DNA from: a virus
Virus record (IMG/VR): IMGVR_UViG_3300044631_000551
Location: 1-64,000 of that record
Length of the DNA: 64,000 nucleotides
Strand: one strand, 5' to 3'
Positions 1 through 64,000 of this stretch are shown here, piece after piece. A model generated the notes under the pieces. The model was not told where the DNA came from, searched no databases, and was given only the letters and a program-made list of their open reading frames with translations. Both the position numbers and the translations under genes were made by a program. The number at the start of each line of letters is the position of its first letter. Position 1 is the stretch's first letter.

Positions 1-1795
1 GTAGATATGGCTCAACTAGGTTCTTGAATTGCGCACGAGTAAACTCGTCGTTGAATTCAAACAGAGCAAATTCAGCAGCAGTAGAAATCGCTTTCTCTAG
101 TACGATGAATAGACGGCGAACGTTGATGCGGTCAAACGCAGATGGTTTAGCCAACATAGTCTTGTCACCAAACAATACAGTACCACGTCCTGGGAAAGTT
201 ACAACTGGGTTTACACCGTTCTTGTAAAGTAGGTCGCGTTCTGCTTGGTTTGGATTAAAGTTTAGCTTAACTAGATTTTTAATCTGACCACGAGTGAAAC
301 CAGCTGGTGAGAACCATGGGTCACGAGTTTCATCAGTTCTTGCGCATAGACCAGCGATGTCGCCGTTTAGTGGGATGTAGCGATAAACGTCGTTATAGCG
401 GTCATACTGATACTTGTAACCAGAATCGATTACAGCGTAAGAAGTTGACGATAGAGTATTGCGGAAAGTTACGATAGAATCAGCTGAAGTCGAGCGAGTT
501 GGCGAAACGAAAGCCACGCAATCTTTACGAGTTTCAGCGATATTGTCGATTACATAGTTAGCAACACCCGAACCTGCTTTACCAGTCATGACTAGAGAAA
601 CGTCAACAACGTTCTTGTCTTTGAATAGGTCGTATGCAGTACCAAGATTTCCTAGTGTAACCGAACTTTCTGTCGAAGTATCGACACCATTCGAGAACGA
701 TAGAGTCATTGGTAGAGTTTGAGCTGAAGAAGCGACGCTTAGAGCAACAGCAGCTGGAGCACCAGCACGATGATTTGCCCAATAGATATACTCAGAGTCA
801 GTTGTAATTACATCTTTGTAGTATAAAGTCTGACCGTTTTCGCCCTTAGCGTTTGTAGCGCGGGATAGACCTTCAAATACTTCTAAAACAGCGTTCTTAG
901 TACCGCTGAATAGACCATCTTCGTCAACTACAACAATGTGTAGTTCGTCCTGTGCAAAAGTATTACCATAAGCAGCAACAAAGGTCGACTGTCCTGGAGC
1001 TTTATCTACTTCATTGTAGAATTCCCAGTAGCGAGTTAGTGCGTTTGAAGAGTTAGCGGTTGCGTTGGCAGAACCAGTAAACTTGCTATCGAAAGTAATT
1101 ACAGCTTGTGCACTGAATACGCTGGCGTTGCCAGTTTCAACAGCAGCACCAAGAGAAGCTACCTTTAGATATTGGCTCTGACCATTTACAACTAGATAAT
1201 CGCCAACTCTAATTTTACCGATGATGCTTGTAGCAGAAGTATTAGCAGCAGTGTTCGATACAGCAGAAACAACTCTTAAGTTAGCAGTTAGGCTGTTTGG
1301 AACAAGTGTTAGTGTGCCTTCAATAGTAGCAGCGCCATCTGTCATGTCTAGGGCATTGCTATAAGCATTTGCCGAGTCACAAACAGAGATCTTTAGTGAA
1401 TTACCTAGTGTACCAGCATAGCGAGCGTAGTAAACAGCGTTAGCGCCAGCAGAAATACCATCTTCATAATCTGCTAGATTTTTAATTTGAATCGTAGTTT
1501 CAGCAGCTGTGTTAGCCTGTGCGTTTCTAGCAGCTGTATCGATAGCACGAACAACATAAAGAGCGTTGCCGTATGCTAAGAAGTTAGCTGCAGTGTAGAA
1601 TGTTTCGAAATTGTCTGCGGTTGGCTTACCGAAAATCTTTACAAGAGAGTTTTCAGAACTGACTAACACGCGTTCTTCAGCTGGACCGAAGCTAAAAACG
1701 CCTGCAAACGCACCAACAGAAGCGGAAACTGCTGGTACAACGGTGGTCAGGTCAATTTCTCTTACATTGATACCTGGACTGACTTGGAATGCCAT
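1..1795 (-). CDS. gp18: Tail sheath protein (partial, runs off left edge)
   Basis: Not in ORF track. Begins MAFQVSPGINVREIDLTTVVPAVSASVGAFAG after an AAGGAG RBS; contains YIPLNGDIAG..PWFSPAGFTRG and FDRINVRRLFIVLEKAI, which are T4 gp18 motifs. Confidence 0.96.
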   Translation of the reverse strand, partial: MAFQVSPGINVREIDLTTVVPAVSASVGAFAGVFSFGPAEERVLVSSENSLVKIFGKPTADNFETFYTAANFLAYGNALYVVRAIDTAARNAQANTAAETTIQIKNLADYEDGISAGANAVYYARYAGTLGNSLKISVCDSANAYSNALDMTDGAATIEGTLTLVPNSLTANLRVVSAVSNTAANTSATSIIGKIRVGDYLVVNGQSQYLKVASLGAAVETGNASVFSAQAVITFDSKFTGSANATANSSNALTRYWEFYNEVDKAPGQSTFVAAYGNTFAQDELHIVVVDEDGLFSGTKNAVLEVFEGLSRATNAKGENGQTLYYKDVITTDSEYIYWANHRAGAPAAVALSVASSAQTLPMTLSFSNGVDTSTESSVTLGNLGTAYDLFKDKNVVDVSLVMTGKAGSGVANYVIDNIAETRKDCVAFVSPTRSTSADSIVTFRNTLSSTSYAVIDSGYKYQYDRYNDVYRYIPLNGDIAGLCARTDETRDPWFSPAGFTRGQIKNLVKLNFNPNQAERDLLYKNGVNPVVTFPGRGTVLFGDKTMLAKPSAFDRINVRRLFIVLEKAISTAAEFALFEFNDEFTRAQFKNLVEPYL

Positions 1796-1847
1796 CTTGT
1801 TTCTCCTTGTTCAAAATAGAGCCAGAAATATAATAATATTTGTAATA

Positions 1848-1855
1848 TATTTAGT
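1848..1855 (-). promoter_or_regulatory. Putative T4-type late promoter variant (ACTAAATA) for gp18
   Basis: Lies in the intergenic gap upstream of the sheath gene; the same ACTAAATA recurs at 37810-37817. Confidence 0.55.
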
Positions 1856-1866
1856 AAAATACGGTT

Positions 1867-3516
1867 TTAGAAGAATAATTCACGGTCGAAAGCAGACACA
1901 TAAACTTCGTCTTCGAAGTTCATTCCATCGTCGGCAAAGAACGGTAACATGTCGTCTTCCAGTTCTTTTTCTCGTTCTTCCATTAAGTTCTTTCTGACAT
2001 CGGTTTCTAATAAATCTTTGAAATAATTTTGATTTGTCATCCAAGCAAATAATACCAAACACATAACAAGATCGTCATGTTTACCATACTCGGCTTCGTA
2101 AGACGTCCCTTTACTTATAAAAGTAGAGAGTTCACTCAACAAATCGTAATCGTTGATTATCAATTTATTGTTCTCGATCAAAGCCTTCATGTTCAAACAA
2201 CCGACTCGCTTTGTAGGCTGAGTTGTCTTTAGACCAACTCTTGATTGTTTGTGAAATCCACCACCCAGAACCTGACCCTTACGACCAGTTTGAGTGATTC
2301 TCAGTACACCCTCGCACTCAAAATCTGAAATTAACATTTCGGCTATCTGCTGGCCAATGTCGTTAGTTTCAACTAAAATGGGACAAAAGTTATAGAACTT
2401 ATGGGATTCATTAATAAAGTGCGGGAACATCTGTGGTTCTACGTTGTTATCTCGATAGACCGCAGCCACTCTATATGGAAATTCGGTAACATCAACAACG
2501 ACGAATGTAGAGTAGTCACCGCCGACACCACGCGCCACGTCAGCCGTCATTACATAACGGTGTTCCGGATCTGGCATCGCATAGATTCTAGTAGAACCAT
2601 GAGTAGAAATAGGATCTTCATAGGTTAGTCGTTGCAAGCACTCAGCCGATAGTAGCGTATTACTAGAACCAAGGAACTCTACTTCGTATTCCTGACGGAA
2701 TTGCTCAGGTGAAGTATTGTTAATTGTTTCTTCTTTCCACTTCTCATCACGACCAGGATATTCAGACCAGTGAACGTCAACCGCTGTATAGCTGTTACGT
2801 TTCTTGACAGCGTCAGTCCACAGCTTGTAATACAGTTCCATACCATTTGGTGTGGATGTAATGATAATCTTGGTTTGCTTACCAGACGAAATAACTGGAT
2901 ATGTAGCGGTGAAGAACTTTAGCTGAATGTGTGGCGGAATGTGAGCAAATTCGTCGAGGTACAGGACCGAGATAGACTTACCACGAATAGCAGAACTTGA
3001 TGTAGGCGCACAGATAAACTTGGCACCATTTTCTAGTGCGAAGCTTCGTTTGTTCCAAGCTACAACACCTTGTTGCATCCACAATGGCAGGTTTTCGTAT
3101 GCCATTTGAATACGGTCAAGAATTTCCTGAGCCGTATCCATTTTGTTAGCGAGGATAGCGATATAGGATGGGTTGTCAGCAAACAAGCCTTCGTGTAACA
3201 ATAAGCCAGTCGCGGTGGTAGTTTTACCCATCTGGCGACCGCAACGAACAATAGTAAAGCGATTTTCTTTAGCAGCCTTAACAAACCGCTTCTGAAAGTC
3301 GAACATCTTAAAGTTGATTACACCCTCGTCAAGAGAGATAATCTTTACATATTTCTCACAGAAATAAATCGGATCTTCTTTACACTTTAGGTATTCTTCG
3401 ATTTGCCATGGTTGCCACTCGATTTGCATACCGACTGGCTTTAGAAGCGGATTTCCGTTTACACCATTATGTTCAATCTCAAAATCATAATCTTCTTCTT
3501 GCATCACTGCGCTCAT
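1867..3516 (-). CDS. gp17: Terminase large subunit
   Basis: Walker A GRQMGKTT, Walker B LYLDEFAH, STPNG motif, nuclease DVARG and HDDLVM. Confidence 0.97.
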   Translation of the reverse strand: MSAVMQEEDYDFEIEHNGVNGNPLLKPVGMQIEWQPWQIEEYLKCKEDPIYFCEKYVKIISLDEGVINFKMFDFQKRFVKAAKENRFTIVRCGRQMGKTTTATGLLLHEGLFADNPSYIAILANKMDTAQEILDRIQMAYENLPLWMQQGVVAWNKRSFALENGAKFICAPTSSSAIRGKSISVLYLDEFAHIPPHIQLKFFTATYPVISSGKQTKIIITSTPNGMELYYKLWTDAVKKRNSYTAVDVHWSEYPGRDEKWKEETINNTSPEQFRQEYEVEFLGSSNTLLSAECLQRLTYEDPISTHGSTRIYAMPDPEHRYVMTADVARGVGGDYSTFVVVDVTEFPYRVAAVYRDNNVEPQMFPHFINESHKFYNFCPILVETNDIGQQIAEMLISDFECEGVLRITQTGRKGQVLGGGFHKQSRVGLKTTQPTKRVGCLNMKALIENNKLIINDYDLLSELSTFISKGTSYEAEYGKHDDLVMCLVLFAWMTNQNYFKDLLETDVRKNLMEEREKELEDDMLPFFADDGMNFEDEVYVSAFDRELFF

Positions 3517-3947
3517 TCATCTGACTCCAGATTCTTGGCGCGTTCTTTTAGAAACTTTTGTAACTCAGCTGTTGATCCGACGAATAGATTATTGTTAACT
3601 GTTTTAGGCGAGCCTTCGGGTTGGACACCACGAGCCTTATCGATATCAATTTTTTTCTTGCGTGTTTCAAGCAAGTCTTTGTTGGTATCAGCTAGTGTTT
3701 TAATTAGCGTGGCAACCACTTCGTACGCACGAGGGTGCTCGCTATTCTTAGCAAGCATAATCAACTCATCAAGAGCCTTGTTTCCTTTCTTAGCGAGTTC
3801 TTGTAGATTTTTGCGCGCAAGCTCAAAGTCCTGCTCGGCATCGTTTGTTTCTTCGACGACCGCAGGAAGCTGTTCTTCTTTTTGTTCTTCAACCACAAGA
3901 GGATTCATTTCTAATGCTTTGGTCAAGTTATCCATAATACTGTTCAT
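3513..3947 (-). CDS. gp16: Terminase small subunit
   Basis: HPRAYEVVATLIK and NNNLFVGSTAELQKFLK motifs; directly upstream of gp17. Confidence 0.93.
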   Translation of the reverse strand: MNSIMDNLTKALEMNPLVVEEQKEEQLPAVVEETNDAEQDFELARKNLQELAKKGNKALDELIMLAKNSEHPRAYEVVATLIKTLADTNKDLLETRKKKIDIDKARGVQPEGSPKTVNNNLFVGSTAELQKFLKERAKNLESDE

Positions 3948-3950
3948 ATT

Positions 3951-4973
3951 TTATACGTCTTCTATCGTTACGATATAATCCCAGTCATCGGTGACCAAAA
4001 TGTATTCTTCGCTAATGCTCAACGAAGAATTAGCTGTACCAGTTCCTTTATAGGTTGACTGGTAGTTGTTTGCTACCAAGTTTGTGTTAAATGCAGAATC
4101 AACTCTCATGGATATATTATTGGCAATCGATGTAACGAGCTTGAATTGATTGGCAGCTTTTACATAATTACCAACTGCCATAGTTGTGGTAAATGAAGTT
4201 GCGGAACCTGTAACCAAATTTCCAGAAGAAGAAATCGTTCCAGCTAAGTTAGCTGTTGGCTCTAATCCTGGTCGGATTGTCACTTTTTCTAGAGCAGTGT
4301 TTGAAGTACCGATAGCTGTGTCAAATCCATCGATAAAGAAATTGACATTTGCCAACTTAATTAGTTTCTTAGTCTTTGTTGGACCAAAGAAGTAACACTT
4401 CATCGTAAAATCTAAAGTCCAGATTAAAGCACGGCGAGTTTCAAAATCTCCCTCGTACGTGTCGTCTGAAGAAACAGAAAGTAAAACGAGCGGGATATCT
4501 AACTTAATATCCATATCGTCTATTAGCTGAACGGTATTAGTCCACTCCGGAGTAAAGAATGGAAGGATCTGCTCAAGAATTTGAGTACCATCTTCCGCGT
4601 TCTTTACCATGATGCTTAGTTGAAAGTTTACATCGTATGGAACTGGCGCGTACATAATTGTACGATTGGTTCCATTGGTTCCAAGTGCAGTAAACTTCTT
4701 AATTGTGCTTAATTTGCGCTCACCAGCATACGTCATTGATGTCATCTCAAAGCCCATGCGTGGCAAAGAAACAGCGTCAGGTTTTCTTAGAGAAGGATCT
4801 GTTTCGATTCGAGCCAATAGTTTATCGCGTGGTGAATATGAAATAGGAACTTTAATTCGTTTATCAACTACGCCAGCAGTTGTTTTTCTTGAAACAACGA
4901 TGTTGTTGAACATCGTTCCGAATACAACGATATATCTGCGTAAATGTTCGTGGTAAAACTCGTGACCGAAAAT
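3951..4973 (-). CDS. gp15: Tail sheath stabiliser/terminator with C-terminal extension; probable ATT start at 4973
   Basis: KVPISY, LPRMGFE, PVPY..FQLSI, QILEQILPFF motifs. The in-frame FGHEFYHEHLRRYIVVFG upstream of the ORF-track ATG resembles the T4 gp15 N-terminus; AAGGAG sits 8 nt before ATT. Confidence 0.9.
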   Translation of the reverse strand: MFGHEFYHEHLRRYIVVFGTMFNNIVVSRKTTAGVVDKRIKVPISYSPRDKLLARIETDPSLRKPDAVSLPRMGFEMTSMTYAGERKLSTIKKFTALGTNGTNRTIMYAPVPYDVNFQLSIMVKNAEDGTQILEQILPFFTPEWTNTVQLIDDMDIKLDIPLVLLSVSSDDTYEGDFETRRALIWTLDFTMKCYFFGPTKTKKLIKLANVNFFIDGFDTAIGTSNTALEKVTIRPGLEPTANLAGTISSSGNLVTGSATSFTTTMAVGNYVKAANQFKLVTSIANNISMRVDSAFNTNLVANNYQSTYKGTGTANSSLSISEEYILVTDDWDYIVTIEDV

Positions 4974-4985
4974 GACACTTTCTCC

Positions 4986-5657
4986 TTAGTAGTTGTTGCC
5001 TTCACTGAATGGATCCATTTCACTAAAGTCAAGAATACCTGACTGACCATCGGTTTCAAACTCTTCATTTTGCGCTTGAATATCTGTTAGAGCCACAGAT
5101 GTAGACAAAGCAGTTCCAATATCAACATCTAGTTCAGAATAAATTTGGTCGATATCTGGAATACCAGTATCAAATGTTTCGTTGTTAAATTCAAACAACT
5201 CGCAAGTCATATCCCATGTTTGTAGTGAACCTAATTGATAGAATATGGCTTCGTGCTCAACAAACATAATCTTATACATTTTTCGAGTCAGTGGGAACCA
5301 GATTAAGTCGCCTTCTAGTGGACGTACCATATTCGATTCTTGTGTGAGAATTTCGCCAGCAAAACTACGACGCGAAACAGTAAAGGTAATTCGATCGCGA
5401 ATCTCGAGACCAAACTTCGACATAAAGTCGCCTTCGCCTTCAAATCCATCGACGTTTTTAATGTACATTTCGATAGGATGTGCGGTGTTGTAGGTCGCTA
5501 GTTCTTCTTCGCGGAACACAGTATCTCTGGCTACTACACGTTTCGGTAGATAATACAAATCAATACCGTAGATTTTAATTGATTCCACAACTAAATCTTC
5601 GATAAGGTTTTGCTCCATCGAAGATTGAAAATTGTTAAAGAAAAAGTTGGTGGCCAT
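4986..5657 (-). CDS. gp14: Neck protein
   Basis: EQNLIEDLVVESIKIYG.D.YYLP, SKFGLEIRD, RPLEGDLIWFP; synteny. Confidence 0.94.
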   Translation of the reverse strand: MATNFFFNNFQSSMEQNLIEDLVVESIKIYGIDLYYLPKRVVARDTVFREEELATYNTAHPIEMYIKNVDGFEGEGDFMSKFGLEIRDRITFTVSRRSFAGEILTQESNMVRPLEGDLIWFPLTRKMYKIMFVEHEAIFYQLGSLQTWDMTCELFEFNNETFDTGIPDIDQIYSELDVDIGTALSTSVALTDIQAQNEEFETDGQSGILDFSEMDPFSEGNNY

Positions 5658-6397
5658 TAGCCAATCATATCCATATTTGGAAGCGAATAGCTATTCAGCA
5701 TTTCTTCTTCCATCTTAGCAATTTCAGCAGCTGCGTCGTCTAAGATTTTCTCACCATTAAACTGAACGCCACCAGGAAGATTCAAACCAGTAAACTTGGT
5801 TAGATTTGAACCCCACTGATATTTGATTTTAGCAGTGCAGTAGTTCTGAAGCCAACGATCGCCCCAAGCGTCAGTCCATGTGTCTGGGTCGACGACTTCA
5901 TATGCTTCTACGATAATGTAATGACCGACATCAACTTTATCCCAATCCATATCGATATGTAAACGATCGCGATGGCGCTCGTAGCGAATTGGTTGTTTAC
6001 CGACTAGCAATTCTTCTAAGAACTGAATGTGTTGCATAGCCATAAAGTATGGCACCATTGACTGGCTGGTTAAAGTATACAAGTCATTAAGCGCAATCTG
6101 ATAACGAATATTGAATAGATTATTGGTATTGACTGCATCACCGATGTCAAAGATATTAATCGCGCCGATGATGTTCTCAGGCATGGTAATATACTTGTTG
6201 TCTTTATCAGGTTGAGTTACAAGGTGCTTGTAGTAGGTTCTGTGTGAACCGTCAAAGTGATAATCCCAGAAATAACGAATAGACTCGTCAATACGATCTT
6301 CGACTTGGTCGTCGTCGACGTTGATTTCGATGACTGGCTTACCCAGTTTACGAAGGCAATATTCTTTGAATTGAGCTCTGGTAGCAGGAACTGCCAT
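5657..6397 (-). CDS. gp13: Neck protein
   Basis: YCLRKLGKPVIEINVDDDQVEDRI and QWGSNLTKF.G..LPGGV motifs. Confidence 0.95.
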   Translation of the reverse strand: MAVPATRAQFKEYCLRKLGKPVIEINVDDDQVEDRIDESIRYFWDYHFDGSHRTYYKHLVTQPDKDNKYITMPENIIGAINIFDIGDAVNTNNLFNIRYQIALNDLYTLTSQSMVPYFMAMQHIQFLEELLVGKQPIRYERHRDRLHIDMDWDKVDVGHYIIVEAYEVVDPDTWTDAWGDRWLQNYCTAKIKYQWGSNLTKFTGLNLPGGVQFNGEKILDDAAAEIAKMEEEMLNSYSLPNMDMIG

Positions 6398-6411
6398 GTG
6401 TATTCTCCGTG

Positions 6412-7287
6412 TTATCCGAGGATATTATCTCGAATATCCTTTATCCAGTATTTAGTAGCTTCGCCATTTTGTTTTATTCTATTATAGGTCGAAGCTGGTA
6501 GATAATCCTCGACCTGTTCGGCATAATCTAGATAGATATCAAACGGATATCCGAACGTTTCTTCTGGATACAGATCTTCATATTTCTTGATAGCTGGCAT
6601 CCAAAAGTTAATTACGATAGATTTAGAAGCCTTGATGTTATGTATTACTGTTTCTCTAGCTGAAATGGCAGTACCAATTAACACGTCGTGCTTCATATTA
6701 TAATGACGAGGTAGATTGGACTGTTGCTTGGTATTCGTTAGTTCTTGTAATAATGCACCATCAACAGCAGGAATTTCTTCAACCTTATCCATATTTACAG
6801 CAAAGACATTAGCATCAAACGCGCTATCGTTTTTAGGAAGCCCAATCATGTGGTACATGTTTAGTCGTTTGTTATCGCCATAGACACGAGGTTTGCTAAT
6901 TGCCAGTCTATGAGTTTCTAGAAGATCTATAATTTCATTTGTAAATGGATCTTTAAGAATCAATGCGCCAGCTGAGACAATAAAATGTTTTCCTTTACTA
7001 TTAAGACCAGCCAATACATCTATCGTAGAACTAACAGTATTGTTTTGATCCCAATCGTCAACTACGAACACTTCTGTTCCACAGAAATTAGTGACTAGTT
7101 TATCATAGTCTTTGAATATCTCAAACTCAGAACTTTTGTGAATGTTCTCTTCGTACATTTTATTGTACTTATCAACTTGAGATCTTGGCACCAAAACTAC
7201 TAGCTTATCGTGCGAAGAGTTCTTTAGGGCTGATTTGATTGTTAGAAACGAACCATGGTGCGTTGCTATAATAACTAAAGTTTTCAT
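6412..7287 (-). CDS. Hypothetical protein, degenerate GT8-like glycosyltransferase fold
   Basis: FDANVFAVNMDK resembles GT8 FNAGVLLINLxxW; LPRHYN and IVINF resemble GT8 C-terminal motifs; the expected DxD appears as SAG. Confidence 0.45.
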   Translation of the reverse strand: MKTLVIIATHHGSFLTIKSALKNSSHDKLVVLVPRSQVDKYNKMYEENIHKSSEFEIFKDYDKLVTNFCGTEVFVVDDWDQNNTVSSTIDVLAGLNSKGKHFIVSAGALILKDPFTNEIIDLLETHRLAISKPRVYGDNKRLNMYHMIGLPKNDSAFDANVFAVNMDKVEEIPAVDGALLQELTNTKQQSNLPRHYNMKHDVLIGTAISARETVIHNIKASKSIVINFWMPAIKKYEDLYPEETFGYPFDIYLDYAEQVEDYLPASTYNRIKQNGEATKYWIKDIRDNILG

Positions 7288-8186
7288 TCTTTGTGCTTGT
7301 ATGTTTCTTTCATGTGAGTAAAATACTTATCGATTCGTTCCTGATAGTTGTCGTGATATACACAGACAAATCCAGATTCAGGGTGCGAAAACAAAGCAGC
7401 GAGCTTATTGTAAAGTGTATCCTTGACGCCACAGCGGTCAAGAGCATTGTAAACGTGTTCGAATGTTCCACGACCTTTGCGTTCTTTTAGATCGATAAGA
7501 CCAAGTTTCTTTCCTAAGATAGTAGCTGATAATCCAGTTTCAGAACTCATACAGAAGTATGCTTTTTCGCATTTCTTTAGAAGTGGATACAGAGCCACGT
7601 CATTATTGATACACTTGTCACCCCAACGTTTCATCAGCATGGTCTGCCAAACCTTAGCAGTAATCGGATGCAGTTTAACATATGCGCCATCGGCTACGAG
7701 CTGATCAATTTTTTCCATGTCACACCATCCGCCCTCTTTAGTCAGCAGATTAGTTCCAGGAAGAATTACAAGTTCTTTTACAGGTAGATCGCTTTCTTCG
7801 TCAAGCAAATACTTGTCAGTTAGATTAGCTTTCAGTTTAGCAACAATAGCAAGACCTTCTTCGGTTGGTCCTTTTTTAATCACATTGATCAAATTCTGAA
7901 CAGAAATCGTAGAGTTACATGGCGAAATCATTACAACTTTAGTCAACAAATCTGTATACTTGTAGCCATGAATGCGATCTTTAGGTGATTCGTACGAGAT
8001 ATCGTATTCAATCTTAACACCATTTATAGTCTTAGGAATCAACTTAGAGATGTTTGCTAGTTCGTCGTTTTCATCAGAACGTAGTGCATTTCCAGTTTTC
8101 ATAAAATGTGTAACTGAGTCGCCGAGCCATTCGTTCGACGACATGTACATAAATGGTTTCTTTTTCTTTTTGACTTCTTCTACCAT
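7284..8186 (-). CDS. KpsS/KpsC-like (Capsule_synth) GT-B glycosyltransferase-like protein
   Basis: YVKLHP and LLKKCEKAYFCMSSETGLSATILGKKL resemble the KxHP and LL..ad.V.T..StvG.EAll.GKpV motifs of capsule-synthesis transferases. Confidence 0.55.
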   Translation of the reverse strand: MVEEVKKKKKPFMYMSSNEWLGDSVTHFMKTGNALRSDENDELANISKLIPKTINGVKIEYDISYESPKDRIHGYKYTDLLTKVVMISPCNSTISVQNLINVIKKGPTEEGLAIVAKLKANLTDKYLLDEESDLPVKELVILPGTNLLTKEGGWCDMEKIDQLVADGAYVKLHPITAKVWQTMLMKRWGDKCINNDVALYPLLKKCEKAYFCMSSETGLSATILGKKLGLIDLKERKGRGTFEHVYNALDRCGVKDTLYNKLAALFSHPESGFVCVYHDNYQERIDKYFTHMKETYKHKE

Positions 8187-8200
8187 AACAAAATCCTCGA

Positions 8201-8356
8201 TTATTTTTCTAAATCTTTTACTCGTTTTTTCAACGATTTAATTTCTTTCTCGATATCAATCATTTTCTGTAGAACTACTTCTACGAAAGATTCGAGTTTG
8301 CGATTTACCATATCGACGTTCACTGGAGCGCCATTTTCATCAGTTTGTATATTCAT
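8201..8356 (-). CDS. Small coiled-coil protein (51 aa, MNIQTDENGAPVNVDMVNRKLESFVEVVLQKMIDIEKEIKSLKKRVKDLEK)
   Basis: Not in ORF track; strong AAGGAG RBS; fills the gap between neighbours; AATAAATA upstream at 8378-8385. Confidence 0.75.
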   Translation of the reverse strand: MNIQTDENGAPVNVDMVNRKLESFVEVVLQKMIDIEKEIKSLKKRVKDLEK

Positions 8357-8383
8357 AATATTCTCCTTTTCATATTATATTTA

Positions 8384-11300
8384 TTACGTGCTTCTAGAAG
8401 TTTCAAAGCTGGTTGTTGTATCATATGTGGTTGTAGTAGACTTATTCGTATCGAACGTAGTCGTTTTACTTGTAGCAAAAGTCGTAGTCTTCGACGTATC
8501 AGTATTAAACACAGTGTTGGTTAAGAACACAGTGGATGTTGCAAACGTCGTTGTATATGTTGTATCAAATACGGTAGAAGTTGATTTGCTGGTTTCTTTG
8601 TTGGTATCAATCGTGGTATCACGGCTGGTACTGGTTGCAACAATAGTCGTTGTTTGGAATATAGTAGAAGTTCCAAACGTCGTAGTATATGTAGTCGTCG
8701 TATCAAACACACTAGTTGTTGATTTGCTTGTAGCAGTCAAGAAGTTAGTCGATCTACTTGTACCAATAGTTGTCGCGCGAGTAGTGTTCGTTCCAAATGC
8801 AGTTTCAGTACCAAACGTCGTAGTTGTATTTAAGCCAGTGTCAAAGATAGTATCGTAGGCTGTGGCAGTTGACTTACTGGTTGACGTAGCCTTCGAGGTA
8901 TCAGTAGATTTACTGGTTGACACGGTTGTATCAGTTGCTTTATTAGTATCAAACGTTGTATTAAACGCAGTAGTCGTACCAAAAGCAGTTGATTTAGAAG
9001 TTACAGTTGCTATATTTGTAGACTTAGTTGTATCTGTTGCTTTACTGGTTGATGCAGTCGTGTCAGTTGCTTTGTTCGTAGCAAAGAAGGTCGCATACGT
9101 CGTGGTTGTTCCAAACGTTGTAGTTTTAGAAGTATCAAACGTTGTATCAAATACGGTAGTTGTACCGAACGTTGTAGTTTTAGAAGTATCAAACGTTGTA
9201 TCAAACGTGGTAGTGGTAGCAAAAGAAGTAGTTTTGCTGGTATCAGTTGACTTGCTAGTAGAAACAGTAGTGTCCGTCGACTTGCTTGTGTTAAATGCAG
9301 TCGTGTAGGCAGTCGTTGTTCCAAACGTTGTAGTTCTAGAAGTGTCCGTTGTTTTACTTGTAGACCCAGTTGTATCAGTAGACCTGCTGGTGCTTACGGT
9401 TGTGTCGGTTGCTTTGCTTGTGTTAAAGACTGTGGTGTAAGCTGTAGTGGTATCAAACGTCGTGGTTCTGGAAGTATCAAACGTCGTATTAAACGTTGTA
9501 GTTGTACCGAACGTTGTAGTTTTACTTGTAGCAAACGTAGTATTAAACGTCGTTGTAGTAGCATACACAGTGGTCTTTGACGTATTAAACGTTGTGTTAA
9601 ATGTAGTAGTTGTAGCAAATATCGTCGTGGTTCCACGAGAAGTATCAGTAACTCGGGAAGTAGAACCAGTTGTATCAAACGTCGTATTAAACGTTGTGGT
9701 TGTGCCATACGTTGTAGTACGAGAAGTATCGGTTGCTCTAGAGGTAGAAAGCGTTGTGTCTTTTTCAGCAGTGCTGAGTGTAATTACGACACCTCTAGTT
9801 AAGTTTTTATTTCCCGCATCATTTTGTCCTATACGAACGTTGATATATCCTTGGGCAGATAAAAATGGCATTTCTTGATATTTTACTGCTGTTCTACTGT
9901 TAGTAAATTCGCCTTGTGTTACATCTACACCACCTGCAAATCCTAAAAAGTTTCTTGTTCCTGGCAACGCAGACGCGCCATAAAAACCAAAAACAATAGA
10001 TTGTGAACTGTCAACAGTTACAGCGTTATTTGCTGGTGCCGTGTCTATTGGGTTTGCGGTTGTTCCGACAAAAGAGGTAGTAACACCTGTAATTCTAACA
10101 CCTACGCCACCAGTAATCAATACTAATATTTTATCGTTTTGTGTCGCAGCGTTAATACCAGTAACTGTTGCGCCAATATCACCAGACGCCAGTACCTTAT
10201 AAGAACAGTTAAACGCAGCACGACCTGTACCAGCAGTGTTATTTGCAGTGTTTGCGATATTAGTCCAGTTTGTAGGTAAGACGTTTGTAACAGAAGTTGT
10301 TGTTGAGTTATAACCAAAGTCAAACAAGACAGCAACTTGTCCAACAGCTGCGGTGCCTGGAATTGCAATAGTTGAACCTGTAGATGTGGTACCACTATCA
10401 ACCGAAAATATTGACGTTGCAGTAAATGCTGTAATATACGTCGTATTAAATGTTGTGGTTGTAGCATACGTAGTCGTTCTGCTTGTATCAGTTGCTCTGC
10501 TTGTTGAACCAGTTGTATTAAATGTGGTACTAAATGTCGTTGTAGTACCAAATATCGTCGTTGTTCCACGAGAAGTATCAGTGGCTCGAGAAGTAGAACC
10601 AGTCGTATCGTAGGTTGTAGTCTTGCTTGTATCGGTTGCTTTACTGGTAGAACCAGTTGTATCAAATGTAGTTGTTCTGCTAGTGTCTGTTGTCTTTGAA
10701 GTAGAACCAGTCGTAGCATAAGATGTTAATCTTGAAGTTGCTGTCGCCTTAGAAGTACCTTGCGAAGTTTCAAATGTTGTTGTAGTTGCGTATGACGTAT
10801 TAAACGTGGTCGTCGTAGCAAATATTGTATTAAACGTAGTTGTTGTACCGAACGTCGTTGTACGAGAAGTATCAGTGGTTTTACTTGTACCTTGTGTGGT
10901 ATCAAAATTAGTTGTGGTCGCATACGAAGTATTGAATATCGTAGTCGTAGCAAACACTGTCGATCGGCTTGTGTCAGTAGCTTTGCTCGTGGAACCAGTT
11001 GTATTAAACATCGTTGTTCTGCTAGTGTCAGTGACTTTACTAGTAGAACCAGTTGTATTGAACGTTGTTGTTTTGCTTGTGTCGGTGGTCTTGGTCGTAT
11101 CTTGAGAAGTATCAAACACAGTAGTCGTAGCAAACGTAGTGTTAAACGTCGTTGTTGTAGCAAATGCTGTATCAAATACAGTAGTCGTAGCAAATGTAGT
11201 CGTTATAGTAGTATCGGTAGTTCTAGACGTTCCTTGCGACGTATTAAACACAGTCGTTGTTGCGTACGAAGTATTAAACGTCGTTGTCGTAGCAAATGTA

Positions 11301-11992
11301 GTCGTAGTATCGAATACAGTAGAAGTTGCTCTTGAAGTCGCAAAATTAGTAGTGACTAGAGTGTTCGTACTTCTGGTTGTCTGTGTTGTAATAACTGTAT
11401 CGGTTGTGAACGTCGTAATGTAAGTTGTTTCAAAACTAGTAACAAACGTGGTCGTAGTATCAAATACAGTAGTCGTTGACTTAGAAGTAGCAGTAACATT
11501 AGAAGTCGATGCAGTGGTATCGGTAGTTCTACTAGTATTAGTTAAGAACGCAGTATCTGTATTAAACGTTGTAACAAACGTCGTAGCGAAAACGGTATTA
11601 AACGCAGTAGTTGTTGACTTGCTTGTAGAAGCAGTAGTCAATCTATTTGTGTCGGTCAATCTTGATGTAGCAGTATCAAGATTAGTTAGTGTAGCATAAA
11701 CAGTTGTTTTGCTAGTATCAAACGTCGTGGTTTGACTTGTCTCAAATACCGTAGTTGTAGATTTAGTAGTACCAGTTGCACGCGACGTTTCAAAGACAGT
11801 AGCAACTCCAGCAGAAGCGCCATAGAAGTCAGAAAACTTAATAGTTCCAGATGTAGGAATCGCAGCATTAATCAGTGTGTTAGCCACAAACACACCACCA
11901 CGATAATACTCAGAAATTGAGTGTGGTGCTGTACCGCCAAACTCTAGGGCGATGCTTGATAAACTAATTGTGCCAGAAAACGGCAATGGCAT
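8384..11992 (-). CDS. 1202-aa Thr-rich virion protein: fibre-tip attachment N-terminus, two mirror-complementary Thr arms, central globular domain
   Basis: N-terminal SGTISLSSIALEFGG..SISEYYRGG..PTSGTIKFSDFYG motif, typical of genes following S74-chaperone fibres; TTTF/TSK repeats flank a ~220-aa beta-rich domain. Confidence 0.85.
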   Translation of the reverse strand: MPLPFSGTISLSSIALEFGGTAPHSISEYYRGGVFVANTLINAAIPTSGTIKFSDFYGASAGVATVFETSRATGTTKSTTTVFETSQTTTFDTSKTTVYATLTNLDTATSRLTDTNRLTTASTSKSTTTAFNTVFATTFVTTFNTDTAFLTNTSRTTDTTASTSNVTATSKSTTTVFDTTTTFVTSFETTYITTFTTDTVITTQTTRSTNTLVTTNFATSRATSTVFDTTTTFATTTTFNTSYATTTVFNTSQGTSRTTDTTITTTFATTTVFDTAFATTTTFNTTFATTTVFDTSQDTTKTTDTSKTTTFNTTGSTSKVTDTSRTTMFNTTGSTSKATDTSRSTVFATTTIFNTSYATTTNFDTTQGTSKTTDTSRTTTFGTTTTFNTIFATTTTFNTSYATTTTFETSQGTSKATATSRLTSYATTGSTSKTTDTSRTTTFDTTGSTSKATDTSKTTTYDTTGSTSRATDTSRGTTTIFGTTTTFSTTFNTTGSTSRATDTSRTTTYATTTTFNTTYITAFTATSIFSVDSGTTSTGSTIAIPGTAAVGQVAVLFDFGYNSTTTSVTNVLPTNWTNIANTANNTAGTGRAAFNCSYKVLASGDIGATVTGINAATQNDKILVLITGGVGVRITGVTTSFVGTTANPIDTAPANNAVTVDSSQSIVFGFYGASALPGTRNFLGFAGGVDVTQGEFTNSRTAVKYQEMPFLSAQGYINVRIGQNDAGNKNLTRGVVITLSTAEKDTTLSTSRATDTSRTTTYGTTTTFNTTFDTTGSTSRVTDTSRGTTTIFATTTTFNTTFNTSKTTVYATTTTFNTTFATSKTTTFGTTTTFNTTFDTSRTTTFDTTTAYTTVFNTSKATDTTVSTSRSTDTTGSTSKTTDTSRTTTFGTTTAYTTAFNTSKSTDTTVSTSKSTDTSKTTSFATTTTFDTTFDTSKTTTFGTTTVFDTTFDTSKTTTFGTTTTYATFFATNKATDTTASTSKATDTTKSTNIATVTSKSTAFGTTTAFNTTFDTNKATDTTVSTSKSTDTSKATSTSKSTATAYDTIFDTGLNTTTTFGTETAFGTNTTRATTIGTSRSTNFLTATSKSTTSVFDTTTTYTTTFGTSTIFQTTTIVATSTSRDTTIDTNKETSKSTSTVFDTTYTTTFATSTVFLTNTVFNTDTSKTTTFATSKTTTFDTNKSTTTTYDTTTSFETSRST

Positions 11993-11994
11993 TA

Positions 11995-13659
11995 TTAATC
12001 CTTACTGAGTTGTGCTTTCAACTCATCAATTTGAATCTGTTGTTCTTTAATTGCTTCAATTAAAAGTGGAATTAATCTCTCATATTTAACCGTCATATAT
12101 TTGTTATCAATTGGTGCAGGTGCTACGACTTCTGGCATAATAGCATTTACTTCTTGCGCAGAAACACCGACATGCATTTCTTTTTGATAGCCGAGATCTT
12201 GAGCTGTAATGTTTGGTTCGTAATAGAAACCATTTAATGATTTAACTTTTTCTATCGCGTTTGAAATGTTTGAGTATCTATCTTTTAGTCGGTCGTCTGA
12301 GAAGAATGCTGTAATGTCGCCTGTGGCTGTAATGGCAGTCTGTACAGCAAACGATGAAGTATTGCTATTGCTTACAGTAGACCATATTGCGCGCTCGGCT
12401 CCAGTTGTAGAAGCAACATAAAATACGAAGTTGTCATCAGATTGATGAACTAGCCTTGCTCCATTACCAGCAGTAGGATTATTAAAAACAATTCGTTTAT
12501 CATTAGCGATTGTCAATATATCATTAATTTTTGTATTAGATAGACTTACATTTGATGTATATGTTAATGCAGTTCCGTTGTAACCAAATGTTGATGGTGC
12601 TGTACCAAACTTAATAAACCCCAAGCTAGAGTTTTGTTGACCTTTTAGACCTACAGTATCAGCAAGGTTGACATCACCTAACCAAGCATCATCACCAATT
12701 CTATAGTTTGTTCCGTTTCCGTTGTTTGCTGCAGTGTAATAATCTGCAGATACAATACCAGATACGTTAGCAAACCCAGTGACGGTTGTATTGCCAGCGG
12801 CAAGCGTACCTGTTACGTTAGCAAAACCAGTTATAGTCGTGTTACTAAGTGTAGAACTTGTCGCTAATACTACACTTCCAGTACCAGTGACACTTGAGAA
12901 ACCAACAAACTCTGCATTCCAACCAGCTGCACCGTTACCAGCCGTAAGATCAATGGAAGTACATAATGCAACCGTGCCTGGAAGAACTGTAATTACAGTA
13001 GCAGCGTTGGCTGCTCTTACTTCAACGTTGCCGGTCGAATTGTTGACAATTAGGAATCCTTGACCTAATGTCATTGTTTGTGGAGCAGGTAACGACAATA
13101 CTTGAGTCGTCGTACCCGTAAAGAACTGCATGTAGTTACTTGATGAAGTTAGTACAGTTGTACCAGCCGCAGTTGCAGTCGTACTGTAACCGTGCTTAAT
13201 ATTGTTAAATATTGGATTAGTGGTATTTAATGTTCCTGAAATAGTAACATTTGATGTAATCGATGTATTAGTACTGGTAATATGAGTATTAGTACCAGAT
13301 AGAGTCGCGTTGCTAGTTATCGTAACCACACCACCTAAGTTAGTCGTACCTGTTACTGATAGAGCGTGAGCAGGAGTTGTGTTGCCTATACCAACGCGAT
13401 TATTAGTACCGTCAACAAATAGAACACCGCTGTCAAAGTTTGCATTACCACTAGTTTGTGTAAATGCGGTTCCGACAACCATACTTGCAAGGTTCGCGCC
13501 AATTTCAAATGTCGCTGAACCATTGGAAGACAACAGTTTCCTGTCGGTAAGGTTGATTGCTAATTCACCTGCGGCGATGTACGAGGTGTTAGATACGTTG
13601 CTTACGTTGGGTAGTAAGCCAGTGGTAGTTGTTCGTTTAATTTGAAATCTATTTGGCAT
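11995..13659 (-). CDS. Tail fibre with C-terminal peptidase S74 intramolecular chaperone
   Basis: FSDDRLKD...GVSAQEV..IMPEVV...VKYERLIPLLIEAIKEQ; N-terminal FQIKR...GELAINLTD docking-type motif. Confidence 0.88.
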   Translation of the reverse strand: MPNRFQIKRTTTTGLLPNVSNVSNTSYIAAGELAINLTDRKLLSSNGSATFEIGANLASMVVGTAFTQTSGNANFDSGVLFVDGTNNRVGIGNTTPAHALSVTGTTNLGGVVTITSNATLSGTNTHITSTNTSITSNVTISGTLNTTNPIFNNIKHGYSTTATAAGTTVLTSSSNYMQFFTGTTTQVLSLPAPQTMTLGQGFLIVNNSTGNVEVRAANAATVITVLPGTVALCTSIDLTAGNGAAGWNAEFVGFSSVTGTGSVVLATSSTLSNTTITGFANVTGTLAAGNTTVTGFANVSGIVSADYYTAANNGNGTNYRIGDDAWLGDVNLADTVGLKGQQNSSLGFIKFGTAPSTFGYNGTALTYTSNVSLSNTKINDILTIANDKRIVFNNPTAGNGARLVHQSDDNFVFYVASTTGAERAIWSTVSNSNTSSFAVQTAITATGDITAFFSDDRLKDRYSNISNAIEKVKSLNGFYYEPNITAQDLGYQKEMHVGVSAQEVNAIMPEVVAPAPIDNKYMTVKYERLIPLLIEAIKEQQIQIDELKAQLSKD

Positions 13660-13675
13660 TTGCCTATCTCCTTAT

Positions 13676-13717
13676 GTCAGTATTTACTGACGGATTTTGT
13701 ACTGAGTATCTACTCAG
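13676..13717 (-). promoter_or_regulatory. Two tandem palindromes/hairpins in the 5' leader of the fibre gene
   Basis: gtcagta-tt-tactgac (13676-13691) and ctgagta-tc-tactcag (13702-13717), between the late promoter and the RBS. Confidence 0.6.
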
Positions 13718-13720
13718 ATC

Positions 13721-13728
13721 TATTTATA
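13721..13728 (-). promoter_or_regulatory. T4-type late promoter TATAAATA
   Basis: Exact consensus overlapping the upstream stop codon, ~60 nt before the fibre gene. Confidence 0.75.
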
Positions 13729-14941
13729 TTGATGCTTGTGTTACAGTTAAAATAACGCTAGGAATAGCAGGACAAAATGCGGTAGCAGAAAACGCTGTAA
13801 TTGATATTGTATTTGAACCTTGTGACGCAGCCCACATTAGTTGAAAGTCATTGTTTGCCTGCATAGAAACAATAAAGTTCCAAGCCGCAACAACATATGT
13901 TGTCGAATCAGTAATACTAATTCTGGTAGCAGAGTTAGGAATATCAACATTATCTTTTCTTGGCCAAATCCATATGTCACGAGTTTGGTTGGTCGTCGAA
14001 CTAAACTGAAGCGAAAATTGATAGTTGTATAAACCAGATATTGCTGCAACTATTGCGTTGTTGCTTCCAGAATATCTGCTTGCTACAGAATGGCCAGCAG
14101 CAAAATCTGTGGTATTAAACTTAATAGGATAAGCAGTATTTGCTGTCACAGCAGATTGCGTAGTTGTGTCAGAAAACGATCCATATCTTAGTTTGGTAAT
14201 AGTTGGTGTGTTGATTAAAATAATACCATCAGTTGTTCCAACTTTGGTAACAGTTCCAATGAATATAGGTTGGTTTGGCGGAGATGGTTTTATACTTGTT
14301 AATCCACCAGCAACAGTAGGAGAAATAAACAACTCAGTGCCAATAACCCATGTTTCAGAATAAGGGCTTCCTGTTGTGTTTAATCCTCTAATCTTACCAA
14401 ATTTTGTAGCACGACCAAGTGCACCGTTAGCAACTGATTCAGTGCATACTCCGATAACATGTAATGAATCTGCTGAAGAGTTCGCTGTGAATAATGCTAC
14501 TGTTGGATTGCCGTCACCATTAGCGCCGATAACTTCAAGAACAGTTCCATCTACAATCGTAGCACCTGTGGTATTTCTAAAGAGAGTCATGTGCTCTAAA
14601 CCAACTTGCAACGTTGTATCATTTTGATGTATGTCAAGGCACTGTTCGACGGGATTCCATGTCATCAATCCTTCTTGTGGTGTAGGAATTAAAGGTTCTA
14701 CAACAGGATTATCTATCTCAAATCTAATTCCTCTGACAGTATTAATCTCGTTACCAATTGATATACTGCCGCCAATTGTAACATTGCCAGAAATATTCGC
14801 TCCAACTTCAAACACATTACTTGAGTTCGAGATATACATTTTACCATCATGTGTGTTGATGCCGATGTCGCCGTCAGTACTTAATGTGAAAGTATTGGGG
14901 ACACGACCAGCAACAGATGTTTTCTTGATATTAGTAGCCAT
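13724..14941 (-). CDS. Fibre/virion decoration protein
   Basis: N-terminal IKK..AGRVP...GDIGINTHDGKMY docking-type motif; C-terminal beta-sandwich (AYPIKFNTTD...GLYNYQFSLQF, C1q/BclA-like). Confidence 0.7.
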   Translation of the reverse strand: MATNIKKTSVAGRVPNTFTLSTDGDIGINTHDGKMYISNSSNVFEVGANISGNVTIGGSISIGNEINTVRGIRFEIDNPVVEPLIPTPQEGLMTWNPVEQCLDIHQNDTTLQVGLEHMTLFRNTTGATIVDGTVLEVIGANGDGNPTVALFTANSSADSLHVIGVCTESVANGALGRATKFGKIRGLNTTGSPYSETWVIGTELFISPTVAGGLTSIKPSPPNQPIFIGTVTKVGTTDGIILINTPTITKLRYGSFSDTTTQSAVTANTAYPIKFNTTDFAAGHSVASRYSGSNNAIVAAISGLYNYQFSLQFSSTTNQTRDIWIWPRKDNVDIPNSATRISITDSTTYVVAAWNFIVSMQANNDFQLMWAASQGSNTISITAFSATAFCPAIPSVILTVTQASI

Positions 14942-14946
14942 ACATT

Positions 14947-14954
14947 TATTTATA
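14947..14954 (-). promoter_or_regulatory. T4-type late promoter TATAAATA
   Basis: Exact consensus just after a terminator and 5 nt before the ATG at 14941. Confidence 0.75.
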
Positions 14955-14958
14955 CTCT

Positions 14959-14984
14959 AAAAAGAAGCCCACCGAAGTGGGCTT
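14959..14984 (-). terminator. Rho-independent terminator with cUUCGg tetraloop
   Basis: AAGCCCAC-TTCG-GTGGGCTT followed by CTTTTT on the minus strand. Confidence 0.88.
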
Positions 14985-14988
14985 TAAG

Positions 14989-15165
14989 TTATTCTGCGAT
15001 TTTCTTATTCTTAGCTTCCAGCTTTTGTAGCTTCGCAGTTGCTTCCTCTAATTGTTTTGACATTAGATCGAGCTGGCTCTTAGTGATTAGATGTTTTGAA
15101 ATCTCATCAAAAAGAGCCTGTTTGATATTCTCAATATACACATTTACAAATACTGCTTCACTCAT
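14989..15165 (-). CDS. Small coiled-coil protein (58 aa, MSEAVFVNVYIENIKQALFDEISK...)
   Basis: Not in ORF track; GAGG RBS; fills the gap before the terminator. Confidence 0.7.
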   Translation of the reverse strand: MSEAVFVNVYIENIKQALFDEISKHLITKSQLDLMSKQLEEATAKLQKLEAKNKKIAE

Positions 15166-15183
15166 AATAACCTCGTTTTAATT

Positions 15184-16902
15184 TTAGAATGTACCGCCAT
15201 CCAAGTCAGCATAGACTACAGAAGTACCGTTAGATTGCAGAACCTTGCCGTCTGTGCCAACTGTTAGTTTTGCCAAAGTATTACCAGCGCCACCAATTAA
15301 CAAATCACCAACTGCATAAGTTGACTGACCTGTACCACCAGAAGTTGCTGGTAGAGCAGTTGACAAGCTCAATGTATTAGCTGTTAGTGCAACCGAAACA
15401 GTTGAGTTAGCAGTAATATTTACAGCACTTGAGTTAGCAACCAACGCACCAGTATTTAAGAACGATTGTAGCGTTGCGAACCCGAAGTTTACATTAGCAG
15501 TATCAACAGTTGTACTTGGTTCTGGAATTTGACCAGCGAATAATTTGAAGACGCCATCGCTTGCGTCACGGAATAGACCAGAGTACGAAGTAGCTGATGC
15601 ATTACCGAATGTACCATAGAAACCGATGTCAAGCGTATTGGCGGTAGTTTGACCACGAGCCAACGAGATGATAGAGTCAGTTACAGATAGGTTTGTAGTA
15701 TCAACAGTTGTTAGCGTACCATTGATATCAAGATTACCAGATAGAGTTAGACTTGTAATAGATAGATCGGTATTAACATGAATACCTGTCGTGTTTACAG
15801 TTAGAGTTGAACCAGTTGTTACACCGACCGCATCAGCTGAAACAGAAATACCATTAGCAGCAACAACGTGAACACCAGTTGCGTTAGCAACAAGACCATC
15901 ACCAGCTGTTACATTAATACCCGAAGCGTCAACCGAAATACCGTTAGCAGCATCAGCGAATACACCGCTAGAGTTAGCGATAATACCGTTGTTTGCTACG
16001 ACAGCGATTGTTGCAGCGCCACCTTCTCCTGAAGAGGAACCAGAAATACCAACGCCAGCTGAAATAGTAGCAACGTAGTCACCAGATGTACCTGAACCGA
16101 GAGCAACGTCGCCTGAAAGTTGCGATGTAGCAATAGAAAGGTTGGCGGTATTAACAAACACACCAGTTGCGTTTACAGTTAGAGTACCGTCACCGCGAAG
16201 AACGTTAATACCTGAACCATCAACCGAAATACCGTTAGCAGCATCAGCGAATACACCGCTTGTGTTAGCGATAATACCGTTGTTAGCATTAACAGCAACA
16301 GCGTCAGCAGCGACTGAAATACCAGCGCCAGCACCAACATTAAGTGTTACACTACCAGAAGAACCACCATCAGTTAAACCGTTACCAGCAACAACTTCAG
16401 TAATATCACCAGATGTACCAGTAATTAAAATTGCGGTAGAGTTAGAAGAAACAGTAACACCGTTGGCACCGATAAAGAATACATCATCGTTTGCGCCAGA
16501 AGATGGGTCTAATTGTAGAATACCTTTGTTAGCTTCGGTGTTAGCAACAGCAAGCAGGTCATAAGATACACCTTCATTTGGTGTCAACCAGTAAACTGCT
16601 GAACCATTTGAATGAAGAACAGCACCATCAGCACCAAGCGAACCATTAGCAAAGATAGCTGTTGGTTGTAGGTTAGCAACGATAACTTTATCAATACCGC
16701 TTGTGGCGTTAGCAACAAGAGCTTGGTTAGCAGTTAGTGTACCAGGAACGCGGCGACCACCGATAGCGATGCTACCAGTAGAACCGTCTGGGTGACCTAA
16801 GAATAGTATTTCACCATTCGAGGTATACGCAAGTTCACCATTGGCCAACCCAGCTGGAGCAGCGTTGGTGGTACTGCGTTTAATTTGAATTTTATTGGCC
16901 AT
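15184..16902 (-). CDS. Fibre protein with internal Gly/Ala/Val repeats
   Basis: IQIKRS...GELAY N-terminus; repeated ANNGIIANxSGVFADAANGISVD; C-terminal LDGGTF. Confidence 0.78.
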   Translation of the reverse strand: MANKIQIKRSTTNAAPAGLANGELAYTSNGEILFLGHPDGSTGSIAIGGRRVPGTLTANQALVANATSGIDKVIVANLQPTAIFANGSLGADGAVLHSNGSAVYWLTPNEGVSYDLLAVANTEANKGILQLDPSSGANDDVFFIGANGVTVSSNSTAILITGTSGDITEVVAGNGLTDGGSSGSVTLNVGAGAGISVAADAVAVNANNGIIANTSGVFADAANGISVDGSGINVLRGDGTLTVNATGVFVNTANLSIATSQLSGDVALGSGTSGDYVATISAGVGISGSSSGEGGAATIAVVANNGIIANSSGVFADAANGISVDASGINVTAGDGLVANATGVHVVAANGISVSADAVGVTTGSTLTVNTTGIHVNTDLSITSLTLSGNLDINGTLTTVDTTNLSVTDSIISLARGQTTANTLDIGFYGTFGNASATSYSGLFRDASDGVFKLFAGQIPEPSTTVDTANVNFGFATLQSFLNTGALVANSSAVNITANSTVSVALTANTLSLSTALPATSGGTGQSTYAVGDLLIGGAGNTLAKLTVGTDGKVLQSNGTSVVYADLDGGTF

Positions 16903-16903
16903 T

Positions 16904-17164
16904 TTAGAATGAACCTCCGTCTAGGTTTAATTGTTCGACCACATATGTGTCGTTTGCAGAATAATAAACTAATGTGGAATTGTTCGCAGGGGTTGATTCT
17001 ACCACATCAACCAATGAATCTAATCTTGTAACTGCAGAAGTAACACCCGCAGCAGAAGTAACAGTAACAGCGTCAGCCTGTGTAGAAGGCTTAATTGAAC
17101 CGCTTGTTTCAACAACCTTTAGACTAAGAGCGTTTCGATTGTTAGCTTTCACTACCGTAACCAT
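16904..17164 (-). CDS. Small virion protein ending LDGGSF
   Basis: LDSLVDV..NNSTLVY and C-terminal LDGGSF, shared with the neighbouring fibre. Confidence 0.65.
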   Translation of the reverse strand: MVTVVKANNRNALSLKVVETSGSIKPSTQADAVTVTSAAGVTSAVTRLDSLVDVVESTPANNSTLVYYSANDTYVVEQLNLDGGSF

Positions 17165-17170
17165 ATTTAG

Positions 17171-17497
17171 TTATCTCGTAACTTCAGGGTTGATAGTAAC
17201 AATGCCTTCAACGATTCGAGAAACGACATTGCCAGAAGAAACCAATTCTAAATCCCATACGTATCTACCACCAGTAATGTTTGCGCTTGTAGCAGCATTC
17301 ATAGAAATGGTAATTACACCATTTGCAGCACCAGTGACAGTGAACGAATTATAGGTTGTAGAGGTGTAGTGCTTGCGCATCTGCGAACGACCTGTGTAAG
17401 TCGTTAGATTAATTGGAGTACCAGCATCATCTGCAACTTCAATCGTTGTCGCGAAGTCGGTGCCTTGGTCAATGAATAGATTTAGTTTGGTTGCCAT
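17171..17497 (-). CDS. Conserved small virion structural protein (BppU-N-like adaptor)
   Basis: NLFIDQGTDF...INLT.YTGRSQMRKHY...GRYVWDLEL...RIVEGIVTINPEVT pattern. Confidence 0.75.
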   Translation of the reverse strand: MATKLNLFIDQGTDFATTIEVADDAGTPINLTTYTGRSQMRKHYTSTTYNSFTVTGAANGVITISMNAATSANITGGRYVWDLELVSSGNVVSRIVEGIVTINPEVTR

Positions 17498-17506
17498 AAG
17501 ATAGCC

Positions 17507-18376
17507 TTATTGAATTTCGCTAGTATATTGTTCCGTATCGCCATCAACAATTGTCGTCACAATAGTTCCAACAATGGTATTAAATACAGTATCGGTAGAT
17601 CTAGAAGTTGATGCAGTCGTAGATTTTGATATCGATGCACCAGTAGCAAACACCGTATCATATTTAGTGGTTGTACCATAGAACGTATTAAATGACGTTG
17701 TTGTTGCGGTCGCTTTAGAAGTAGACTTAGAGGTTGATTTACTGGTATCATAAACCGAACCAAATACAGTAGTTGTTGCAAAAGAAGTATTTTTGGAAGT
17801 ATCAGTCGATCTAGAAGTATCAGTTGTTCTAGAAGTTTCATTTCCTGTTAATGTTAATTTGCTAGTTTCTCTTGTGGTTCCAACTGCTATATCACTACCT
17901 GATTCTTTATCAAAAATAAATGTAAATGTATCTGTTAGATAAGTCGTAGTGGTATTTACACCACCAGTAATATAGGTTGTAGTCGTACCATATACAGTAG
18001 TCGTCGCATATGTTGTTAATATTGTTGTATCTGTACTGCGAGCTGTACCAGTTAAAGTGCTTCTACTTACTTCTTTAGTAAGAAAAACTGGTTCGCCAGA
18101 TACTGTAGTTGTTATTGTTGTATTATATGTTGTAGTCGTTGAAACTTCATTAGAAGTTCCGAATACAGTATTATAAACAGTGTCATAAACTGTTGTAGTA
18201 TTTGTAGATTTGGATGTTAGCTGGCTTGTATCAGTTAATTTTTGCGTTTCAAAATTAGTATCATATCCAGTAACATAAAGAGTTACAAACGTAGTGTTAA
18301 ATACTGTTGATGTTGAACGCGAAGTTTGTCCTGTCGTTTGTCTAACAATATAAGAATTTAACAAAAACCCGCCCAT
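17507..18376 (-). CDS. 289-aa Thr-rich protein with nested mirror-complementary segments
   Basis: Same TTTF/TSK repeat alphabet as the 1202-aa protein; follows directly after the 575-aa fibre. Confidence 0.8.
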   Translation of the reverse strand: MGGFLLNSYIVRQTTGQTSRSTSTVFNTTFVTLYVTGYDTNFETQKLTDTSQLTSKSTNTTTVYDTVYNTVFGTSNEVSTTTTYNTTITTTVSGEPVFLTKEVSRSTLTGTARSTDTTILTTYATTTVYGTTTTYITGGVNTTTTYLTDTFTFIFDKESGSDIAVGTTRETSKLTLTGNETSRTTDTSRSTDTSKNTSFATTTVFGSVYDTSKSTSKSTSKATATTTSFNTFYGTTTKYDTVFATGASISKSTTASTSRSTDTVFNTIVGTIVTTIVDGDTEQYTSEIQ

Positions 18377-18377
18377 A

Positions 18378-20105
18378 TTAGGCTCGCTTGTAATATAGTG
18401 TTACTTTTAGTCCCTTCGCGCCACCACCAGCCACGTCGATATCCATAGTAATTTCGTCGTCATCAGCAATACTGGTTGATGATAGAACTGCAGCAGTAGC
18501 AGCAGTCGTACTTGTTTTTTCGTTCGCGTCAATTGTTAGTTTGGTACTCAAAATAGTAGAGCCATTTACATTAATGTCAACCGTAGGAGTTCCCGAACTA
18601 GAAGCAGTTGCTAAAGAAGCGCGAGGAATTTTAGTTAGAGTCCAAGCAAATGGAGCGCGGAATGTAATCTTTGCTGTACCAGTTGTAATGCTAGTAGTTT
18701 CATCAGAAAGAGCAAGAGTTAGTGATTGTTCAATACCAAGAGCCACTGCATTTGTTGAGAGAACAAATCCGTTCGCTACGTTTAATGTACCAGAAATAGT
18801 TGTGTTTCCAGTTGTGGTATTATTACCAGTTGTAACTACATTACCAGTTGCGACATTGCCAGAGACACTTAATGTTCCTGTTAGCGTGGTATTACCAACT
18901 GCCATGGTATTAACAATTGTTACTGCGCCATTAACAGCAAGTGTGCTTCTTAGATTAACAGCACCACCAACGTTAGCAGTAGATACGATATTTGCATATC
19001 CATCAACGTTTAGATTACCAGAAATATTCGTGTTACCAACGTTTAGAGTCTGCGCAGTAATCGAGCCAGTAAACGAAGGAGAAGCAGAAAGAACTACTGA
19101 ACCAGTACCAGTTGAAGTTGCTGTACCTGTACCACCGCGAGCGACTGGTAGAGTGCCGACTGCGACAGCAGTTGCGTTTACAAACAAACCAGTAGAGTTA
19201 GCAATAATACCAGAGTTAGCTAGAACCGATAAAGTTCCTGTCGAGGTAATTGGACCACCAGTTAGACCTGAGCCAGAAGCAACAGAAGTTACAGTACCAG
19301 TTGTTAGTGTTGACCAATAAACATTACTGGTGCCAGCGCCAGATGTAAGAACTTGACCAGCCGAACCTTGTGAGCCATTAGCTGTAATTCTAGTAGTACC
19401 AAATGCAACATTACCAGAAATAGTGACTGTATTTGAGAAAGTTGCTGCGTTTGTAACTGTAATGCTGTTTGAGAACGTAGCAAAATTAGTTACAGTAATT
19501 CTATCGGAGAATGTAACATTAGCTTGGAAAGTACTGTTCGTGCTAGTTGTTAAACCACCACCAATAACAACGTTGCCAGAAATATTAGCAGTACCAGTTA
19601 CAGTCAGAGCAGCATCAGGAGTTGTATTATTTACACCGACTCTATTGTTTACCGAATCAACAAATAAAGTTCCTGAGTCAAAGTTAGAATTTCCTGAGAA
19701 AACAGTCGGAACGGCTGCATAATACCAGCTACTACCGTTGGCGCTATTAGCAGCCAGAAGATAGTGAGTTGCGTTCGCAGCTGTACCAGTGTTGACACTG
19801 CTTAGAGTGTCAATAGTCATCGCACCCTTAACGGCGAGCGAACCGACAGCAGACAAAATAGAGTTTGAAGCAATTACCAGATTAGCAGAAGAAACAGTTA
19901 AGTTTCCGCCAGCTGAACCAGTCACAGTAATGTTGTTTCCGACGAAGCCGTTAGCCACAAAGTAGCCACTGATTGCTGCGTTACCAGAAGCAGTATTTGA
20001 TTCTACCGTAACGACCTGCACAAACGCATTCGCTATTTGGTTGGTTCTTGTCAACCAAGTCGAAAAATTGTCTGTAGTCGCGACGTTTGCGAATGTAATT
20101 GCCAT
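18378..20105 (-). CDS. Tail fibre-like structural protein
   Basis: N-terminal TDNFSTWLTRTNQI; NFDSGTLFVD..NNRVG and TGTGSVVL segments shared with the 554-aa fibre; C-terminal beta-sandwich. Confidence 0.78.
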   Translation of the reverse strand: MAITFANVATTDNFSTWLTRTNQIANAFVQVVTVESNTASGNAAISGYFVANGFVGNNITVTGSAGGNLTVSSANLVIASNSILSAVGSLAVKGAMTIDTLSSVNTGTAANATHYLLAANSANGSSWYYAAVPTVFSGNSNFDSGTLFVDSVNNRVGVNNTTPDAALTVTGTANISGNVVIGGGLTTSTNSTFQANVTFSDRITVTNFATFSNSITVTNAATFSNTVTISGNVAFGTTRITANGSQGSAGQVLTSGAGTSNVYWSTLTTGTVTSVASGSGLTGGPITSTGTLSVLANSGIIANSTGLFVNATAVAVGTLPVARGGTGTATSTGTGSVVLSASPSFTGSITAQTLNVGNTNISGNLNVDGYANIVSTANVGGAVNLRSTLAVNGAVTIVNTMAVGNTTLTGTLSVSGNVATGNVVTTGNNTTTGNTTISGTLNVANGFVLSTNAVALGIEQSLTLALSDETTSITTGTAKITFRAPFAWTLTKIPRASLATASSSGTPTVDINVNGSTILSTKLTIDANEKTSTTAATAAVLSSTSIADDDEITMDIDVAGGGAKGLKVTLYYKRA

Positions 20106-20324
20106 TTATTTTCTCTCCGCCAGAACCGCTACGATTAGCGATTTTAACTCATTTATGTTTTGTTCTAATGAAACAACTTTGTTTTCTAACTCATCGACCT
20201 TACTAAACTTCTCGCGTCGTTTGCGATATGCTTCTAACGCTTGTACATTGGTATTTAGTACTGCACCTGAACTCGTATCTTTTACTAAATCTGGAGCATC
20301 TTCAATTTTCAAATAATTCGTCAT
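20106..20324 (-). CDS. Conserved small T4-like protein with C-terminal coiled coil
   Basis: KIEDAPDLVKDTSSGAVLNTN motif; tightly packed in the operon. Confidence 0.7.
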   Translation of the reverse strand: MTNYLKIEDAPDLVKDTSSGAVLNTNVQALEAYRKRREKFSKVDELENKVVSLEQNINELKSLIVAVLAERK

Positions 20325-21928
20325 TTTTGCAGCGCGATAACTCGTAGGTCAGTAATTCTAGGTGGGTTATATTCATAACCCGAATCTGCTGTCAATACAA
20401 TTTTAATGCTGTATTTCTTGAAGCGAACGAAGTCGCCTGTTTCAGGAGCAGTTGCGCTGTAAGCAAAATATCCTTCACTGTTCTTGTATTCAGCAGGAAT
20501 TTCGAACTCAAACTCACGGAAATCGTTTAGATTCTTAGGATCTGAGAAAACACCAGCTGGCGTCACTTGAGTCAGTTCGATCCAAGGAAGACTATCGAAG
20601 TCTCTAAAATCTTCGGCTGCTTGGAACTTACCATAAACTACAACACCAGTGTTCTTAGGTTTGTATGCGTCAACATAAACTTTAATATCTTCTGCATCTT
20701 GACCATCAGCTAGTCCGATAACGCGAGAAACATATTTCGCATCAGCAGCACCTTCGCGCGTTGTTTCGTTTGTTGTATTAGCGTTTACTCTATTTGTAAC
20801 GAGTAACATCTGCGAACCATCAAGTCTAATAATTGGAGCAACATATTCATTCGTAGCATTTAGTACAGCTTGAACTTGTAATGAAGAATTACCAGCTAGG
20901 ATACTTCCGTTAGCTTCGTTGCTATAACTTAGCAAGTATCTAGATTTATCTGCGAATGTTTTTTCTTCAGAATCAGAAATATTGAAGTAGTTAGGATCTT
21001 CTGAGAAATTAGAGCCTTCTAAGAAAGTACCACTCATTTTTAGAGTTAGTTCGCTAGTTGGCTTTTTATCAATATTTAATCTAGGAATGATAGAATGATA
21101 TTCGTAGTCTTTAATTGATTCCACTGTACCATTTAATAGTCTTACAGTTTTAGTTGTACCATTTACAATCATTTGACGATAGATTTGAATTTGATCATTC
21201 GCAGTAAATGTTTGACCTGCAACAGTATCAACCAACATGACGTATTTTTCGCTAGTAGAATCTTCGTAACGATACATTGCGACAAACTTACCTTTTTCTG
21301 AATATGTTTCGCCAAATGCGCCAACCGAGTCAGAGCTATAAGGCATTAAACTTTGTACACGATTTACATCTTTAATTACGAGATATTCTAGATTTTCTTT
21401 ATTTCTAAGAGTGACTGTACCAGTAGTATTTACGTTAAATTTAGCGCGATACAATACGAACTTAATATCTTGATTGACAAGTTCTGAGTAAGTAGAGTCT
21501 GTTTCTGAATAAAATGCTTTTTCTGTAAGCGGATTACTATTGACAATAGTATCAGTAATCAAATCTCGTTCGCCACGAGTAGCACCCCAAACAGCAAAGT
21601 CAGAACTTGGCGTTTGAATAGCAAAGCAATAGTTCTTAGAAGAATCCAAGAAAACTGGAGTATCAAATTGAAAAGTAGTTTCAGTAGCACCAGTGTTAGA
21701 TACAGAAATAGAATCTGTCTCAAGAGTTACAGTAGATCCTGGAACAATTGAGTTTCTATCTGGTAGACCATCGGCCATTTCCATCAAAAATACTTTAACG
21801 CTAGATGCGCCTTTTCTCTTGAAGAATAAGCCAAGTTTAGTAGCATAGATGCCCGTTGCCTCTCCAGGAGAAGCGACTGAAAATGCTTGAGCTAAAAACT
21901 TTAACGAATTGGTTGTTGCGGTTGGCAT
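20321..21928 (-). CDS. Virion structural protein (C-terminal part of DUF4815/VrlC-like family)
   Basis: LAQAFSV...GIYATKLGLFF, T.FQFDTPVFL, QDIKFVLYRAKF, PRITDLRVIAL. Confidence 0.72.
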   Translation of the reverse strand: MPTATTNSLKFLAQAFSVASPGEATGIYATKLGLFFKRKGASSVKVFLMEMADGLPDRNSIVPGSTVTLETDSISVSNTGATETTFQFDTPVFLDSSKNYCFAIQTPSSDFAVWGATRGERDLITDTIVNSNPLTEKAFYSETDSTYSELVNQDIKFVLYRAKFNVNTTGTVTLRNKENLEYLVIKDVNRVQSLMPYSSDSVGAFGETYSEKGKFVAMYRYEDSTSEKYVMLVDTVAGQTFTANDQIQIYRQMIVNGTTKTVRLLNGTVESIKDYEYHSIIPRLNIDKKPTSELTLKMSGTFLEGSNFSEDPNYFNISDSEEKTFADKSRYLLSYSNEANGSILAGNSSLQVQAVLNATNEYVAPIIRLDGSQMLLVTNRVNANTTNETTREGAADAKYVSRVIGLADGQDAEDIKVYVDAYKPKNTGVVVYGKFQAAEDFRDFDSLPWIELTQVTPAGVFSDPKNLNDFREFEFEIPAEYKNSEGYFAYSATAPETGDFVRFKKYSIKIVLTADSGYEYNPPRITDLRVIALQK

Positions 21929-21965
21929 TTATTTCTCCAAATATTCTTTTATTTCGGCTTCTTTA

Positions 21966-24900
21966 TTACAATCCAACTTCTGTGCCTATTACTGCTGGTC
22001 CTTGATCCGGAAGTCCAGTCTGCGGATTGACTTGTGATATAGTCATAGGATTGGTTGCGTCGTAGAACAAATAATATCCAGCACCAATTATAGATGGAAT
22101 ATATCTCAAGGCTCCTTCTGGGATTCCAGCGCCAACATTTCCTGGTCCTGCTTTTAGTGGTCCATCAAGAATAGTAACGACTGGAATCTGAGTTGGATCG
22201 CATGGTTTACATGGGTCTAGCGAAGTGCTATTAGTAAAGCTAATTGTTTTCTCTGTTGTAGCAAGAACAACCGCAGCAGAACTATAATATGTAGCTGTTA
22301 CAGTAAGAGTTGTATTTGCTGGATTGCTCCAACCAATTCCTACAGAGCGACCGCCATTAGTTAATGCTTGGTTGCTTGTAATTGAAGCAGTACCGACGTT
22401 TGCTGCAGAGAAATTTGTACCAGACAAGCTTCCCGATGGAGCATTACCAACTACGCCAATAGTCACATAGCCACCAGTTACACGATTGGCTGTCATATCG
22501 CCACGGAATTCTAGGTTGACCCAGTTGACTGCTTTTGCAGTTGAAGCGTCTGACATGTAGTAGCTGTTGTTGTTTCCAGATATTACATTTAACATGGTTA
22601 GTTTTAGGTCACCATCAGATTCAAACTTAGTCAACTGAACTGGTTTTACAACTTCAGAAACAGTACTATTATTGCCACTAACTTTTAGTTTTACATAAAC
22701 TGTTTCAACCATTGAAGGGAATGTAAATGTAATGTCTGATGGATTTTGTACTGAAGAATTAGCAGAACTTGGTGTTACACAACCAGTTGAACATTGAACG
22801 AAAGTCCATTCCCATGCAACAGGTGCTTCAAGAGTTGAACCTTCTGGAGCAATAACACCTCTATTTGTTCTATCAATAAATGATAAAGTATGAGAAGTTC
22901 CATCTTCGACAACCAATGTTCCGACAACATCAAAGTCAGCAACAATTAATGGAGTCTTTGGTACTAGTGGTGGTTCAACAACTGGATTTCCTGGAACTTC
23001 TTCGACAAGAGAAATTACAAATGCGCCAAGGGATCTTGAAGAAGGAGTGGCTGGAGATACGGTGTCAGTTACAGACAACACGTGGTTTCCTAGCGATAGA
23101 TTTCCTGGAATTGTAGCAACTGCATACAACACGCCAGTTGAATCAGAATATAGAGCTTCGCCTTGTAGACCATCAACAGTTACATTTGAAGCGATCTTAG
23201 TTACACCATACGCGATATTTCCTGGCGTTGCCAACGAAGAATAGTCAACGTTATCTATGCTAATGTAATGTCTAGTCGATGGTTTTAATCCGCGAGCAAT
23301 TAACTTAACAGTTCTATTCATAGGATAGATATACTGTTCGTTGTATTGAGTGGTCGTAGGTGTAACCGTCATAGTTGTTACAGGATATTTTAACGATTGC
23401 TCAACGTCAGCAAATCTTGTCTTATCTAGTTCTACAGCACCGCTATCATATTTGTCATTAGGATCAATTGCGATTTCGCGAGTGGCATATTCCTGAGAAA
23501 TAAACTTAGTATTTGCATCGTAGCCAACAGTTACAAAGTTCTTACTGTAGCTGATGTTATTAGCTGTATCTCTAATTACTGAAGTAGATGTGCTATTTGC
23601 ATTGTTAATTTCAATCTCAACTGTTTCAGTAGAAACCATTGGACGACCGATACCAGTTGTTGGGTCGATCACGATTGTGTGCTCTGCATCACCTAGTCTT
23701 GCTAGGTTATGATTATCAAATGGATCAACGAAGAAACCATTTTTGAAGCGATCTACGCCATTAGTATCTGGGATATTTAACTGAGTAGCTTTTTGCTCTA
23801 AGCGAGTTAGAGTGGTAAAATACTCAAGAGAAGAAACGCGCTGGTCGATAGCAGCAATATCTTTCATTCTATAACGCTTATTAGAAATAGGCGAGATATT
23901 CATTGTGTAAGGCGCATTAATTACGTACTGCGATTCAGCAACAGTCAATGAAGGATATGGTGGAATATAAGTTGTCGCTACAACCATCTGGTCGTCAGAC
24001 TCTGCTCTTGGCGCACGAGGGACTATTGCAGATTCGCCCTCTACAACTTCAAATACACCCTTAGAAGTTAGAACAACAACATCACGACGAGGTAGATAAT
24101 AAGTTAGATTACATTCAAAGTTTTGACCAGGATATGGATTGTAATCAGTTGTACCTGAATTAAACAGTGTCGCTGGCGGTGGGTTGACTGTTGTTGCCGA
24201 AGCATTAGAAGTCAAGTTCGCTGTATTTGCTCGATATGGACGGAAATCAATAGAATCACGCAAAGCAAAACGACGGTTGCGTGTAGCAGAATAGTAAGAA
24301 GGAATTTCCCAAGTCCTTACATACTGCGAAGTGTTTGCGCCGATAGCGTCATTTACGCTATAAGACTCAACCGAGAAGAAGCCTTTACCAAGAGTAGCAT
24401 TAGCAGCGAAACAATCAAAGTCAACGATTAGATACGAGTTTGAAAGATTAGCAGTAGATTTAGGATATAGAACTGCGTGGTCATAGTGCGTATCACGCTG
24501 ACCGAAATCGTATGTAAAGAATTGTTTGATATCGCTAACAGCTTGATTGTTATCTGAGTTTAAATCTTTAGTTTTTGAGACGCGGTTAATTTTAAGCACG
24601 TCTGGAACACCAAGATTAAATCCATAAGGATGAACGATCTCGTAAGTATTAGCTGATAGACTTGTAGAGAATGCAGTATCTACAGAAAGTTGGGTTGTGT
24701 TGGCGATAGCTGTAACTTTCTTAGTTTCGCCATTTGCTTTAATATAGTTACCAACCTTGAAATCGGTACTAAATGCAGTAGAAGTACCAGTTACAGTATT
24801 TCCTGAAGTAGCAATAGCACCAGCAAGCGAACCATTGTAGAAACGGACTAATTGGTTGCGTTTAATTTCTTTGGCGATTGGGCGAGCGTTAGACTTTCTA

Positions 24901-27449
24901 GCGTAAGCATTAACTTTAATAGCTGTCGCGCCAGAAGCAGTAAAGTCAGGTCCAAGATCAACAGTTAAACTTTGTAGAGTTGAGTTTAACGCAATTGTTC
25001 TGTTGCTTGTAGACAAACTAATAATAGAACCTTTCTCGTGGAAACGAGCATAGGTATTTGCTACAGCAGCTGCACCGTGAGCAGTTCTTGTTGTCATCGT
25101 AGTATTACTTACGATCGAGTTTACGATTACTGCAGTATTTCCTGCTACTGTAATCTTCTCACCTACAACAAAATCACGCTGGAAGAATGTGCTAGTTCCA
25201 GTAATGGTGGTTGTAGTAGAGTTAGCAACAGAAACTGTACCACTTAGATTTACAGTCGTTAGAGCTGCACCAGTAAGAACGATATCTACTTTTTCTTCAG
25301 AGAAATCGGTGTTATCTGAGAAGCCAAAGAACGAACCACCGTCGGTTAAGCTGATAGTTGTAGTACCATTGTTTGCTAGGGAAGCATCAATAGAAGCATT
25401 GTAATAGAACTCGGTATCAGAATCGCCTTGTTCATTTCTTAGATCTCTGACAGCGCGATTCGTTAAACCAAATACGAGGGCTGTGTAGTCAGTAGCTTCT
25501 AGCTTAGGATCGACAAACCCATCAATAGTTAAGTTTACAGTTAAGCCTGTACCCGAACCGCCTGTAACAGCAGCGCCAGACAATGTTGGATTGGCAGTAT
25601 ATTTACCACCCTGAATTAGAGAAATAGATGTGACGTTGCCTGAAGCATTGTTTACCGTTATAAGTGCAGTCGCAGAGTCACCAAGACCACCACTTACTGT
25701 AACAATGTCACCATTTGTATATCCACCACCGTTGGCAGAAATAGTAGCAGTGTAAACAGAGTTAGCGAGTTGCGAAACAGCAACGTCAGCAAACGCATTA
25801 GCAGTATTGGCATATACAATAGAACGAACTTTATTAAAGTTTTGATTTTCGTTCATCTTGACATTAAACAGATACATGTTGTATTGTGCTAATGGAGCAC
25901 CTTTGTCTGCGCTGTCGGTATCATAAACTAGGTTACGAATATTAGCTGTACCAATAACAGTACCAGTAGCAGAACTTGTTGAATTCAAGCTGGCAGTAAT
26001 AGCATTCTGGAATGAATCATATAGATTTACTGAAGCCGATTGGTCAGCTGGGAAATATCCACGAAGTTCTTCAACAGGAATGTAGCTACCATAATTCATT
26101 GAAACAATTTGTTGTACTGGTGATTCAGTATCAACACCGCGACGAGAACTCAATACTTGGTTTGACTTAAAGTCAACAGCATTACCACGAACATATGCTT
26201 TACCAGCACCGATGTCATAGTAGAATTCTTGAGTATTGGCGGATGGTTTAGAAGTAATGGTAAAGTCTTTTACAGTATAGTGACCTGACTCATCATATGT
26301 ACGCTGAGCCATTTCTTGGCCAACTGCGCCACCAACAGAAGTGTTATTCCATCTTAGAATATTGTCTGGACCAAATTCAGCCACAGCAAAGAATACTTCA
26401 GTATTAGGAAGTGCAGTTTTCGCATAAGAAACGAAATTAGTTTCTAGTTTTAGTCGGTGTGCGCCAGGAGCTGCGCCATTTGATAAGTCAGCAGAGTTAT
26501 CATACAACGAAGAATCAGCAAATTCGTCTACTATCGTTTCGGTTGTTTCCATACCAACGATAATACCATTAGCAGCAGAAGGACCACCAGCCGAAGCATT
26601 TAGAATTAGAGTTTGTGTATCTGTCTTTACGAAGAAACCTTTTTGATACACAATACCTTCTGAGACGCTTAGAGCATAAGCATTACCAACGCCAGTATAT
26701 CTGTTATCACCAGGAGTTGTAAGAATAGTTGTGTTTGCTAGATTATTGCTAAAATTAAGCTCGATTGCAGATACAGTCGTACTTACAGATGTGTTAGATA
26801 GAAGTTGAATTGTTTCTCCAACAGTAAAATCTTTTCTAACATTAGTAATAGTAATTTCGTTAGAGGTAGTATTGGCAGCTGTGATTAAACCACGAGCATC
26901 AGAAGTTGTACCTCTAATACGACCATTTACAGCAAAATTGGTAGCATTAGCAACAGTAATGACTGATGTTCCGAGATAAGATTTATCTTCGCCATAAATT
27001 ACAATAGATTCGCCTTCTTGGAATCCGCTAATACCGTTCTTACCAGTAGAAGTATATTTTACAAAAAACTTTGATGGTTCTGCGGATGCAGCAAAGCCAA
27101 GTTCGCCTTTTAGAATTCTAGCTTGAACGCCAGAGTTAGCGCCATAAAGAATAGCGCCAACATAAGAAGTGTTAGAAGCATTAAATGTAGTATTAGAATC
27201 AGGAACAGCAACATATACAGCATCAGGAATTACTGTCGGAGCACAGCCCTTAATGATACTGCCTTGCTTGAACACGCCATCGCCAAATCGTTCGATTTGG
27301 TTTTGTAGAATAGTTTGAAGCTGAGTTAATTCTCTAGCTTGAACTGGAAATGATGGTCTAAACAATACTCGATGAAACTTTTTGGTTTCATCAAAATCGT
27401 CATAGTATGGTGCCGACGCTAGAGTTGTGTTTGCAATATCAGCTGACAT
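21966..27449 (-). CDS. Large virion structural protein (DUF4815/VrlC-like)
   Basis: APYYDDFDETKKFHRVLFRPSFPVQARELTQLQTILQNQIERFG, RTYDESGHY, DRFKNGFFVDPF. Confidence 0.85.
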   Translation of the reverse strand: MSADIANTTLASAPYYDDFDETKKFHRVLFRPSFPVQARELTQLQTILQNQIERFGDGVFKQGSIIKGCAPTVIPDAVYVAVPDSNTTFNASNTSYVGAILYGANSGVQARILKGELGFAASAEPSKFFVKYTSTGKNGISGFQEGESIVIYGEDKSYLGTSVITVANATNFAVNGRIRGTTSDARGLITAANTTSNEITITNVRKDFTVGETIQLLSNTSVSTTVSAIELNFSNNLANTTILTTPGDNRYTGVGNAYALSVSEGIVYQKGFFVKTDTQTLILNASAGGPSAANGIIVGMETTETIVDEFADSSLYDNSADLSNGAAPGAHRLKLETNFVSYAKTALPNTEVFFAVAEFGPDNILRWNNTSVGGAVGQEMAQRTYDESGHYTVKDFTITSKPSANTQEFYYDIGAGKAYVRGNAVDFKSNQVLSSRRGVDTESPVQQIVSMNYGSYIPVEELRGYFPADQSASVNLYDSFQNAITASLNSTSSATGTVIGTANIRNLVYDTDSADKGAPLAQYNMYLFNVKMNENQNFNKVRSIVYANTANAFADVAVSQLANSVYTATISANGGGYTNGDIVTVSGGLGDSATALITVNNASGNVTSISLIQGGKYTANPTLSGAAVTGGSGTGLTVNLTIDGFVDPKLEATDYTALVFGLTNRAVRDLRNEQGDSDTEFYYNASIDASLANNGTTTISLTDGGSFFGFSDNTDFSEEKVDIVLTGAALTTVNLSGTVSVANSTTTTITGTSTFFQRDFVVGEKITVAGNTAVIVNSIVSNTTMTTRTAHGAAAVANTYARFHEKGSIISLSTSNRTIALNSTLQSLTVDLGPDFTASGATAIKVNAYARKSNARPIAKEIKRNQLVRFYNGSLAGAIATSGNTVTGTSTAFSTDFKVGNYIKANGETKKVTAIANTTQLSVDTAFSTSLSANTYEIVHPYGFNLGVPDVLKINRVSKTKDLNSDNNQAVSDIKQFFTYDFGQRDTHYDHAVLYPKSTANLSNSYLIVDFDCFAANATLGKGFFSVESYSVNDAIGANTSQYVRTWEIPSYYSATRNRRFALRDSIDFRPYRANTANLTSNASATTVNPPPATLFNSGTTDYNPYPGQNFECNLTYYLPRRDVVVLTSKGVFEVVEGESAIVPRAPRAESDDQMVVATTYIPPYPSLTVAESQYVINAPYTMNISPISNKRYRMKDIAAIDQRVSSLEYFTTLTRLEQKATQLNIPDTNGVDRFKNGFFVDPFDNHNLARLGDAEHTIVIDPTTGIGRPMVSTETVEIEINNANSTSTSVIRDTANNISYSKNFVTVGYDANTKFISQEYATREIAIDPNDKYDSGAVELDKTRFADVEQSLKYPVTTMTVTPTTTQYNEQYIYPMNRTVKLIARGLKPSTRHYISIDNVDYSSLATPGNIAYGVTKIASNVTVDGLQGEALYSDSTGVLYAVATIPGNLSLGNHVLSVTDTVSPATPSSRSLGAFVISLVEEVPGNPVVEPPLVPKTPLIVADFDVVGTLVVEDGTSHTLSFIDRTNRGVIAPEGSTLEAPVAWEWTFVQCSTGCVTPSSANSSVQNPSDITFTFPSMVETVYVKLKVSGNNSTVSEVVKPVQLTKFESDGDLKLTMLNVISGNNNSYYMSDASTAKAVNWVNLEFRGDMTANRVTGGYVTIGVVGNAPSGSLSGTNFSAANVGTASITSNQALTNGGRSVGIGWSNPANTTLTVTATYYSSAAVVLATTEKTISFTNSTSLDPCKPCDPTQIPVVTILDGPLKAGPGNVGAGIPEGALRYIPSIIGAGYYLFYDATNPMTISQVNPQTGLPDQGPAVIGTEVGL

Positions 27450-27461
27450 TAATTCGCTCCG

Positions 27462-29183
27462 TTAGAATCTTATTACTAATTTAACTTGTTCTTTATTTGA
27501 AGTAGAACGAGAAACTTCTTGAATATTTTGAATGTATAAAACATCACCAGAATAGATAGCTAAGTTTGCAGCAGTGTTTCCACTAGAAGTGATTCGTTGC
27601 GCGCCATTAGCACCTTGTAGAACTTCACCAGACTGGAACGTACCATTGACGCCAGTTAGCAACATGACTGATGAGTTAGCAAATGCGTATCTACCAGAAG
27701 CGGTAGAAATACTACCTGTTACCACTTCACCATTTGCATAAGTTCCTGTTCCAGAACCTGTTATATTTATAGTGCATAATTGATTAAATGTGTTTGCAGC
27801 ATATAAAGTTCCGTTAGAATATGTCGGATTTTTTAACAAACCAACAGTTCTATAAGTCACGTCTGCGTTAAAAGTATTGGCTCCAACGTACTCGTCAAAC
27901 AAACAATGTACGCCAAGTGCATCACAATATAATTCGTCATAAACATCACTACCGTGTCCGCCATCTGGAGAGATAATTGCTCTCAATTCACCGCCAGAGC
28001 CAAGGTTGGTTCCAGCAGTTACAGTGACAGTAGCATCTTTATAGCCAGTACCATATTGTGCCATGTTTACGCGAGTAATTGCGCCAGTTGTTGAATTCAT
28101 TACAGCATATGCAGAAGCATTACTACCAGTTCTAGAAGTAATTGTTAACAATGGACCAATAGAATATGTACAGGTATTTGATAAGAATCCAGCTGGGAAC
28201 GAGTCAGTAATTGTAATACCATATGCTGTATTAGATGTACCAATCTTACGAACGAATGTATTTCCGCTAGTATTTGTGACAGTAATCGCACTATCTCTGT
28301 AATAGTTCGAAGTTGTATTAGCTGTGTTTGCAATAATTACTACATTGTTATTGCCAGTCGTTGTAATCGCACCAGTATGATTCGGATAATCTGCACCAGA
28401 AGCTTCAACAATAATATGAAATATTCCGCCATCTACTGCTGCGTTAGCAACGATCGCGTCTGGTGTTACAGGGATATATTCGTTTGTTGTAAACTTTAGA
28501 TTATCAGATTGAGCGACATTATACATGTACATCCACTTGTAATTGTCTGCTGTTTGAAATGGCGTTCCAATGTAGGTCGCGCTCTTTGTTGGTTTTATAG
28601 TAGAATTTGCGCCACCATTGTTTGAAATACATTTGAACACGTCACGTGTATCAGTAATAACAAAGAAGTCAGTATCTTTTAATTCAGCCTGATCGTCATA
28701 TTGAGTGTAAACTGTGCTAGTGGTCCATGTGTATTTTGGAACCATTCGTTTGAAGTTGGCTTTTTTACCAAACATCATTTCGTTCCAGATATCATAGAAG
28801 GAATCAGTTTCTGACTCTACTTCAGCTGAAACATCGCTCGTTGGATATTCAGATTGTTTACCAACAAACACATAAAAGTTATTTTCGTTTTCGAAAGAAA
28901 CGTTGACTCTTAGACCAGTACCACTCCCGCCAGTCGCGTAGATGGCAGAGTTAGGAACATTATTGTTATAAACACCTTTGGTGACTAGGGTAGCTGCTGT
29001 AACATTGGCGGTGGCATTGACAGTGACTGTAAACGTAGTTCCACCGAATAAGCTAACTGTTTCTGCGTTGACATAACTGCCACCAGCTGCGCTAATAGCG
29101 AGAGCAGAAACTTTTTGATTATCAACAGAATTGATAAACTCATCTATTGTATTTCTTTTGAATTTAGATAATAGCTTACTCAT
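27462..29183 (-). CDS. gp8: Baseplate wedge subunit
   Basis: WT..TVY.QYDD, VFKCISN, TADNYKWMYMY, ISPDGGHG, YSGDVLYIQN..EQVKLVIRF. Confidence 0.88.
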   Translation of the reverse strand: MSKLLSKFKRNTIDEFINSVDNQKVSALAISAAGGSYVNAETVSLFGGTTFTVTVNATANVTAATLVTKGVYNNNVPNSAIYATGGSGTGLRVNVSFENENNFYVFVGKQSEYPTSDVSAEVESETDSFYDIWNEMMFGKKANFKRMVPKYTWTTSTVYTQYDDQAELKDTDFFVITDTRDVFKCISNNGGANSTIKPTKSATYIGTPFQTADNYKWMYMYNVAQSDNLKFTTNEYIPVTPDAIVANAAVDGGIFHIIVEASGADYPNHTGAITTTGNNNVVIIANTANTTSNYYRDSAITVTNTSGNTFVRKIGTSNTAYGITITDSFPAGFLSNTCTYSIGPLLTITSRTGSNASAYAVMNSTTGAITRVNMAQYGTGYKDATVTVTAGTNLGSGGELRAIISPDGGHGSDVYDELYCDALGVHCLFDEYVGANTFNADVTYRTVGLLKNPTYSNGTLYAANTFNQLCTINITGSGTGTYANGEVVTGSISTASGRYAFANSSVMLLTGVNGTFQSGEVLQGANGAQRITSSGNTAANLAIYSGDVLYIQNIQEVSRSTSNKEQVKLVIRF

Positions 29184-29192
29184 TTATGTACC

Positions 29193-32100
29193 TTATGGGT
29201 TTGTGTTTAGCACTGTGTCAATGACAGTGTCAAAAACGGTATCTGTATCAACAACTGTTACATAAGCAGTGGCTGACGAAGTATTTATAGCGGTTGATGT
29301 AGACTTCTGAGTATTAAACTTAGTAGAAATCGCTGTTGTATATTGCGTAGCATTCAACACAGTTCCAGTCAAATTAAACAGCGTATCTGTATAGAACTTC
29401 GTATCAAAAGTTGTATTTTTAGTTGTTGATGTTTCTTTGTTGGTAGAAATTGTAGTATTTAAAGCTGTATCATAAGTGGTTACAATAGTTGTTAGGCTCT
29501 TAGTCTGAGTTGCGTAAGTCGTTGATTTACTGGTATCAGTATTATACGCTGTTGTTATTGTCGTATCATAAACTGACGATGTCGATTTACTTGTGGCAGT
29601 AGACTTAGTTGTATCAGTATTGAATACTGTAGAAGTAGAAGCAACAGTTGCGCTGATCTTGGTGGTATCAGTATCAAATACCGTGCTGGTAGACTTGGTC
29701 GTAGCGGTATCAATAGCAGTATCTGTATTAAATACAGTCGAAGTCGACTTCGAAGTCGCAGTCGCTATATTTGTAGCGATCTTAGTATCAGTCGACTTGC
29801 TTGTTGATGTCGAATATGCAGTAGCAGTATCGTAAATAGAAATTGTTTCATATACTGTCGAGAAAGTTGAATCAGTTTGAACAATCGTTGCTGTATTTAT
29901 GGTAGTATCAGTAGACTTCGATGTTCCTTTCGTAGTTTCGAACGTAGTTCCTTTACTTGTTGTAGTTAAGAATACTGTATCAAATAATGACTGAGTATTG
30001 TAAACTGTAACATATGATGTTAATGTATTGAATACTGTGCTGGTTAGCGCAGAAGTTGAAGTAGACTTGCTCGTTGATCCAGTTGTGCTAATGGCGGTGT
30101 CGCGCGCAGTATTTGTTTGGAACAATGTAACTGTATCGAATATAGTTGATGTTGCAAACGTTGTATTAAACGCAGTCGTAGTATCAAACACAGAAGAAGT
30201 TGATTTACTTGTTCCAGTTAGCGCAGAAGTATCAAATGTCGAAGCCGTGGCGAACACTGTATTGAATGCGGTTGTGGTATCAAACACAGTAGCATAAGTT
30301 GTTAGCGTCGCATAGATTGTAGCGAAACCAGTCGTAGTCGCGTATGCGGTAGTACGAGAAGTGGCAGTCGCTTTGTTAGTATCATATGCAGTTTCAAACG
30401 CAGTCGAAGTATCGAACACGCTAGTTGTTGCCTTAGATGTGCTAACTGTGGTATCGGTTGATTTGCTGGTTCCAGTAGACTTAGAAGTTGAAGCAGCTGT
30501 TTCTGTCGCTTTAGAAGTAGAAGTCGCTTTAGAAGTAGAAACCACAGTATCAAACGTTGTATCATACGTGGTCACATAAGTCGTAGTTGTATCAAACAAC
30601 GTCGTGGTAGATCTAGAAGTACCAATTGTGGTATCTGTTGATTTGCTGGTAGAAGTCGACTTAGAAGTCGAAGCAGATGTTCCAGTTAAATTCGAAGTAG
30701 CAGTAGACTTAGATGTAGAATTTGTAGTGTCAAACGTAGTATTATATGCAGTTACAAATGCTGTCGTTGTATTAAACACAGTCGTAGTCGACTTAGAAGT
30801 ACTCCTACCCGTTTCTATTGTAACCTCTTCTTTAGTTTCTGCATCGATAAAAGTGGTATCATATGCAGTAACATAAATCGTAGTTGTAGATTTAGAAGTA
30901 CTCGTTGCTTTAGAAGTCGTCGCACTTGTTGCTGCAGATGTATTAAACGTAGTGTTAAACGTTGTTGTCGTGTTAAACGCGGTAGTTGTATTAAACAACG
31001 TTAAGTATGCAGTTGTAGTGTTAAACACAGTCGTAGTGGCATACGCAGTATCATATAAAGTCGAAGTAGACTTAGAAGTCCCTGTCGTCTTAGAAGTTAA
31101 TTTAGACGTAGAACCTGTAGTATTAAACGTTGTATCAAACGTTGTTGTAGTATTAAACGTTGTTGTGGTGTTAAATACAGTCAAGAAAGTTGTAGTCGTA
31201 TCATATGCAGTTGTTGTTGCGTATGCTGTATTGAACGTCGTCGTCGTGCTTCTCGAAGTACTGGTAAATCTATTAGTACCAATTTGTGTTAGATACGTCG
31301 TTGTTGTATTAAACGCAGTAGAGATCGTGGTGTCAGTAGATTTTGACGTTTCTTTGGTTGTCTCTGTGGCTTTACTTGTTTGAGCACTGGTGCTTGTAGA
31401 CTTAGTGGTCGAACCAGTAGTATTAGTTTCAATTGTTGTACCATACACAGTAGTTGTATTAAACAACGTGGTCGTTGATTTTGAAGTCGCCGTTGCTTTT
31501 GAAGTGGCGCCAGTCGTATCAGTTGACTTACTTGTTGCTGTTAAAGCAGAAGTTTGTGTTGAGAAAACAGTTTGATATGCTGTATCAAACGTAGTATTAT
31601 ATGTTGTAGAAGTAAACGCACCGCTACCAGTAGTTGTTAGTTTACTTGTTGCCGTTGAAGCAGAAGTTTCTTTACTTGTAGAAGTATCGCGTTCGGTAAT
31701 CTTTGAAGTATTAGTGCTAAAGAACGTATCAAAAGCAGTATCATATTTCGTAGTGTAAGAAGTCGTCGTAGCATACGCTGTCGAGGTATCGTAAACCGAG
31801 TTAGTTAGACGCTTAGTAGAACGATTTGTGTCTGTATAAACCAACGTTGCAGTCGCAATAGTTGTGTCGGTATTAAACACAGTAGTGGTCGCAATGGCAG
31901 TATCAAATATGGTCTGAGTATTAAACACAGAAGTTGTAGATTTACTGGTAGCAGTTACATATGCTGTCGTTGTGTTAAATGTACTTGTTGTAGATTTATT
32001 AGTCGATGTAGCATATGCAGTTATAGTGTCAAAAACTGATGACGTAGATTTATTTGTTGCAGTGGCAAATGTCGTTGTTGTATCGTATGCAGTCGTGGTC

Positions 32101-35100
32101 GTTTTACCAGTACCATATGCAGTAGATTTTGACGTTTGAGTTGCAAACTTAGTATCAATCGTTGTAGAAGTATACAACGCAGTCGCTGTTAAAAAATTAG
32201 TGGCAAATGCTGAATCGGTGTACTTAGCAGTTCTATAATTTGTATCAGACAAATATTCAGTTGTAGTGTTTGTAGATTTTGAAGTACCTGTTTCCGTTGA
32301 AACTGCAGTTGAATATGCTGTACCAAGCGCAGTTTGCTTAAATGTATCTGTCGACTTAGAAGTATCTTTATTAGTTGCATAAGAAGTTGCAACTGTTGTC
32401 AATACTTCGCCAGTTGTAAAATATGTCTGAACATCTGTTGGACGCGACGTCGCAACCTTAGTAATGATATCAGTTTGTTTATTTGTCAGCGTAGTTACAT
32501 CTGTGTCTAAAGTCGTGTCTTTGAACTTGGTATTGTAAAAAGTTGCAAACTCAGTTTGGAACGAAGTATCATAAATCGTGTTGATAGTAGTCAACAGATT
32601 TGTCATAAATGTCGTGCCAGTAAACTTCTGCGTGTCGACTGTGGTATCTTTTGAAGTAGCATACGCAGTTGTAGTCGCAATCTTTGTTGCGTACGCTGTT
32701 AAGAATACAGTTGTTGTTACGCCAGCAGTTCGAGTGGCTCTGGTCGTCGCATATGCAGTTTGAACTATTGTACCAGCACCACTGTCTGTAGAGATCTTAG
32801 TATCAAACGTGGTGGTCGTATTTGTAAAGTAGCTGGTAACAGTAGCAGTTACTGGTAGAGTATCAATTGTTATGGCTGTATCTACTAACGTATTTGTGTC
32901 ATACGTTGTTGTTGTGGACACACTAGTATCAAATTTTGTAGTACGAGTTGTATCAATCGTAGTATCAGTATTGTAATTGGTAGTGGTATTAATTGTTGTA
33001 TTGACTAGAGTTCCGCCACTGGTATTAAAAATTGTATCGTATGTGGTAGAATAACTTGAGTTGATAGCTGTGCTTCTAGACGTGGCAAAAGCAGAAGTTT
33101 CTGATACTGTAACTTCTTTTGAACAAGAGTAAGACCAGACTCCAGGAGGAGCGTCATTAAGGAAAATACAATCATCAAATGTAAATCCTTTCGCAGCAGC
33201 ATCCGCTATCGCAGCATTTTGATTGACAAATCCAGTTTCACTAGCGGAAGTTGTAAATGTTGTATCTGCAGTTATACTTGTATCAAACACAGTTGTTGTG
33301 AAGAAGTTAGTTACAACAGATGTTTGGAAGTTAGTAGCAGCAACACCGCTTAGAGTACCGTAGCTGGTAGCAGTTGTTTTAGATGTGCCAGTCGCATACG
33401 CAGTAGCAAATTTAGTGCTTCTACTAGTATCATATACTGTAGCTGTACTCTTAGTCGTAGCTGTATCTCTAGCTTCTTGGCCAGCATACGTTGTGCTTGT
33501 ATAAACAATTGTTCCTACAGCAGTATTAATTGCAGTGGCAGTAGTAATTAACGTGCTAAATGCAGTTGTTGTAGAGGTCGAAATTGCTGTTTCGAATGTG
33601 GTATCGATAGCAGTTTCGCGCTTTGTCAAGAACGAAGTTCCATATGCAGATGTGGTTAGATACTCCGTCGCAATTGTAGTCGCGCCAGCAGTTTCTGTAA
33701 ATCTGCTTGTTGTAACACCAGTAGAAGTCGTAAGTGTTGTAGAAGTAGAAGTTAGATACTGAGTTTCTAGATAATCAATTAGAGCTTCTAGGGTGGTTCC
33801 ACGAGAAACAGGAACAGATTGAATTACAGTTCTACCAAATCTTTCCATACCAGCTGGATGCCACAAATCACGAAGAATGCTAGAATACTTGTTAAACGCA
33901 GTAACAGCTTGAACTTCGTATGAATATTCTTGGTAATAATAATTGTCGTGAATATACTTGTCAGAGTTTAAGAAACCGCGAGTAGATTTAAAGAATCCTT
34001 CGCCCTTACCCTGACCAAGATAATCAATTGTACCTGTTGCAACATGCGAAGCATTCGTTACACTTGTTAGCGAAACAGTCGTATTGTTAGTGTAGCCAAC
34101 ACCAGAATTATAGATGGATACAGTAGAAACAGCACCAGGACCACTACCAGAAACGCCAGCAATATTTGCATTGAAACCGAGGAATCCGCCAGCTCCATCA
34201 GACAGACGAAGCGGATAAATTAAATTATCGACGATTGCTACGTTTACGTTTGCTTGATAACCACCACCAGGATTAATATTTGTTAATGTAGCAATTGTAC
34301 CATAAGTGTAGGTGTTTAATGTAAAAATACCATTAAACGCAGTCAAATATGTTGCAGATGTATTTGATGAAAATGCAGTATAAGCTGGGGCTGCAGCATT
34401 AATTTGAATACTAAGCGCGTTAGTAATTGGCGTAGAAGTCAAGTCAATTGTGCTTGTATTGCTTAATGATCCAACATCAAAAGACGCAACGCTGGTTGGC
34501 GTTTCGCCTAGTGATGGTGTAACTGTTTCAGAAGCAGTTAATGTAAAACCTGTACCACCATTTCTAATGTCAAAAGTTACAACACCTTGTAGTCTTTGCA
34601 GACCAGTTACAATGGCTTGACCATTTACACCATCACCGCCAACAACGTTGACGAGTTCACCAAGAGAAAAACCAGGAGAGCTACCGAGAACTTGAATGCT
34701 AGAAAGTGATCCGTAAACTTTTGGACTATCTGTAACTTCGATGCCCAAGTCGTCTATTACATCTAAATTGATAATTTCTTCATCTGCCGCAAATGTTCCG
34801 ACAATGTCAGTAATATACAAAATATCGTGGCGCTGATTACCAGTTACAAATACTTTATAATCATCTACGAAAGCTGTCGCCCCAGAAATGCGACCAGTAA
34901 TCGTTTTACCGATATATGATGCAATGTTTGCATTATATTCTAGCTCCAAGTATCTTGGAACAAGCCATTGTGAATCAGATGCACGGATTACGTCTGTTCC
35001 AGGAGAATAGACGTTAATGTCTTCGTTGAATAAAACGCGGAATAATAATTCTAAACCACGTTCTGTGCCTTTAGAAGAGTATAATTCTTTGATGTGTTTT

Positions 35101-35363
35101 TGTAGAAGACGTTTATCTGCAGCAACATCAAGCGGAATACCATGCATGTATTTTTTACGAAAATAATCTACGAACTCATCAAGAGTAGTATCAATATCGC
35201 GCCAAGTTGGTAGTCGACGAGCGTCGTAGATTACTTGATTAGTTTGTTCTAACCACTCAAAATATGCTCTAACAAATGCAACGAAAGTTGGTCCTTCTTC
35301 TCGGTAGATAGAAGGAAACTGACTTTCAATGAGTGGAGAAATTAACTTCTCAAGGTCTTTCAT
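29193..35363 (-). CDS. gp7: Baseplate wedge initiator (gp7-like) with ~1500-aa Thr-rich C-terminal extension
   Basis: IESQFP..REEGP.FVAFVRAYFEWLE, LYSSKGT, HDNYYYQEYSY..HPAGM..FG; lies between gp6 and gp8. Confidence 0.82.
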   Translation of the reverse strand: MKDLEKLISPLIESQFPSIYREEGPTFVAFVRAYFEWLEQTNQVIYDARRLPTWRDIDTTLDEFVDYFRKKYMHGIPLDVAADKRLLQKHIKELYSSKGTERGLELLFRVLFNEDINVYSPGTDVIRASDSQWLVPRYLELEYNANIASYIGKTITGRISGATAFVDDYKVFVTGNQRHDILYITDIVGTFAADEEIINLDVIDDLGIEVTDSPKVYGSLSSIQVLGSSPGFSLGELVNVVGGDGVNGQAIVTGLQRLQGVVTFDIRNGGTGFTLTASETVTPSLGETPTSVASFDVGSLSNTSTIDLTSTPITNALSIQINAAAPAYTAFSSNTSATYLTAFNGIFTLNTYTYGTIATLTNINPGGGYQANVNVAIVDNLIYPLRLSDGAGGFLGFNANIAGVSGSGPGAVSTVSIYNSGVGYTNNTTVSLTSVTNASHVATGTIDYLGQGKGEGFFKSTRGFLNSDKYIHDNYYYQEYSYEVQAVTAFNKYSSILRDLWHPAGMERFGRTVIQSVPVSRGTTLEALIDYLETQYLTSTSTTLTTSTGVTTSRFTETAGATTIATEYLTTSAYGTSFLTKRETAIDTTFETAISTSTTTAFSTLITTATAINTAVGTIVYTSTTYAGQEARDTATTKSTATVYDTSRSTKFATAYATGTSKTTATSYGTLSGVAATNFQTSVVTNFFTTTVFDTSITADTTFTTSASETGFVNQNAAIADAAAKGFTFDDCIFLNDAPPGVWSYSCSKEVTVSETSAFATSRSTAINSSYSTTYDTIFNTSGGTLVNTTINTTTNYNTDTTIDTTRTTKFDTSVSTTTTYDTNTLVDTAITIDTLPVTATVTSYFTNTTTTFDTKISTDSGAGTIVQTAYATTRATRTAGVTTTVFLTAYATKIATTTAYATSKDTTVDTQKFTGTTFMTNLLTTINTIYDTSFQTEFATFYNTKFKDTTLDTDVTTLTNKQTDIITKVATSRPTDVQTYFTTGEVLTTVATSYATNKDTSKSTDTFKQTALGTAYSTAVSTETGTSKSTNTTTEYLSDTNYRTAKYTDSAFATNFLTATALYTSTTIDTKFATQTSKSTAYGTGKTTTTAYDTTTTFATATNKSTSSVFDTITAYATSTNKSTTSTFNTTTAYVTATSKSTTSVFNTQTIFDTAIATTTVFNTDTTIATATLVYTDTNRSTKRLTNSVYDTSTAYATTTSYTTKYDTAFDTFFSTNTSKITERDTSTSKETSASTATSKLTTTGSGAFTSTTYNTTFDTAYQTVFSTQTSALTATSKSTDTTGATSKATATSKSTTTLFNTTTVYGTTIETNTTGSTTKSTSTSAQTSKATETTKETSKSTDTTISTAFNTTTTYLTQIGTNRFTSTSRSTTTTFNTAYATTTAYDTTTTFLTVFNTTTTFNTTTTFDTTFNTTGSTSKLTSKTTGTSKSTSTLYDTAYATTTVFNTTTAYLTLFNTTTAFNTTTTFNTTFNTSAATSATTSKATSTSKSTTTIYVTAYDTTFIDAETKEEVTIETGRSTSKSTTTVFNTTTAFVTAYNTTFDTTNSTSKSTATSNLTGTSASTSKSTSTSKSTDTTIGTSRSTTTLFDTTTTYVTTYDTTFDTVVSTSKATSTSKATETAASTSKSTGTSKSTDTTVSTSKATTSVFDTSTAFETAYDTNKATATSRTTAYATTTGFATIYATLTTYATVFDTTTAFNTVFATASTFDTSALTGTSKSTSSVFDTTTAFNTTFATSTIFDTVTLFQTNTARDTAISTTGSTSKSTSTSALTSTVFNTLTSYVTVYNTQSLFDTVFLTTTSKGTTFETTKGTSKSTDTTINTATIVQTDSTFSTVYETISIYDTATAYSTSTSKSTDTKIATNIATATSKSTSTVFNTDTAIDTATTKSTSTVFDTDTTKISATVASTSTVFNTDTTKSTATSKSTSSVYDTTITTAYNTDTSKSTTYATQTKSLTTIVTTYDTALNTTISTNKETSTTKNTTFDTKFYTDTLFNLTGTVLNATQYTTAISTKFNTQKSTSTAINTSSATAYVTVVDTDTVFDTVIDTVLNTNP

Positions 35364-37156
35364 TAGATGCGAATTCCAGTTACAACGACAGAAATATCTT
35401 CGTTATCAATTAGTAATATTTTATTTGTTAGCGTATCAATATCAGCATTTTCAGTTCTTGCGTATATTTTAATACTGTCAGTATCATAAGAATCAACAAT
35501 TAAATTTGTAATTTTAATTTCGCCTGTTTCATAATTTACTGTACCGACATTATTATTTAGAACTGTAGTATTACCATTATTTATGGTGTAAATATAAAGA
35601 GTTCCAACACCATTGTCATTAATATAAGCAGTATATTTGTCATAAACAAATGCGGTTGAAGATACGATTGGTTCATGGCCAACTGGTAAAACATATCTTA
35701 TATCTTCATCATGTAATCGATTTTCAAAACTCCAGTTAGAAGAAAAGCTAACAAGAGGAGTAGGAGTTATGCGCTTAGAAATACGAACTTGTGTATCGTT
35801 TGAAATGATTGATACATCAGCAGCATCAATAGCAGCAGACAGTTTAGAGAACCTTAAATCAGAGCCAAAGTCTGATAGATAACTTGTATTAAAAGATGTG
35901 ATGGCAGTAATAACATTTGACACCAATTGAGATGGTGTTTTTGTTGTGGCGCTTATGTTGTACTTGACGCGAGAAATAATATCAAGATACAAATACTCAG
36001 GATCAACTATTAATGGTTCAATCGATACTGGTGTCTTATCTTCTAAGAAAGTCAAGATGCTTTGTTTTATGCTAGAAGAAAGCATTTCTCCGCCAACTGG
36101 TTTAGCAGAGATAATAACTTTTCCATATAATTTTGGAACTGACTCTTCGCCACCGTAGGCGATTACAGTTTCAATCGAAGGGTAGTTTGCCTTGATTAAA
36201 GAAATAAAGTCTTCAGCAGTAACAGCTCTGTTCTGCGCTGTAAATCCGCGAATCGCATTATAACGAATTGATTCAGCATCTTCCGCTTGCGAGCCACCAG
36301 CTGAAGTTTCGGTAGTAGATAACAAAAATGTATTTGAAGAAAAACCATCAGCAGAACTGATAGAAGTAAACGTACCGCATCCGTTACCATCTTCGCCTGC
36401 AGTTTGTCTGTATGTAACTAAAACAATATTACCTGCTGTCAATTTCTTACTGGAAACACCGTTACCAAACGAAACAGCATACTTAAATTCGTCAGCACCC
36501 TGAACAAAAAATACTGTGCTATTTGCATTCAAACCAAACAAGTCAGTGGCTTTGCTCCACGCCACTGCTGTGGTATTTGTTGATGAGTTTCTTATTTCAA
36601 CAGTAATAGAAGAAGTATCTAATGTATTAGAAGACAAAGTAAATGTTTGGTTGTTCGCAGAGTTCGCAACAAATGCTTCTGTTTTAATGCTGCCTTCGTG
36701 GAAAGAAACATTAGAAACGGTGTAGTTGTTTGAGCGATACAAAACAATAGTTTCGTCTGTTGAAAATGTGTATGTTTCATTAGCATCATTAGTACCTCTG
36801 ATGCTGTAATACTGTGGCAGAGTAATTGTGTCTGGAGTATTTGCTGGCTGCGCAGTAACAGTGACATCAATTGTTGAAGCTGCGCGCGATCTTGGCGTAT
36901 AGTTTAATTCTTTAGCGTGAGATACAATTGAGTCGCGAAGTTGCGCGGTATCCAAAAACATCTCACTGCCAATCATGTTGAGATACATGGCGTTGTGATA
37001 GGTATTGTATGCTAATAAGTCCAACAGAACTGATAAGTTAGAACCTTCAAAATCATAGTCCCTAAACTCAGTTTGCTGACTTAAATATGTCTTTAGACTT
37101 TCTTTGTATGCAGCAAAGTCTAATTCAGTGGTGGTGAGAAATCCTTGATTCGACAT
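35363..37156 (-). CDS. gp6: Baseplate wedge subunit
   Basis: LDF..YK.SLK.YL..Q.EFRDYDFEGSNLSVLLDLLAYNT, AQNRAVTAEDF, YGGEE. Confidence 0.95.
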   Translation of the reverse strand: MSNQGFLTTTELDFAAYKESLKTYLSQQTEFRDYDFEGSNLSVLLDLLAYNTYHNAMYLNMIGSEMFLDTAQLRDSIVSHAKELNYTPRSRAASTIDVTVTAQPANTPDTITLPQYYSIRGTNDANETYTFSTDETIVLYRSNNYTVSNVSFHEGSIKTEAFVANSANNQTFTLSSNTLDTSSITVEIRNSSTNTTAVAWSKATDLFGLNANSTVFFVQGADEFKYAVSFGNGVSSKKLTAGNIVLVTYRQTAGEDGNGCGTFTSISSADGFSSNTFLLSTTETSAGGSQAEDAESIRYNAIRGFTAQNRAVTAEDFISLIKANYPSIETVIAYGGEESVPKLYGKVIISAKPVGGEMLSSSIKQSILTFLEDKTPVSIEPLIVDPEYLYLDIISRVKYNISATTKTPSQLVSNVITAITSFNTSYLSDFGSDLRFSKLSAAIDAADVSIISNDTQVRISKRITPTPLVSFSSNWSFENRLHDEDIRYVLPVGHEPIVSSTAFVYDKYTAYINDNGVGTLYIYTINNGNTTVLNNNVGTVNYETGEIKITNLIVDSYDTDSIKIYARTENADIDTLTNKILLIDNEDISVVVTGIRI

Positions 37157-37157
37157 T

Positions 37158-37571
37158 TTATCTTATCCTGTTTAGAAGGAACTCTACAGTTCCTACTTGT
37201 TCGTTTCTTATTAGTGAGAAAGCAATGCTCACAAAATACGTGTTTCTGTCATAATCTGGCGTAACATCAACTGTATCAATATTGATTCTTGGTTCGTACT
37301 GTTTAAGCGTCTGAATAATTGTTTCGCGCAAAGCAATTGTGGTTAGTGGCGTCATTTGCTCAAACAACAACTCGCTAACACCAGCGCCAAGATTTGGATC
37401 TAATAACCTTTCATATTTATCAGTCATAATTAGATTCTTTACAGATCTCTTTGCTGCGTCTAGATCTGTGAGCCTAACAACATCATTTGTAATGACGTTT
37501 CTGCTAAACGATGCGCTAAAATCGCTATACGTCGGTGGCGCTTTGATTGGATTTTCTTTACGGAAAGCCAT
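37158..37571 (-). CDS. gp25: Baseplate wedge/sheath initiator
   Basis: YSDF...AKRSVKNLI.T...ER..DP.LG, YEPRI; directly upstream of gp6. Confidence 0.9.
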   Translation of the reverse strand: MAFRKENPIKAPPTYSDFSASFSRNVITNDVVRLTDLDAAKRSVKNLIMTDKYERLLDPNLGAGVSELLFEQMTPLTTIALRETIIQTLKQYEPRINIDTVDVTPDYDRNTYFVSIAFSLIRNEQVGTVEFLLNRIR

Positions 37572-37786
37572 TATTCGCCACCATTTCCGCCGTCACCACC
37601 ATCACCATTACCACCGTCATTACCTTCTGCTGAACCATCTGGACCATCGCCCTCAGTTCCTCTTCCAGGAAACGCTTTGGCTAACTTACCATTAATCATG
37701 CGAATTGGTTTTTTGGTGACTTTGATTCTCTTCCCTTCAAATCCAGGAACTGTAAATTCAACCATAAAGTCTTTAAGAGTTTTCAT
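37571..37786 (-). CDS. Small protein with capsid-targeting-like N-terminus and Gly/Asp tail
   Basis: MKTLKDFMVE resembles the T4 internal-protein CTS MKTYQEFIAE; GGAG RBS; own late-type promoter. Confidence 0.6.
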   Translation of the reverse strand: MKTLKDFMVEFTVPGFEGKRIKVTKKPIRMINGKLAKAFPGRGTEGDGPDGSAEGNDGGNGDGGDGGNGGE

Positions 37787-37809
37787 GTAAATTCTCCGCT
37801 GTTATAGTG

Positions 37810-37817
37810 TATTTAGT
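37810..37817 (-). promoter_or_regulatory. Putative late promoter ACTAAATA
   Basis: Intergenic; same variant as upstream of gp18. Confidence 0.5.
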
Positions 37818-37822
37818 AGCGT

Positions 37823-38998
37823 TTAAGAACCGAGTTTGTATTCTTTTTTCTTTGGATCGCCAAGTTTTTGCGCGTCGGAAGCATTCGCAGCGCCACCGCC
37901 ACCAACAGCAAGATTGTGATTATCGCCACGAGAATCTTTACCAGTAGCTTTAAGGTTTGTACTACCTTTTACGTTTAGAGCAGTTCCAACTTCAACAGAA
38001 GAACCATCAAGAATTGTTTGACTTCCTGATTTTAAGTTTGTTGCTTTAGAAGCAGTTTGGTTTATACTAGCTCCACTATTGAGATTAATATCGCCTTTAA
38101 CATCAACATTAAATTTGCCACCGACTTTCCAGTTTACATCACCGACTGTGTCAATATTCGTATTACCGTTTGTAGAAATATTGGTGTCGCCAATCACTGT
38201 AATGTTTATGTTTCCGCCAACGAATAGTTCGTTGTTGGCATAGGTAATAATCTGTATGCCATTTTGTCCACGGATTACAATGGACTTGTCTTGGTGAATG
38301 GTAATGAACGCGCCATTCTTATGTTGAATGTTAATTCGCTCTACACCCTCAGTATCATCCATCTCAATAAAATGACCAGTGTTAGATTTTACCAGAATAT
38401 TCTTACCGTATTCTGCGGCGAACTGGCTTGCTTTTTCTGTAATGGTGGCACCGCCAGCAGTCTCGACAGATAACTTTGTTTTATCTTTCCAGTCAGAAAG
38501 AGGAGTCTTTCTATCAATCGGACGTTCTTCTGCTAAGAATGTGTCTGGGAAACTAATTTGCTCGTTTCCAAGCATATCCAGCTTTGGAACCTTTCTGGCA
38601 TATTTTTTAATTAGAGCTTCGTTTACTGGTATATCATCAGGAAACTTCGCAAGTTTTGATATATTAGTAAAATCTATTTTGTTCTTGATAATACTATCAA
38701 TGTCGTCCAAATATGTTTGTAAATTAGAAACCGAATCTAATGCTCCGCCAAAAGAACCACCGAGATCAGAACTTAATGTTTCCAACGCGCTATTGATGTC
38801 TGAGAATTGACTAATAGTTCCTACGATTGCAATGTTTTCTGGCTTGATACCATTTTTTACTAGTTGATCAAACTCTGTTTTTGCTTTCGCTAAAACTTGT
38901 TCTTTAGATTCTGTTGCGCTGATGTTTAAATCTAACGCGACAGTAGTATCTGCGTCAAATTTAACTAGGTCTTTTGCGCTCTTAATTACGTTAGCCAT
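37823..38998 (-). CDS. gp5-like spike C-terminal beta-helix part (no OB-fold)
   Basis: SNTGHFIEMDDTEGVERINIQHKNG and V.G.....V.GD beta-helix repeats. Confidence 0.85.
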   Translation of the reverse strand: MANVIKSAKDLVKFDADTTVALDLNISATESKEQVLAKAKTEFDQLVKNGIKPENIAIVGTISQFSDINSALETLSSDLGGSFGGALDSVSNLQTYLDDIDSIIKNKIDFTNISKLAKFPDDIPVNEALIKKYARKVPKLDMLGNEQISFPDTFLAEERPIDRKTPLSDWKDKTKLSVETAGGATITEKASQFAAEYGKNILVKSNTGHFIEMDDTEGVERINIQHKNGAFITIHQDKSIVIRGQNGIQIITYANNELFVGGNINITVIGDTNISTNGNTNIDTVGDVNWKVGGKFNVDVKGDINLNSGASINQTASKATNLKSGSQTILDGSSVEVGTALNVKGSTNLKATGKDSRGDNHNLAVGGGGAANASDAQKLGDPKKKEYKLGS

Positions 38999-39945
38999 TA
39001 GCTTGTACTTCCTCCTGTTGATACAGCAACACCCGTGGTATCATAAGTTTCTGGTCGTTTACCAGGAGGTCTAGTTATACTTAACAAATCGCTGACATAT
39101 TTTTTAGTCAGTGTGACTTTATCTGATTGGTTGCCTCCTAAAATAACAACACGATTTCCTGGAAATCCTATTTGAGCTACAAACGCGACATGGCCAAAAC
39201 CACTGGAAATTGGTCCTCGCTTGAATACTGCGATATCACCAACTTGAATATTGGCTTCATCTAGTTTACTTTCTTTTGTTCCTTTTTCCCAAACAGTTGT
39301 TCCATAACCATTTTTGCTGTGAGTGTTATATTTCGGAGAAGCATATGCTCTAGAACTATTAACTGCTGATGGATATGAGTACCCTTGAGAAGAAAGTATA
39401 GAACCCACAAATGCTCCACACCACGGAGTTACAGAAGGATCTATTCCGCTATTTACTCTTGTCTTAAACAGATTCATTAAACAAGCCTTATCAGTTCTTT
39501 CTTGATATCCTAACCATGCTGCAGCAGAATTAACAAGTCCTTGTTTTGGTTGTGGGCACGAGCCGTCGGTTGGTCTGTTGGCAGCAGGAGAATTAACACC
39601 AGAAAGATTTTCAACAGAACCTTCTAGTCTGTTTACTGCGCCTGTTGCAGCATAGGAAGCCGAAGAAACACCACCATTAATAACACCAAGAATAAATGGT
39701 TGTTGTAATAATTCTCCATCCATAAAGAAACCAAGAACCATCTGTCCTGCGTTTATCTTAGCAGAGCCACCATTCAACACAGGAGCCAGTGGTAGATTCT
39801 CAGTCGGCAATACTTCTGACGAAGGATGAAATCCGATAGCTCGAACGCGAACGCGCCCAAGTTGAGTTGGGTCTGAAAAAGTATCTTCGGCAACTCCGAC
39901 AAACCAGATAAACTTTCCGTATGGTGTATTTTTTAAGTCTCTCAT
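38998..39945 (-). CDS. gp5 OB-fold fused to CHAP/NlpC-P60-like (TIGR02594-type) peptidoglycan hydrolase
   Basis: WFVGVAED..DP.QLGRVRVRAIGFH, VLGFFMDG..QQP; PWCGAFV...GHVAFV...LGGNQSDKV. Confidence 0.85.
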   Translation of the reverse strand: MRDLKNTPYGKFIWFVGVAEDTFSDPTQLGRVRVRAIGFHPSSEVLPTENLPLAPVLNGGSAKINAGQMVLGFFMDGELLQQPFILGVINGGVSSASYAATGAVNRLEGSVENLSGVNSPAANRPTDGSCPQPKQGLVNSAAAWLGYQERTDKACLMNLFKTRVNSGIDPSVTPWCGAFVGSILSSQGYSYPSAVNSSRAYASPKYNTHSKNGYGTTVWEKGTKESKLDEANIQVGDIAVFKRGPISSGFGHVAFVAQIGFPGNRVVILGGNQSDKVTLTKKYVSDLLSITRPPGKRPETYDTTGVAVSTGGSTS

Positions 39946-40829
39946 ATTCTAGTTGGTATCTTATCTTTTGAAACAAATGATGGAACTGGATATAATACGT
40001 TTTTTCTGTAATTACCGTTTTTGTTAAAACCAAAATCATTACTTATGCTACTTCTACGCACTGCATTTACTAAATCTTGTGCTCGTCCACCTCTAAAATC
40101 TGTTCGACCTTCGACATGTGCAGCAGCAGAATTCTGTTTGATTGAATCTGTTAGAGCGTTAGCGACAGCAACCAAATATGACTTATCAAGCTGACCACCT
40201 TTTGCTGTATTGACAGCAATCAAAGCTGTATCTATATCTTTAATCGCTTTCCATGCTGACGGATTAGCAAAGGTAGGCTCATATTGACCAGGAGATGTAA
40301 TGATTCCCTTAACAGTTTTTTGTTGATATGCGCCAGAGCCAACTCTGTTGTAAATACTTTGAGCTACGTCCGCGCAACCTTGAAAATCATTACCAAACGC
40401 TTCGCGCGAACAAATAGCAACTAAAGACCAGAATTCTTCGTCTGGTGCTCCATCAGTAAATAATTCTTCGATGGCAGATTTTGTAGCTTCTAATATACTC
40501 TTTACAGAGCCACCTACTTTTCTCAAAGAGTCAAATATACCACTACCGCTTGTTGCGCCATTAATAGTTCCTAGCACAAATGGTTGTTGTATCAAACTTC
40601 CGTCCATAAAGAAACCTAGCACCATTTGACCTTTTTTAATAGGCTGGATTCCTCCATCTAATACAGGCGCAAGCGGTAAATCTTTGGCGCGAAGTTCTTT
40701 CGAAGAAGGATGATAACCAAACGCGCGAACACGAACTCTTCCTAGTTGCAAAGGATCGTCAAAAGTATTCTCTACTACACCAATAAACCAGTAGAATTCA
40801 TCATAAGGTGTATTTGTCAAATCTCTCAT
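39942..40829 (-). CDS. Second gp5 OB-fold fused to SleB/Hydrolase_2-like domain
   Basis: WFIGVVE..DDPLQLGRVRVRAFGYH; LVAICSREA...DVAQSIYNRV...VKGIITSPGQYEP. Confidence 0.8.
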   Translation of the reverse strand: MRDLTNTPYDEFYWFIGVVENTFDDPLQLGRVRVRAFGYHPSSKELRAKDLPLAPVLDGGIQPIKKGQMVLGFFMDGSLIQQPFVLGTINGATSGSGIFDSLRKVGGSVKSILEATKSAIEELFTDGAPDEEFWSLVAICSREAFGNDFQGCADVAQSIYNRVGSGAYQQKTVKGIITSPGQYEPTFANPSAWKAIKDIDTALIAVNTAKGGQLDKSYLVAVANALTDSIKQNSAAAHVEGRTDFRGGRAQDLVNAVRRSSISNDFGFNKNGNYRKNVLYPVPSFVSKDKIPTRI

Positions 40830-42193
40830 CGTGCACCATTTATCAAATCTTTTTCATATGCGTCTTTATACAAATCTACATAAGTTTGAAATATAGTACC
40901 TTTGATATTATGTTTTACAGCACCAACTATGAAGTCGCCAGATTGTCTATTTGAATTTTCGTCTTCTGTAATACCACTCTTAGCAGGAACATTTAGATTT
41001 AAGATATCTCCTGGTTTGATGTAAGGATTACCATAGACTTCAATTGTTATTTTGGTTTGTTCTAACAATGCTCTTTGCGCGCGAGCATAGAGATATTTTT
41101 CTTCTAAATAATCATCACGTTCCCAAGCATTTTCGGATACGGCAATATACGAAGCTGGTGTAAAATCATATTTTAATCCTTGTGGATTCAAATCGACATT
41201 AGTAGCAAACACTGGATATTTCGTATCAAACGCGCTGTTCTTGCCTAGCAAGAATATGTTTTTACTATCTTTTTCATATTCAAATGTTTTGGTCGGTGTT
41301 TTAACTTCTCTGTTTATTAAATCGATTAACATTATCTCACTTCTAAGCACACCAGAAGCAATCAAATCAAAGTAGTTTGAGTGTTCATATTGAGAAAGAT
41401 ACAATACTCGGAAGTAATCTTTTTCAACACTAGCATCAAGATCTGTATTGTTTCGTTCTGGATAAAACGTATATCTGAATGCTCTTTGTTTGTTGGCGTC
41501 GCTCGCAATAGATCTAGCAGTTTTTAACTTAAAACCCTGATAATCTTGATAAAAGAAGTATGTGCTATCATCAGATTGAGAAGATAACGACTGAGACAAT
41601 AATCTAGATATAGCGTCGAATGGCTTTATCTGATTGAAGATAAATCCATTTTTAATGATATTCTTGCTGCTAATCCAGTCATCCCCAGTGCCAATTTTTT
41701 CTCTATCTGGCGGATCCTTTTTAACAAACCTAGACTCAACGATTTGCTTGATGACATCCGAAGGTGTGCCTTCTGGATAAAACTTAATCAGTGGCCACGC
41801 GTTCGTTACAGCAGGAAAAGTATACGCAACAATATCATATACCTTTTCTTTTTGTGTTGTGGTTTGAATTGAATTTTCTATGTTTGTAATATAAAAATTC
41901 AATATAATTTTGTTTTCTATAGGATCATCTTGAAATTTGAATAGTGTTACTTCTATGACACTACCGAGAGATAAAAAGCCGTCGTCGACCAAATTTATAC
42001 CATCTACCAACGATGCTTCTAAACTAATAGAATATCTAAGCAAAGATTGTTTTAATGATATAGAATTTATAAGTGTAGCGATACCAACGCCATCTTTTAC
42101 TGACCTATCTTTTTTCAAAACAACAGAATAGCTAAATTCATTTACTGTATTGCTATTTTGCACGATGAGATGTGGCTTCAAACTCGTATCCAT
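40826..42193 (-). CDS. Baseplate hub protein (gp27-like)
   Basis: Sits between gp53 and gp5; FFYQDYQGFK, VYGNP.IKPGDIL.L, SGDFIV.AVKH. Confidence 0.65.
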   Translation of the reverse strand: MDTSLKPHLIVQNSNTVNEFSYSVVLKKDRSVKDGVGIATLINSISLKQSLLRYSISLEASLVDGINLVDDGFLSLGSVIEVTLFKFQDDPIENKIILNFYITNIENSIQTTTQKEKVYDIVAYTFPAVTNAWPLIKFYPEGTPSDVIKQIVESRFVKKDPPDREKIGTGDDWISSKNIIKNGFIFNQIKPFDAISRLLSQSLSSQSDDSTYFFYQDYQGFKLKTARSIASDANKQRAFRYTFYPERNNTDLDASVEKDYFRVLYLSQYEHSNYFDLIASGVLRSEIMLIDLINREVKTPTKTFEYEKDSKNIFLLGKNSAFDTKYPVFATNVDLNPQGLKYDFTPASYIAVSENAWERDDYLEEKYLYARAQRALLEQTKITIEVYGNPYIKPGDILNLNVPAKSGITEDENSNRQSGDFIVGAVKHNIKGTIFQTYVDLYKDAYEKDLINGAR

Positions 42194-42194
42194 A

Positions 42195-42722
42195 TTATCC
42201 TCTTAGACTTTTCTCTAACTCTAAAGTAATTTGTTTACTAAATGTTTTATCGATAAGTCTAATGTTTCTTTTTTGTTCATTAAGATCAAATTCTTTGTCG
42301 TAAGCATAAACAGGAACAAGCCAGCCGTCAAAATCATCACCACTAAAAACATAGTTAAATGTATCTAGAGAATATCGTTCATCAGATATGCTGTCAGCAT
42401 ATTCAACAACTAAAGTTTGTGCTGCAGTAATAGAACCATATTTCTTTACAATAAATTCTTGAAATTCTTCATCGCTCAGAACCCAATCAAAGTACGGATC
42501 AATCATTTGATTAGAAATCATAACTAACCAAGCATAGTCAACAGAACCATAATAGTTATGCGCTACCATAGAAGGCTTTTCGCCATCTTTAACTTCGTAA
42601 GTGTAAAACAATGATTGCCCTAAAAGTAATTCTTTGATGATGTTGGACTTCAACATAATGTTTCTAAGAACAGCACCATTATACTGTATCAGTGGAAAAT
42701 TGCTAAAATATTGCTTTGCCAT
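42195..42722 (-). CDS. gp53: Baseplate wedge protein (LysM-like)
   Basis: YFSNFP.I.Y, YEVKDGEKPSMVAHNYYGS..YAWLVMISN..IDPYFDW, LNEQKRNIRL. Confidence 0.9.
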   Translation of the reverse strand: MAKQYFSNFPLIQYNGAVLRNIMLKSNIIKELLLGQSLFYTYEVKDGEKPSMVAHNYYGSVDYAWLVMISNQMIDPYFDWVLSDEEFQEFIVKKYGSITAAQTLVVEYADSISDERYSLDTFNYVFSGDDFDGWLVPVYAYDKEFDLNEQKRNIRLIDKTFSKQITLELEKSLRG

Positions 42723-42735
42723 TTCTTTTTTTACC

Positions 42736-44061
42736 TTATACGAATGGTAGAGGTTTTAATTTCTTTCCAGTTCTATCCGTGTAGTTAATTTTAGCTTGTA
42801 GGGATTGAACTTCTGTTGCTATTAAATTCATGTCTACTTTAACTTGAGTTATTTGAGCTTTAATGTTGGCGACTCTATTCGGATCGTTTACACCAGGACC
42901 ACTTAAAATAGTGCGTTCTTCCTCTTTGAGTGCTTCTAATTGATTAAATTTGAATTTCCAATCATTTACTAATTGATTAATCTCAGCTTCGGTTTCTGCT
43001 CTAGATTGAGAAACAGGTGTTTCTACAGTTTTATCTGACTGAGATGCATCTTGGCTAAACATATCAAGTTTATTTGGTTTCATAGCAATCCCACCAGAAT
43101 TAAGAATGACATTTTTGTTTAGCGGGAATATTTCTTTAAACGAAAGAGAAAGCGAAACTGCCTGCGGTGCATCTTCTGTTGTAAACACATTAAAACCATT
43201 TGGCGCATAGTTTACTTCAATGTTAGTTAGCGCGCATCTAGAGAAAGAGTAAAGATAATTGGTTCCTAGAAATGCCAACTCAAATTCATGCGGTGTCTTC
43301 AACAATAATCCATCGGGTTCTGGTAAAGCAAAATATCTTAATAGATTTATGATTTCGCGTAGATTATCAGATTCTTCTTTATTTTTAGGTTGTAGCATTG
43401 GCCAATCTAATCTAAAATTTCTTGGTTCCACGTTTTCAAAGATATTTGCAGAAAATGGATTTGCGATATTTCCCAAGGCAAGAGTACTAATTCCTCTTAC
43501 CGAATCTATATTTTGTAGTAGAGTTCTAGCAAGATAATCTCCTGCACGAGCTGCCGCCAACGCGCCATCGGTACCAAATGAATCTTGCACTTCCAATCCG
43601 AGACTATATCCTGCTCCAGCAATACCAAGTTTATCTAGAGAATATTCAATATTTAATGATTCTGTTGGTATCTGCGCTGGTAACGGAAGAGAAATATACG
43701 TATCTGTTTTTACTTCTTGGGAAGTGAGAAGTTTTGGTCTAAAGGTATCTAAAAAAACATTTGCAGTTTTTTGTGCTTCTTGTTTTGCTGTATCTTTAAG
43801 AGTTTGATCTTTCTGTAATTCTTCGGTCGTTTTTGCGGCGGCTTCTGCATTGTATTTAAGTATCTTACTAATTTCGTTACCAGCTTTTGTATAGCTTGTT
43901 TTTACAGGTTTAATAAGAAAACTGTAATGATTGCTGCCTTGGTCAGTCAAGAATTGTATCGATTTAGCGACTTGTGTTTCGTTTCTCGCTCTGTCGATAT
44001 CCTGCGTCGCAACATTTTTGCCACGCGCGCCACCTCTTGATCTTGGTCCTGTACTAGTCAT
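42736..44061 (-). CDS. gp48: Baseplate tail-tube cap with C-terminal coiled-coil extension
   Basis: ISLPLP, NPF...FENVEPRNF, P.N.EES, CALTNIEVNYAPNG, LSLSFKE; start moved to ATG 44061 (AAGG RBS, avoids overlap with gp4). Confidence 0.78.
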   Translation of the reverse strand: MTSTGPRSRGGARGKNVATQDIDRARNETQVAKSIQFLTDQGSNHYSFLIKPVKTSYTKAGNEISKILKYNAEAAAKTTEELQKDQTLKDTAKQEAQKTANVFLDTFRPKLLTSQEVKTDTYISLPLPAQIPTESLNIEYSLDKLGIAGAGYSLGLEVQDSFGTDGALAAARAGDYLARTLLQNIDSVRGISTLALGNIANPFSANIFENVEPRNFRLDWPMLQPKNKEESDNLREIINLLRYFALPEPDGLLLKTPHEFELAFLGTNYLYSFSRCALTNIEVNYAPNGFNVFTTEDAPQAVSLSLSFKEIFPLNKNVILNSGGIAMKPNKLDMFSQDASQSDKTVETPVSQSRAETEAEINQLVNDWKFKFNQLEALKEEERTILSGPGVNDPNRVANIKAQITQVKVDMNLIATEVQSLQAKINYTDRTGKKLKPLPFV

Positions 44062-44068
44062 ATAAATA
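44061..44068 (+). promoter_or_regulatory. T4-type late promoter TATAAATA for the plus-strand operon
   Basis: Exact consensus 35 nt upstream of gp4. Confidence 0.72.
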
Positions 44069-44102
44069 CCTTGTTGATTATACTCTTTATTTAGGCGATA
44101 AA

Positions 44103-44537
44103 ATGGCATGGAAGGGAAAATACAAGGTCAAGAACCCAGCTAAATATAAGGGTGACCCGACCAAAGTTATTTATAGGTCAAGTTTAGAACTAAAGTTTAT
44201 GAACTTTCTTGACACTCATTCTGATGTAATTGAGTGGAACTCGGAGGAAGTTGTAGTTCCTTATCGCTGCGTAACAGACAACAAGATGCATCGATATTTC
44301 GTAGACTTTTGGTTTAGAAAGAAAACGCCAGATGGCAAAATAGAAAGCATACTTGTTGAGATTAAACCACTAGCTCAGACGCGCGAACCTAAGAAACAGC
44401 AGCGAAGAACTAGACGATATATCAACGAAGTTATGACTTGGGGTAAGAATCAGTCGAAGTGGAAAGCTGCGGAAGAGTATTGTAAAGATCGCGGTTGGAA
44501 GTTTCAAATTATTACAGAGAAGGAATTAAACGGCTAA
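44103..44537 (+). CDS. gp4: Head completion nuclease
   Basis: GKYKVKNPAKYKGDPTKVIYRSSLE, HRYFVDF, EIKP, NQSKWKAA. Confidence 0.93.
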   Translation: MAWKGKYKVKNPAKYKGDPTKVIYRSSLELKFMNFLDTHSDVIEWNSEEVVVPYRCVTDNKMHRYFVDFWFRKKTPDGKIESILVEIKPLAQTREPKKQQRRTRRYINEVMTWGKNQSKWKAAEEYCKDRGWKFQIITEKELNG

Positions 44538-45136
44538 TGTCAGCATATATTTACACAAGGTTGGTTAAAGACGCTACGAAAGCTGGCGTTGATATTTCGC
44601 AACACACTACAAAAGCTGTTACATGGTTAAGATCAAAATATGCCGAGATTGGTAAAAATACAGTCGTTCCTTCTAAGTTTATTAATGAATCAGAAAACAA
44701 AAGAAAACGTGTAAAGATGGGCAGAATGTATATGTTCTTGTATGACCCAAAAGGAAAGAAAGAACTTCCATACTACGACCGCTTTCCGCTAATCTTTCCT
44801 GTTCAGTTTGCCCAAGATGGATTTTATGGTCTAAACTTACATTATCTTCCACCGATCCTAAGAGCTAGATTATTGGACGCTCTATACGAGTTGAGAGTCA
44901 ATACTGAAAAGAAAGACGAAACAACTCGTCTTCGTTTGACATACAGACTATTATCGGGAGCAGGTCGTTACAAATTATTTGCTCCTTGTTTTAAGCATTA
45001 CCTTTACGAACACACTCGTTCTTCGTTCATCTATGTTCCACCAGAACAATGGGATATGACAGTGTTTCTACCAACAGAACAATTCAAGAAAGCTACCAAA
45101 GAGAAAGTTTGGAAAGATAGCAGGAGCAAAGTATAA
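44537..45136 (+). CDS. gp2: DNA end protector
   Basis: GRMYMFLYDPKGKKELPYYDRFPL, GLNLHYLPP, FLPTEQF; start at the TAATG overlap. Confidence 0.92.
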   Translation: MSAYIYTRLVKDATKAGVDISQHTTKAVTWLRSKYAEIGKNTVVPSKFINESENKRKRVKMGRMYMFLYDPKGKKELPYYDRFPLIFPVQFAQDGFYGLNLHYLPPILRARLLDALYELRVNTEKKDETTRLRLTYRLLSGAGRYKLFAPCFKHYLYEHTRSSFIYVPPEQWDMTVFLPTEQFKKATKEKVWKDSRSKV

Positions 45137-46083
45137 TGGCAGAAGAACTTAATCGCTTTAGCGTAGATACTTTCGTAAGTAAATTCTTACAAGTTGGTTT
45201 AATTCAGGGTTCTAATTTTTATGTGAAGTTTACTCCACCAGTCGATGGATTTAGCGATGTAGCTATGTTATGCTCTGCTACAAATCTTCCTGGGAGAAGA
45301 ATTGCTACATCTGAACAAAGACCTTATGGTTATGGCCAAGTAATAAAAATGCCATATGATGTATTATATGACGAAATCGAATTAACTTTTTATATTGATG
45401 CCAGAAACGCTGCAGCGTTACAACTGTTTGATAAGTGGCTTTCCAAAGTTATAAACACTGGTAAGGAATTTCCTAATAATAAACACAGAGTCGCATATAA
45501 AGACGACTATACTTGCAAAGATTTAAAGATATATGTAATGAATCAAATGGTCGGCACAGAAAATGCTGCTGATGCTGATTCTTCAAATGAAAGTAATTCT
45601 ATGGCGGTAATCGAATGCGAGCTAGTAGAAGCATATCCTATACAGATGGGGTTTCCAGTTTCATTAGATTGGGGTAATGGCGACGAGTTTTTGAGAATTA
45701 ATGTTTCGTTTGCGTACAGAACAACAGAATATAGATTTGGTCAGTTGAGCCTAGAAGCTGTTGATGGTAAATACTATAACACTCGCTCTCCTTATGATAC
45801 GCCAACCAGAGTCGACCAGGATGCTAAGGATATTTCTGATTTCCTAAACAGCACCGCAAACTTTATTGGTACCATTGCTGATACAGCACAGAAGATTAAT
45901 GAGTTTAAGACTAATTTAACTATTCTCAAGAGAGCAGATGGTATTCTCAATACCACAAACTCGTTGCTACCATTCCTTGGCAACAACAGAACCGCAATCG
46001 ACACTATAAATAATGTTAATAAGATTATCTCTGGAACAAGATTTATCAAACAGAACCTGAATAATATTAGAAAATTCCCTTAA
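45136..46083 (+). CDS. Tail-tube initiator / gp19-like baseplate protein (gp54-like)
   Basis: LCSATNLPGR, KMPY..LY.EIELTFY, L.EAYP, LDW, VSFAY. Confidence 0.72.
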   Translation: MAEELNRFSVDTFVSKFLQVGLIQGSNFYVKFTPPVDGFSDVAMLCSATNLPGRRIATSEQRPYGYGQVIKMPYDVLYDEIELTFYIDARNAAALQLFDKWLSKVINTGKEFPNNKHRVAYKDDYTCKDLKIYVMNQMVGTENAADADSSNESNSMAVIECELVEAYPIQMGFPVSLDWGNGDEFLRINVSFAYRTTEYRFGQLSLEAVDGKYYNTRSPYDTPTRVDQDAKDISDFLNSTANFIGTIADTAQKINEFKTNLTILKRADGILNTTNSLLPFLGNNRTAIDTINNVNKIISGTRFIKQNLNNIRKFP

Positions 46084-46111
46084 TTACTGATTGACTGATT
46101 GGAGAAATACA

Positions 46112-46807
46112 ATGGCTTTACCCAAAATTAAACAACCTATCTTTGAACTAGAGATTCCATCGTCGGGTCAAAAGATTCGTTATAGACCATTTACCGTAGC
46201 TGAAGAAAAGATTCTTCTTATCACAAAAGAAAGTGATGATATAAAAGATACGATAAATGCATACAAAGCAATCGTAAATAACTGTTGCTTGGATAAAATT
46301 GATGTTGACAAATTATGTTCATTCGACTTAGAATATTTCTTTCTGAACATTAGATCTAAATCTGTTTCTAATATTGTTGCAGCAAGAGTAAAAGACGAAG
46401 ACGATGGACAGATATATGAAGTAGAAGTTGATCTTGATAAATTAATGGTATCAAAAATGAAACCAGAAAGATTAATCAAATTAACTGATGATATTTCGGT
46501 CTTCATGAACTATCCTACTTTTGATGTTATTGCAAAGATAGGAAAGGTAGACGAAACCACTCAAATGCTGAGAACCATGATTGCTTGCATTGAACAAATC
46601 TATCAAGGTGAAGAAGTATTTGAAACATCAGAATATTCGCAAAAAGATATGGAAGAATTCGTTCTTTCTATGGGTGTTAAGGAACTTCAAAAGATTAAAG
46701 AGTTTTTCGACGCTATGCCAAAAGTATATGCAGAAGTAAAGTATAAAACAAAAGATGGCGTCGAGAAAATGATTACGCTAGAGGGTATTCAAAGTTTTTT
46801 CGATTAA
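46112..46807 (+). CDS. gp26: Baseplate hub subunit
   Basis: MALPKI..P.FELEIPS....YRPFTVAEEKILL, FDLEYFFL.IRSKSV, LEGIQSFF; GGAG RBS. Confidence 0.9.
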   Translation: MALPKIKQPIFELEIPSSGQKIRYRPFTVAEEKILLITKESDDIKDTINAYKAIVNNCCLDKIDVDKLCSFDLEYFFLNIRSKSVSNIVAARVKDEDDGQIYEVEVDLDKLMVSKMKPERLIKLTDDISVFMNYPTFDVIAKIGKVDETTQMLRTMIACIEQIYQGEEVFETSEYSQKDMEEFVLSMGVKELQKIKEFFDAMPKVYAEVKYKTKDGVEKMITLEGIQSFFD

Positions 46808-46980
46808 TGGTAGGGTATATGTCCCTACCGCATTATTACGAACTTAACTTTGCATTGATGCAGCATCACAAGTATTCTCTTGAAGATATCAATGAGTGGC
46901 TACCATTCGAGCGAGATATCTACGTTAATATGTTACTGAAACATTTAGAAAAAGAAAAAGAACAATCAAAGAGAAAATAA
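46807..46980 (+). CDS. gp51: Baseplate hub assembly catalyst
   Basis: Not in ORF track; translates to ...YYELNFALMQHHKYSLEDINEWLPFERDIYVNML..., the hallmark gp51 motif. Confidence 0.88.
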   Translation: MVGYMSLPHYYELNFALMQHHKYSLEDINEWLPFERDIYVNMLLKHLEKEKEQSKRK

Positions 46981-48651
46981 ATGGCAACCAAACCGCTACC
47001 AACAATCGCTACTGATTCACAAGGGCGTCCAGTAAAAGAAGATGAGAAATCAACAGATATTAAAATATCAGTTGACACTCAAAAAGTGCAACTCGCTGTC
47101 CTTACAGATCTTCTCGGTGTTGTTAAAAACATAGCAGATAATATGGTTGCTGTGATGCGCTCTCAAGGAATTATGTATGCAGGCATGGACGCTTATCTTG
47201 ATGTAGCGCGTGTAGAAACCAAGAATAGACTAGCCGAAAAAGAAAAAGAAAAAGAAGCTAAATTAGGCGAAGGCGAGCAAGAAAAAAGTCCGCTTGGGAA
47301 ATTGTTTGACGAATACTTTGGTAGTCTCAAGAGATTATTGACAATAATTACAGCAGTTCTGGTACCATTTCTATTAGGATTCGTATTAAGTTTTATCGAT
47401 CTTACCAAACCACTAGATTTATTAAAGGCTGCTCTTATCGGTCTGGCTGCATACATTGGTGGTAAGTTTCTACTGCTATTGGCGAAAAATTGGATTAAGA
47501 ACATGTTCTTAGGTCCAAAAACAATCATGGCTCCTGGTTCTACTATAATCGCAACTCAAGGAATTGGCGGAGTCGCAGGTAAAGGTAAAAAAGGTATTCC
47601 TAAAGGAGTCGGGACAACCATTGGTACTGGAGTCGCAACTACTGAAGTGGCTGCTGGTGGCGGTATGCTTGCTAGATTTGGTAAAGGACTTTTGGGATTG
47701 GTGAAAACTGTTGGTAAACTGTCTGGAATCCTTGCGCTTGTTATGGGTGCTATCGAAGGTCTATTCGGTGGTATTACTGGAGCAATCGAAGGATTCGAAA
47801 AAGGTGGCATTGTCGGGGGATTTAGAGGTCTTTTAGCAGGAGTCACCACTGGTTTTATTAATGGCTTATTAGGAATCTTCGTAGATATAGGACAATTTCT
47901 TCTTTCTGGTCTTTTAGATTTGATTGGACTTGAAGATGCAGCGAAGATAGTTGAAGAGTTTAATTTTAAAGAATTCTTAGACAAATATGTCGGGTTCTTA
48001 AATCCAATCGTAGGATTTATTGATTTATTTGATGAAACTAGTGTAATTAGAAAAAACTTCGACAAAGCACTTGATAATGTTAGCAATGTCGGTGATTTTG
48101 TTTCTAACATCTGGGAAGACATCACAAAAGCGATTCGCGAAGTTTTAATAAAGCTGGCGGGAGCTGTTCCGTTTGGTAACACTCTATTAAGCTGGTTAGG
48201 AATAAAAAAACCATCTGGTCCAAAGCCAGTAGACGAAGAAAAAGCAATAGGTTCAGCACAAGAACAATTAAAGAAAGGTGGGCGCGAAGATATAGCAGAA
48301 AAATTGGAAGGTGTAACCACCGTAAAAGAAGCCAAAAAAATTATAACAGATGCAGGATATAGTGAAAGCCTAGCATCAGAATTACTTGGCGTACCACAAG
48401 CATCTGCAGTACCAAAAGCAGTACCAGCTCCAGCCGCAAACAGAGCAGAAGAACTTAACAGAAAAACTGAAGAAGCAAAAGCCAAACCACCAGCGGCACC
48501 TGCACCAGCTGTAAACAATACAACAGTTGTAAATGCACCAAATAATATTCGATCAACCACTAATATGAATCAAGCACCACACGCAGAACGAGCTGGTCTC
48601 GGCAGTAGAGGAAATGCTGGGTTCAGTGGATTCAGTAAAGCATATACCTAA
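46981..48651 (+). CDS. Tape measure / baseplate hub protein (gp29-like)
   Basis: Follows gp26-gp51; 556 aa, helical with Gly-rich hydrophobic segments. Confidence 0.6.
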   Translation: MATKPLPTIATDSQGRPVKEDEKSTDIKISVDTQKVQLAVLTDLLGVVKNIADNMVAVMRSQGIMYAGMDAYLDVARVETKNRLAEKEKEKEAKLGEGEQEKSPLGKLFDEYFGSLKRLLTIITAVLVPFLLGFVLSFIDLTKPLDLLKAALIGLAAYIGGKFLLLLAKNWIKNMFLGPKTIMAPGSTIIATQGIGGVAGKGKKGIPKGVGTTIGTGVATTEVAAGGGMLARFGKGLLGLVKTVGKLSGILALVMGAIEGLFGGITGAIEGFEKGGIVGGFRGLLAGVTTGFINGLLGIFVDIGQFLLSGLLDLIGLEDAAKIVEEFNFKEFLDKYVGFLNPIVGFIDLFDETSVIRKNFDKALDNVSNVGDFVSNIWEDITKAIREVLIKLAGAVPFGNTLLSWLGIKKPSGPKPVDEEKAIGSAQEQLKKGGREDIAEKLEGVTTVKEAKKIITDAGYSESLASELLGVPQASAVPKAVPAPAANRAEELNRKTEEAKAKPPAAPAPAVNNTTVVNAPNNIRSTTNMNQAPHAERAGLGSRGNAGFSGFSKAYT

Positions 48652-48681
48652 AGAAAAGGGAGCCGAAGCTCCCTTTCTTTT
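48651..48681. terminator. Bidirectional rho-independent terminator between convergent operons
   Basis: AAAGGGAGC-CGAA-GCTCCCTTT flanked by A and T tracts; cUUCGg loop on the minus strand. Confidence 0.9.
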
Positions 48682-49591
48682 AACCAGCTAATTTTCGGAA
48701 GAAATCCAAATCATCATCTTCATCAGAAGCTGGAGTATCTGCTACTGGAGCAGATTGCGCTTCAGCGACTTTCGCGCGAGGAACGTACTCGGCGACTTCT
48801 TCATCAGTGTCAGCAGCAGTTGCACCAGCAACACCACCAGCACCTAGAACGCGGTCAAGCTGTGCTTTCAGCTCATCATACGACTTGAAGTTCGACGGAT
48901 CGACGATTTTCTTCAAGCTGTGTTCAGAAGCCCAGACAGATTCTAGCTTCGCGTCATCATCAAGCAACGGACTCTTCGGATCGAACTGCGACTGATCGTA
49001 GTTGCGATAGCCAGCAACTTGACGAATCTTCAGACGGAAGTTTGCGCCTTCCCACAAATCAAATGGGTTGACTGCTTCGTCGCCTTCAAACTCAGGATAC
49101 ATTACAGCCTGAATCTTATCCCAGATCTTCTTGCCGAACTTGTACAAGAATACCTTGCCATCATTTTCAGGATGGGCTGGATCTTTTACAATATAGACGT
49201 TGGCGATATAGGACAAGCGACGCTTTTGCTTACGAGCCTGTTGGCGATTAGGATGTTCATCATCCTTAGTTGAATTCCAGAGTTGCGAATTGAGTTCGCT
49301 TACTGGGTCTTTGCCACCGATAGTGGTCAGAGAGTTTTCGATATACCACTTACCAGTCGGACCTTGGAAACCATGGTCAAACATTTGTACGAAAGGTACA
49401 TCTTCACCTTGCGGTGCAGGTAGGAAACGGATTACAGCGAAACCATTACCAGCTTTATCTACTTCAGGCTTCCAGTAGTTGGAGTCATCCTTAGCGTAGG
49501 TTTTCTTTTCATTCAACTTCTCAAGCTGTTCGGTCAGCTTGCTGAATGAATCTTGGCGACTGCGTTTTAATTGTTCGAACGATTGTGTCAT
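48680..49591 (-). CDS. gp32: Single-stranded DNA-binding protein
   Basis: DKAGNGFAVIRFLPAP, WYIENSLTTIG, YKFGKKI, NPFD.WEGANF.LKI, acidic tail. Confidence 0.96.
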   Translation of the reverse strand: MTQSFEQLKRSRQDSFSKLTEQLEKLNEKKTYAKDDSNYWKPEVDKAGNGFAVIRFLPAPQGEDVPFVQMFDHGFQGPTGKWYIENSLTTIGGKDPVSELNSQLWNSTKDDEHPNRQQARKQKRRLSYIANVYIVKDPAHPENDGKVFLYKFGKKIWDKIQAVMYPEFEGDEAVNPFDLWEGANFRLKIRQVAGYRNYDQSQFDPKSPLLDDDAKLESVWASEHSLKKIVDPSNFKSYDELKAQLDRVLGAGGVAGATAADTDEEVAEYVPRAKVAEAQSAPVADTPASDEDDDLDFFRKLAG

Positions 49592-49651
49592 AAGTATGTT
49601 CCTTGTATTGACGGTGTATTAACGGTTTCACATGTTCATAATATAGTTGAC

Positions 49652-49659
49652 TATTTATA
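49652..49659 (-). promoter_or_regulatory. Late promoter TATAAATA upstream of gp32
   Basis: Exact consensus overlapping the gp59 stop codon. Confidence 0.65.
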
Positions 49660-50242
49660 TGTCAAATCGACTATCAATTATCTCTTTCATCTTAGCTTTG
49701 TCGAATTCTAAGAACGGTGTGTACTTTTTGATGAGAAGTTTGGTTTCTTTCCACGTTGGGTCATACTCGCTGATGTTTTTATCCCAGTAGGGAACAAAGT
49801 TGAGTACAGTATTCATAATACAAAGAGAATCCAAGCTAAACTCCTTTAGGAGATACAACCTGAGTAGATACGGATGATTGCCACCATCCATAACTAGGTT
49901 GTCATCCAACTCATCCTTCAAATTGGACAACTCTGACTTGAAGTTGTACGAAAGTGATTCCTTCCGCTTCTTCCATGCCAGATAGGTTTCCTCGCCAGAT
50001 GAATCGATAATATCACCGATCCATGCTTTAGTACCGCGAGAGGAAATGTTTGCCAACAAATACTCGAACGGCTCTGGTTTCTTGGAAAGTTTCATGAAGA
50101 AATACTTATCTCGGCGAACCTCGAATGTATCTTCCTTCAAATTCATTTTACCACCATAGCGGTGATAGTCATAACTCGGTGAAGAGAAATGAGTCTTGAG
50201 TGCTAGATAGGTGCTGTAACATTCAAACGGTGTCACTCTCAT
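49655..50242 (-). CDS. gp59: Helicase loader
   Basis: TPFECYSTYLALKTHF...YDY..Y.GK, RRDKYFF.KLS, KKYTPFL; start at the ATGA overlap. Confidence 0.88.
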   Translation of the reverse strand: MRVTPFECYSTYLALKTHFSSPSYDYHRYGGKMNLKEDTFEVRRDKYFFMKLSKKPEPFEYLLANISSRGTKAWIGDIIDSSGEETYLAWKKRKESLSYNFKSELSNLKDELDDNLVMDGGNHPYLLRLYLLKEFSLDSLCIMNTVLNFVPYWDKNISEYDPTWKETKLLIKKYTPFLEFDKAKMKEIIDSRFDI

Positions 50243-50784
50243 GCCCACCACACTGGCACTTGTCGTTTCTTCCAACTAGCCATGCGCTGTTTATCACCGA
50301 TGTAATAGTTGCGATAGGATTTTACAGAGTCACCTTTGACTTTGTATTTGTCTGGCATCGCAGGTGTAGGTTGAGTGAATGGTTTGGTTGCAATGTTTTC
50401 TGGGATGCAGTTTACAAGCCATTTGACAAGTCCGATTTCCTCGCACTTGTGTACCTTACCATAGCGGTGAGTGTATTCCTTACACAACTCGACGAGCAGA
50501 TAAGCGAGCCACTGATAGTTGGCTTTGCTCTCTCGCGCCCAGATAGCGGAAGGATGATTGATATGTGTGGCTTTGTAAAGCAAACTGTCACCAGCGAAAC
50601 TGTTGTCTAGCTTCCAGCGTTTGATACGTCGTCCGCTGGAATCATCAACATACTGTTGCCCATCTAGGACACGATGCGCCGTGGAAAGCAGTTGCGAATA
50701 CTCAAGAATCATCTTGACAACATGCTTGTCCACGTGCATTTCGGCACACGTTTTAGGTTCTAGGTGAAGCGCAAATATATTCAT
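50239..50784 (-). CDS. Pyrimidine-dimer DNA glycosylase-family (denV-like) protein
   Basis: MNIFAL...CAEMHVDKHVVKMILEYSQLLSTAH, YKATHINHPS..W, EYTHRYGKVH, AMPD. Confidence 0.85.
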   Translation of the reverse strand: MNIFALHLEPKTCAEMHVDKHVVKMILEYSQLLSTAHRVLDGQQYVDDSSGRRIKRWKLDNSFAGDSLLYKATHINHPSAIWARESKANYQWLAYLLVELCKEYTHRYGKVHKCEEIGLVKWLVNCIPENIATKPFTQPTPAMPDKYKVKGDSVKSYRNYYIGDKQRMASWKKRQVPVWWA

Positions 50785-50790
50785 AATGAT

Positions 50791-50819
50791 ATTATACCCT
50801 AAAATGTGTTGTTAGTAAA
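50791..50819 (-). promoter_or_regulatory. Early sigma70-type promoter TTTACT-N17-TATAAT
   Basis: One of four copies of this motif in intergenic gaps. Confidence 0.8.
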
Positions 50820-50820
50820 A

Positions 50821-51474
50821 TTATGCTTCTTTCTTTTTGCGTGATACTGGCTTCTTCGTCTTCGGAGTATGGATGGTTCCGATGATGTTATCAACGCAAC
50901 CAAGAGTAAGTGCTTCCTCGGACGACATATAGAAGTCGTGACGCATGTTGTAGATTTCTTCTAATTTCTCAGGAGTAATCTTAGTTTGACGAAGAGTAAT
51001 ATCTTCGATGCGATCTTGTAAGCGCGATGCTTCCAAGAATTCTGTTTCTACTTCTTTCAGTGTACCGATGATACCAGTCGAAACTTGGTGGTACATGTGA
51101 GTAGAATCAGCATAGCAAGAACGAACATGACCGCTAATAGCAATCAGAAAGCCACAGCTCATAGCTGTACCAGTCACGATTGTATGAATCGGTGTGCTAC
51201 ATTCACGCATGATTGACAACAGACCGAAGCACTGGTAGACCATACCACCATAGCTGTCAATGTAAATGTTAATGGGACGTGGTGAATATTCAAGATTGTG
51301 AAGCGCATACAGCTTCTTGATATATTTGTCATGCTTCTCGATAGCAAGAATACTTTCGGTTAGAGCAGCGATGCTGTCTTGGTCGACCTGCTTTGTAAAG
51401 AATAGGTCACGCTTCTTCGGTTGCGGTAGACTTACTTCTTCACTCGAATCAATAACAGTTGTTTCTTCGCTCAT
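50821..51474 (-). CDS. ClpP-like serine protease
   Basis: YIDSYGG, TIVTGTAMSCG (Ser), MYHQ (His), RHDFYMSSEEAL..G.VD (Asp). Confidence 0.88.
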   Translation of the reverse strand: MSEETTVIDSSEEVSLPQPKKRDLFFTKQVDQDSIAALTESILAIEKHDKYIKKLYALHNLEYSPRPINIYIDSYGGMVYQCFGLLSIMRECSTPIHTIVTGTAMSCGFLIAISGHVRSCYADSTHMYHQVSTGIIGTLKEVETEFLEASRLQDRIEDITLRQTKITPEKLEEIYNMRHDFYMSSEEALTLGCVDNIIGTIHTPKTKKPVSRKKKEA

Positions 51475-51489
51475 AATATATTCCTTTAA

Positions 51490-51726
51490 TTATAATGGTA
51501 ATTTTGCAGTTCTTTCCAACAAATTCATATCTCGACATTCAGCTTCTAATTTCGATTTAATCACGTCAGACTTTTTGACCAAGTTCCCAATTGCTGTTGG
51601 TTCCATGTCATTCTCTTCGCAGAAAGAGAGGATGGCTTCGAGATAGCCCATCCCCATTTTTACTTTGCTTTCTACTGCCATAGCAAATGTATTGGCATCA
51701 AATTTCTTTTCAAGTTTATCTAGCAT
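51490..51726 (-). CDS. gp33: Late transcription coactivator
   Basis: F...VE......YLEAIL.FCEEN..E......K..IK.KLEAE...MNLL...KLPL. Confidence 0.85.
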   Translation of the reverse strand: MLDKLEKKFDANTFAMAVESKVKMGMGYLEAILSFCEENDMEPTAIGNLVKKSDVIKSKLEAECRDMNLLERTAKLPL

Positions 51727-52246
51727 AGAAAATGTGCGCTCCTACTTTTGCTACGCGCTTCTTTTTGTAAGACCATTTCGGTTTTACAGATGTATTGTGG
51801 AAGTACATAACACGTTTGTTTAATGTACCGTTTTCATATCGTTCGATGATTTCTTGAACGACATCCCTAGTTTGTTTGTTGATGTGGTGCGGTTTTACTT
51901 TGCGAACATTAGTAAATTGCGCTTTTTGGTATGCTACACCACAAATTGTTTTTGGATAGTATTTACTATTCGCGCGATTGAAGACTGTCGCTCCGACGAG
52001 AATAGCACCCTGTGCTTTGTTACCTCTGGTTTCATTATAGATTACTGCCTCTAAACAGGCAATGTCACTCTTGGATAACGCTTTGATTGGTTTAGATTTG
52101 ACTGGGTTAGTAATTGGAAAGTTTGGTGTTAATTCTTGAAACAGTTTGTCATTATCTAAAAGTTTTGCATCAGCACTTCGTTGATTTATTACAGTCAGAC
52201 TTGCTAGTACAACAGCAAGGATAACCGATTTCTTCATAAAAGTCAT
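51716..52246 (-). CDS. SleB/Hydrolase_2 cell-wall hydrolase with signal peptide (candidate endolysin)
   Basis: CLEAVIYNETRG, V.NR....YPKTICGVAYQKAQF, YFH, KVGAHIFY; hydrophobic N-terminus. Confidence 0.85.
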   Translation of the reverse strand: MTFMKKSVILAVVLASLTVINQRSADAKLLDNDKLFQELTPNFPITNPVKSKPIKALSKSDIACLEAVIYNETRGNKAQGAILVGATVFNRANSKYYPKTICGVAYQKAQFTNVRKVKPHHINKQTRDVVQEIIERYENGTLNKRVMYFHNTSVKPKWSYKKKRVAKVGAHIFYAR

Positions 52247-52276
52247 CGCATTTCCTTTTTTGGTTGGACGAGAAAT

Positions 52277-52284
52277 TATTTATA
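52277..52284 (-). promoter_or_regulatory. Late promoter TATAAATA for the hydrolase gene
   Basis: Exact consensus directly after a terminator hairpin. Confidence 0.72.
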
Positions 52285-52309
52285 GGAAAGGGGGAGTTTG
52301 ACCTCCCCC
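52285..52309 (-). terminator. Probable terminator hairpin
   Basis: GGGGGAG-GTCAAA-CTCCCCC followed by TTT on the minus strand. Confidence 0.7.
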
Positions 52310-52331
52310 ATTTCTTAACAACTATTAAGTA

Positions 52332-52595
52332 TTAGTTGCGGGTAAACAGCGTAGAACCGCCAGCGTTGTAAGCAGCAGCAATCATGCGACGGCTTGGGGT
52401 GCCAAGACGATAGGTGGTTTTGCCATTGCTATCAGTGTTGGTGTAAACAGCATAGCCTTCCGAACGAAGTTGACGGATGACTTCAGAAGCCGAAGTGACT
52501 TTGTAGCTGTTGGTGATTTGGGCGGTCGTCAGAGTCTTGCCGTTTTTCAGGGCATTCAGGACGGTTTCTTTCTGCGAGTTAGTATTCTTACTCAT
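52332..52595 (-). CDS. Small winged-helix DNA-binding protein
   Basis: VLNALKNGKTLTTAQI....VTSASEVIRQLRSEGYAVYTN....T.YRLG. Confidence 0.7.
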   Translation of the reverse strand: MSKNTNSQKETVLNALKNGKTLTTAQITNSYKVTSASEVIRQLRSEGYAVYTNTDSNGKTTYRLGTPSRRMIAAAYNAGGSTLFTRN

Positions 52596-52651
52596 TGTGT
52601 TTCCTCATTATATTAAACATAGATGTAATACTGGCTTTTACCAGTTCAATT

Positions 52652-52680
52652 ATTATACCCTATTTGGGGTTCAAAGTAAA
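52652..52680 (-). promoter_or_regulatory. Early promoter TTTACT-N17-TATAAT
   Basis: Matches the repeated motif. Confidence 0.8.
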
Positions 52681-52731
52681 ATAATGGTAAACCGAGCCAG
52701 TCGGGGTCGGTCACAAAATAGACCTCGGCTG

Positions 52732-52812
52732 CAAGCCCTTGATTTATAAGGAGTTTTTAGGGGTGGTTTTCAGTCCACTTAAACGAAAAAACCTAATAAA
52801 ATCAATGACTTA
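52732..52812. promoter_or_regulatory. Two IHF-consensus sites (WATCAANNNNTTR) in opposite orientation
   Basis: 52732-52744 (minus, AATCAAGGGCTTG) and 52800-52812 (plus, AATCAATGACTTA). Confidence 0.55.
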
Positions 52813-52865
52813 GGTCAAAAAGTCGCAAACATTAGGGTAAAACAGGGGTCAGGGTCGGGTTCAGG

Positions 52866-53345
52866 TCAAAATACGCTTTGCAGGGTCGTTCCCATATTGT
52901 ATGCTTTGCCATAATCAATCACTAATCCTTTTTCGCGTCCATGCGCGTCAATTTCCCAAGGGCGATCCCAGTAGTGCATTTCCCACTCATATCGCTTTCC
53001 TAGCCATTTGCAGATTTCGTTGTTTGTGCTTGGGAGTTGGCGGAGTTCGCGTTTCGCATATTGCTTGATATGCACCATTTCGTGAGCGAGAGTTCTAAGG
53101 TAGTTTACCAGAAGGATATCGTCTGGTGCGAAAATCTGAATGTGGTATTTCTTTGGTGGATCTTCTTCATCCGTCCATACACAATCAGCGAGATCGGTGA
53201 CGTCATGAACATACGGATGATGCTCTATTTTTACAGAGAGAGTTTTTGATAGTTCGTCTTTGAAGAACTTCTTCGCGAAGAACTTACAGAATTGTTTAGC
53301 GTGCAACCTTTGCTCTTCTGTACCACCCTTAATAGTGATTCTCAT
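52866..53345 (-). CDS. Zincin-like metallopeptidase domain protein
   Basis: TLAHEMVHIKQY and YWDRPWEIDA. Confidence 0.75.
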   Translation of the reverse strand: MRITIKGGTEEQRLHAKQFCKFFAKKFFKDELSKTLSVKIEHHPYVHDVTDLADCVWTDEEDPPKKYHIQIFAPDDILLVNYLRTLAHEMVHIKQYAKRELRQLPSTNNEICKWLGKRYEWEMHYWDRPWEIDAHGREKGLVIDYGKAYNMGTTLQSVF

Positions 53346-54015
53346 TTCGGAACTGTTCCCTTAGATCTTTAAGCTGGTTGATGTGTTCGTCAACATAGGC
53401 ATGATATACGTGGGTCTTTCCTGTTTCTTCTGTGGCAATAAAGATTAAAACATGGTCGATTTTCATACCAGTTCTTTCTTCCCACATTTTAGCATAACCA
53501 GCACCTTGGCAAAAGTAGTTGGTTATTTGTTCCTTGGACTTTTCTTTACGAGAAGTCTTCCAGTCCATTACTGCATATTTAGCCATATACTTCCCTATAC
53601 AGTCAACCGTGCCAGCGACTTCTAATTCGTCTGACCATAGTCTGGCTTCTACTGCTAGGATTTCTTCCAAGCCCATGTCAATTTTCTCTTTGAGAGTATT
53701 GAACATTTGTATTGCGTCGGGCATGGCTTTTTGTGCTACATTAGCAAAGCCCTCTATATCGTCGAGGATATAGTGTTCTGCTAATGTATGCATCGATGTA
53801 CCACGGCTGGATGCCATACGCGATACACGATTTGCTTCAGCTTCACCTACTCTGGCTCGCCACGCTTTAATTCCTTCGCGTCCGAGCAAACCAGTAACAC
53901 CAGTCAACGAGGGATAGTTTTTCCCCGACGGTGTTTTATAGGTGCGCTTACCATCTTCATTAACCTGCATAATCTGCGGGATAACGAACTCATCAATTCT
54001 ATTTTTGAACATCAC
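53329..54015 (-). CDS. PD-(D/E)XK exonuclease
   Basis: YPSLT.V, RGT.MH..AE.Y, AGTVDCI, DWKTS, YFCQ..GYA. Confidence 0.85.
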   Translation of the reverse strand: MMFKNRIDEFVIPQIMQVNEDGKRTYKTPSGKNYPSLTGVTGLLGREGIKAWRARVGEAEANRVSRMASSRGTSMHTLAEHYILDDIEGFANVAQKAMPDAIQMFNTLKEKIDMGLEEILAVEARLWSDELEVAGTVDCIGKYMAKYAVMDWKTSRKEKSKEQITNYFCQGAGYAKMWEERTGMKIDHVLIFIATEETGKTHVYHAYVDEHINQLKDLREQFRNENHY

Positions 54016-54434
54016 TTCTTCTTTGGTCCGTAGAACCCATTTTGCATATCTTGAACAAAGCGGTTTGCTTCTTCAGTTTTCAATTGTCTTGCTTCTCTTA
54101 CTGAAGCAACACCCAAGTCTTCCTTTGCTTTCTTTACACGCTCAACTTTTTTCATGGCTTGTTCTGGTGTAATCTCATTTCGGAGAACACGCTTCAACAA
54201 AGCACACTTGTAACCAGAACAGGTCTTTGGTCTTGTTTCGTAGATAGAGCAACTTCCGTTCACGTGCGCGGGACAAGGTTGAAGGAAGAAGTGTTTATCC
54301 TCTTCCTCCTTGTACTTGGTTTCCGCACCGAGGAATATCATCTGTACTAATTCGTGGTCGTGCGCCACTACGTTGCCGAACATTGTTCCGTCGCAACACA
54401 TACCACACGCTACACAAAGGTCAGACGGTGTCAT
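54012..54434 (-). CDS. YkgJ-family cysteine-cluster (CxxCxxCC) protein
   Basis: CVACGMCC...PCP.....CSIYETRP.TCSGYKC. Confidence 0.82.
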   Translation of the reverse strand: MTPSDLCVACGMCCDGTMFGNVVAHDHELVQMIFLGAETKYKEEEDKHFFLQPCPAHVNGSCSIYETRPKTCSGYKCALLKRVLRNEITPEQAMKKVERVKKAKEDLGVASVREARQLKTEEANRFVQDMQNGFYGPKKK

Positions 54435-54898
54435 ACTTTAGTTGTAAAGTAGCATTGACCGACACGAGCAATAGCTTGCTTCATGTCATCAAGTTCAAAG
54501 CCAAACACGAAGTCATCATAATTTCCAACTGCATAAACTTTCATTGCGCTAGAATTAACGATGATGTCTAGGTTTTCTACTGAGCCTTCGAGTTCCACAA
54601 TTACGGTGCTCGAGTCGCGCGAATAAACCATAACTGGAATGCGGATCCCGTCAAAGTCAGCTTCAGCTGTGCTCTCGAATGGGTTTTCTTTACTGGCTTT
54701 GATATTCCACTTTGCGTTGATTGCGGAAAGATAGAGTTTATCGTCAAACCAACCAAATCGTGTTTCGCCGATATTACCATTGCCCCAATCAATTCCGTTT
54801 CTTGCGATACAGAACTCTGAGCTGGGAACCATCTCCCAATCCGCTGCGACGGACTGGGAGGATACTGCAAGCATTGCTGCTAATAAAATCTTTTTCAT
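54431..54898 (-). CDS. Hypothetical exported protein
   Basis: Signal peptide MKKILLAAMLAVSSQSVAA; one Cys near each end of the mature part. Confidence 0.7.
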   Translation of the reverse strand: MKKILLAAMLAVSSQSVAADWEMVPSSEFCIARNGIDWGNGNIGETRFGWFDDKLYLSAINAKWNIKASKENPFESTAEADFDGIRIPVMVYSRDSSTVIVELEGSVENLDIIVNSSAMKVYAVGNYDDFVFGFELDDMKQAIARVGQCYFTTKV

Positions 54899-54904
54899 AT
54901 ATTC

Positions 54905-55609
54905 CTATGCCAGACCCATCTCCGTCTTAGTGACAATATAATCGCGAACCAAACCAGATCGTACGATATCGGTTTCTAAAAACTCAATGTGGTCAAATTT
55001 TTTCATTTTATCTAAGATACTCATGAAGTCATGAATACCGCTCTTTTCTTTTGCATTCTTTAAGTCAGTTTGGCGGAAGTCACCGCAAAAGACAATCTTT
55101 GTCCCTTCGCCTACACGAGTGATAACTGAGTCAAGTTCCGCGAACGAAAGGTTCTGAATCTCATCTACAATCACTACTGCATTGTCAATAGTCAAACCAC
55201 GAATGAACGAGGTTGACATGAATTCTATTACATTTTTACTCTTGAGAATATCATAAGCATCACCGCGACTTAGCAGGTTGTTTACGATTTCTCGATAGGG
55301 TTGCTCATAAACTCTTAGTTTTTCATCCAATGTTCCTGGCATAAAGCCAACGTCGCGTGTTGCCACTGCGCTTCTAACAATATAGATCTTTTTGAATGTA
55401 CCATATTCCAACATTTCCTTTAACGCAAGATATAACGAAATAAATGTTTTACCTGTACCAGCTATTCCGTGGAGAAGTAAGTGATTATCATAGAAAGAAC
55501 GAAACACTATATTCTGCGTTTCTGTCATAGGATTTATCTCTCTTAACTCTAAGCCCAAACTATTAATCTTTACCACTTTCTTAGCTGCTGTTTTGGCGGT
55601 TCTTTTCAT
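54905..55609 (-). CDS. phoH: PhoH-family ATPase
   Basis: GIAGTGKT, GFMPG, FIRGLT, DEIQN, TRVG, CGDFRQTD, DIVRS. Confidence 0.95.
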   Translation of the reverse strand: MKRTAKTAAKKVVKINSLGLELREINPMTETQNIVFRSFYDNHLLLHGIAGTGKTFISLYLALKEMLEYGTFKKIYIVRSAVATRDVGFMPGTLDEKLRVYEQPYREIVNNLLSRGDAYDILKSKNVIEFMSTSFIRGLTIDNAVVIVDEIQNLSFAELDSVITRVGEGTKIVFCGDFRQTDLKNAKEKSGIHDFMSILDKMKKFDHIEFLETDIVRSGLVRDYIVTKTEMGLA

Positions 55610-55642
55610 TGAAGATCCTTGTTGTGTTTGTTTATGGATTCA

Positions 55643-55870
55643 TCACCAATCGTTTATAGTGTTCCCCCTGTGTTTGGATTTAATCTTTTGTAGAACTTCG
55701 CGGAAACCAGCGTCTGGTTTCTTAGCGTCGTTATAGCTAAATGTTGTTGGCGTTTCATGCCATTGTATGACGTGCGGATTCTCCGAGAGGAATGTTTCCA
55801 TCTCGGAGATCTTCATAAACTTTTCGAAGACTTCTTCAGTTTCGGTGTTTTTGAGATTGTACAGTGGCAT
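55643..55870 (-). CDS. Conserved small T4-like protein (FmdB-like N-terminus without Cys)
   Basis: MPLY...NTET.EVFE..MKISE...FL.ENPH..Q, GFREVL.KIK. Confidence 0.65.
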   Translation of the reverse strand: MPLYNLKNTETEEVFEKFMKISEMETFLSENPHVIQWHETPTTFSYNDAKKPDAGFREVLQKIKSKHRGNTINDW

Positions 55871-56096
55871 CTTTAATCTGCTCTATAAAGTGATCAATTA
55901 ACTCATTATTAAGTGCTGGAAGAATCTGTTTTGCTTGTGTGCGCGTCAGCGTTTTCTCATGTATGAGCTGAGAAAGAACTACGCTTCCGCCACAAATAGC
56001 ACCCCTGATAAAGCCAGCGGTCTTACCTTGTCGGTGCATGTACCAGCCATAGCAACCAAGAATTACCAAAATACCTGCGAATGTTATCATTTCCAT
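55836..56096 (-). CDS. Hypothetical membrane protein
   Basis: N-terminal hydrophobic helix. Confidence 0.6.
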   Translation of the reverse strand: MEMITFAGILVILGCYGWYMHRQGKTAGFIRGAICGGSVVLSQLIHEKTLTRTQAKQILPALNNELIDHFIEQIKDATVQSQKHRN

Positions 56097-56260
56097 CGAT
56101 AATCCTCTTCGTCATCAAACTCATCTTCGGTATATTCCAGCAGATGGTCGAGATCGTTAGACCTAAGTGCATTTTTGAGATTACGTTCTTTGCGCTCAGG
56201 ACGTTTTGGTTTTTTGATGTTGTCTTCCCTTTCGTGAAAAGACGTTCGTTTTATAGTCAT
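56087..56260 (-). CDS. Small charged protein (57 aa, MTIKRTSFHEREDNIKKPK...)
   Basis: Not in ORF track; ATGA overlap with the upstream gene; basic N-half and acidic tail. Confidence 0.65.
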   Translation of the reverse strand: MTIKRTSFHEREDNIKKPKRPERKERNLKNALRSNDLDHLLEYTEDEFDDEEDYRWK

Positions 56261-56730
56261 ACAGCTTGTGTCTTAGCTTCTTTTTCAGCTTTAGCATTAT
56301 CTTCTGCAACTTGCTTGGGAAACAATTGCGGATATGCCTTCCTAGCAACATGAGCCGACATCGGTTTCCACGGTGTACGATGCTCCTTCATAGCAAGGAT
56401 TAATTTTGCGTCCTCGGGATGTAATCCTTCGAGATATTGAATGAATAGTTGTTCGCGACGAATCCTAGCAACGTTGTTTCCAGGAAGGAAAAGATACATC
56501 TTCTTCCACTCTGAATACAAACGCTCTTCTAAATCAGAAGATTGTTCTTGAGTCGCTGGTTTGTAGGGAGGTTCGCCGTCTGGAAGATCCATATTGATAT
56601 CTTCGTCGAACATAACTTTAAGGACACCTTGCAGGACTACACTATCATGTTTGTGTAAGTGTTCTACTCGGGATTGTACATCGGGAAGCGCAGCAGCTTC
56701 CTCGAGAATTTGGGAGATGCGTTTCATCAT
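56257..56730 (-). CDS. Conserved hypothetical protein of T4-like phages
   Basis: LPDGEPPYK, RREQLFIQ.LEGLHPEDA motif; adjacent to rnh. Confidence 0.75.
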   Translation of the reverse strand: MMKRISQILEEAAALPDVQSRVEHLHKHDSVVLQGVLKVMFDEDINMDLPDGEPPYKPATQEQSSDLEERLYSEWKKMYLFLPGNNVARIRREQLFIQYLEGLHPEDAKLILAMKEHRTPWKPMSAHVARKAYPQLFPKQVAEDNAKAEKEAKTQAV

Positions 56731-57584
56731 TAGAATTCCGAAATGTTTTCCATTAAAAACTTTAGTTTGTGTTTGATAAAGTAGTTGAACAGTTGGTTCC
56801 TATCTTTACCTGCTTCCGAGTCATACTCTTGGATAATCCTATCCTTAATCTCATTCGGTATATTATTTAGTGAAATCAAAAGCTCGTTTCGTTTCCAGTT
56901 GCGTTGCTCTTCGTCTTTCAACTGCTCAAACGGAGTAGTCATAAAGTAGTCAAGTCGCTTCTGGGTAATGATACCCTGTCGCGTACCAGTCACAAGGCAG
57001 TCATCCTTAGACAGGATGTTCGGAATACCGTCGCTAGTATCACCACGGATAATGTGCTCGCGCAGGAACTCGTCGGCATCCGTACAGCTCAGCATGCGTT
57101 TGCGAGTAGGATCGTACTGCTCGACGTTATTATAGCATTGCAGTTGCTTGAAGTCTTTGTCACCAGAGACAATCATAATCTTTTCAGCATTACCAAACTC
57201 GACACCAAACTTGTGTACGAGAACACCGATAACGTCGTCGGCTTCAGCATTATCTACGTGAATGACGCGATACGGGAAATATGCTTTCAACTCCTCGCGG
57301 ACTTTAGCGAATGTGTCAAACACAGTTCCCCAATCCATGTCAGAAGCATCACGACTCTTGCGACGGTTGGCTTTGTAGTACGGAAACGCGCCACGACGCC
57401 AGCTGCTGGAGTCACAGGCGATAACCATATCGCCGTAGTCGGCTGCAAACTTCTTGCGAATATTACGCAATCCGTTCAGAATCATGTGGCGAAGCAGATC
57501 TTCATCTAGCTTGGCATTTTGATGAGAGCCAAGCTGAGTCATCAGATTAGCAATCATTACTTGTTGTAAGTCAATTATAAACAT
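56730..57584 (-). CDS. rnh: RNase H / 5'-3' exonuclease
   Basis: LLRHMILN, WRR..FPYYKANR, EADDVIG, SGDKDF.QL, GD.SDGIPN. Confidence 0.95.
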   Translation of the reverse strand: MFIIDLQQVMIANLMTQLGSHQNAKLDEDLLRHMILNGLRNIRKKFAADYGDMVIACDSSSWRRGAFPYYKANRRKSRDASDMDWGTVFDTFAKVREELKAYFPYRVIHVDNAEADDVIGVLVHKFGVEFGNAEKIMIVSGDKDFKQLQCYNNVEQYDPTRKRMLSCTDADEFLREHIIRGDTSDGIPNILSKDDCLVTGTRQGIITQKRLDYFMTTPFEQLKDEEQRNWKRNELLISLNNIPNEIKDRIIQEYDSEAGKDRNQLFNYFIKHKLKFLMENISEF

Positions 57585-57585
57585 T

Positions 57586-57897
57586 TTATGTTACCATTTC
57601 ATAGAAATCTTCTGCGGTGACCTGCAGTGGGTGTAGGATATTGCGTTCGCCGAGTAGCATAGAGTACATGGCTTCTCGGAACAGAATATAGTCTTTTGGG
57701 CTCACTTCTGTGGGCTTGATACCACGACTCACAAGGATCGTCCATGCAGCTTGAAGTGCAAGATCGGCGATGTCAGTGACCTCGTCATAAGCAGTAACAA
57801 AGTTGTCAACAACTTCAGAAACTTGTTTCTCGGTTTTGACTTCTTCCTGTTTAACTTTGAATCGGTCAGCAACGTCAATTACATTATTATCGCTCAT
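57586..57897 (-). CDS. Hypothetical protein
   Basis: Operon packing with ATGA overlap. Confidence 0.7.
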   Translation of the reverse strand: MSDNNVIDVADRFKVKQEEVKTEKQVSEVVDNFVTAYDEVTDIADLALQAAWTILVSRGIKPTEVSPKDYILFREAMYSMLLGERNILHPLQVTAEDFYEMVT

Positions 57898-58157
57898 AGA
57901 TATTTTGCCTTTCGTCCTCGCTTCATTGGCACGACTGGTGTGGTTTCTTCGACTTCGTCGGTCATTTCATCGCGCGGATCGCGAAAGAACAAAGGTAAAT
58001 CTGTGCCAGCATTTATCTTTACAGTGTATCCGAGATCGCGCCAGCTAACAGCGTGTTGAATAGCAGTTGTTTTATCATTATAATCTAGTTCTAAGCAATG
58101 ACCTTGTCGTGGTCGCTTGTGATAAAAGATTTGTACAGTCCAGTATTGTTTACGCAC
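57894..58157 (-). CDS. Hypothetical protein
   Basis: Operon packing, GTG start. Confidence 0.6.
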   Translation of the reverse strand: MRKQYWTVQIFYHKRPRQGHCLELDYNDKTTAIQHAVSWRDLGYTVKINAGTDLPLFFRDPRDEMTDEVEETTPVVPMKRGRKAKYL

Positions 58158-58251
58158 TTAGAAACCCCAATATAAATCCGATTATGAATGGCAAGGAAGA
58201 AATAATCATTAAAGCAATCATTATAATAAACAAAAAGATAATTCCTTTCAT
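58150..58251 (-). CDS. 33-aa hydrophobic membrane peptide (MKGIIFLFIIMIALMIISSLPFIIGFILGFLSA)
   Basis: Not in ORF track; TAATG coupling to the upstream gene; fills the gap exactly. Confidence 0.6.
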   Translation of the reverse strand: MKGIIFLFIIMIALMIISSLPFIIGFILGFLSA

Positions 58252-59336
58252 TACCATACCTTGTAAAGAATTGTGGTATCATTCATGCGACCGTTAGCAG
58301 CACGTCCTTCAGTTTTCAACTGCTTAAATTGACGTTCAGCATTGATACGAGTATCAATGTGCGGAAGGATGTCAAGCGGTTTACGAAGTTTCTTAGTGAA
58401 CGATTTGCTTTCGTCGAAGTTGATAATGCTAGTACCTTTGACAGAGAAACCACCCTCATTCGCGTAGTATAGGGAAAGGTCGCGCGTCTTACTATTGAAC
58501 GCGACCAGATACTTGGCACCGAGCAGTTTAGCTGGGTCAATAGAAGCGATACGGAACTCTGCGTTCTCTTTCTGATACTTGAGACGACCAATAATCTTTT
58601 CGACTTTCGGTGGTTTCTTAGCGCGTGGTTTACGAGCAGCAGATTTCGTAACAGCTTTAATCTGTTTGAATTGAGTATTCATGTCAGTCAGCAGTTCAAT
58701 AGTTTGCTTGACTGCTTTCCAGCTGACATGATTGTAGCCCTCGAGAAGTTGCTCGTCTTCCTTATCGCTCAGTTCGTTGAGTTCTTCTAGCAACAAAGAA
58801 TACTCAGACGACAGTTCGTCGAGGTGAAACTTAGTCGCTTTCATAGCCATCAACGTTTTATAGAAGTCGACTTTAATCTTCTCTCCCGCGAGCGAGCGCG
58901 CGATGAGATCGTCCATGAATTCAAGCATTTCACTAGGAACAGCTTTCGGCTTGACAACTTTGTTTACGATGACAGGATTACCGTCATCATCAAGTTCGGG
59001 TCGAGTAGAATCTAGGACTGTATCAATACTTTGTTTGATGGTCGCGTGATACTTCGGATCGATAGTAGATCCGTTCGTGTATAGACGCGCGAGAGATGCG
59101 GTGGTCGGAATCAGTTTCCGAACCTTACCAGACACAGTAGCAATATCATCTTTGCTATACTTGTTCTTTGTCATGTATCCTACAAGCCACTTCTTGGCGT
59201 TGTCAGGAGTCCACTGATTGTTAAACCAGTTGAGTGCACGAACAAACTCCACACCCTCTGGGTTATGGATTACAGGTTCGCCACCAATGGCGTCATATTG
59301 TTTACGCGGTTTGCGTTTCTTTTCTGGCTGAGCCAT
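58251..59336 (-). CDS. Conserved hypothetical protein of T4-like phages
   Basis: 361 aa behind an early promoter; SIDP..LLGA..L..FN.KTR, VKGTSI.NFD...S..KKLRKP, NGRMN..TIL. Confidence 0.75.
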   Translation of the reverse strand: MAQPEKKRKPRKQYDAIGGEPVIHNPEGVEFVRALNWFNNQWTPDNAKKWLVGYMTKNKYSKDDIATVSGKVRKLIPTTASLARLYTNGSTIDPKYHATIKQSIDTVLDSTRPELDDDGNPVIVNKVVKPKAVPSEMLEFMDDLIARSLAGEKIKVDFYKTLMAMKATKFHLDELSSEYSLLLEELNELSDKEDEQLLEGYNHVSWKAVKQTIELLTDMNTQFKQIKAVTKSAARKPRAKKPPKVEKIIGRLKYQKENAEFRIASIDPAKLLGAKYLVAFNSKTRDLSLYYANEGGFSVKGTSIINFDESKSFTKKLRKPLDILPHIDTRINAERQFKQLKTEGRAANGRMNDTTILYKVW

Positions 59337-59353
59337 AAATATCCTTTAGAACT

Positions 59354-59382
59354 ATTATACTACGATTTTGGTTGAAAGTAAA
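59354..59382 (-). promoter_or_regulatory. Early promoter TTTACT-N17-TATAAT
   Basis: Matches the repeated motif. Confidence 0.8.
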
Positions 59383-59383
59383 A

Positions 59384-59782
59384 TTATACAACGCTGGCAT
59401 TTTGCGTATGCTTGCATTGACGGCGAAATTGAAATCCAGCACAGGTGCACGTCCAGCGACCACTTTCGTTAGTCACGTGATATGTGTTTCCTTTGCTTCC
59501 TGGAACTTCTATATGTACGATCTTGGTTTGTTGAACGACAGGCTTCGTTGCACCCTTAATCATTTTCAGGTCAAAGACATGACGCAGATTAATGATGCGA
59601 TGACCGAATGGCATGGATTTGTCTGCGAGAGCAAACTCTGTGTTGCTAATCGGATATGGCGGATTGATAACCTTTCCGCGATAAGTTGTGAATCGGAACT
59701 CACTATCCGAGAACAGATAAGATTCCTTGAAACTAGTTGTTACCTCGACTTCCGAGGAAATCAGTGGCATACGGTCAAACAT
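59384..59782 (-). CDS. SWIM zinc-finger protein
   Basis: GSKGNTYHV.....WTCTCAGFQFRRQCKH; start reassigned to the ATG after AAGGAG. Confidence 0.8.
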   Translation of the reverse strand: MFDRMPLISSEVEVTTSFKESYLFSDSEFRFTTYRGKVINPPYPISNTEFALADKSMPFGHRIINLRHVFDLKMIKGATKPVVQQTKIVHIEVPGSKGNTYHVTNESGRWTCTCAGFQFRRQCKHTQNASVV

Positions 59783-59804
59783 AGTATTCTCCTTCCATAC
59801 AACC

Positions 59805-59832
59805 ATTATACTCCCCTGAAACCAGAAGTAAA
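59805..59832 (-). promoter_or_regulatory. Early promoter TTTACT-N16-TATAAT
   Basis: Matches the repeated motif with a 16-nt spacer. Confidence 0.7.
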
Positions 59833-59849
59833 ATAATAAACTCCTTAAA

Positions 59850-59924
59850 AATCAATAACTTAGCAAGGTATAAAAAACCCTTATAAATCAACGACTTATA
59901 AGGGTCTTAAAAATCAACGACTTA
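59850..59924 (+). repeat. Three direct repeats AATCAAyrACTTA (IHF consensus)
   Basis: 59850-59862, 59886-59898, 59912-59924. Confidence 0.75.
59872..59905 (-). terminator. Probable terminator after the cyclase gene
   Basis: ACCCTTATAA-9nt-TTATAAGGGT followed by a T tract on the minus strand. Confidence 0.6.
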
Positions 59925-59929
59925 GCGTA

Positions 59930-61957
59930 TTATTTTGAAGTCGCTCGGTAAATACCGTCCCAGCCATCTTTTCGCTTCATTCCGCTAATTCGCTCAATCA
60001 TGATATCATAGTATTCAGCCATCTTTCCATCAAAATGGAACTTTAGTTGTTCGGCTGTCGCGATCGCAAGTTTGAACTCTTGGTTGTAATAATACTCCAA
60101 GAACAATTTGTGTTTATTGATTCCAGCTCGGTCATCAGGAACGACGGTGAAAATATGTACACCCTCTGTCTTTCCTTTTACCGCAATGTAGTCCAACTCA
60201 ATAATCGGGAACTCGTCTTCAACGTATTCAGCAGTCTTCGGACCAATGATTAACTTAACACCGTAGGACTTACTTTGTCCTTCTAGTCTTGCAGCCAAGT
60301 TGACACCGTCCCCCAAACAAGTATAATCGAAACGCTGAACAGACCCCATATTACCCACAACAACAACATCAGTGTTAATGCCAAGTCCCATACCAAACGC
60401 AGGAATCCCTTCTTTGGATATTTCTTCATTAAATTTCTCCAGGTCACCTAGCATAGCTAAACCTGTACGCAAAGCATTCTTCGCGTGTTCGGCATCATCA
60501 AGAGGAGCATTCCAAAAAGCCATCTGAGCGTCGCCAATGTATTTGTCTAGCGTACCCTCGTTCTCAATAATCTTCTGTGTCATCGCAGTCATATAACGAT
60601 TCATAATTTTAGTCAGACCTTGTACGTCTTTTCCGTAGTGTTCTGAAATAGTTGTAAAGCCACGAACGTCAGTAAACATAATTGACAGCTCGCGTGATTC
60701 GCCACCTAGTTGTAGCAGGTCTGGGTTTTCCTGTAGCTTCTCAACCATCGCTGGTGACAAGTATGTACCGAACTGCTTTTTAATTTGTTGCTTGAGTAGG
60801 AAGTTCTCGAGGAACTTAGCAAATGAAGCATGAGCGAATATAACAAGCATGCCTAGAACTGGTAGCGAAGCATCAAGTAGCAGATACTCAGTTTTCCAGT
60901 AGTGATATGATGCATAACCAAACCCACCAGCAATTAGAATAACCAACGGAAGAACTAGTTTCATTGGTGCTTTATAAACAGCTAGAATAATTAACAGACC
61001 AACGAATAGAATAATAACCAGCTCAAGGAAGTCAGCGTAGTCAGGGCGAACGATTGTGTTGCCATTTAGAACTGTTTGTAATAGATTAGCCTGAACTTCA
61101 TGCGGATACATTGAGCCGACAGAAGTAGGAACTGGGTTGGCTACACCCTCAGCGGTTACACCCCAGATAAGAAACTTGCCAGCTGTATTTTCAGGTGTGA
61201 TGTCAGCAGCTGATATAGAGTCAAACTCATTCCAATAAGAAATATAGACAGAGCCATCAGCAGTTGTTTTAATTGGCTCAAACTTAGGAATGCGAACAGC
61301 TTCAACGCCAGCTTCACCGACTTTCATTTGATACGAGATATCACCAGCAGCGACGCGAATAGTTTCAAGCGCAACTGATGGATAGATTTGCTCATTAGCG
61401 CCAACGACCATTGGTAGTTTGCGGATTGTACCATCAACGTCACCGATAGTAGAGGATACACCTACACCGCTTGACGCTTCAGCTAGAATTGTTACTGGCG
61501 GTAGAATACCAGACCAGCTGTTTACATAATCAAATGGATTACCGCCGACAGTTGCGGTTCCTACGTGTGGTCCAAGACCTTCAATAGATTGGTCAGTTGG
61601 TGCTGACGAAATGATGGTGGCTCTTCGCGCGAGCGCGTCCGCGAACACTTGATCTTTACCGAAACGGTCTTCTTCTGAATAGATGACAGTAAATACGCTG
61701 ATGCTGTCTTCTGCAGTTCTATCTAAAAGATTAGCAAACTTATCGCGCGACCAAGACCACTGACCGTATTCTTTAATAGCTTTCTCGTCGATGTTGACTA
61801 ATAGCACATCGCTGGACTTAATCTGCTCGTGGCTACGTTGTAGCGAGTCAAAGTAAGTTAGTCGTGTGGCTTCAACCAAGAATGGGTCATAGAAGCGCAG
61901 GGCGACCAAGAGTCCGAGTGTAATTAATGCTAGATACCACTTTGTTAGGAATTTCAT
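59930..61957 (-). CDS. CHASE2-domain membrane class III adenylate cyclase
   Basis: LVNIDEKAI..YGQWSWSR CHASE2 start; three TM helices; FTDVRGFT, DKYIGDA.MAFW, GNMGS..RFDYT.LGD.VNLAARLE. Confidence 0.93.
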   Translation of the reverse strand: MKFLTKWYLALITLGLLVALRFYDPFLVEATRLTYFDSLQRSHEQIKSSDVLLVNIDEKAIKEYGQWSWSRDKFANLLDRTAEDSISVFTVIYSEEDRFGKDQVFADALARRATIISSAPTDQSIEGLGPHVGTATVGGNPFDYVNSWSGILPPVTILAEASSGVGVSSTIGDVDGTIRKLPMVVGANEQIYPSVALETIRVAAGDISYQMKVGEAGVEAVRIPKFEPIKTTADGSVYISYWNEFDSISAADITPENTAGKFLIWGVTAEGVANPVPTSVGSMYPHEVQANLLQTVLNGNTIVRPDYADFLELVIILFVGLLIILAVYKAPMKLVLPLVILIAGGFGYASYHYWKTEYLLLDASLPVLGMLVIFAHASFAKFLENFLLKQQIKKQFGTYLSPAMVEKLQENPDLLQLGGESRELSIMFTDVRGFTTISEHYGKDVQGLTKIMNRYMTAMTQKIIENEGTLDKYIGDAQMAFWNAPLDDAEHAKNALRTGLAMLGDLEKFNEEISKEGIPAFGMGLGINTDVVVVGNMGSVQRFDYTCLGDGVNLAARLEGQSKSYGVKLIIGPKTAEYVEDEFPIIELDYIAVKGKTEGVHIFTVVPDDRAGINKHKLFLEYYYNQEFKLAIATAEQLKFHFDGKMAEYYDIMIERISGMKRKDGWDGIYRATSK

Positions 61958-63045
61958 TTCTTCTGCCTTATAATAATTGTATTGCTGTCACCACCATTGA
62001 TGACCACATTGAACTCTTTACCATCAAGATTAAAGATAATGTTGTAAGCTGTTTTCTCATCAAGCACTAATTTAATCTTTCCGTTGTTATCCTTAGATAT
62101 AGTTATAATATCTTTATTTAATACTGTTAGCAAACCTGTCTGCGCGTCAAGTCCGATATCTGTACCTGTAATTTCAGCAGCAGTGCGAACCTCACCCAAC
62201 TTCGCTTCTTGTAACTTATCTACTTCAATCATAACTGGGATAATGTCAGCCAGATAATCTACTTCAAGATAGTTAATGTCAATATCATTAAACTCTAGCG
62301 CGTCTCTTTCTTGTTCGATTGCTAGGTAGTCTACGTCAAGTTCGTTGTAAGCAAGCGCATCTTCCTCTAGTATCATCTCATCTTCTTCCTGCTCTACTAC
62401 TTTAGGAGGATTAACAATAAGCATATTGTTGATCTGGTCTAAGGAAAGGTCGAGGATGGCTGGTTTAGTTGGAGCTGAGTCGCTCGAGAATGCAACGGTT
62501 GACTGCATAGATTTGTTTAGTACCACCGAGCCACCATTGGTAGCAACTAAGATTTCACCAGATGGTGCACCGTTCTCATCGGGGAGAAGGATTACTAAAC
62601 TACGACCCAGTTCGTCAACGGTGATTGTGAAGTCTGTACCACGAACTGCGATCTGTGATGTGGGTGTTTTAATTGATACGTTTTTCTTATCAATACGATT
62701 CATCTTTCCAGTAGCAAATCTGGCTGTCCCACTTGCGAAGTTGACAGCCAGTTTGCCTTTACTTGGATTAGGATCGTAAACGAATTCATCTATTACGACT
62801 TTACTCTGTTCGGTGACTCGAAGTATCGAGCCATCTAGGAAATCGATCTTTATACGACCATTTCCTGTTCTTACATCATCACGCATCTCGATTCCCAGCT
62901 GTAATTTAGCTGGGAGCGGAGTCTTTCTTACAACTGAACCTGTTCCCTTCAGCTCGGTGATTGAACCAATCTTAGACTCAGCAGCCAGAGGTGCCAGTGT
63001 TAGACTGATAAACACAAATGGTAGAAGGAGTTTGTGCAGTTCCAC
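61954..63045 (-). CDS. FecR-domain exported protein
   Basis: Signal peptide; D.VRTG.GR..I.FLDGS.LRV.EQS, IKTPTSQIAVRGTDF. Confidence 0.85.
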   Translation of the reverse strand: MELHKLLLPFVFISLTLAPLAAESKIGSITELKGTGSVVRKTPLPAKLQLGIEMRDDVRTGNGRIKIDFLDGSILRVTEQSKVVIDEFVYDPNPSKGKLAVNFASGTARFATGKMNRIDKKNVSIKTPTSQIAVRGTDFTITVDELGRSLVILLPDENGAPSGEILVATNGGSVVLNKSMQSTVAFSSDSAPTKPAILDLSLDQINNMLIVNPPKVVEQEEDEMILEEDALAYNELDVDYLAIEQERDALEFNDIDINYLEVDYLADIIPVMIEVDKLQEAKLGEVRTAAEITGTDIGLDAQTGLLTVLNKDIITISKDNNGKIKLVLDEKTAYNIIFNLDGKEFNVVINGGDSNTIIIRQKK

Positions 63046-63694
63046 TAGTTGTACTCTCTATGGTAATTGAGTTGGTTTCAGTTGCGCCAGCCTGTGTAAT
63101 GTTGAAGTTTGTATAATCGCCAGTGTGGTCGATGTTTACCATATGTCCAGCATACCCAGTTGCGCTTGTTGTTACGTTGTTGTAATTACCAACCATTGTA
63201 ATGGTGCTTTCAGCATTCTCTGAGTTTACAGTAGCATTGAAGTTATTGTAATCACCAGTAATGTCCCATGTGAAAATTGAACCATCAGCCACATCAGCTG
63301 TACCAACGTTCATTAGCAGAGTATTATTTCCGCCAACAATGTTGATATCATACTGCGTATCGTCTGCGCTGAATGAACCATTTGGGTTATTGTTTAGTGT
63401 TATTTCGTTATTATCGCCGTATCCCATGATTGTTGCTAGGATACCGTTGCCGTATAACCAACCATATAGCGAGTTATTATTACCAGTTTGTGTTATGGTA
63501 ATATCTTGTTGGTCGCCGTTAAAGTAAAACGGTGTTTGACCGTCATCAGAACCTATGGTGTTATTTTCACCTGTTTGTTCCATAACGATAGTTGCTTGTT
63601 GACCAACCTGATTAATATAAATCTGGTTGTCTGTAGCCTGACCTAATACTGTACCTGTCATCAAAAGCATAACAAAGAAGATGGCGTTCTTCAT
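62978..63694 (-). CDS. Curlin-like repeat exported protein
   Basis: Signal peptide; repeated I.Q.G..N / I.G..N units rich in N, G, T, D. Confidence 0.65.
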   Translation of the reverse strand: MKNAIFFVMLLMTGTVLGQATDNQIYINQVGQQATIVMEQTGENNTIGSDDGQTPFYFNGDQQDITITQTGNNNSLYGWLYGNGILATIMGYGDNNEITLNNNPNGSFSADDTQYDINIVGGNNTLLMNVGTADVADGSIFTWDITGDYNNFNATVNSENAESTITMVGNYNNVTTSATGYAGHMVNIDHTGDYTNFNITQAGATETNSITIESTTSGTAQTPSTICVYQSNTGTSGC

Positions 63695-63706
63695 TTACTT
63701 TTCCTT

Positions 63707-64000
63707 TTATTTGAATTGCCAGTATCCTTTCGCCTTACCGTCTTTGATAAGTTGTAACACTGCTTCTTCTATTGCTTTTTGCGTTGCGATGTTTACAGAC
63801 TCGTTTTGAGCTGTTCCGTTTTCAACTTCGACGAGTGCCGTTCCTGCTTCGACGAAACGAAACACATCCTGCGAGTATCCTACCGACAGAATTGTCTTAG
63901 TTGAAATAACATCTATAAGAACTTCGCCTGTCGCAACCGAAACCAAACGAAGTGAAACTGTAACTGTATCTTTAACATAGCGTTTAGATGCACCGATACC
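63707..64000 (-). CDS. csgG: CsgG-like curli secretion channel (partial, C-terminal part)
   Basis: GIGASKRYVKDTVTVSLRLVSVATGEVL..V...KTILS......VFRFV......EVE.G...NE.V..A...AIE.AV..LI..G...GYW. Confidence 0.88.
   Translation of the reverse strand, partial: GIGASKRYVKDTVTVSLRLVSVATGEVLIDVISTKTILSVGYSQDVFRFVEAGTALVEVENGTAQNESVNIATQKAIEEAVLQLIKDGKAKGYWQFK

Follow-up and report, generated by a model that had tools for sequence, protein, structure and literature searches.

Results

A gp7-like wedge gene with a long Thr-rich extension

The window analysed here is the whole 64,000-nt stretch at positions 1 to 64,000 of the IMG/VR virus record IMGVR_UViG_3300044631_000551. ORF translation places a gene on its minus strand, at 29193..35363 (stop codon included); the 2056-aa product is a gp7-like protein of the baseplate wedge that carries a Thr-rich extension. 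The N-terminal wedge domain, residues 1 to about 530 (33774..35363), matches PHROG 17744 'baseplate wedge subunit' over residues 2-276 and further stretches (E 2.9e-140) and the Pfam family Baseplate_wedge, PF23786, which clears its cut-off of 27 bits with a score of 33.9 but aligns to residues 468-509 alone. It is also 42% identical to AMQ65900.1 (E 1e-107), the gp7 of the cultured Stenotrophomonas phage DLP6 (KU682439.2), and a homologue in Rhizobium phage RHph_I1_18 consists of 528 aa without the extension. The best PDB match is T4 gp7 (5hx2_A; see also 5iv5), although it is weak, aligning residues 8-119 with 645-759 (E 8.5e-4, 112 residues only); PHROG 964 (profile length 1030) is matched at E 9.1e-5.

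Gene order points the same way. Upstream lies a gp6-like wedge protein (35363..37156, minus strand; PF21379 and PF21871), so that the gene sits beside gp6 as in T4, and downstream lies a wedge subunit (27462..29183, minus strand; PHROG 438) in the position of the gene named gp8 in DLP6. The order gp6-like, gp7, wedge subunit, VrlC/DUF4815 is shared with DLP6, where the genes in matching order are named gp6, gp7 and gp8 in a table of the DLP6 paper. Homology and gene order thus support the assignment, made in an earlier note on this DNA, of the gene to a gp7-type wedge subunit, here of a T4-like lake-water phage. Misassembly does not account for the ORF sequence: a contig from run X20 covers 29193-33126 with 12 differences and 0 gaps, and three other lake-water runs tile the ORF sequence. 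T4 gp7 is present as a single copy per wedge, and therefore as six per baseplate; by analogy, six copies would be expected in the phage studied here.

The Thr extension had been put at about 1500 aa and comprises residues 551-2056 (29196..33713, minus strand), that is 1506 aa with 35.4% Thr, 11.9% Ser and 0.3% Pro. Profile searches gave no PHROG family for the extension and no Pfam family apart from the wedge match. T4 gp7, at 1032 aa and with similarity spanning only some 110 residues, is unlike the present protein in this respect: it is made of globular domains and is not known to carry a Thr-rich extension.

Two arms of the extension mirror each other across a short turn

Residues 1022-1503 (N-side arm, 30855..32300, minus strand) pair in antiparallel register with residues 1518-2041 (C-side arm, 29241..30812, minus strand) in three ungapped blocks of 253, 188 and 31 pairs, 472 in all. 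The tip, residues 1504-1517 (30813..30854, minus strand), holds the DAETKE turn, with the symmetry centre between T1510 and K1511; its motif FIDAETKEEVTI occupies residues 1505-1516, or 30816-30851 of the window, where the turn had been placed at about 30825-30850. The loop is at most 14 residues long, in keeping with the idea of a bare turn. The first block runs from residue 1251 to 1770 (30054-31613), closely matching the span of about 30060-31600 proposed earlier, and contains 51 pairs that hold an aromatic residue where about 50 key pairs had been claimed. Pairing extends well past that span. Within the C-side arm a joint of 52 residues (1959-2010; 29334-29489) is unpaired and the base of the stem is irregular, the best internal stem of the joint reaching 9 bits.

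We scanned antidiagonals with a score set in advance (aromatic:basic +2, like:like -2, key:Thr -1). With this score the antidiagonal i+j=3021, which joins residues 1255-1501 to 1520-1766 in 247 pairs without a gap, reached 60, and i+j=3019, which joins 1029-1241 to 1778-1990 in 213 pairs, reached 43. Shuffling the residues 20 times gave top scores of 8-12, and among parallel diagonals the highest score was 16. Most bit scores reported here come from a learnt matrix that was trained partly on the gp7 hairpin itself, and the values of 210, 142 and 26 bits that it gives for the three blocks are therefore circular. Evidence independent of that matrix comes from the preset-score scan, from a matrix derived from another protein of the same contig alone, from the DLP6 hairpin and from a permutation test. 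The second of these is a log-odds matrix trained only on a 1202-aa Thr-rich protein of the window, and it recovers both gp7 antidiagonals (165 and 98 bits), which bears out the suggestion that the two proteins use the same mirror code. In the permutation test we considered the 221 pairs of the key face, among which there are 51 aromatic:basic, one aromatic:aromatic and no aromatic:Thr pairs. Full permutation gave a mean of 9.6 aromatic:basic pairs (maximum 19); permutation that preserved the spacing gave a mean of 24.9 (maximum 37), and 51 was reached in 0 of 5000 trials. Shuffling blocks of 2-20 residues left 13-23 aromatic:basic pairs in the first block against 30 observed; 60-residue blocks can regain 30, as is to be expected when there are no more than five of them and the sequence has internal repeats of 60 aa. 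Overall, the mirror pairing stands well clear of its controls.

The partners are specific by position. In the first block the aromatic residues face Lys (24), Arg (6), Ala (8), Ile (5), Gly (4), Val (2) or Asn (2) and never Thr or another aromatic, and successive aromatic-holding pairs are spaced by 4 (24 times) or 6 (24 times). Over 471 pairs, Phe or Tyr stands opposite 46 of the 52 Lys residues and 9 of the 10 Arg residues, Ser stands opposite 17 of 34 Val, and 132 pairs are Thr:Thr. All but one of the 81 F/Y/W/K/R residues in the first block (253 residues) fall on one parity, which together with the Pro content given above is a beta-strand signature.

A Thr-rich, period-2 strand pattern in a baseplate protein might also suggest a parallel beta-solenoid or a trimeric fibre of the kind seen in ordinary phage fibres or TxT antifreeze proteins, the baseplate being where trimeric fibres are usual. 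We regard this as extremely improbable, given that the antidiagonals far outscore any parallel diagonal, that coil length is not constant (Tandem Repeats Finder reports one 180-nt array of two copies and two 18-nt arrays only) and that each T4 wedge has just one gp7. Neither parallel periodicity nor a fibre or chaperone domain was found in the parallel-diagonal search and the Pfam and PHROG domain searches.

Nor does the mirror stem from inverted repeats in the DNA. The 4.6 kb contain just one inverted repeat, of 26 nt at 77%, which does not account for it, and direct repeats are confined to two 180-nt pairs: a 60-residue tandem duplication in the C-side arm (30379..30738, minus strand) and, opposite it at the mirror position derived from i+j=3021, a repeat in the N-side arm whose copies are spaced by 180 nt (30940..31231, minus strand).

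It had been proposed that the rest of the extension forms further or branched stems. Most of it turned out to belong to the same hairpin, and we found one more probable stem, 621-673 with 786-838 (32850..33503, minus strand), other candidates being marginal. This shorter stem has moderate support: its 28.6 bits exceed the highest of 40 shuffles (17.2) yet lie inside the 18-34 range of ordinary long homologues, and it scores 26 bits in the orthologues L010 and L012. An island with two Cys (residues ~713-760; 33084-33227) sits in its loop.

The mirror recurs in relatives

Across the 84-kb contig (102 ORFs of at least 100 aa) the pairing scan gave three outliers, at 382, 210 and 51 bits; none of the others exceeded 30.3, and their median was 15.2. 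The 1202-aa protein (8384-11992, minus strand) shares with gp7 the pairing alphabet and a similar stem length (457 ungapped pairs, 67-523 with 744-1200). It differs in that its tip is a globular domain of about 214-220 residues and not a bare turn, and in that it has no wedge domain; its sole PHROG match is to a family of unknown function. We found no orthologue of it in the L004 contig.

DLP6 gp7 combines the homologous wedge domain with a Thr-rich extension in which residues 706-967 mirror residues 982-1243 as a hairpin of 262 pairs without gaps; it scores 166.7 bits, whereas no shuffle exceeds 18.4. The DLP6 stem has roughly half the length of the present one, Arg is used where the phage studied here has mostly Lys, and an additional globular insert (~560-700) precedes the hairpin. 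Scores of 104-172 bits are reached by 12 of the 120 long homologues listed, each with a Thr content of 27% or more, while about 100 with some 10% Thr score 18-34 bits. An alignment of the DLP6 group (13 sequences) holds 331 aromatic:basic cells in register against 2-172 when shifted, and the orientation flips in 8 pair columns against 0-3 at shifted registers. In the DLP6 paper the gene is entered as gp7, and the words 'threonine', 'fibre' and 'whisker' did not turn up when the main text was searched.

The outer stem is conserved and the inner stem changes on both arms together

Closer orthologues, all uncultured, were taken from IMG/VR: L004-L006 (2259 aa), L010 and L012 (2399 aa) and L003 (2432 aa). 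Over the 821 residues of the outer stem three orthologues show no indel and identities of 91, 86 and 87%, compared with 91, 84 and 95% for the N-terminal domain; judged by identity, the stem is conserved over its outer two thirds to the same degree as the globular domain. All inter-orthologue length changes fall in the hypervariable inner stem and tip (residues 1411-1609; 30537..31133, minus strand), the hairpin indels lying between residues 1412 and 1604 of the 2056-aa protein. Additions near the tip amount to 171-375 residues: L010 has 136 residues inserted per arm, L003 has 148 per arm and 79 at the tip, and L004 has 75 and 66 on the arms and 30 at the tip. The ungapped antidiagonals of the orthologues themselves pass through the insertions (342 and 396 pairs), and homology-mapped stem pairs score 118-135 bits in each orthologue. 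In these alignments, then, the tip-proximal third varies in length and sequence among close relatives, and does so in both arms together. In the short forms P0006 and L013 (997-1308 aa), read by eye, base and tail are kept and the stem is about 30 pairs. The turn motif F-x-D-G/A..E-V-F/T-x-E recurs in L010 and twice in L003. A substitution test in three close orthologues was no better than its controls: 18, 24 and 22 pairs had changes on both sides against 8.3, 15.5 and 13.1 expected, with 11-29 at registers shifted by 1-6.

These data bear on the notion that the region forms a mucin-like brush of Ser and Thr, disordered and perhaps O-glycosylated, whose mirror is a by-product of repeat evolution. 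Ser and Thr do make up 47% of the region, and structure predictors see no fold in it. Against this, the 821 residues of the outer stem are on par with a globular domain at 86-91% identity, period 2 is strict with position-specific partners, and there is no DNA inverted repeat behind the mirror and just the two 180-nt pairs of direct repeats. In addition, two ORFs that had been suggested to encode glycosyltransferases matched no Pfam family at E<=0.001. The fast, indel-rich evolution and lack of positional constraint of a disordered mucin-like linker were not what we found, the outer stem being free of indels, and we consider a brush very improbable.

Discussion

Because the two arms match residue for residue in reverse, they very probably zip into a long, thin, two-stranded fibre. 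We think it likely, from the sequence comparisons above, that each wedge carries a single chain folded back on itself as a two-stranded beta-ribbon of 472 pairs. After the wedge domain of about 530 residues the chain would extend for about 480 residues, turn at DAETKE and return antiparallel; at ~3.3-3.4 A per residue the intramolecular ribbon would measure about 160 nm if straight. The strict period-2 pattern would give it two faces. On the key face Thr would lie opposite Thr, interrupted at aperiodic steps of 4 or 6 residues by an aromatic whose partner is Lys or Arg or, more rarely, Ala, Gly, Ile or Val; the second face would pair Ser with Val, Asn, Asp or Ala. The irregular 4/6 spacing, together with the alternating orientation of the aromatic:basic pairs, could serve as a bar code allowing only one register.

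Structure prediction adds little to this picture. AlphaFold2 without alignment gave a pLDDT of 38.4 for residues 1380-1641, with strands not in mirror arrangement, and 37.7 for residues 1461-1560, with only a 4+4-residue hairpin at the tip (strands 1503-1506 and 1513-1516; pLDDT 61-65), the sole part above noise. With no usable AlphaFold2 model, the fold rests on sequence logic and comparison. The ribbon design is not known from solved structures. A PDB sequence search gave a best match at E 1.5, and we found no description of a mirror-coded ribbon in the literature, Pfam, PHROG or PDB. We know of no solved precedent for a two-stranded ribbon of 472 pairs without a hydrophobic core, and for this reason the stability of the monomer is an assumption. 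There are partial parallels. The single-layer beta-sheets of Borrelia OspA (with engineered hairpin repeats) and designed cation-pi beta-hairpin peptides are stable without a hydrophobic core and rely on cross-strand aromatic:Lys contacts and residues of high beta propensity, but their strands run to a few to tens of residues and not ~480, and we know of no natural register code and no fibre role for them. The arms of SMC and Rad50 likewise go out, turn at a tip and come back, with arm lengths kept matched in evolution. The analogy is topological only, these being alpha-helical heptad coiled coils of about 50 nm, whereas the ribbon has a period-2 beta pattern and would reach up to ~200 nm in the longest orthologues (an estimate).

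The same mirror symmetry in sequence would be needed by an antiparallel homodimer, and two further proteins of the contig share the pairing alphabet. The arms might thus pair between chains, with a neighbouring gp7 or with other Thr-rich virion proteins, to make a net or collar round the baseplate in place of six free hairpins. We think this quite unlikely. The turn is short and its motif recurs in L010 and L003, AlphaFold2 places its small hairpin exactly there, and one dominant antidiagonal is centred on it; moreover, a dimer would put the wedge domains ~160 nm apart, which does not suit a baseplate.

If the hairpin does form within one chain, it need not project. It could act as a strut, strap or length gauge, either lying along or around the tail or baseplate or bundled with the five remaining copies. 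The near equality of the stem here (472 pairs) with that of the 1202-aa protein (457-462) could reflect a shared distance, and conservation of the outer stem equals that of a structural domain. However, stems in close relatives range from ~30 to ~610 pairs (an estimate from blocks), which is hard to reconcile with a fixed structural distance, and the hypervariable part is distal, like the host-range determinants of fibres. An arrangement of this sort seems to us unlikely.

We return, then, to a ribbon that projects from the wedge. The suggestion that the stalk itself is the functional surface fits with the tip-proximal third being the only hypervariable part. Tentatively, and at somewhat less than even chances, we propose that the ribbon would be a thin, length-tunable wedge appendage for first contact with the host envelope or polysaccharide layer, the distal stalk being its variable working surface. 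Phage tail fibres of the trimeric kind, for instance the T4 gp37 needle, are also long, thin, beta-rich appendages of the baseplate with variable distal parts. They are, however, parallel intertwined homotrimers; the predicted ribbon would be one chain paired with itself antiparallel by a residue-by-residue code, and it has no Pfam or PHROG fibre domain. In the main text of an atlas of tail-fibre structures (PMC12143355) the words 'hairpin', 'ribbon', 'threonine' and 'two-stranded' have 0 occurrences.

On balance we lean slightly towards a more general proposition, namely that proteins can carry the stem-loop logic of nucleic acids. A side-chain code (Thr:Thr, aromatic:Lys/Arg, Ser:Val/Asn/Asp) at irregular 4/6 spacing would specify a unique register over hundreds of pairs and so yield monomeric two-stranded ribbon fibres of ~10 to ~200 nm, tuned by matched near-tip insertions in both arms. 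If this is true, these ribbons would be fibrous proteins of a new class and would offer design an addressable beta-zipper of natural origin.

Results

A gp7-type wedge protein with a long threonine-rich addition

The 2056-residue gp7 protein is encoded by a minus-strand ORF (29193-35363) that sits among baseplate genes: its upstream neighbour carries a gp6 helical domain and a C-terminal domain III (Pfam), its downstream neighbour is a wedge subunit (PHROG 438) and the next gene beyond that encodes a 1827-residue DUF4815 protein (Pfam). Residues 1 to ~530 are a gp7-type wedge domain, which exceeds the cut-off of Pfam Baseplate_wedge with 33.9 bits. The identity proposed in the earlier note is borne out by this match, by PHROG 17744 ('baseplate wedge subunit', E 2.9e-140) and by the 'baseplate wedge subunit protein' of Stenotrophomonas phage DLP6, which is 42% identical to the wedge domain (E 1e-107) and has its neighbours in the same order; T4 gp7, the best solved relative, matches weakly (residues 8-119 against 645-759, E 8.5e-4). 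The DLP6 homologue is named gp7 in a table of the DLP6 paper (PMC5349666). Given that the homologue in Rhizobium phage RHph_I1_18 is 528 residues long and has no extension, the first ~530 residues amount to a complete wedge protein and the remainder is an addition. The wedge domain is thus an ordinary gp7-type protein.

The gene sequence is real. The gp7 stretch is present in 20 lake-water metagenome runs (at least 93% of sampled words), a contig from a run not flagged as a possible source covers 29193-33126 with 12 differences and no gaps, and three further runs tile the gene; no RNA run is among those listed with the stretch. GC skew climbs to 0.23 across the threonine-rich region. Long opposite-strand ORFs at 30952-31383 (+) and 8298-9878 (+) are by-products of the codon bias of the threonine-rich genes, and their mirror scores of 24-29 bits (here and below, log-odds pairing-matrix scores along an antidiagonal, i+j constant) are artefacts.

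The two arms of the extension are complementary

The extension (551-2056) is 35% Thr, 12% Ser and 0.3% Pro. When all antidiagonals were scored by a preset scheme (+2 for aromatic:basic, -2 for like:like and -1 for a key residue opposite Thr), two stood alone: i+j=3021, with a score of 60 over 247 ungapped pairs, and i+j=3019, with 43 over 213 pairs. The tops of 20 residue shuffles lay at 8-12 and the best parallel diagonal reached 16. That note had described about 50 mirrored, complementary key pairs over ~30060-31600; the first block coincides exactly with this span and contains 51 aromatic-containing pairs, 4 or 6 residues apart. The aromatic faces Lys in 24 of these pairs, Ala in 8, Arg in 6, Ile in 5, Gly in 4, Val in 2 and Asn in 2, and never an aromatic or Thr. 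The mirror-pairing observation is therefore confirmed, and it extends well beyond this block.

To map the hairpin, pairs were scored with a log-odds matrix and segments were chosen by a simple non-crossing rule. The resulting map pairs residues 1251-1503 with 1518-1770 (210 bits), 1061-1248 with 1771-1958 (142 bits) and, at the base, 1022-1052 with 2011-2041 (26 bits), giving a main hairpin of 472 pairs, although the matrix behind these scores was partly learnt on the gp7 hairpin itself. Independent support comes from the preset score and from a matrix learnt solely on the 1202-residue protein, a second threonine-rich mirror-coded product (8384-11992, -), which recovers both antidiagonals (165 and 98 bits) and so upholds the earlier suggestion that the two proteins share one code. 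The stem makes a two-residue step at 1249-1250 and has an unpaired joint of 52 residues at 1959-2010, within which no significant stem was found. Continued to the C-terminus, i+j=3019 gave a negative score, the pairs at the base lying on i+j=3063 instead. DAETKE is at the centre of a loop of no more than 14 residues, in agreement with the bare-turn tip described previously.

The composition of the paired positions is strongly patterned. Across 471 pairs, 46 of 52 Lys and nine of 10 Arg face Phe or Tyr, 132 pairs are Thr:Thr, and half of the Val residues (17/34) face Ser. In the 253-pair block all but one of the 81 F/Y/W/K/R residues fall on one parity, an unbroken period of 2 that is a signature of beta strands. 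The 221 key-face pairs of the two large blocks include 124 Thr:Thr, 51 aromatic:basic and one aromatic:aromatic pair, with no basic:basic pair and no key residue facing Thr. Permuting the partner arm gave a mean of 9.6 aromatic:basic pairs and a maximum of 19, against the 51 observed; when permutation was restricted to the 85 key positions, keeping their spacing, the mean rose to 24.9 and the maximum to 37, and none of 5000 permutations reached 51. Together, the two controls indicate that both the spacing and the residue identities are complementary. A palindrome at the DNA level does not account for the mirror: no inverted repeat that would explain it was found in the 4.6 kb (the sole pair is 26 nt long and 77% identical), and since the reverse complement of a Thr codon never encodes Thr, a DNA palindrome could not yield Thr:Thr pairs.

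The earlier note also anticipated further or branched stems in the rest of the extension. This held only in part: there is one probable proximal stem, 621-673 with 786-838, which scores 28.6 bits (at most 17.2 in 40 shuffles), surrounds a two-Cys island and recurs in two orthologues at 26 bits. The remaining proposals in the proximal part (551-1021) are marginal at 13-19 bits, and aligning 540-1040 as a gapped hairpin under the matrix from the 1202-residue protein gave a score (21.2) not above its shuffles (up to 18.8-20.5); the extension is mostly one hairpin.

The extension has no Pfam family, no PHROG family and no PDB sequence match; the best PDB sequence against the hairpin (E 1.5) is at the level of chance. 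A tblastn search of 50,697 phage records for residues 1251-1769, run with low-complexity filtering, returned no match, nor did megablast of the whole gene, and phmmer against 1.84 billion representatives gave a single match (E 6.5e-5, 126 residues). Three unannotated viral clusters in the ESM Atlas (score 0.91, recognition 722) are leads only. AlphaFold2, run without an alignment, gave a pLDDT of ~38 for both residues 1380-1641 and residues 1461-1560; the one part above noise was a hairpin of 4+4 residues at the DAETKE turn (pLDDT 61-65). This blindness of searches and predictor is attributable to the masking of threonine-rich regions as low complexity.

The arms change length together among relatives

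In three long IMG/VR orthologues, L003 (2432 residues), L004 (2259) and L010 (2399), the N-terminal domain is 96%, 90% and 83% identical by tblastn, and 95%, 91% and 84% identical when aligned to the gp7 protein. None of them has an indel in the outer stem (1022-1410 plus 1610-2041; 821 residues), where identity is 87%, 91% and 86%, respectively; this part is as conserved as the globular N-terminal domain. An 821-residue stretch that is free of indels and 86-91% identical argues against a disordered linker. Identity is 61-65% in the inner stem and tip (1411-1609), where the orthologues have 171-375 extra residues: 136 per arm in L010, 148 per arm plus 79 at the tip in L003, and 75 and 66 on the arms plus 30 at the tip in L004. 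Such mirrored insertions disfavour a parallel solenoid. The orthologues' own ungapped antidiagonals cross the inserted parts (342 pairs in L004-L006, 396 in L010 and L012), and when the stem pairs were transferred by homology, every orthologue scored 118-135 bits, with one antidiagonal per block. A double-change substitution test among these close orthologues performed no better than shifted registers, the changes being clustered near the tip.

Both the proximal part and the C-terminal tail are retained in relatives at 69% identity (L013 and the like, and the metagenome protein P0006), whose stem, judged by eye, has only ~30 pairs. Stem length in the lineage thus runs from ~30 to ~610 pairs, the latter our own sum for L010, with the arms always matched.

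Several side observations concern these proteins. Direct repeats of 180 nt (60 residues) at 30379-30738 and 30940-31231, 71-75% identical, occupy mirrored arm positions, and the stem seems to have been lengthened by equal duplications on both arms. In L003 (IMGVR_UViG_3300005805_000604) a 159-residue 'loop' (1638-1796) holds two copies of a tip motif (..TAF-x-DG-x-QEVFEPTSQ..) resembling the tips of the gp7 protein and L010, which suggests a forked, two-turn tip. P0006 (1308 residues) passes from its short stem through a run of seven Pro into a C-terminal domain (~1000-1308) with repeated S-x-D-G-x-T-W motifs, which we take to be similar to BNR/Asp-box propeller repeats, although Pfam gave no match to this domain; the arrangement implies that the tail of the extension can carry a further domain. 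An 83%-identical orthologue, L008 (IMGVR_UViG_3300008120_003957), stops at residue 743, inside the two-Cys island and well within its contig; this might reflect a truncated allele, a frameshift or misassembly.

The hairpin also occurs at greater distance. DLP6 gp7 (KU682439.2, 1288 residues) has 262 ungapped pairs (706-967 with 982-1243) scoring 166.7 bits (maximum of 30 shuffles, 18.4) and uses Arg where the present protein mostly has Lys. Between its wedge domain and hairpin lies a non-repeat insert (~560-700) that is probably globular and has no Pfam family. Among 120 listed metagenomic homologues (1130-2526 residues), 12 whose extensions all contain 27% Thr or more reach 104-172 bits. Scores of 20 and 30 bits were obtained for two additional Thr-rich members and of 30-36 bits for five at about 21% Thr; the ~100 with about 10% Thr form the background at 18-34 bits. 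An alignment of the DLP6 group (13 sequences) contains 331 aromatic:basic cells in register against 2-172 at shifts of 1-6, and both orientations occur in eight pair columns against 0-3 in shifted controls. As the alignment is not fully secure, we regard this as supporting evidence for the pairing rather than proof.

Other threonine-rich proteins of the contig

Among 102 ORFs of at least 100 residues in the 84,438-bp contig, only the 1202-residue protein (382 bits), the gp7 protein (210) and a 289-residue protein (51) stand out by mirror score; all others reach at most 30.3 bits (median 15.2). In the 1202-residue protein, residues 67-523 mirror 744-1200 in 457 ungapped pairs (the learnt matrix gives 462), and the tip is a globular domain of about 214-220 residues, which found no match in five related records; the stem nearly equals the 472 pairs of gp7. 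The 289-residue protein (17507-18376, -; 32% Thr) pairs 5-79 with 206-280 at 51.2 bits and is without a Pfam or PHROG family. Downstream of gp7 in two related contigs the only Thr-rich ORFs are of 528 and 552 residues, and in L042 such an ORF lies at a distance similar to that of the 289-residue gene. Two candidate glycosyltransferase ORFs (6412-7287 and 7284-8186, -) have no Pfam family at E<=0.001. A 554-residue protein (11995-13659, -) adjoins the 1202-residue one and has a Peptidase_S74 intramolecular chaperone domain at 454-512, which marks it as a conventional self-cleaving fibre or spike whose gene neighbours those of the unusual proteins.

Discussion

The period-2 pattern, the antiparallel complementarity and the short turn point to a two-stranded beta-ribbon made by one chain that doubles back on itself. 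Sequence logic and the comparison of relatives both give this hairpin reading good support; since the AlphaFold2 models failed and the sequence searches were blind, we infer the physical fold rather than model it. On the key face of such a ribbon a Thr:Thr stripe would be interrupted at steps of 4 or 6 residues by an aromatic that packs on the aliphatic part of Lys or Arg or on a small or aliphatic residue; the other face would be small and polar, with Ser across from Val, Asn or Asp. Aromatic-rich blocks of one arm would lie opposite Lys-rich blocks of the other, in alternating orientation, and this irregular pattern may fix a single register and disfavour slipped or intermolecular pairing, with the tip turn nucleating zipping. 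If straight, the ribbon would be ~160 nm long (472 pairs at 3.3-3.4 A) and, by analogy with T4, one would sit on each of the six wedges.

We tentatively favour the possibility, at a little under an even chance, that the ribbon is a host-reaching appendage whose distal third is a variable working surface. Our reasoning for this is the confinement of variation in both length and sequence to the distal third and the presence of extra non-repeat domains at other positions in related gp7 extensions. The main alternative is a structural role, as a strut or strap.

Ordinary phage fibres are parallel homotrimers, and the known architectures of viral fibres form a short list; the proposed gp7 ribbon is a fibre architecture outside the known kinds. 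Single-layer beta-sheets and designed cation-pi hairpins draw on the same physics but are tens of residues long, and SMC and Rad50 proteins also have matched arms in a fold-back topology, although theirs are alpha-helical. Our literature searches found no description of such a fibre, nor did word searches of the main text of PMC5349666 and PMC12143355.

The outer stem is a warning for annotation, in that a region masked as low complexity is nonetheless conserved like a globular domain. Programming the register of a beta-sheet is a hard problem in protein design, for which the code, if the fold is real, would offer a natural set of rules. The idea is directly testable because a cultured phage, DLP6, carries a member. 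Should the fold be real, the list of viral fibres would gain a one-chain, two-strand, core-free architecture whose register is held by a readable residue code, and phages would have a new means of varying the reach of a baseplate appendage.
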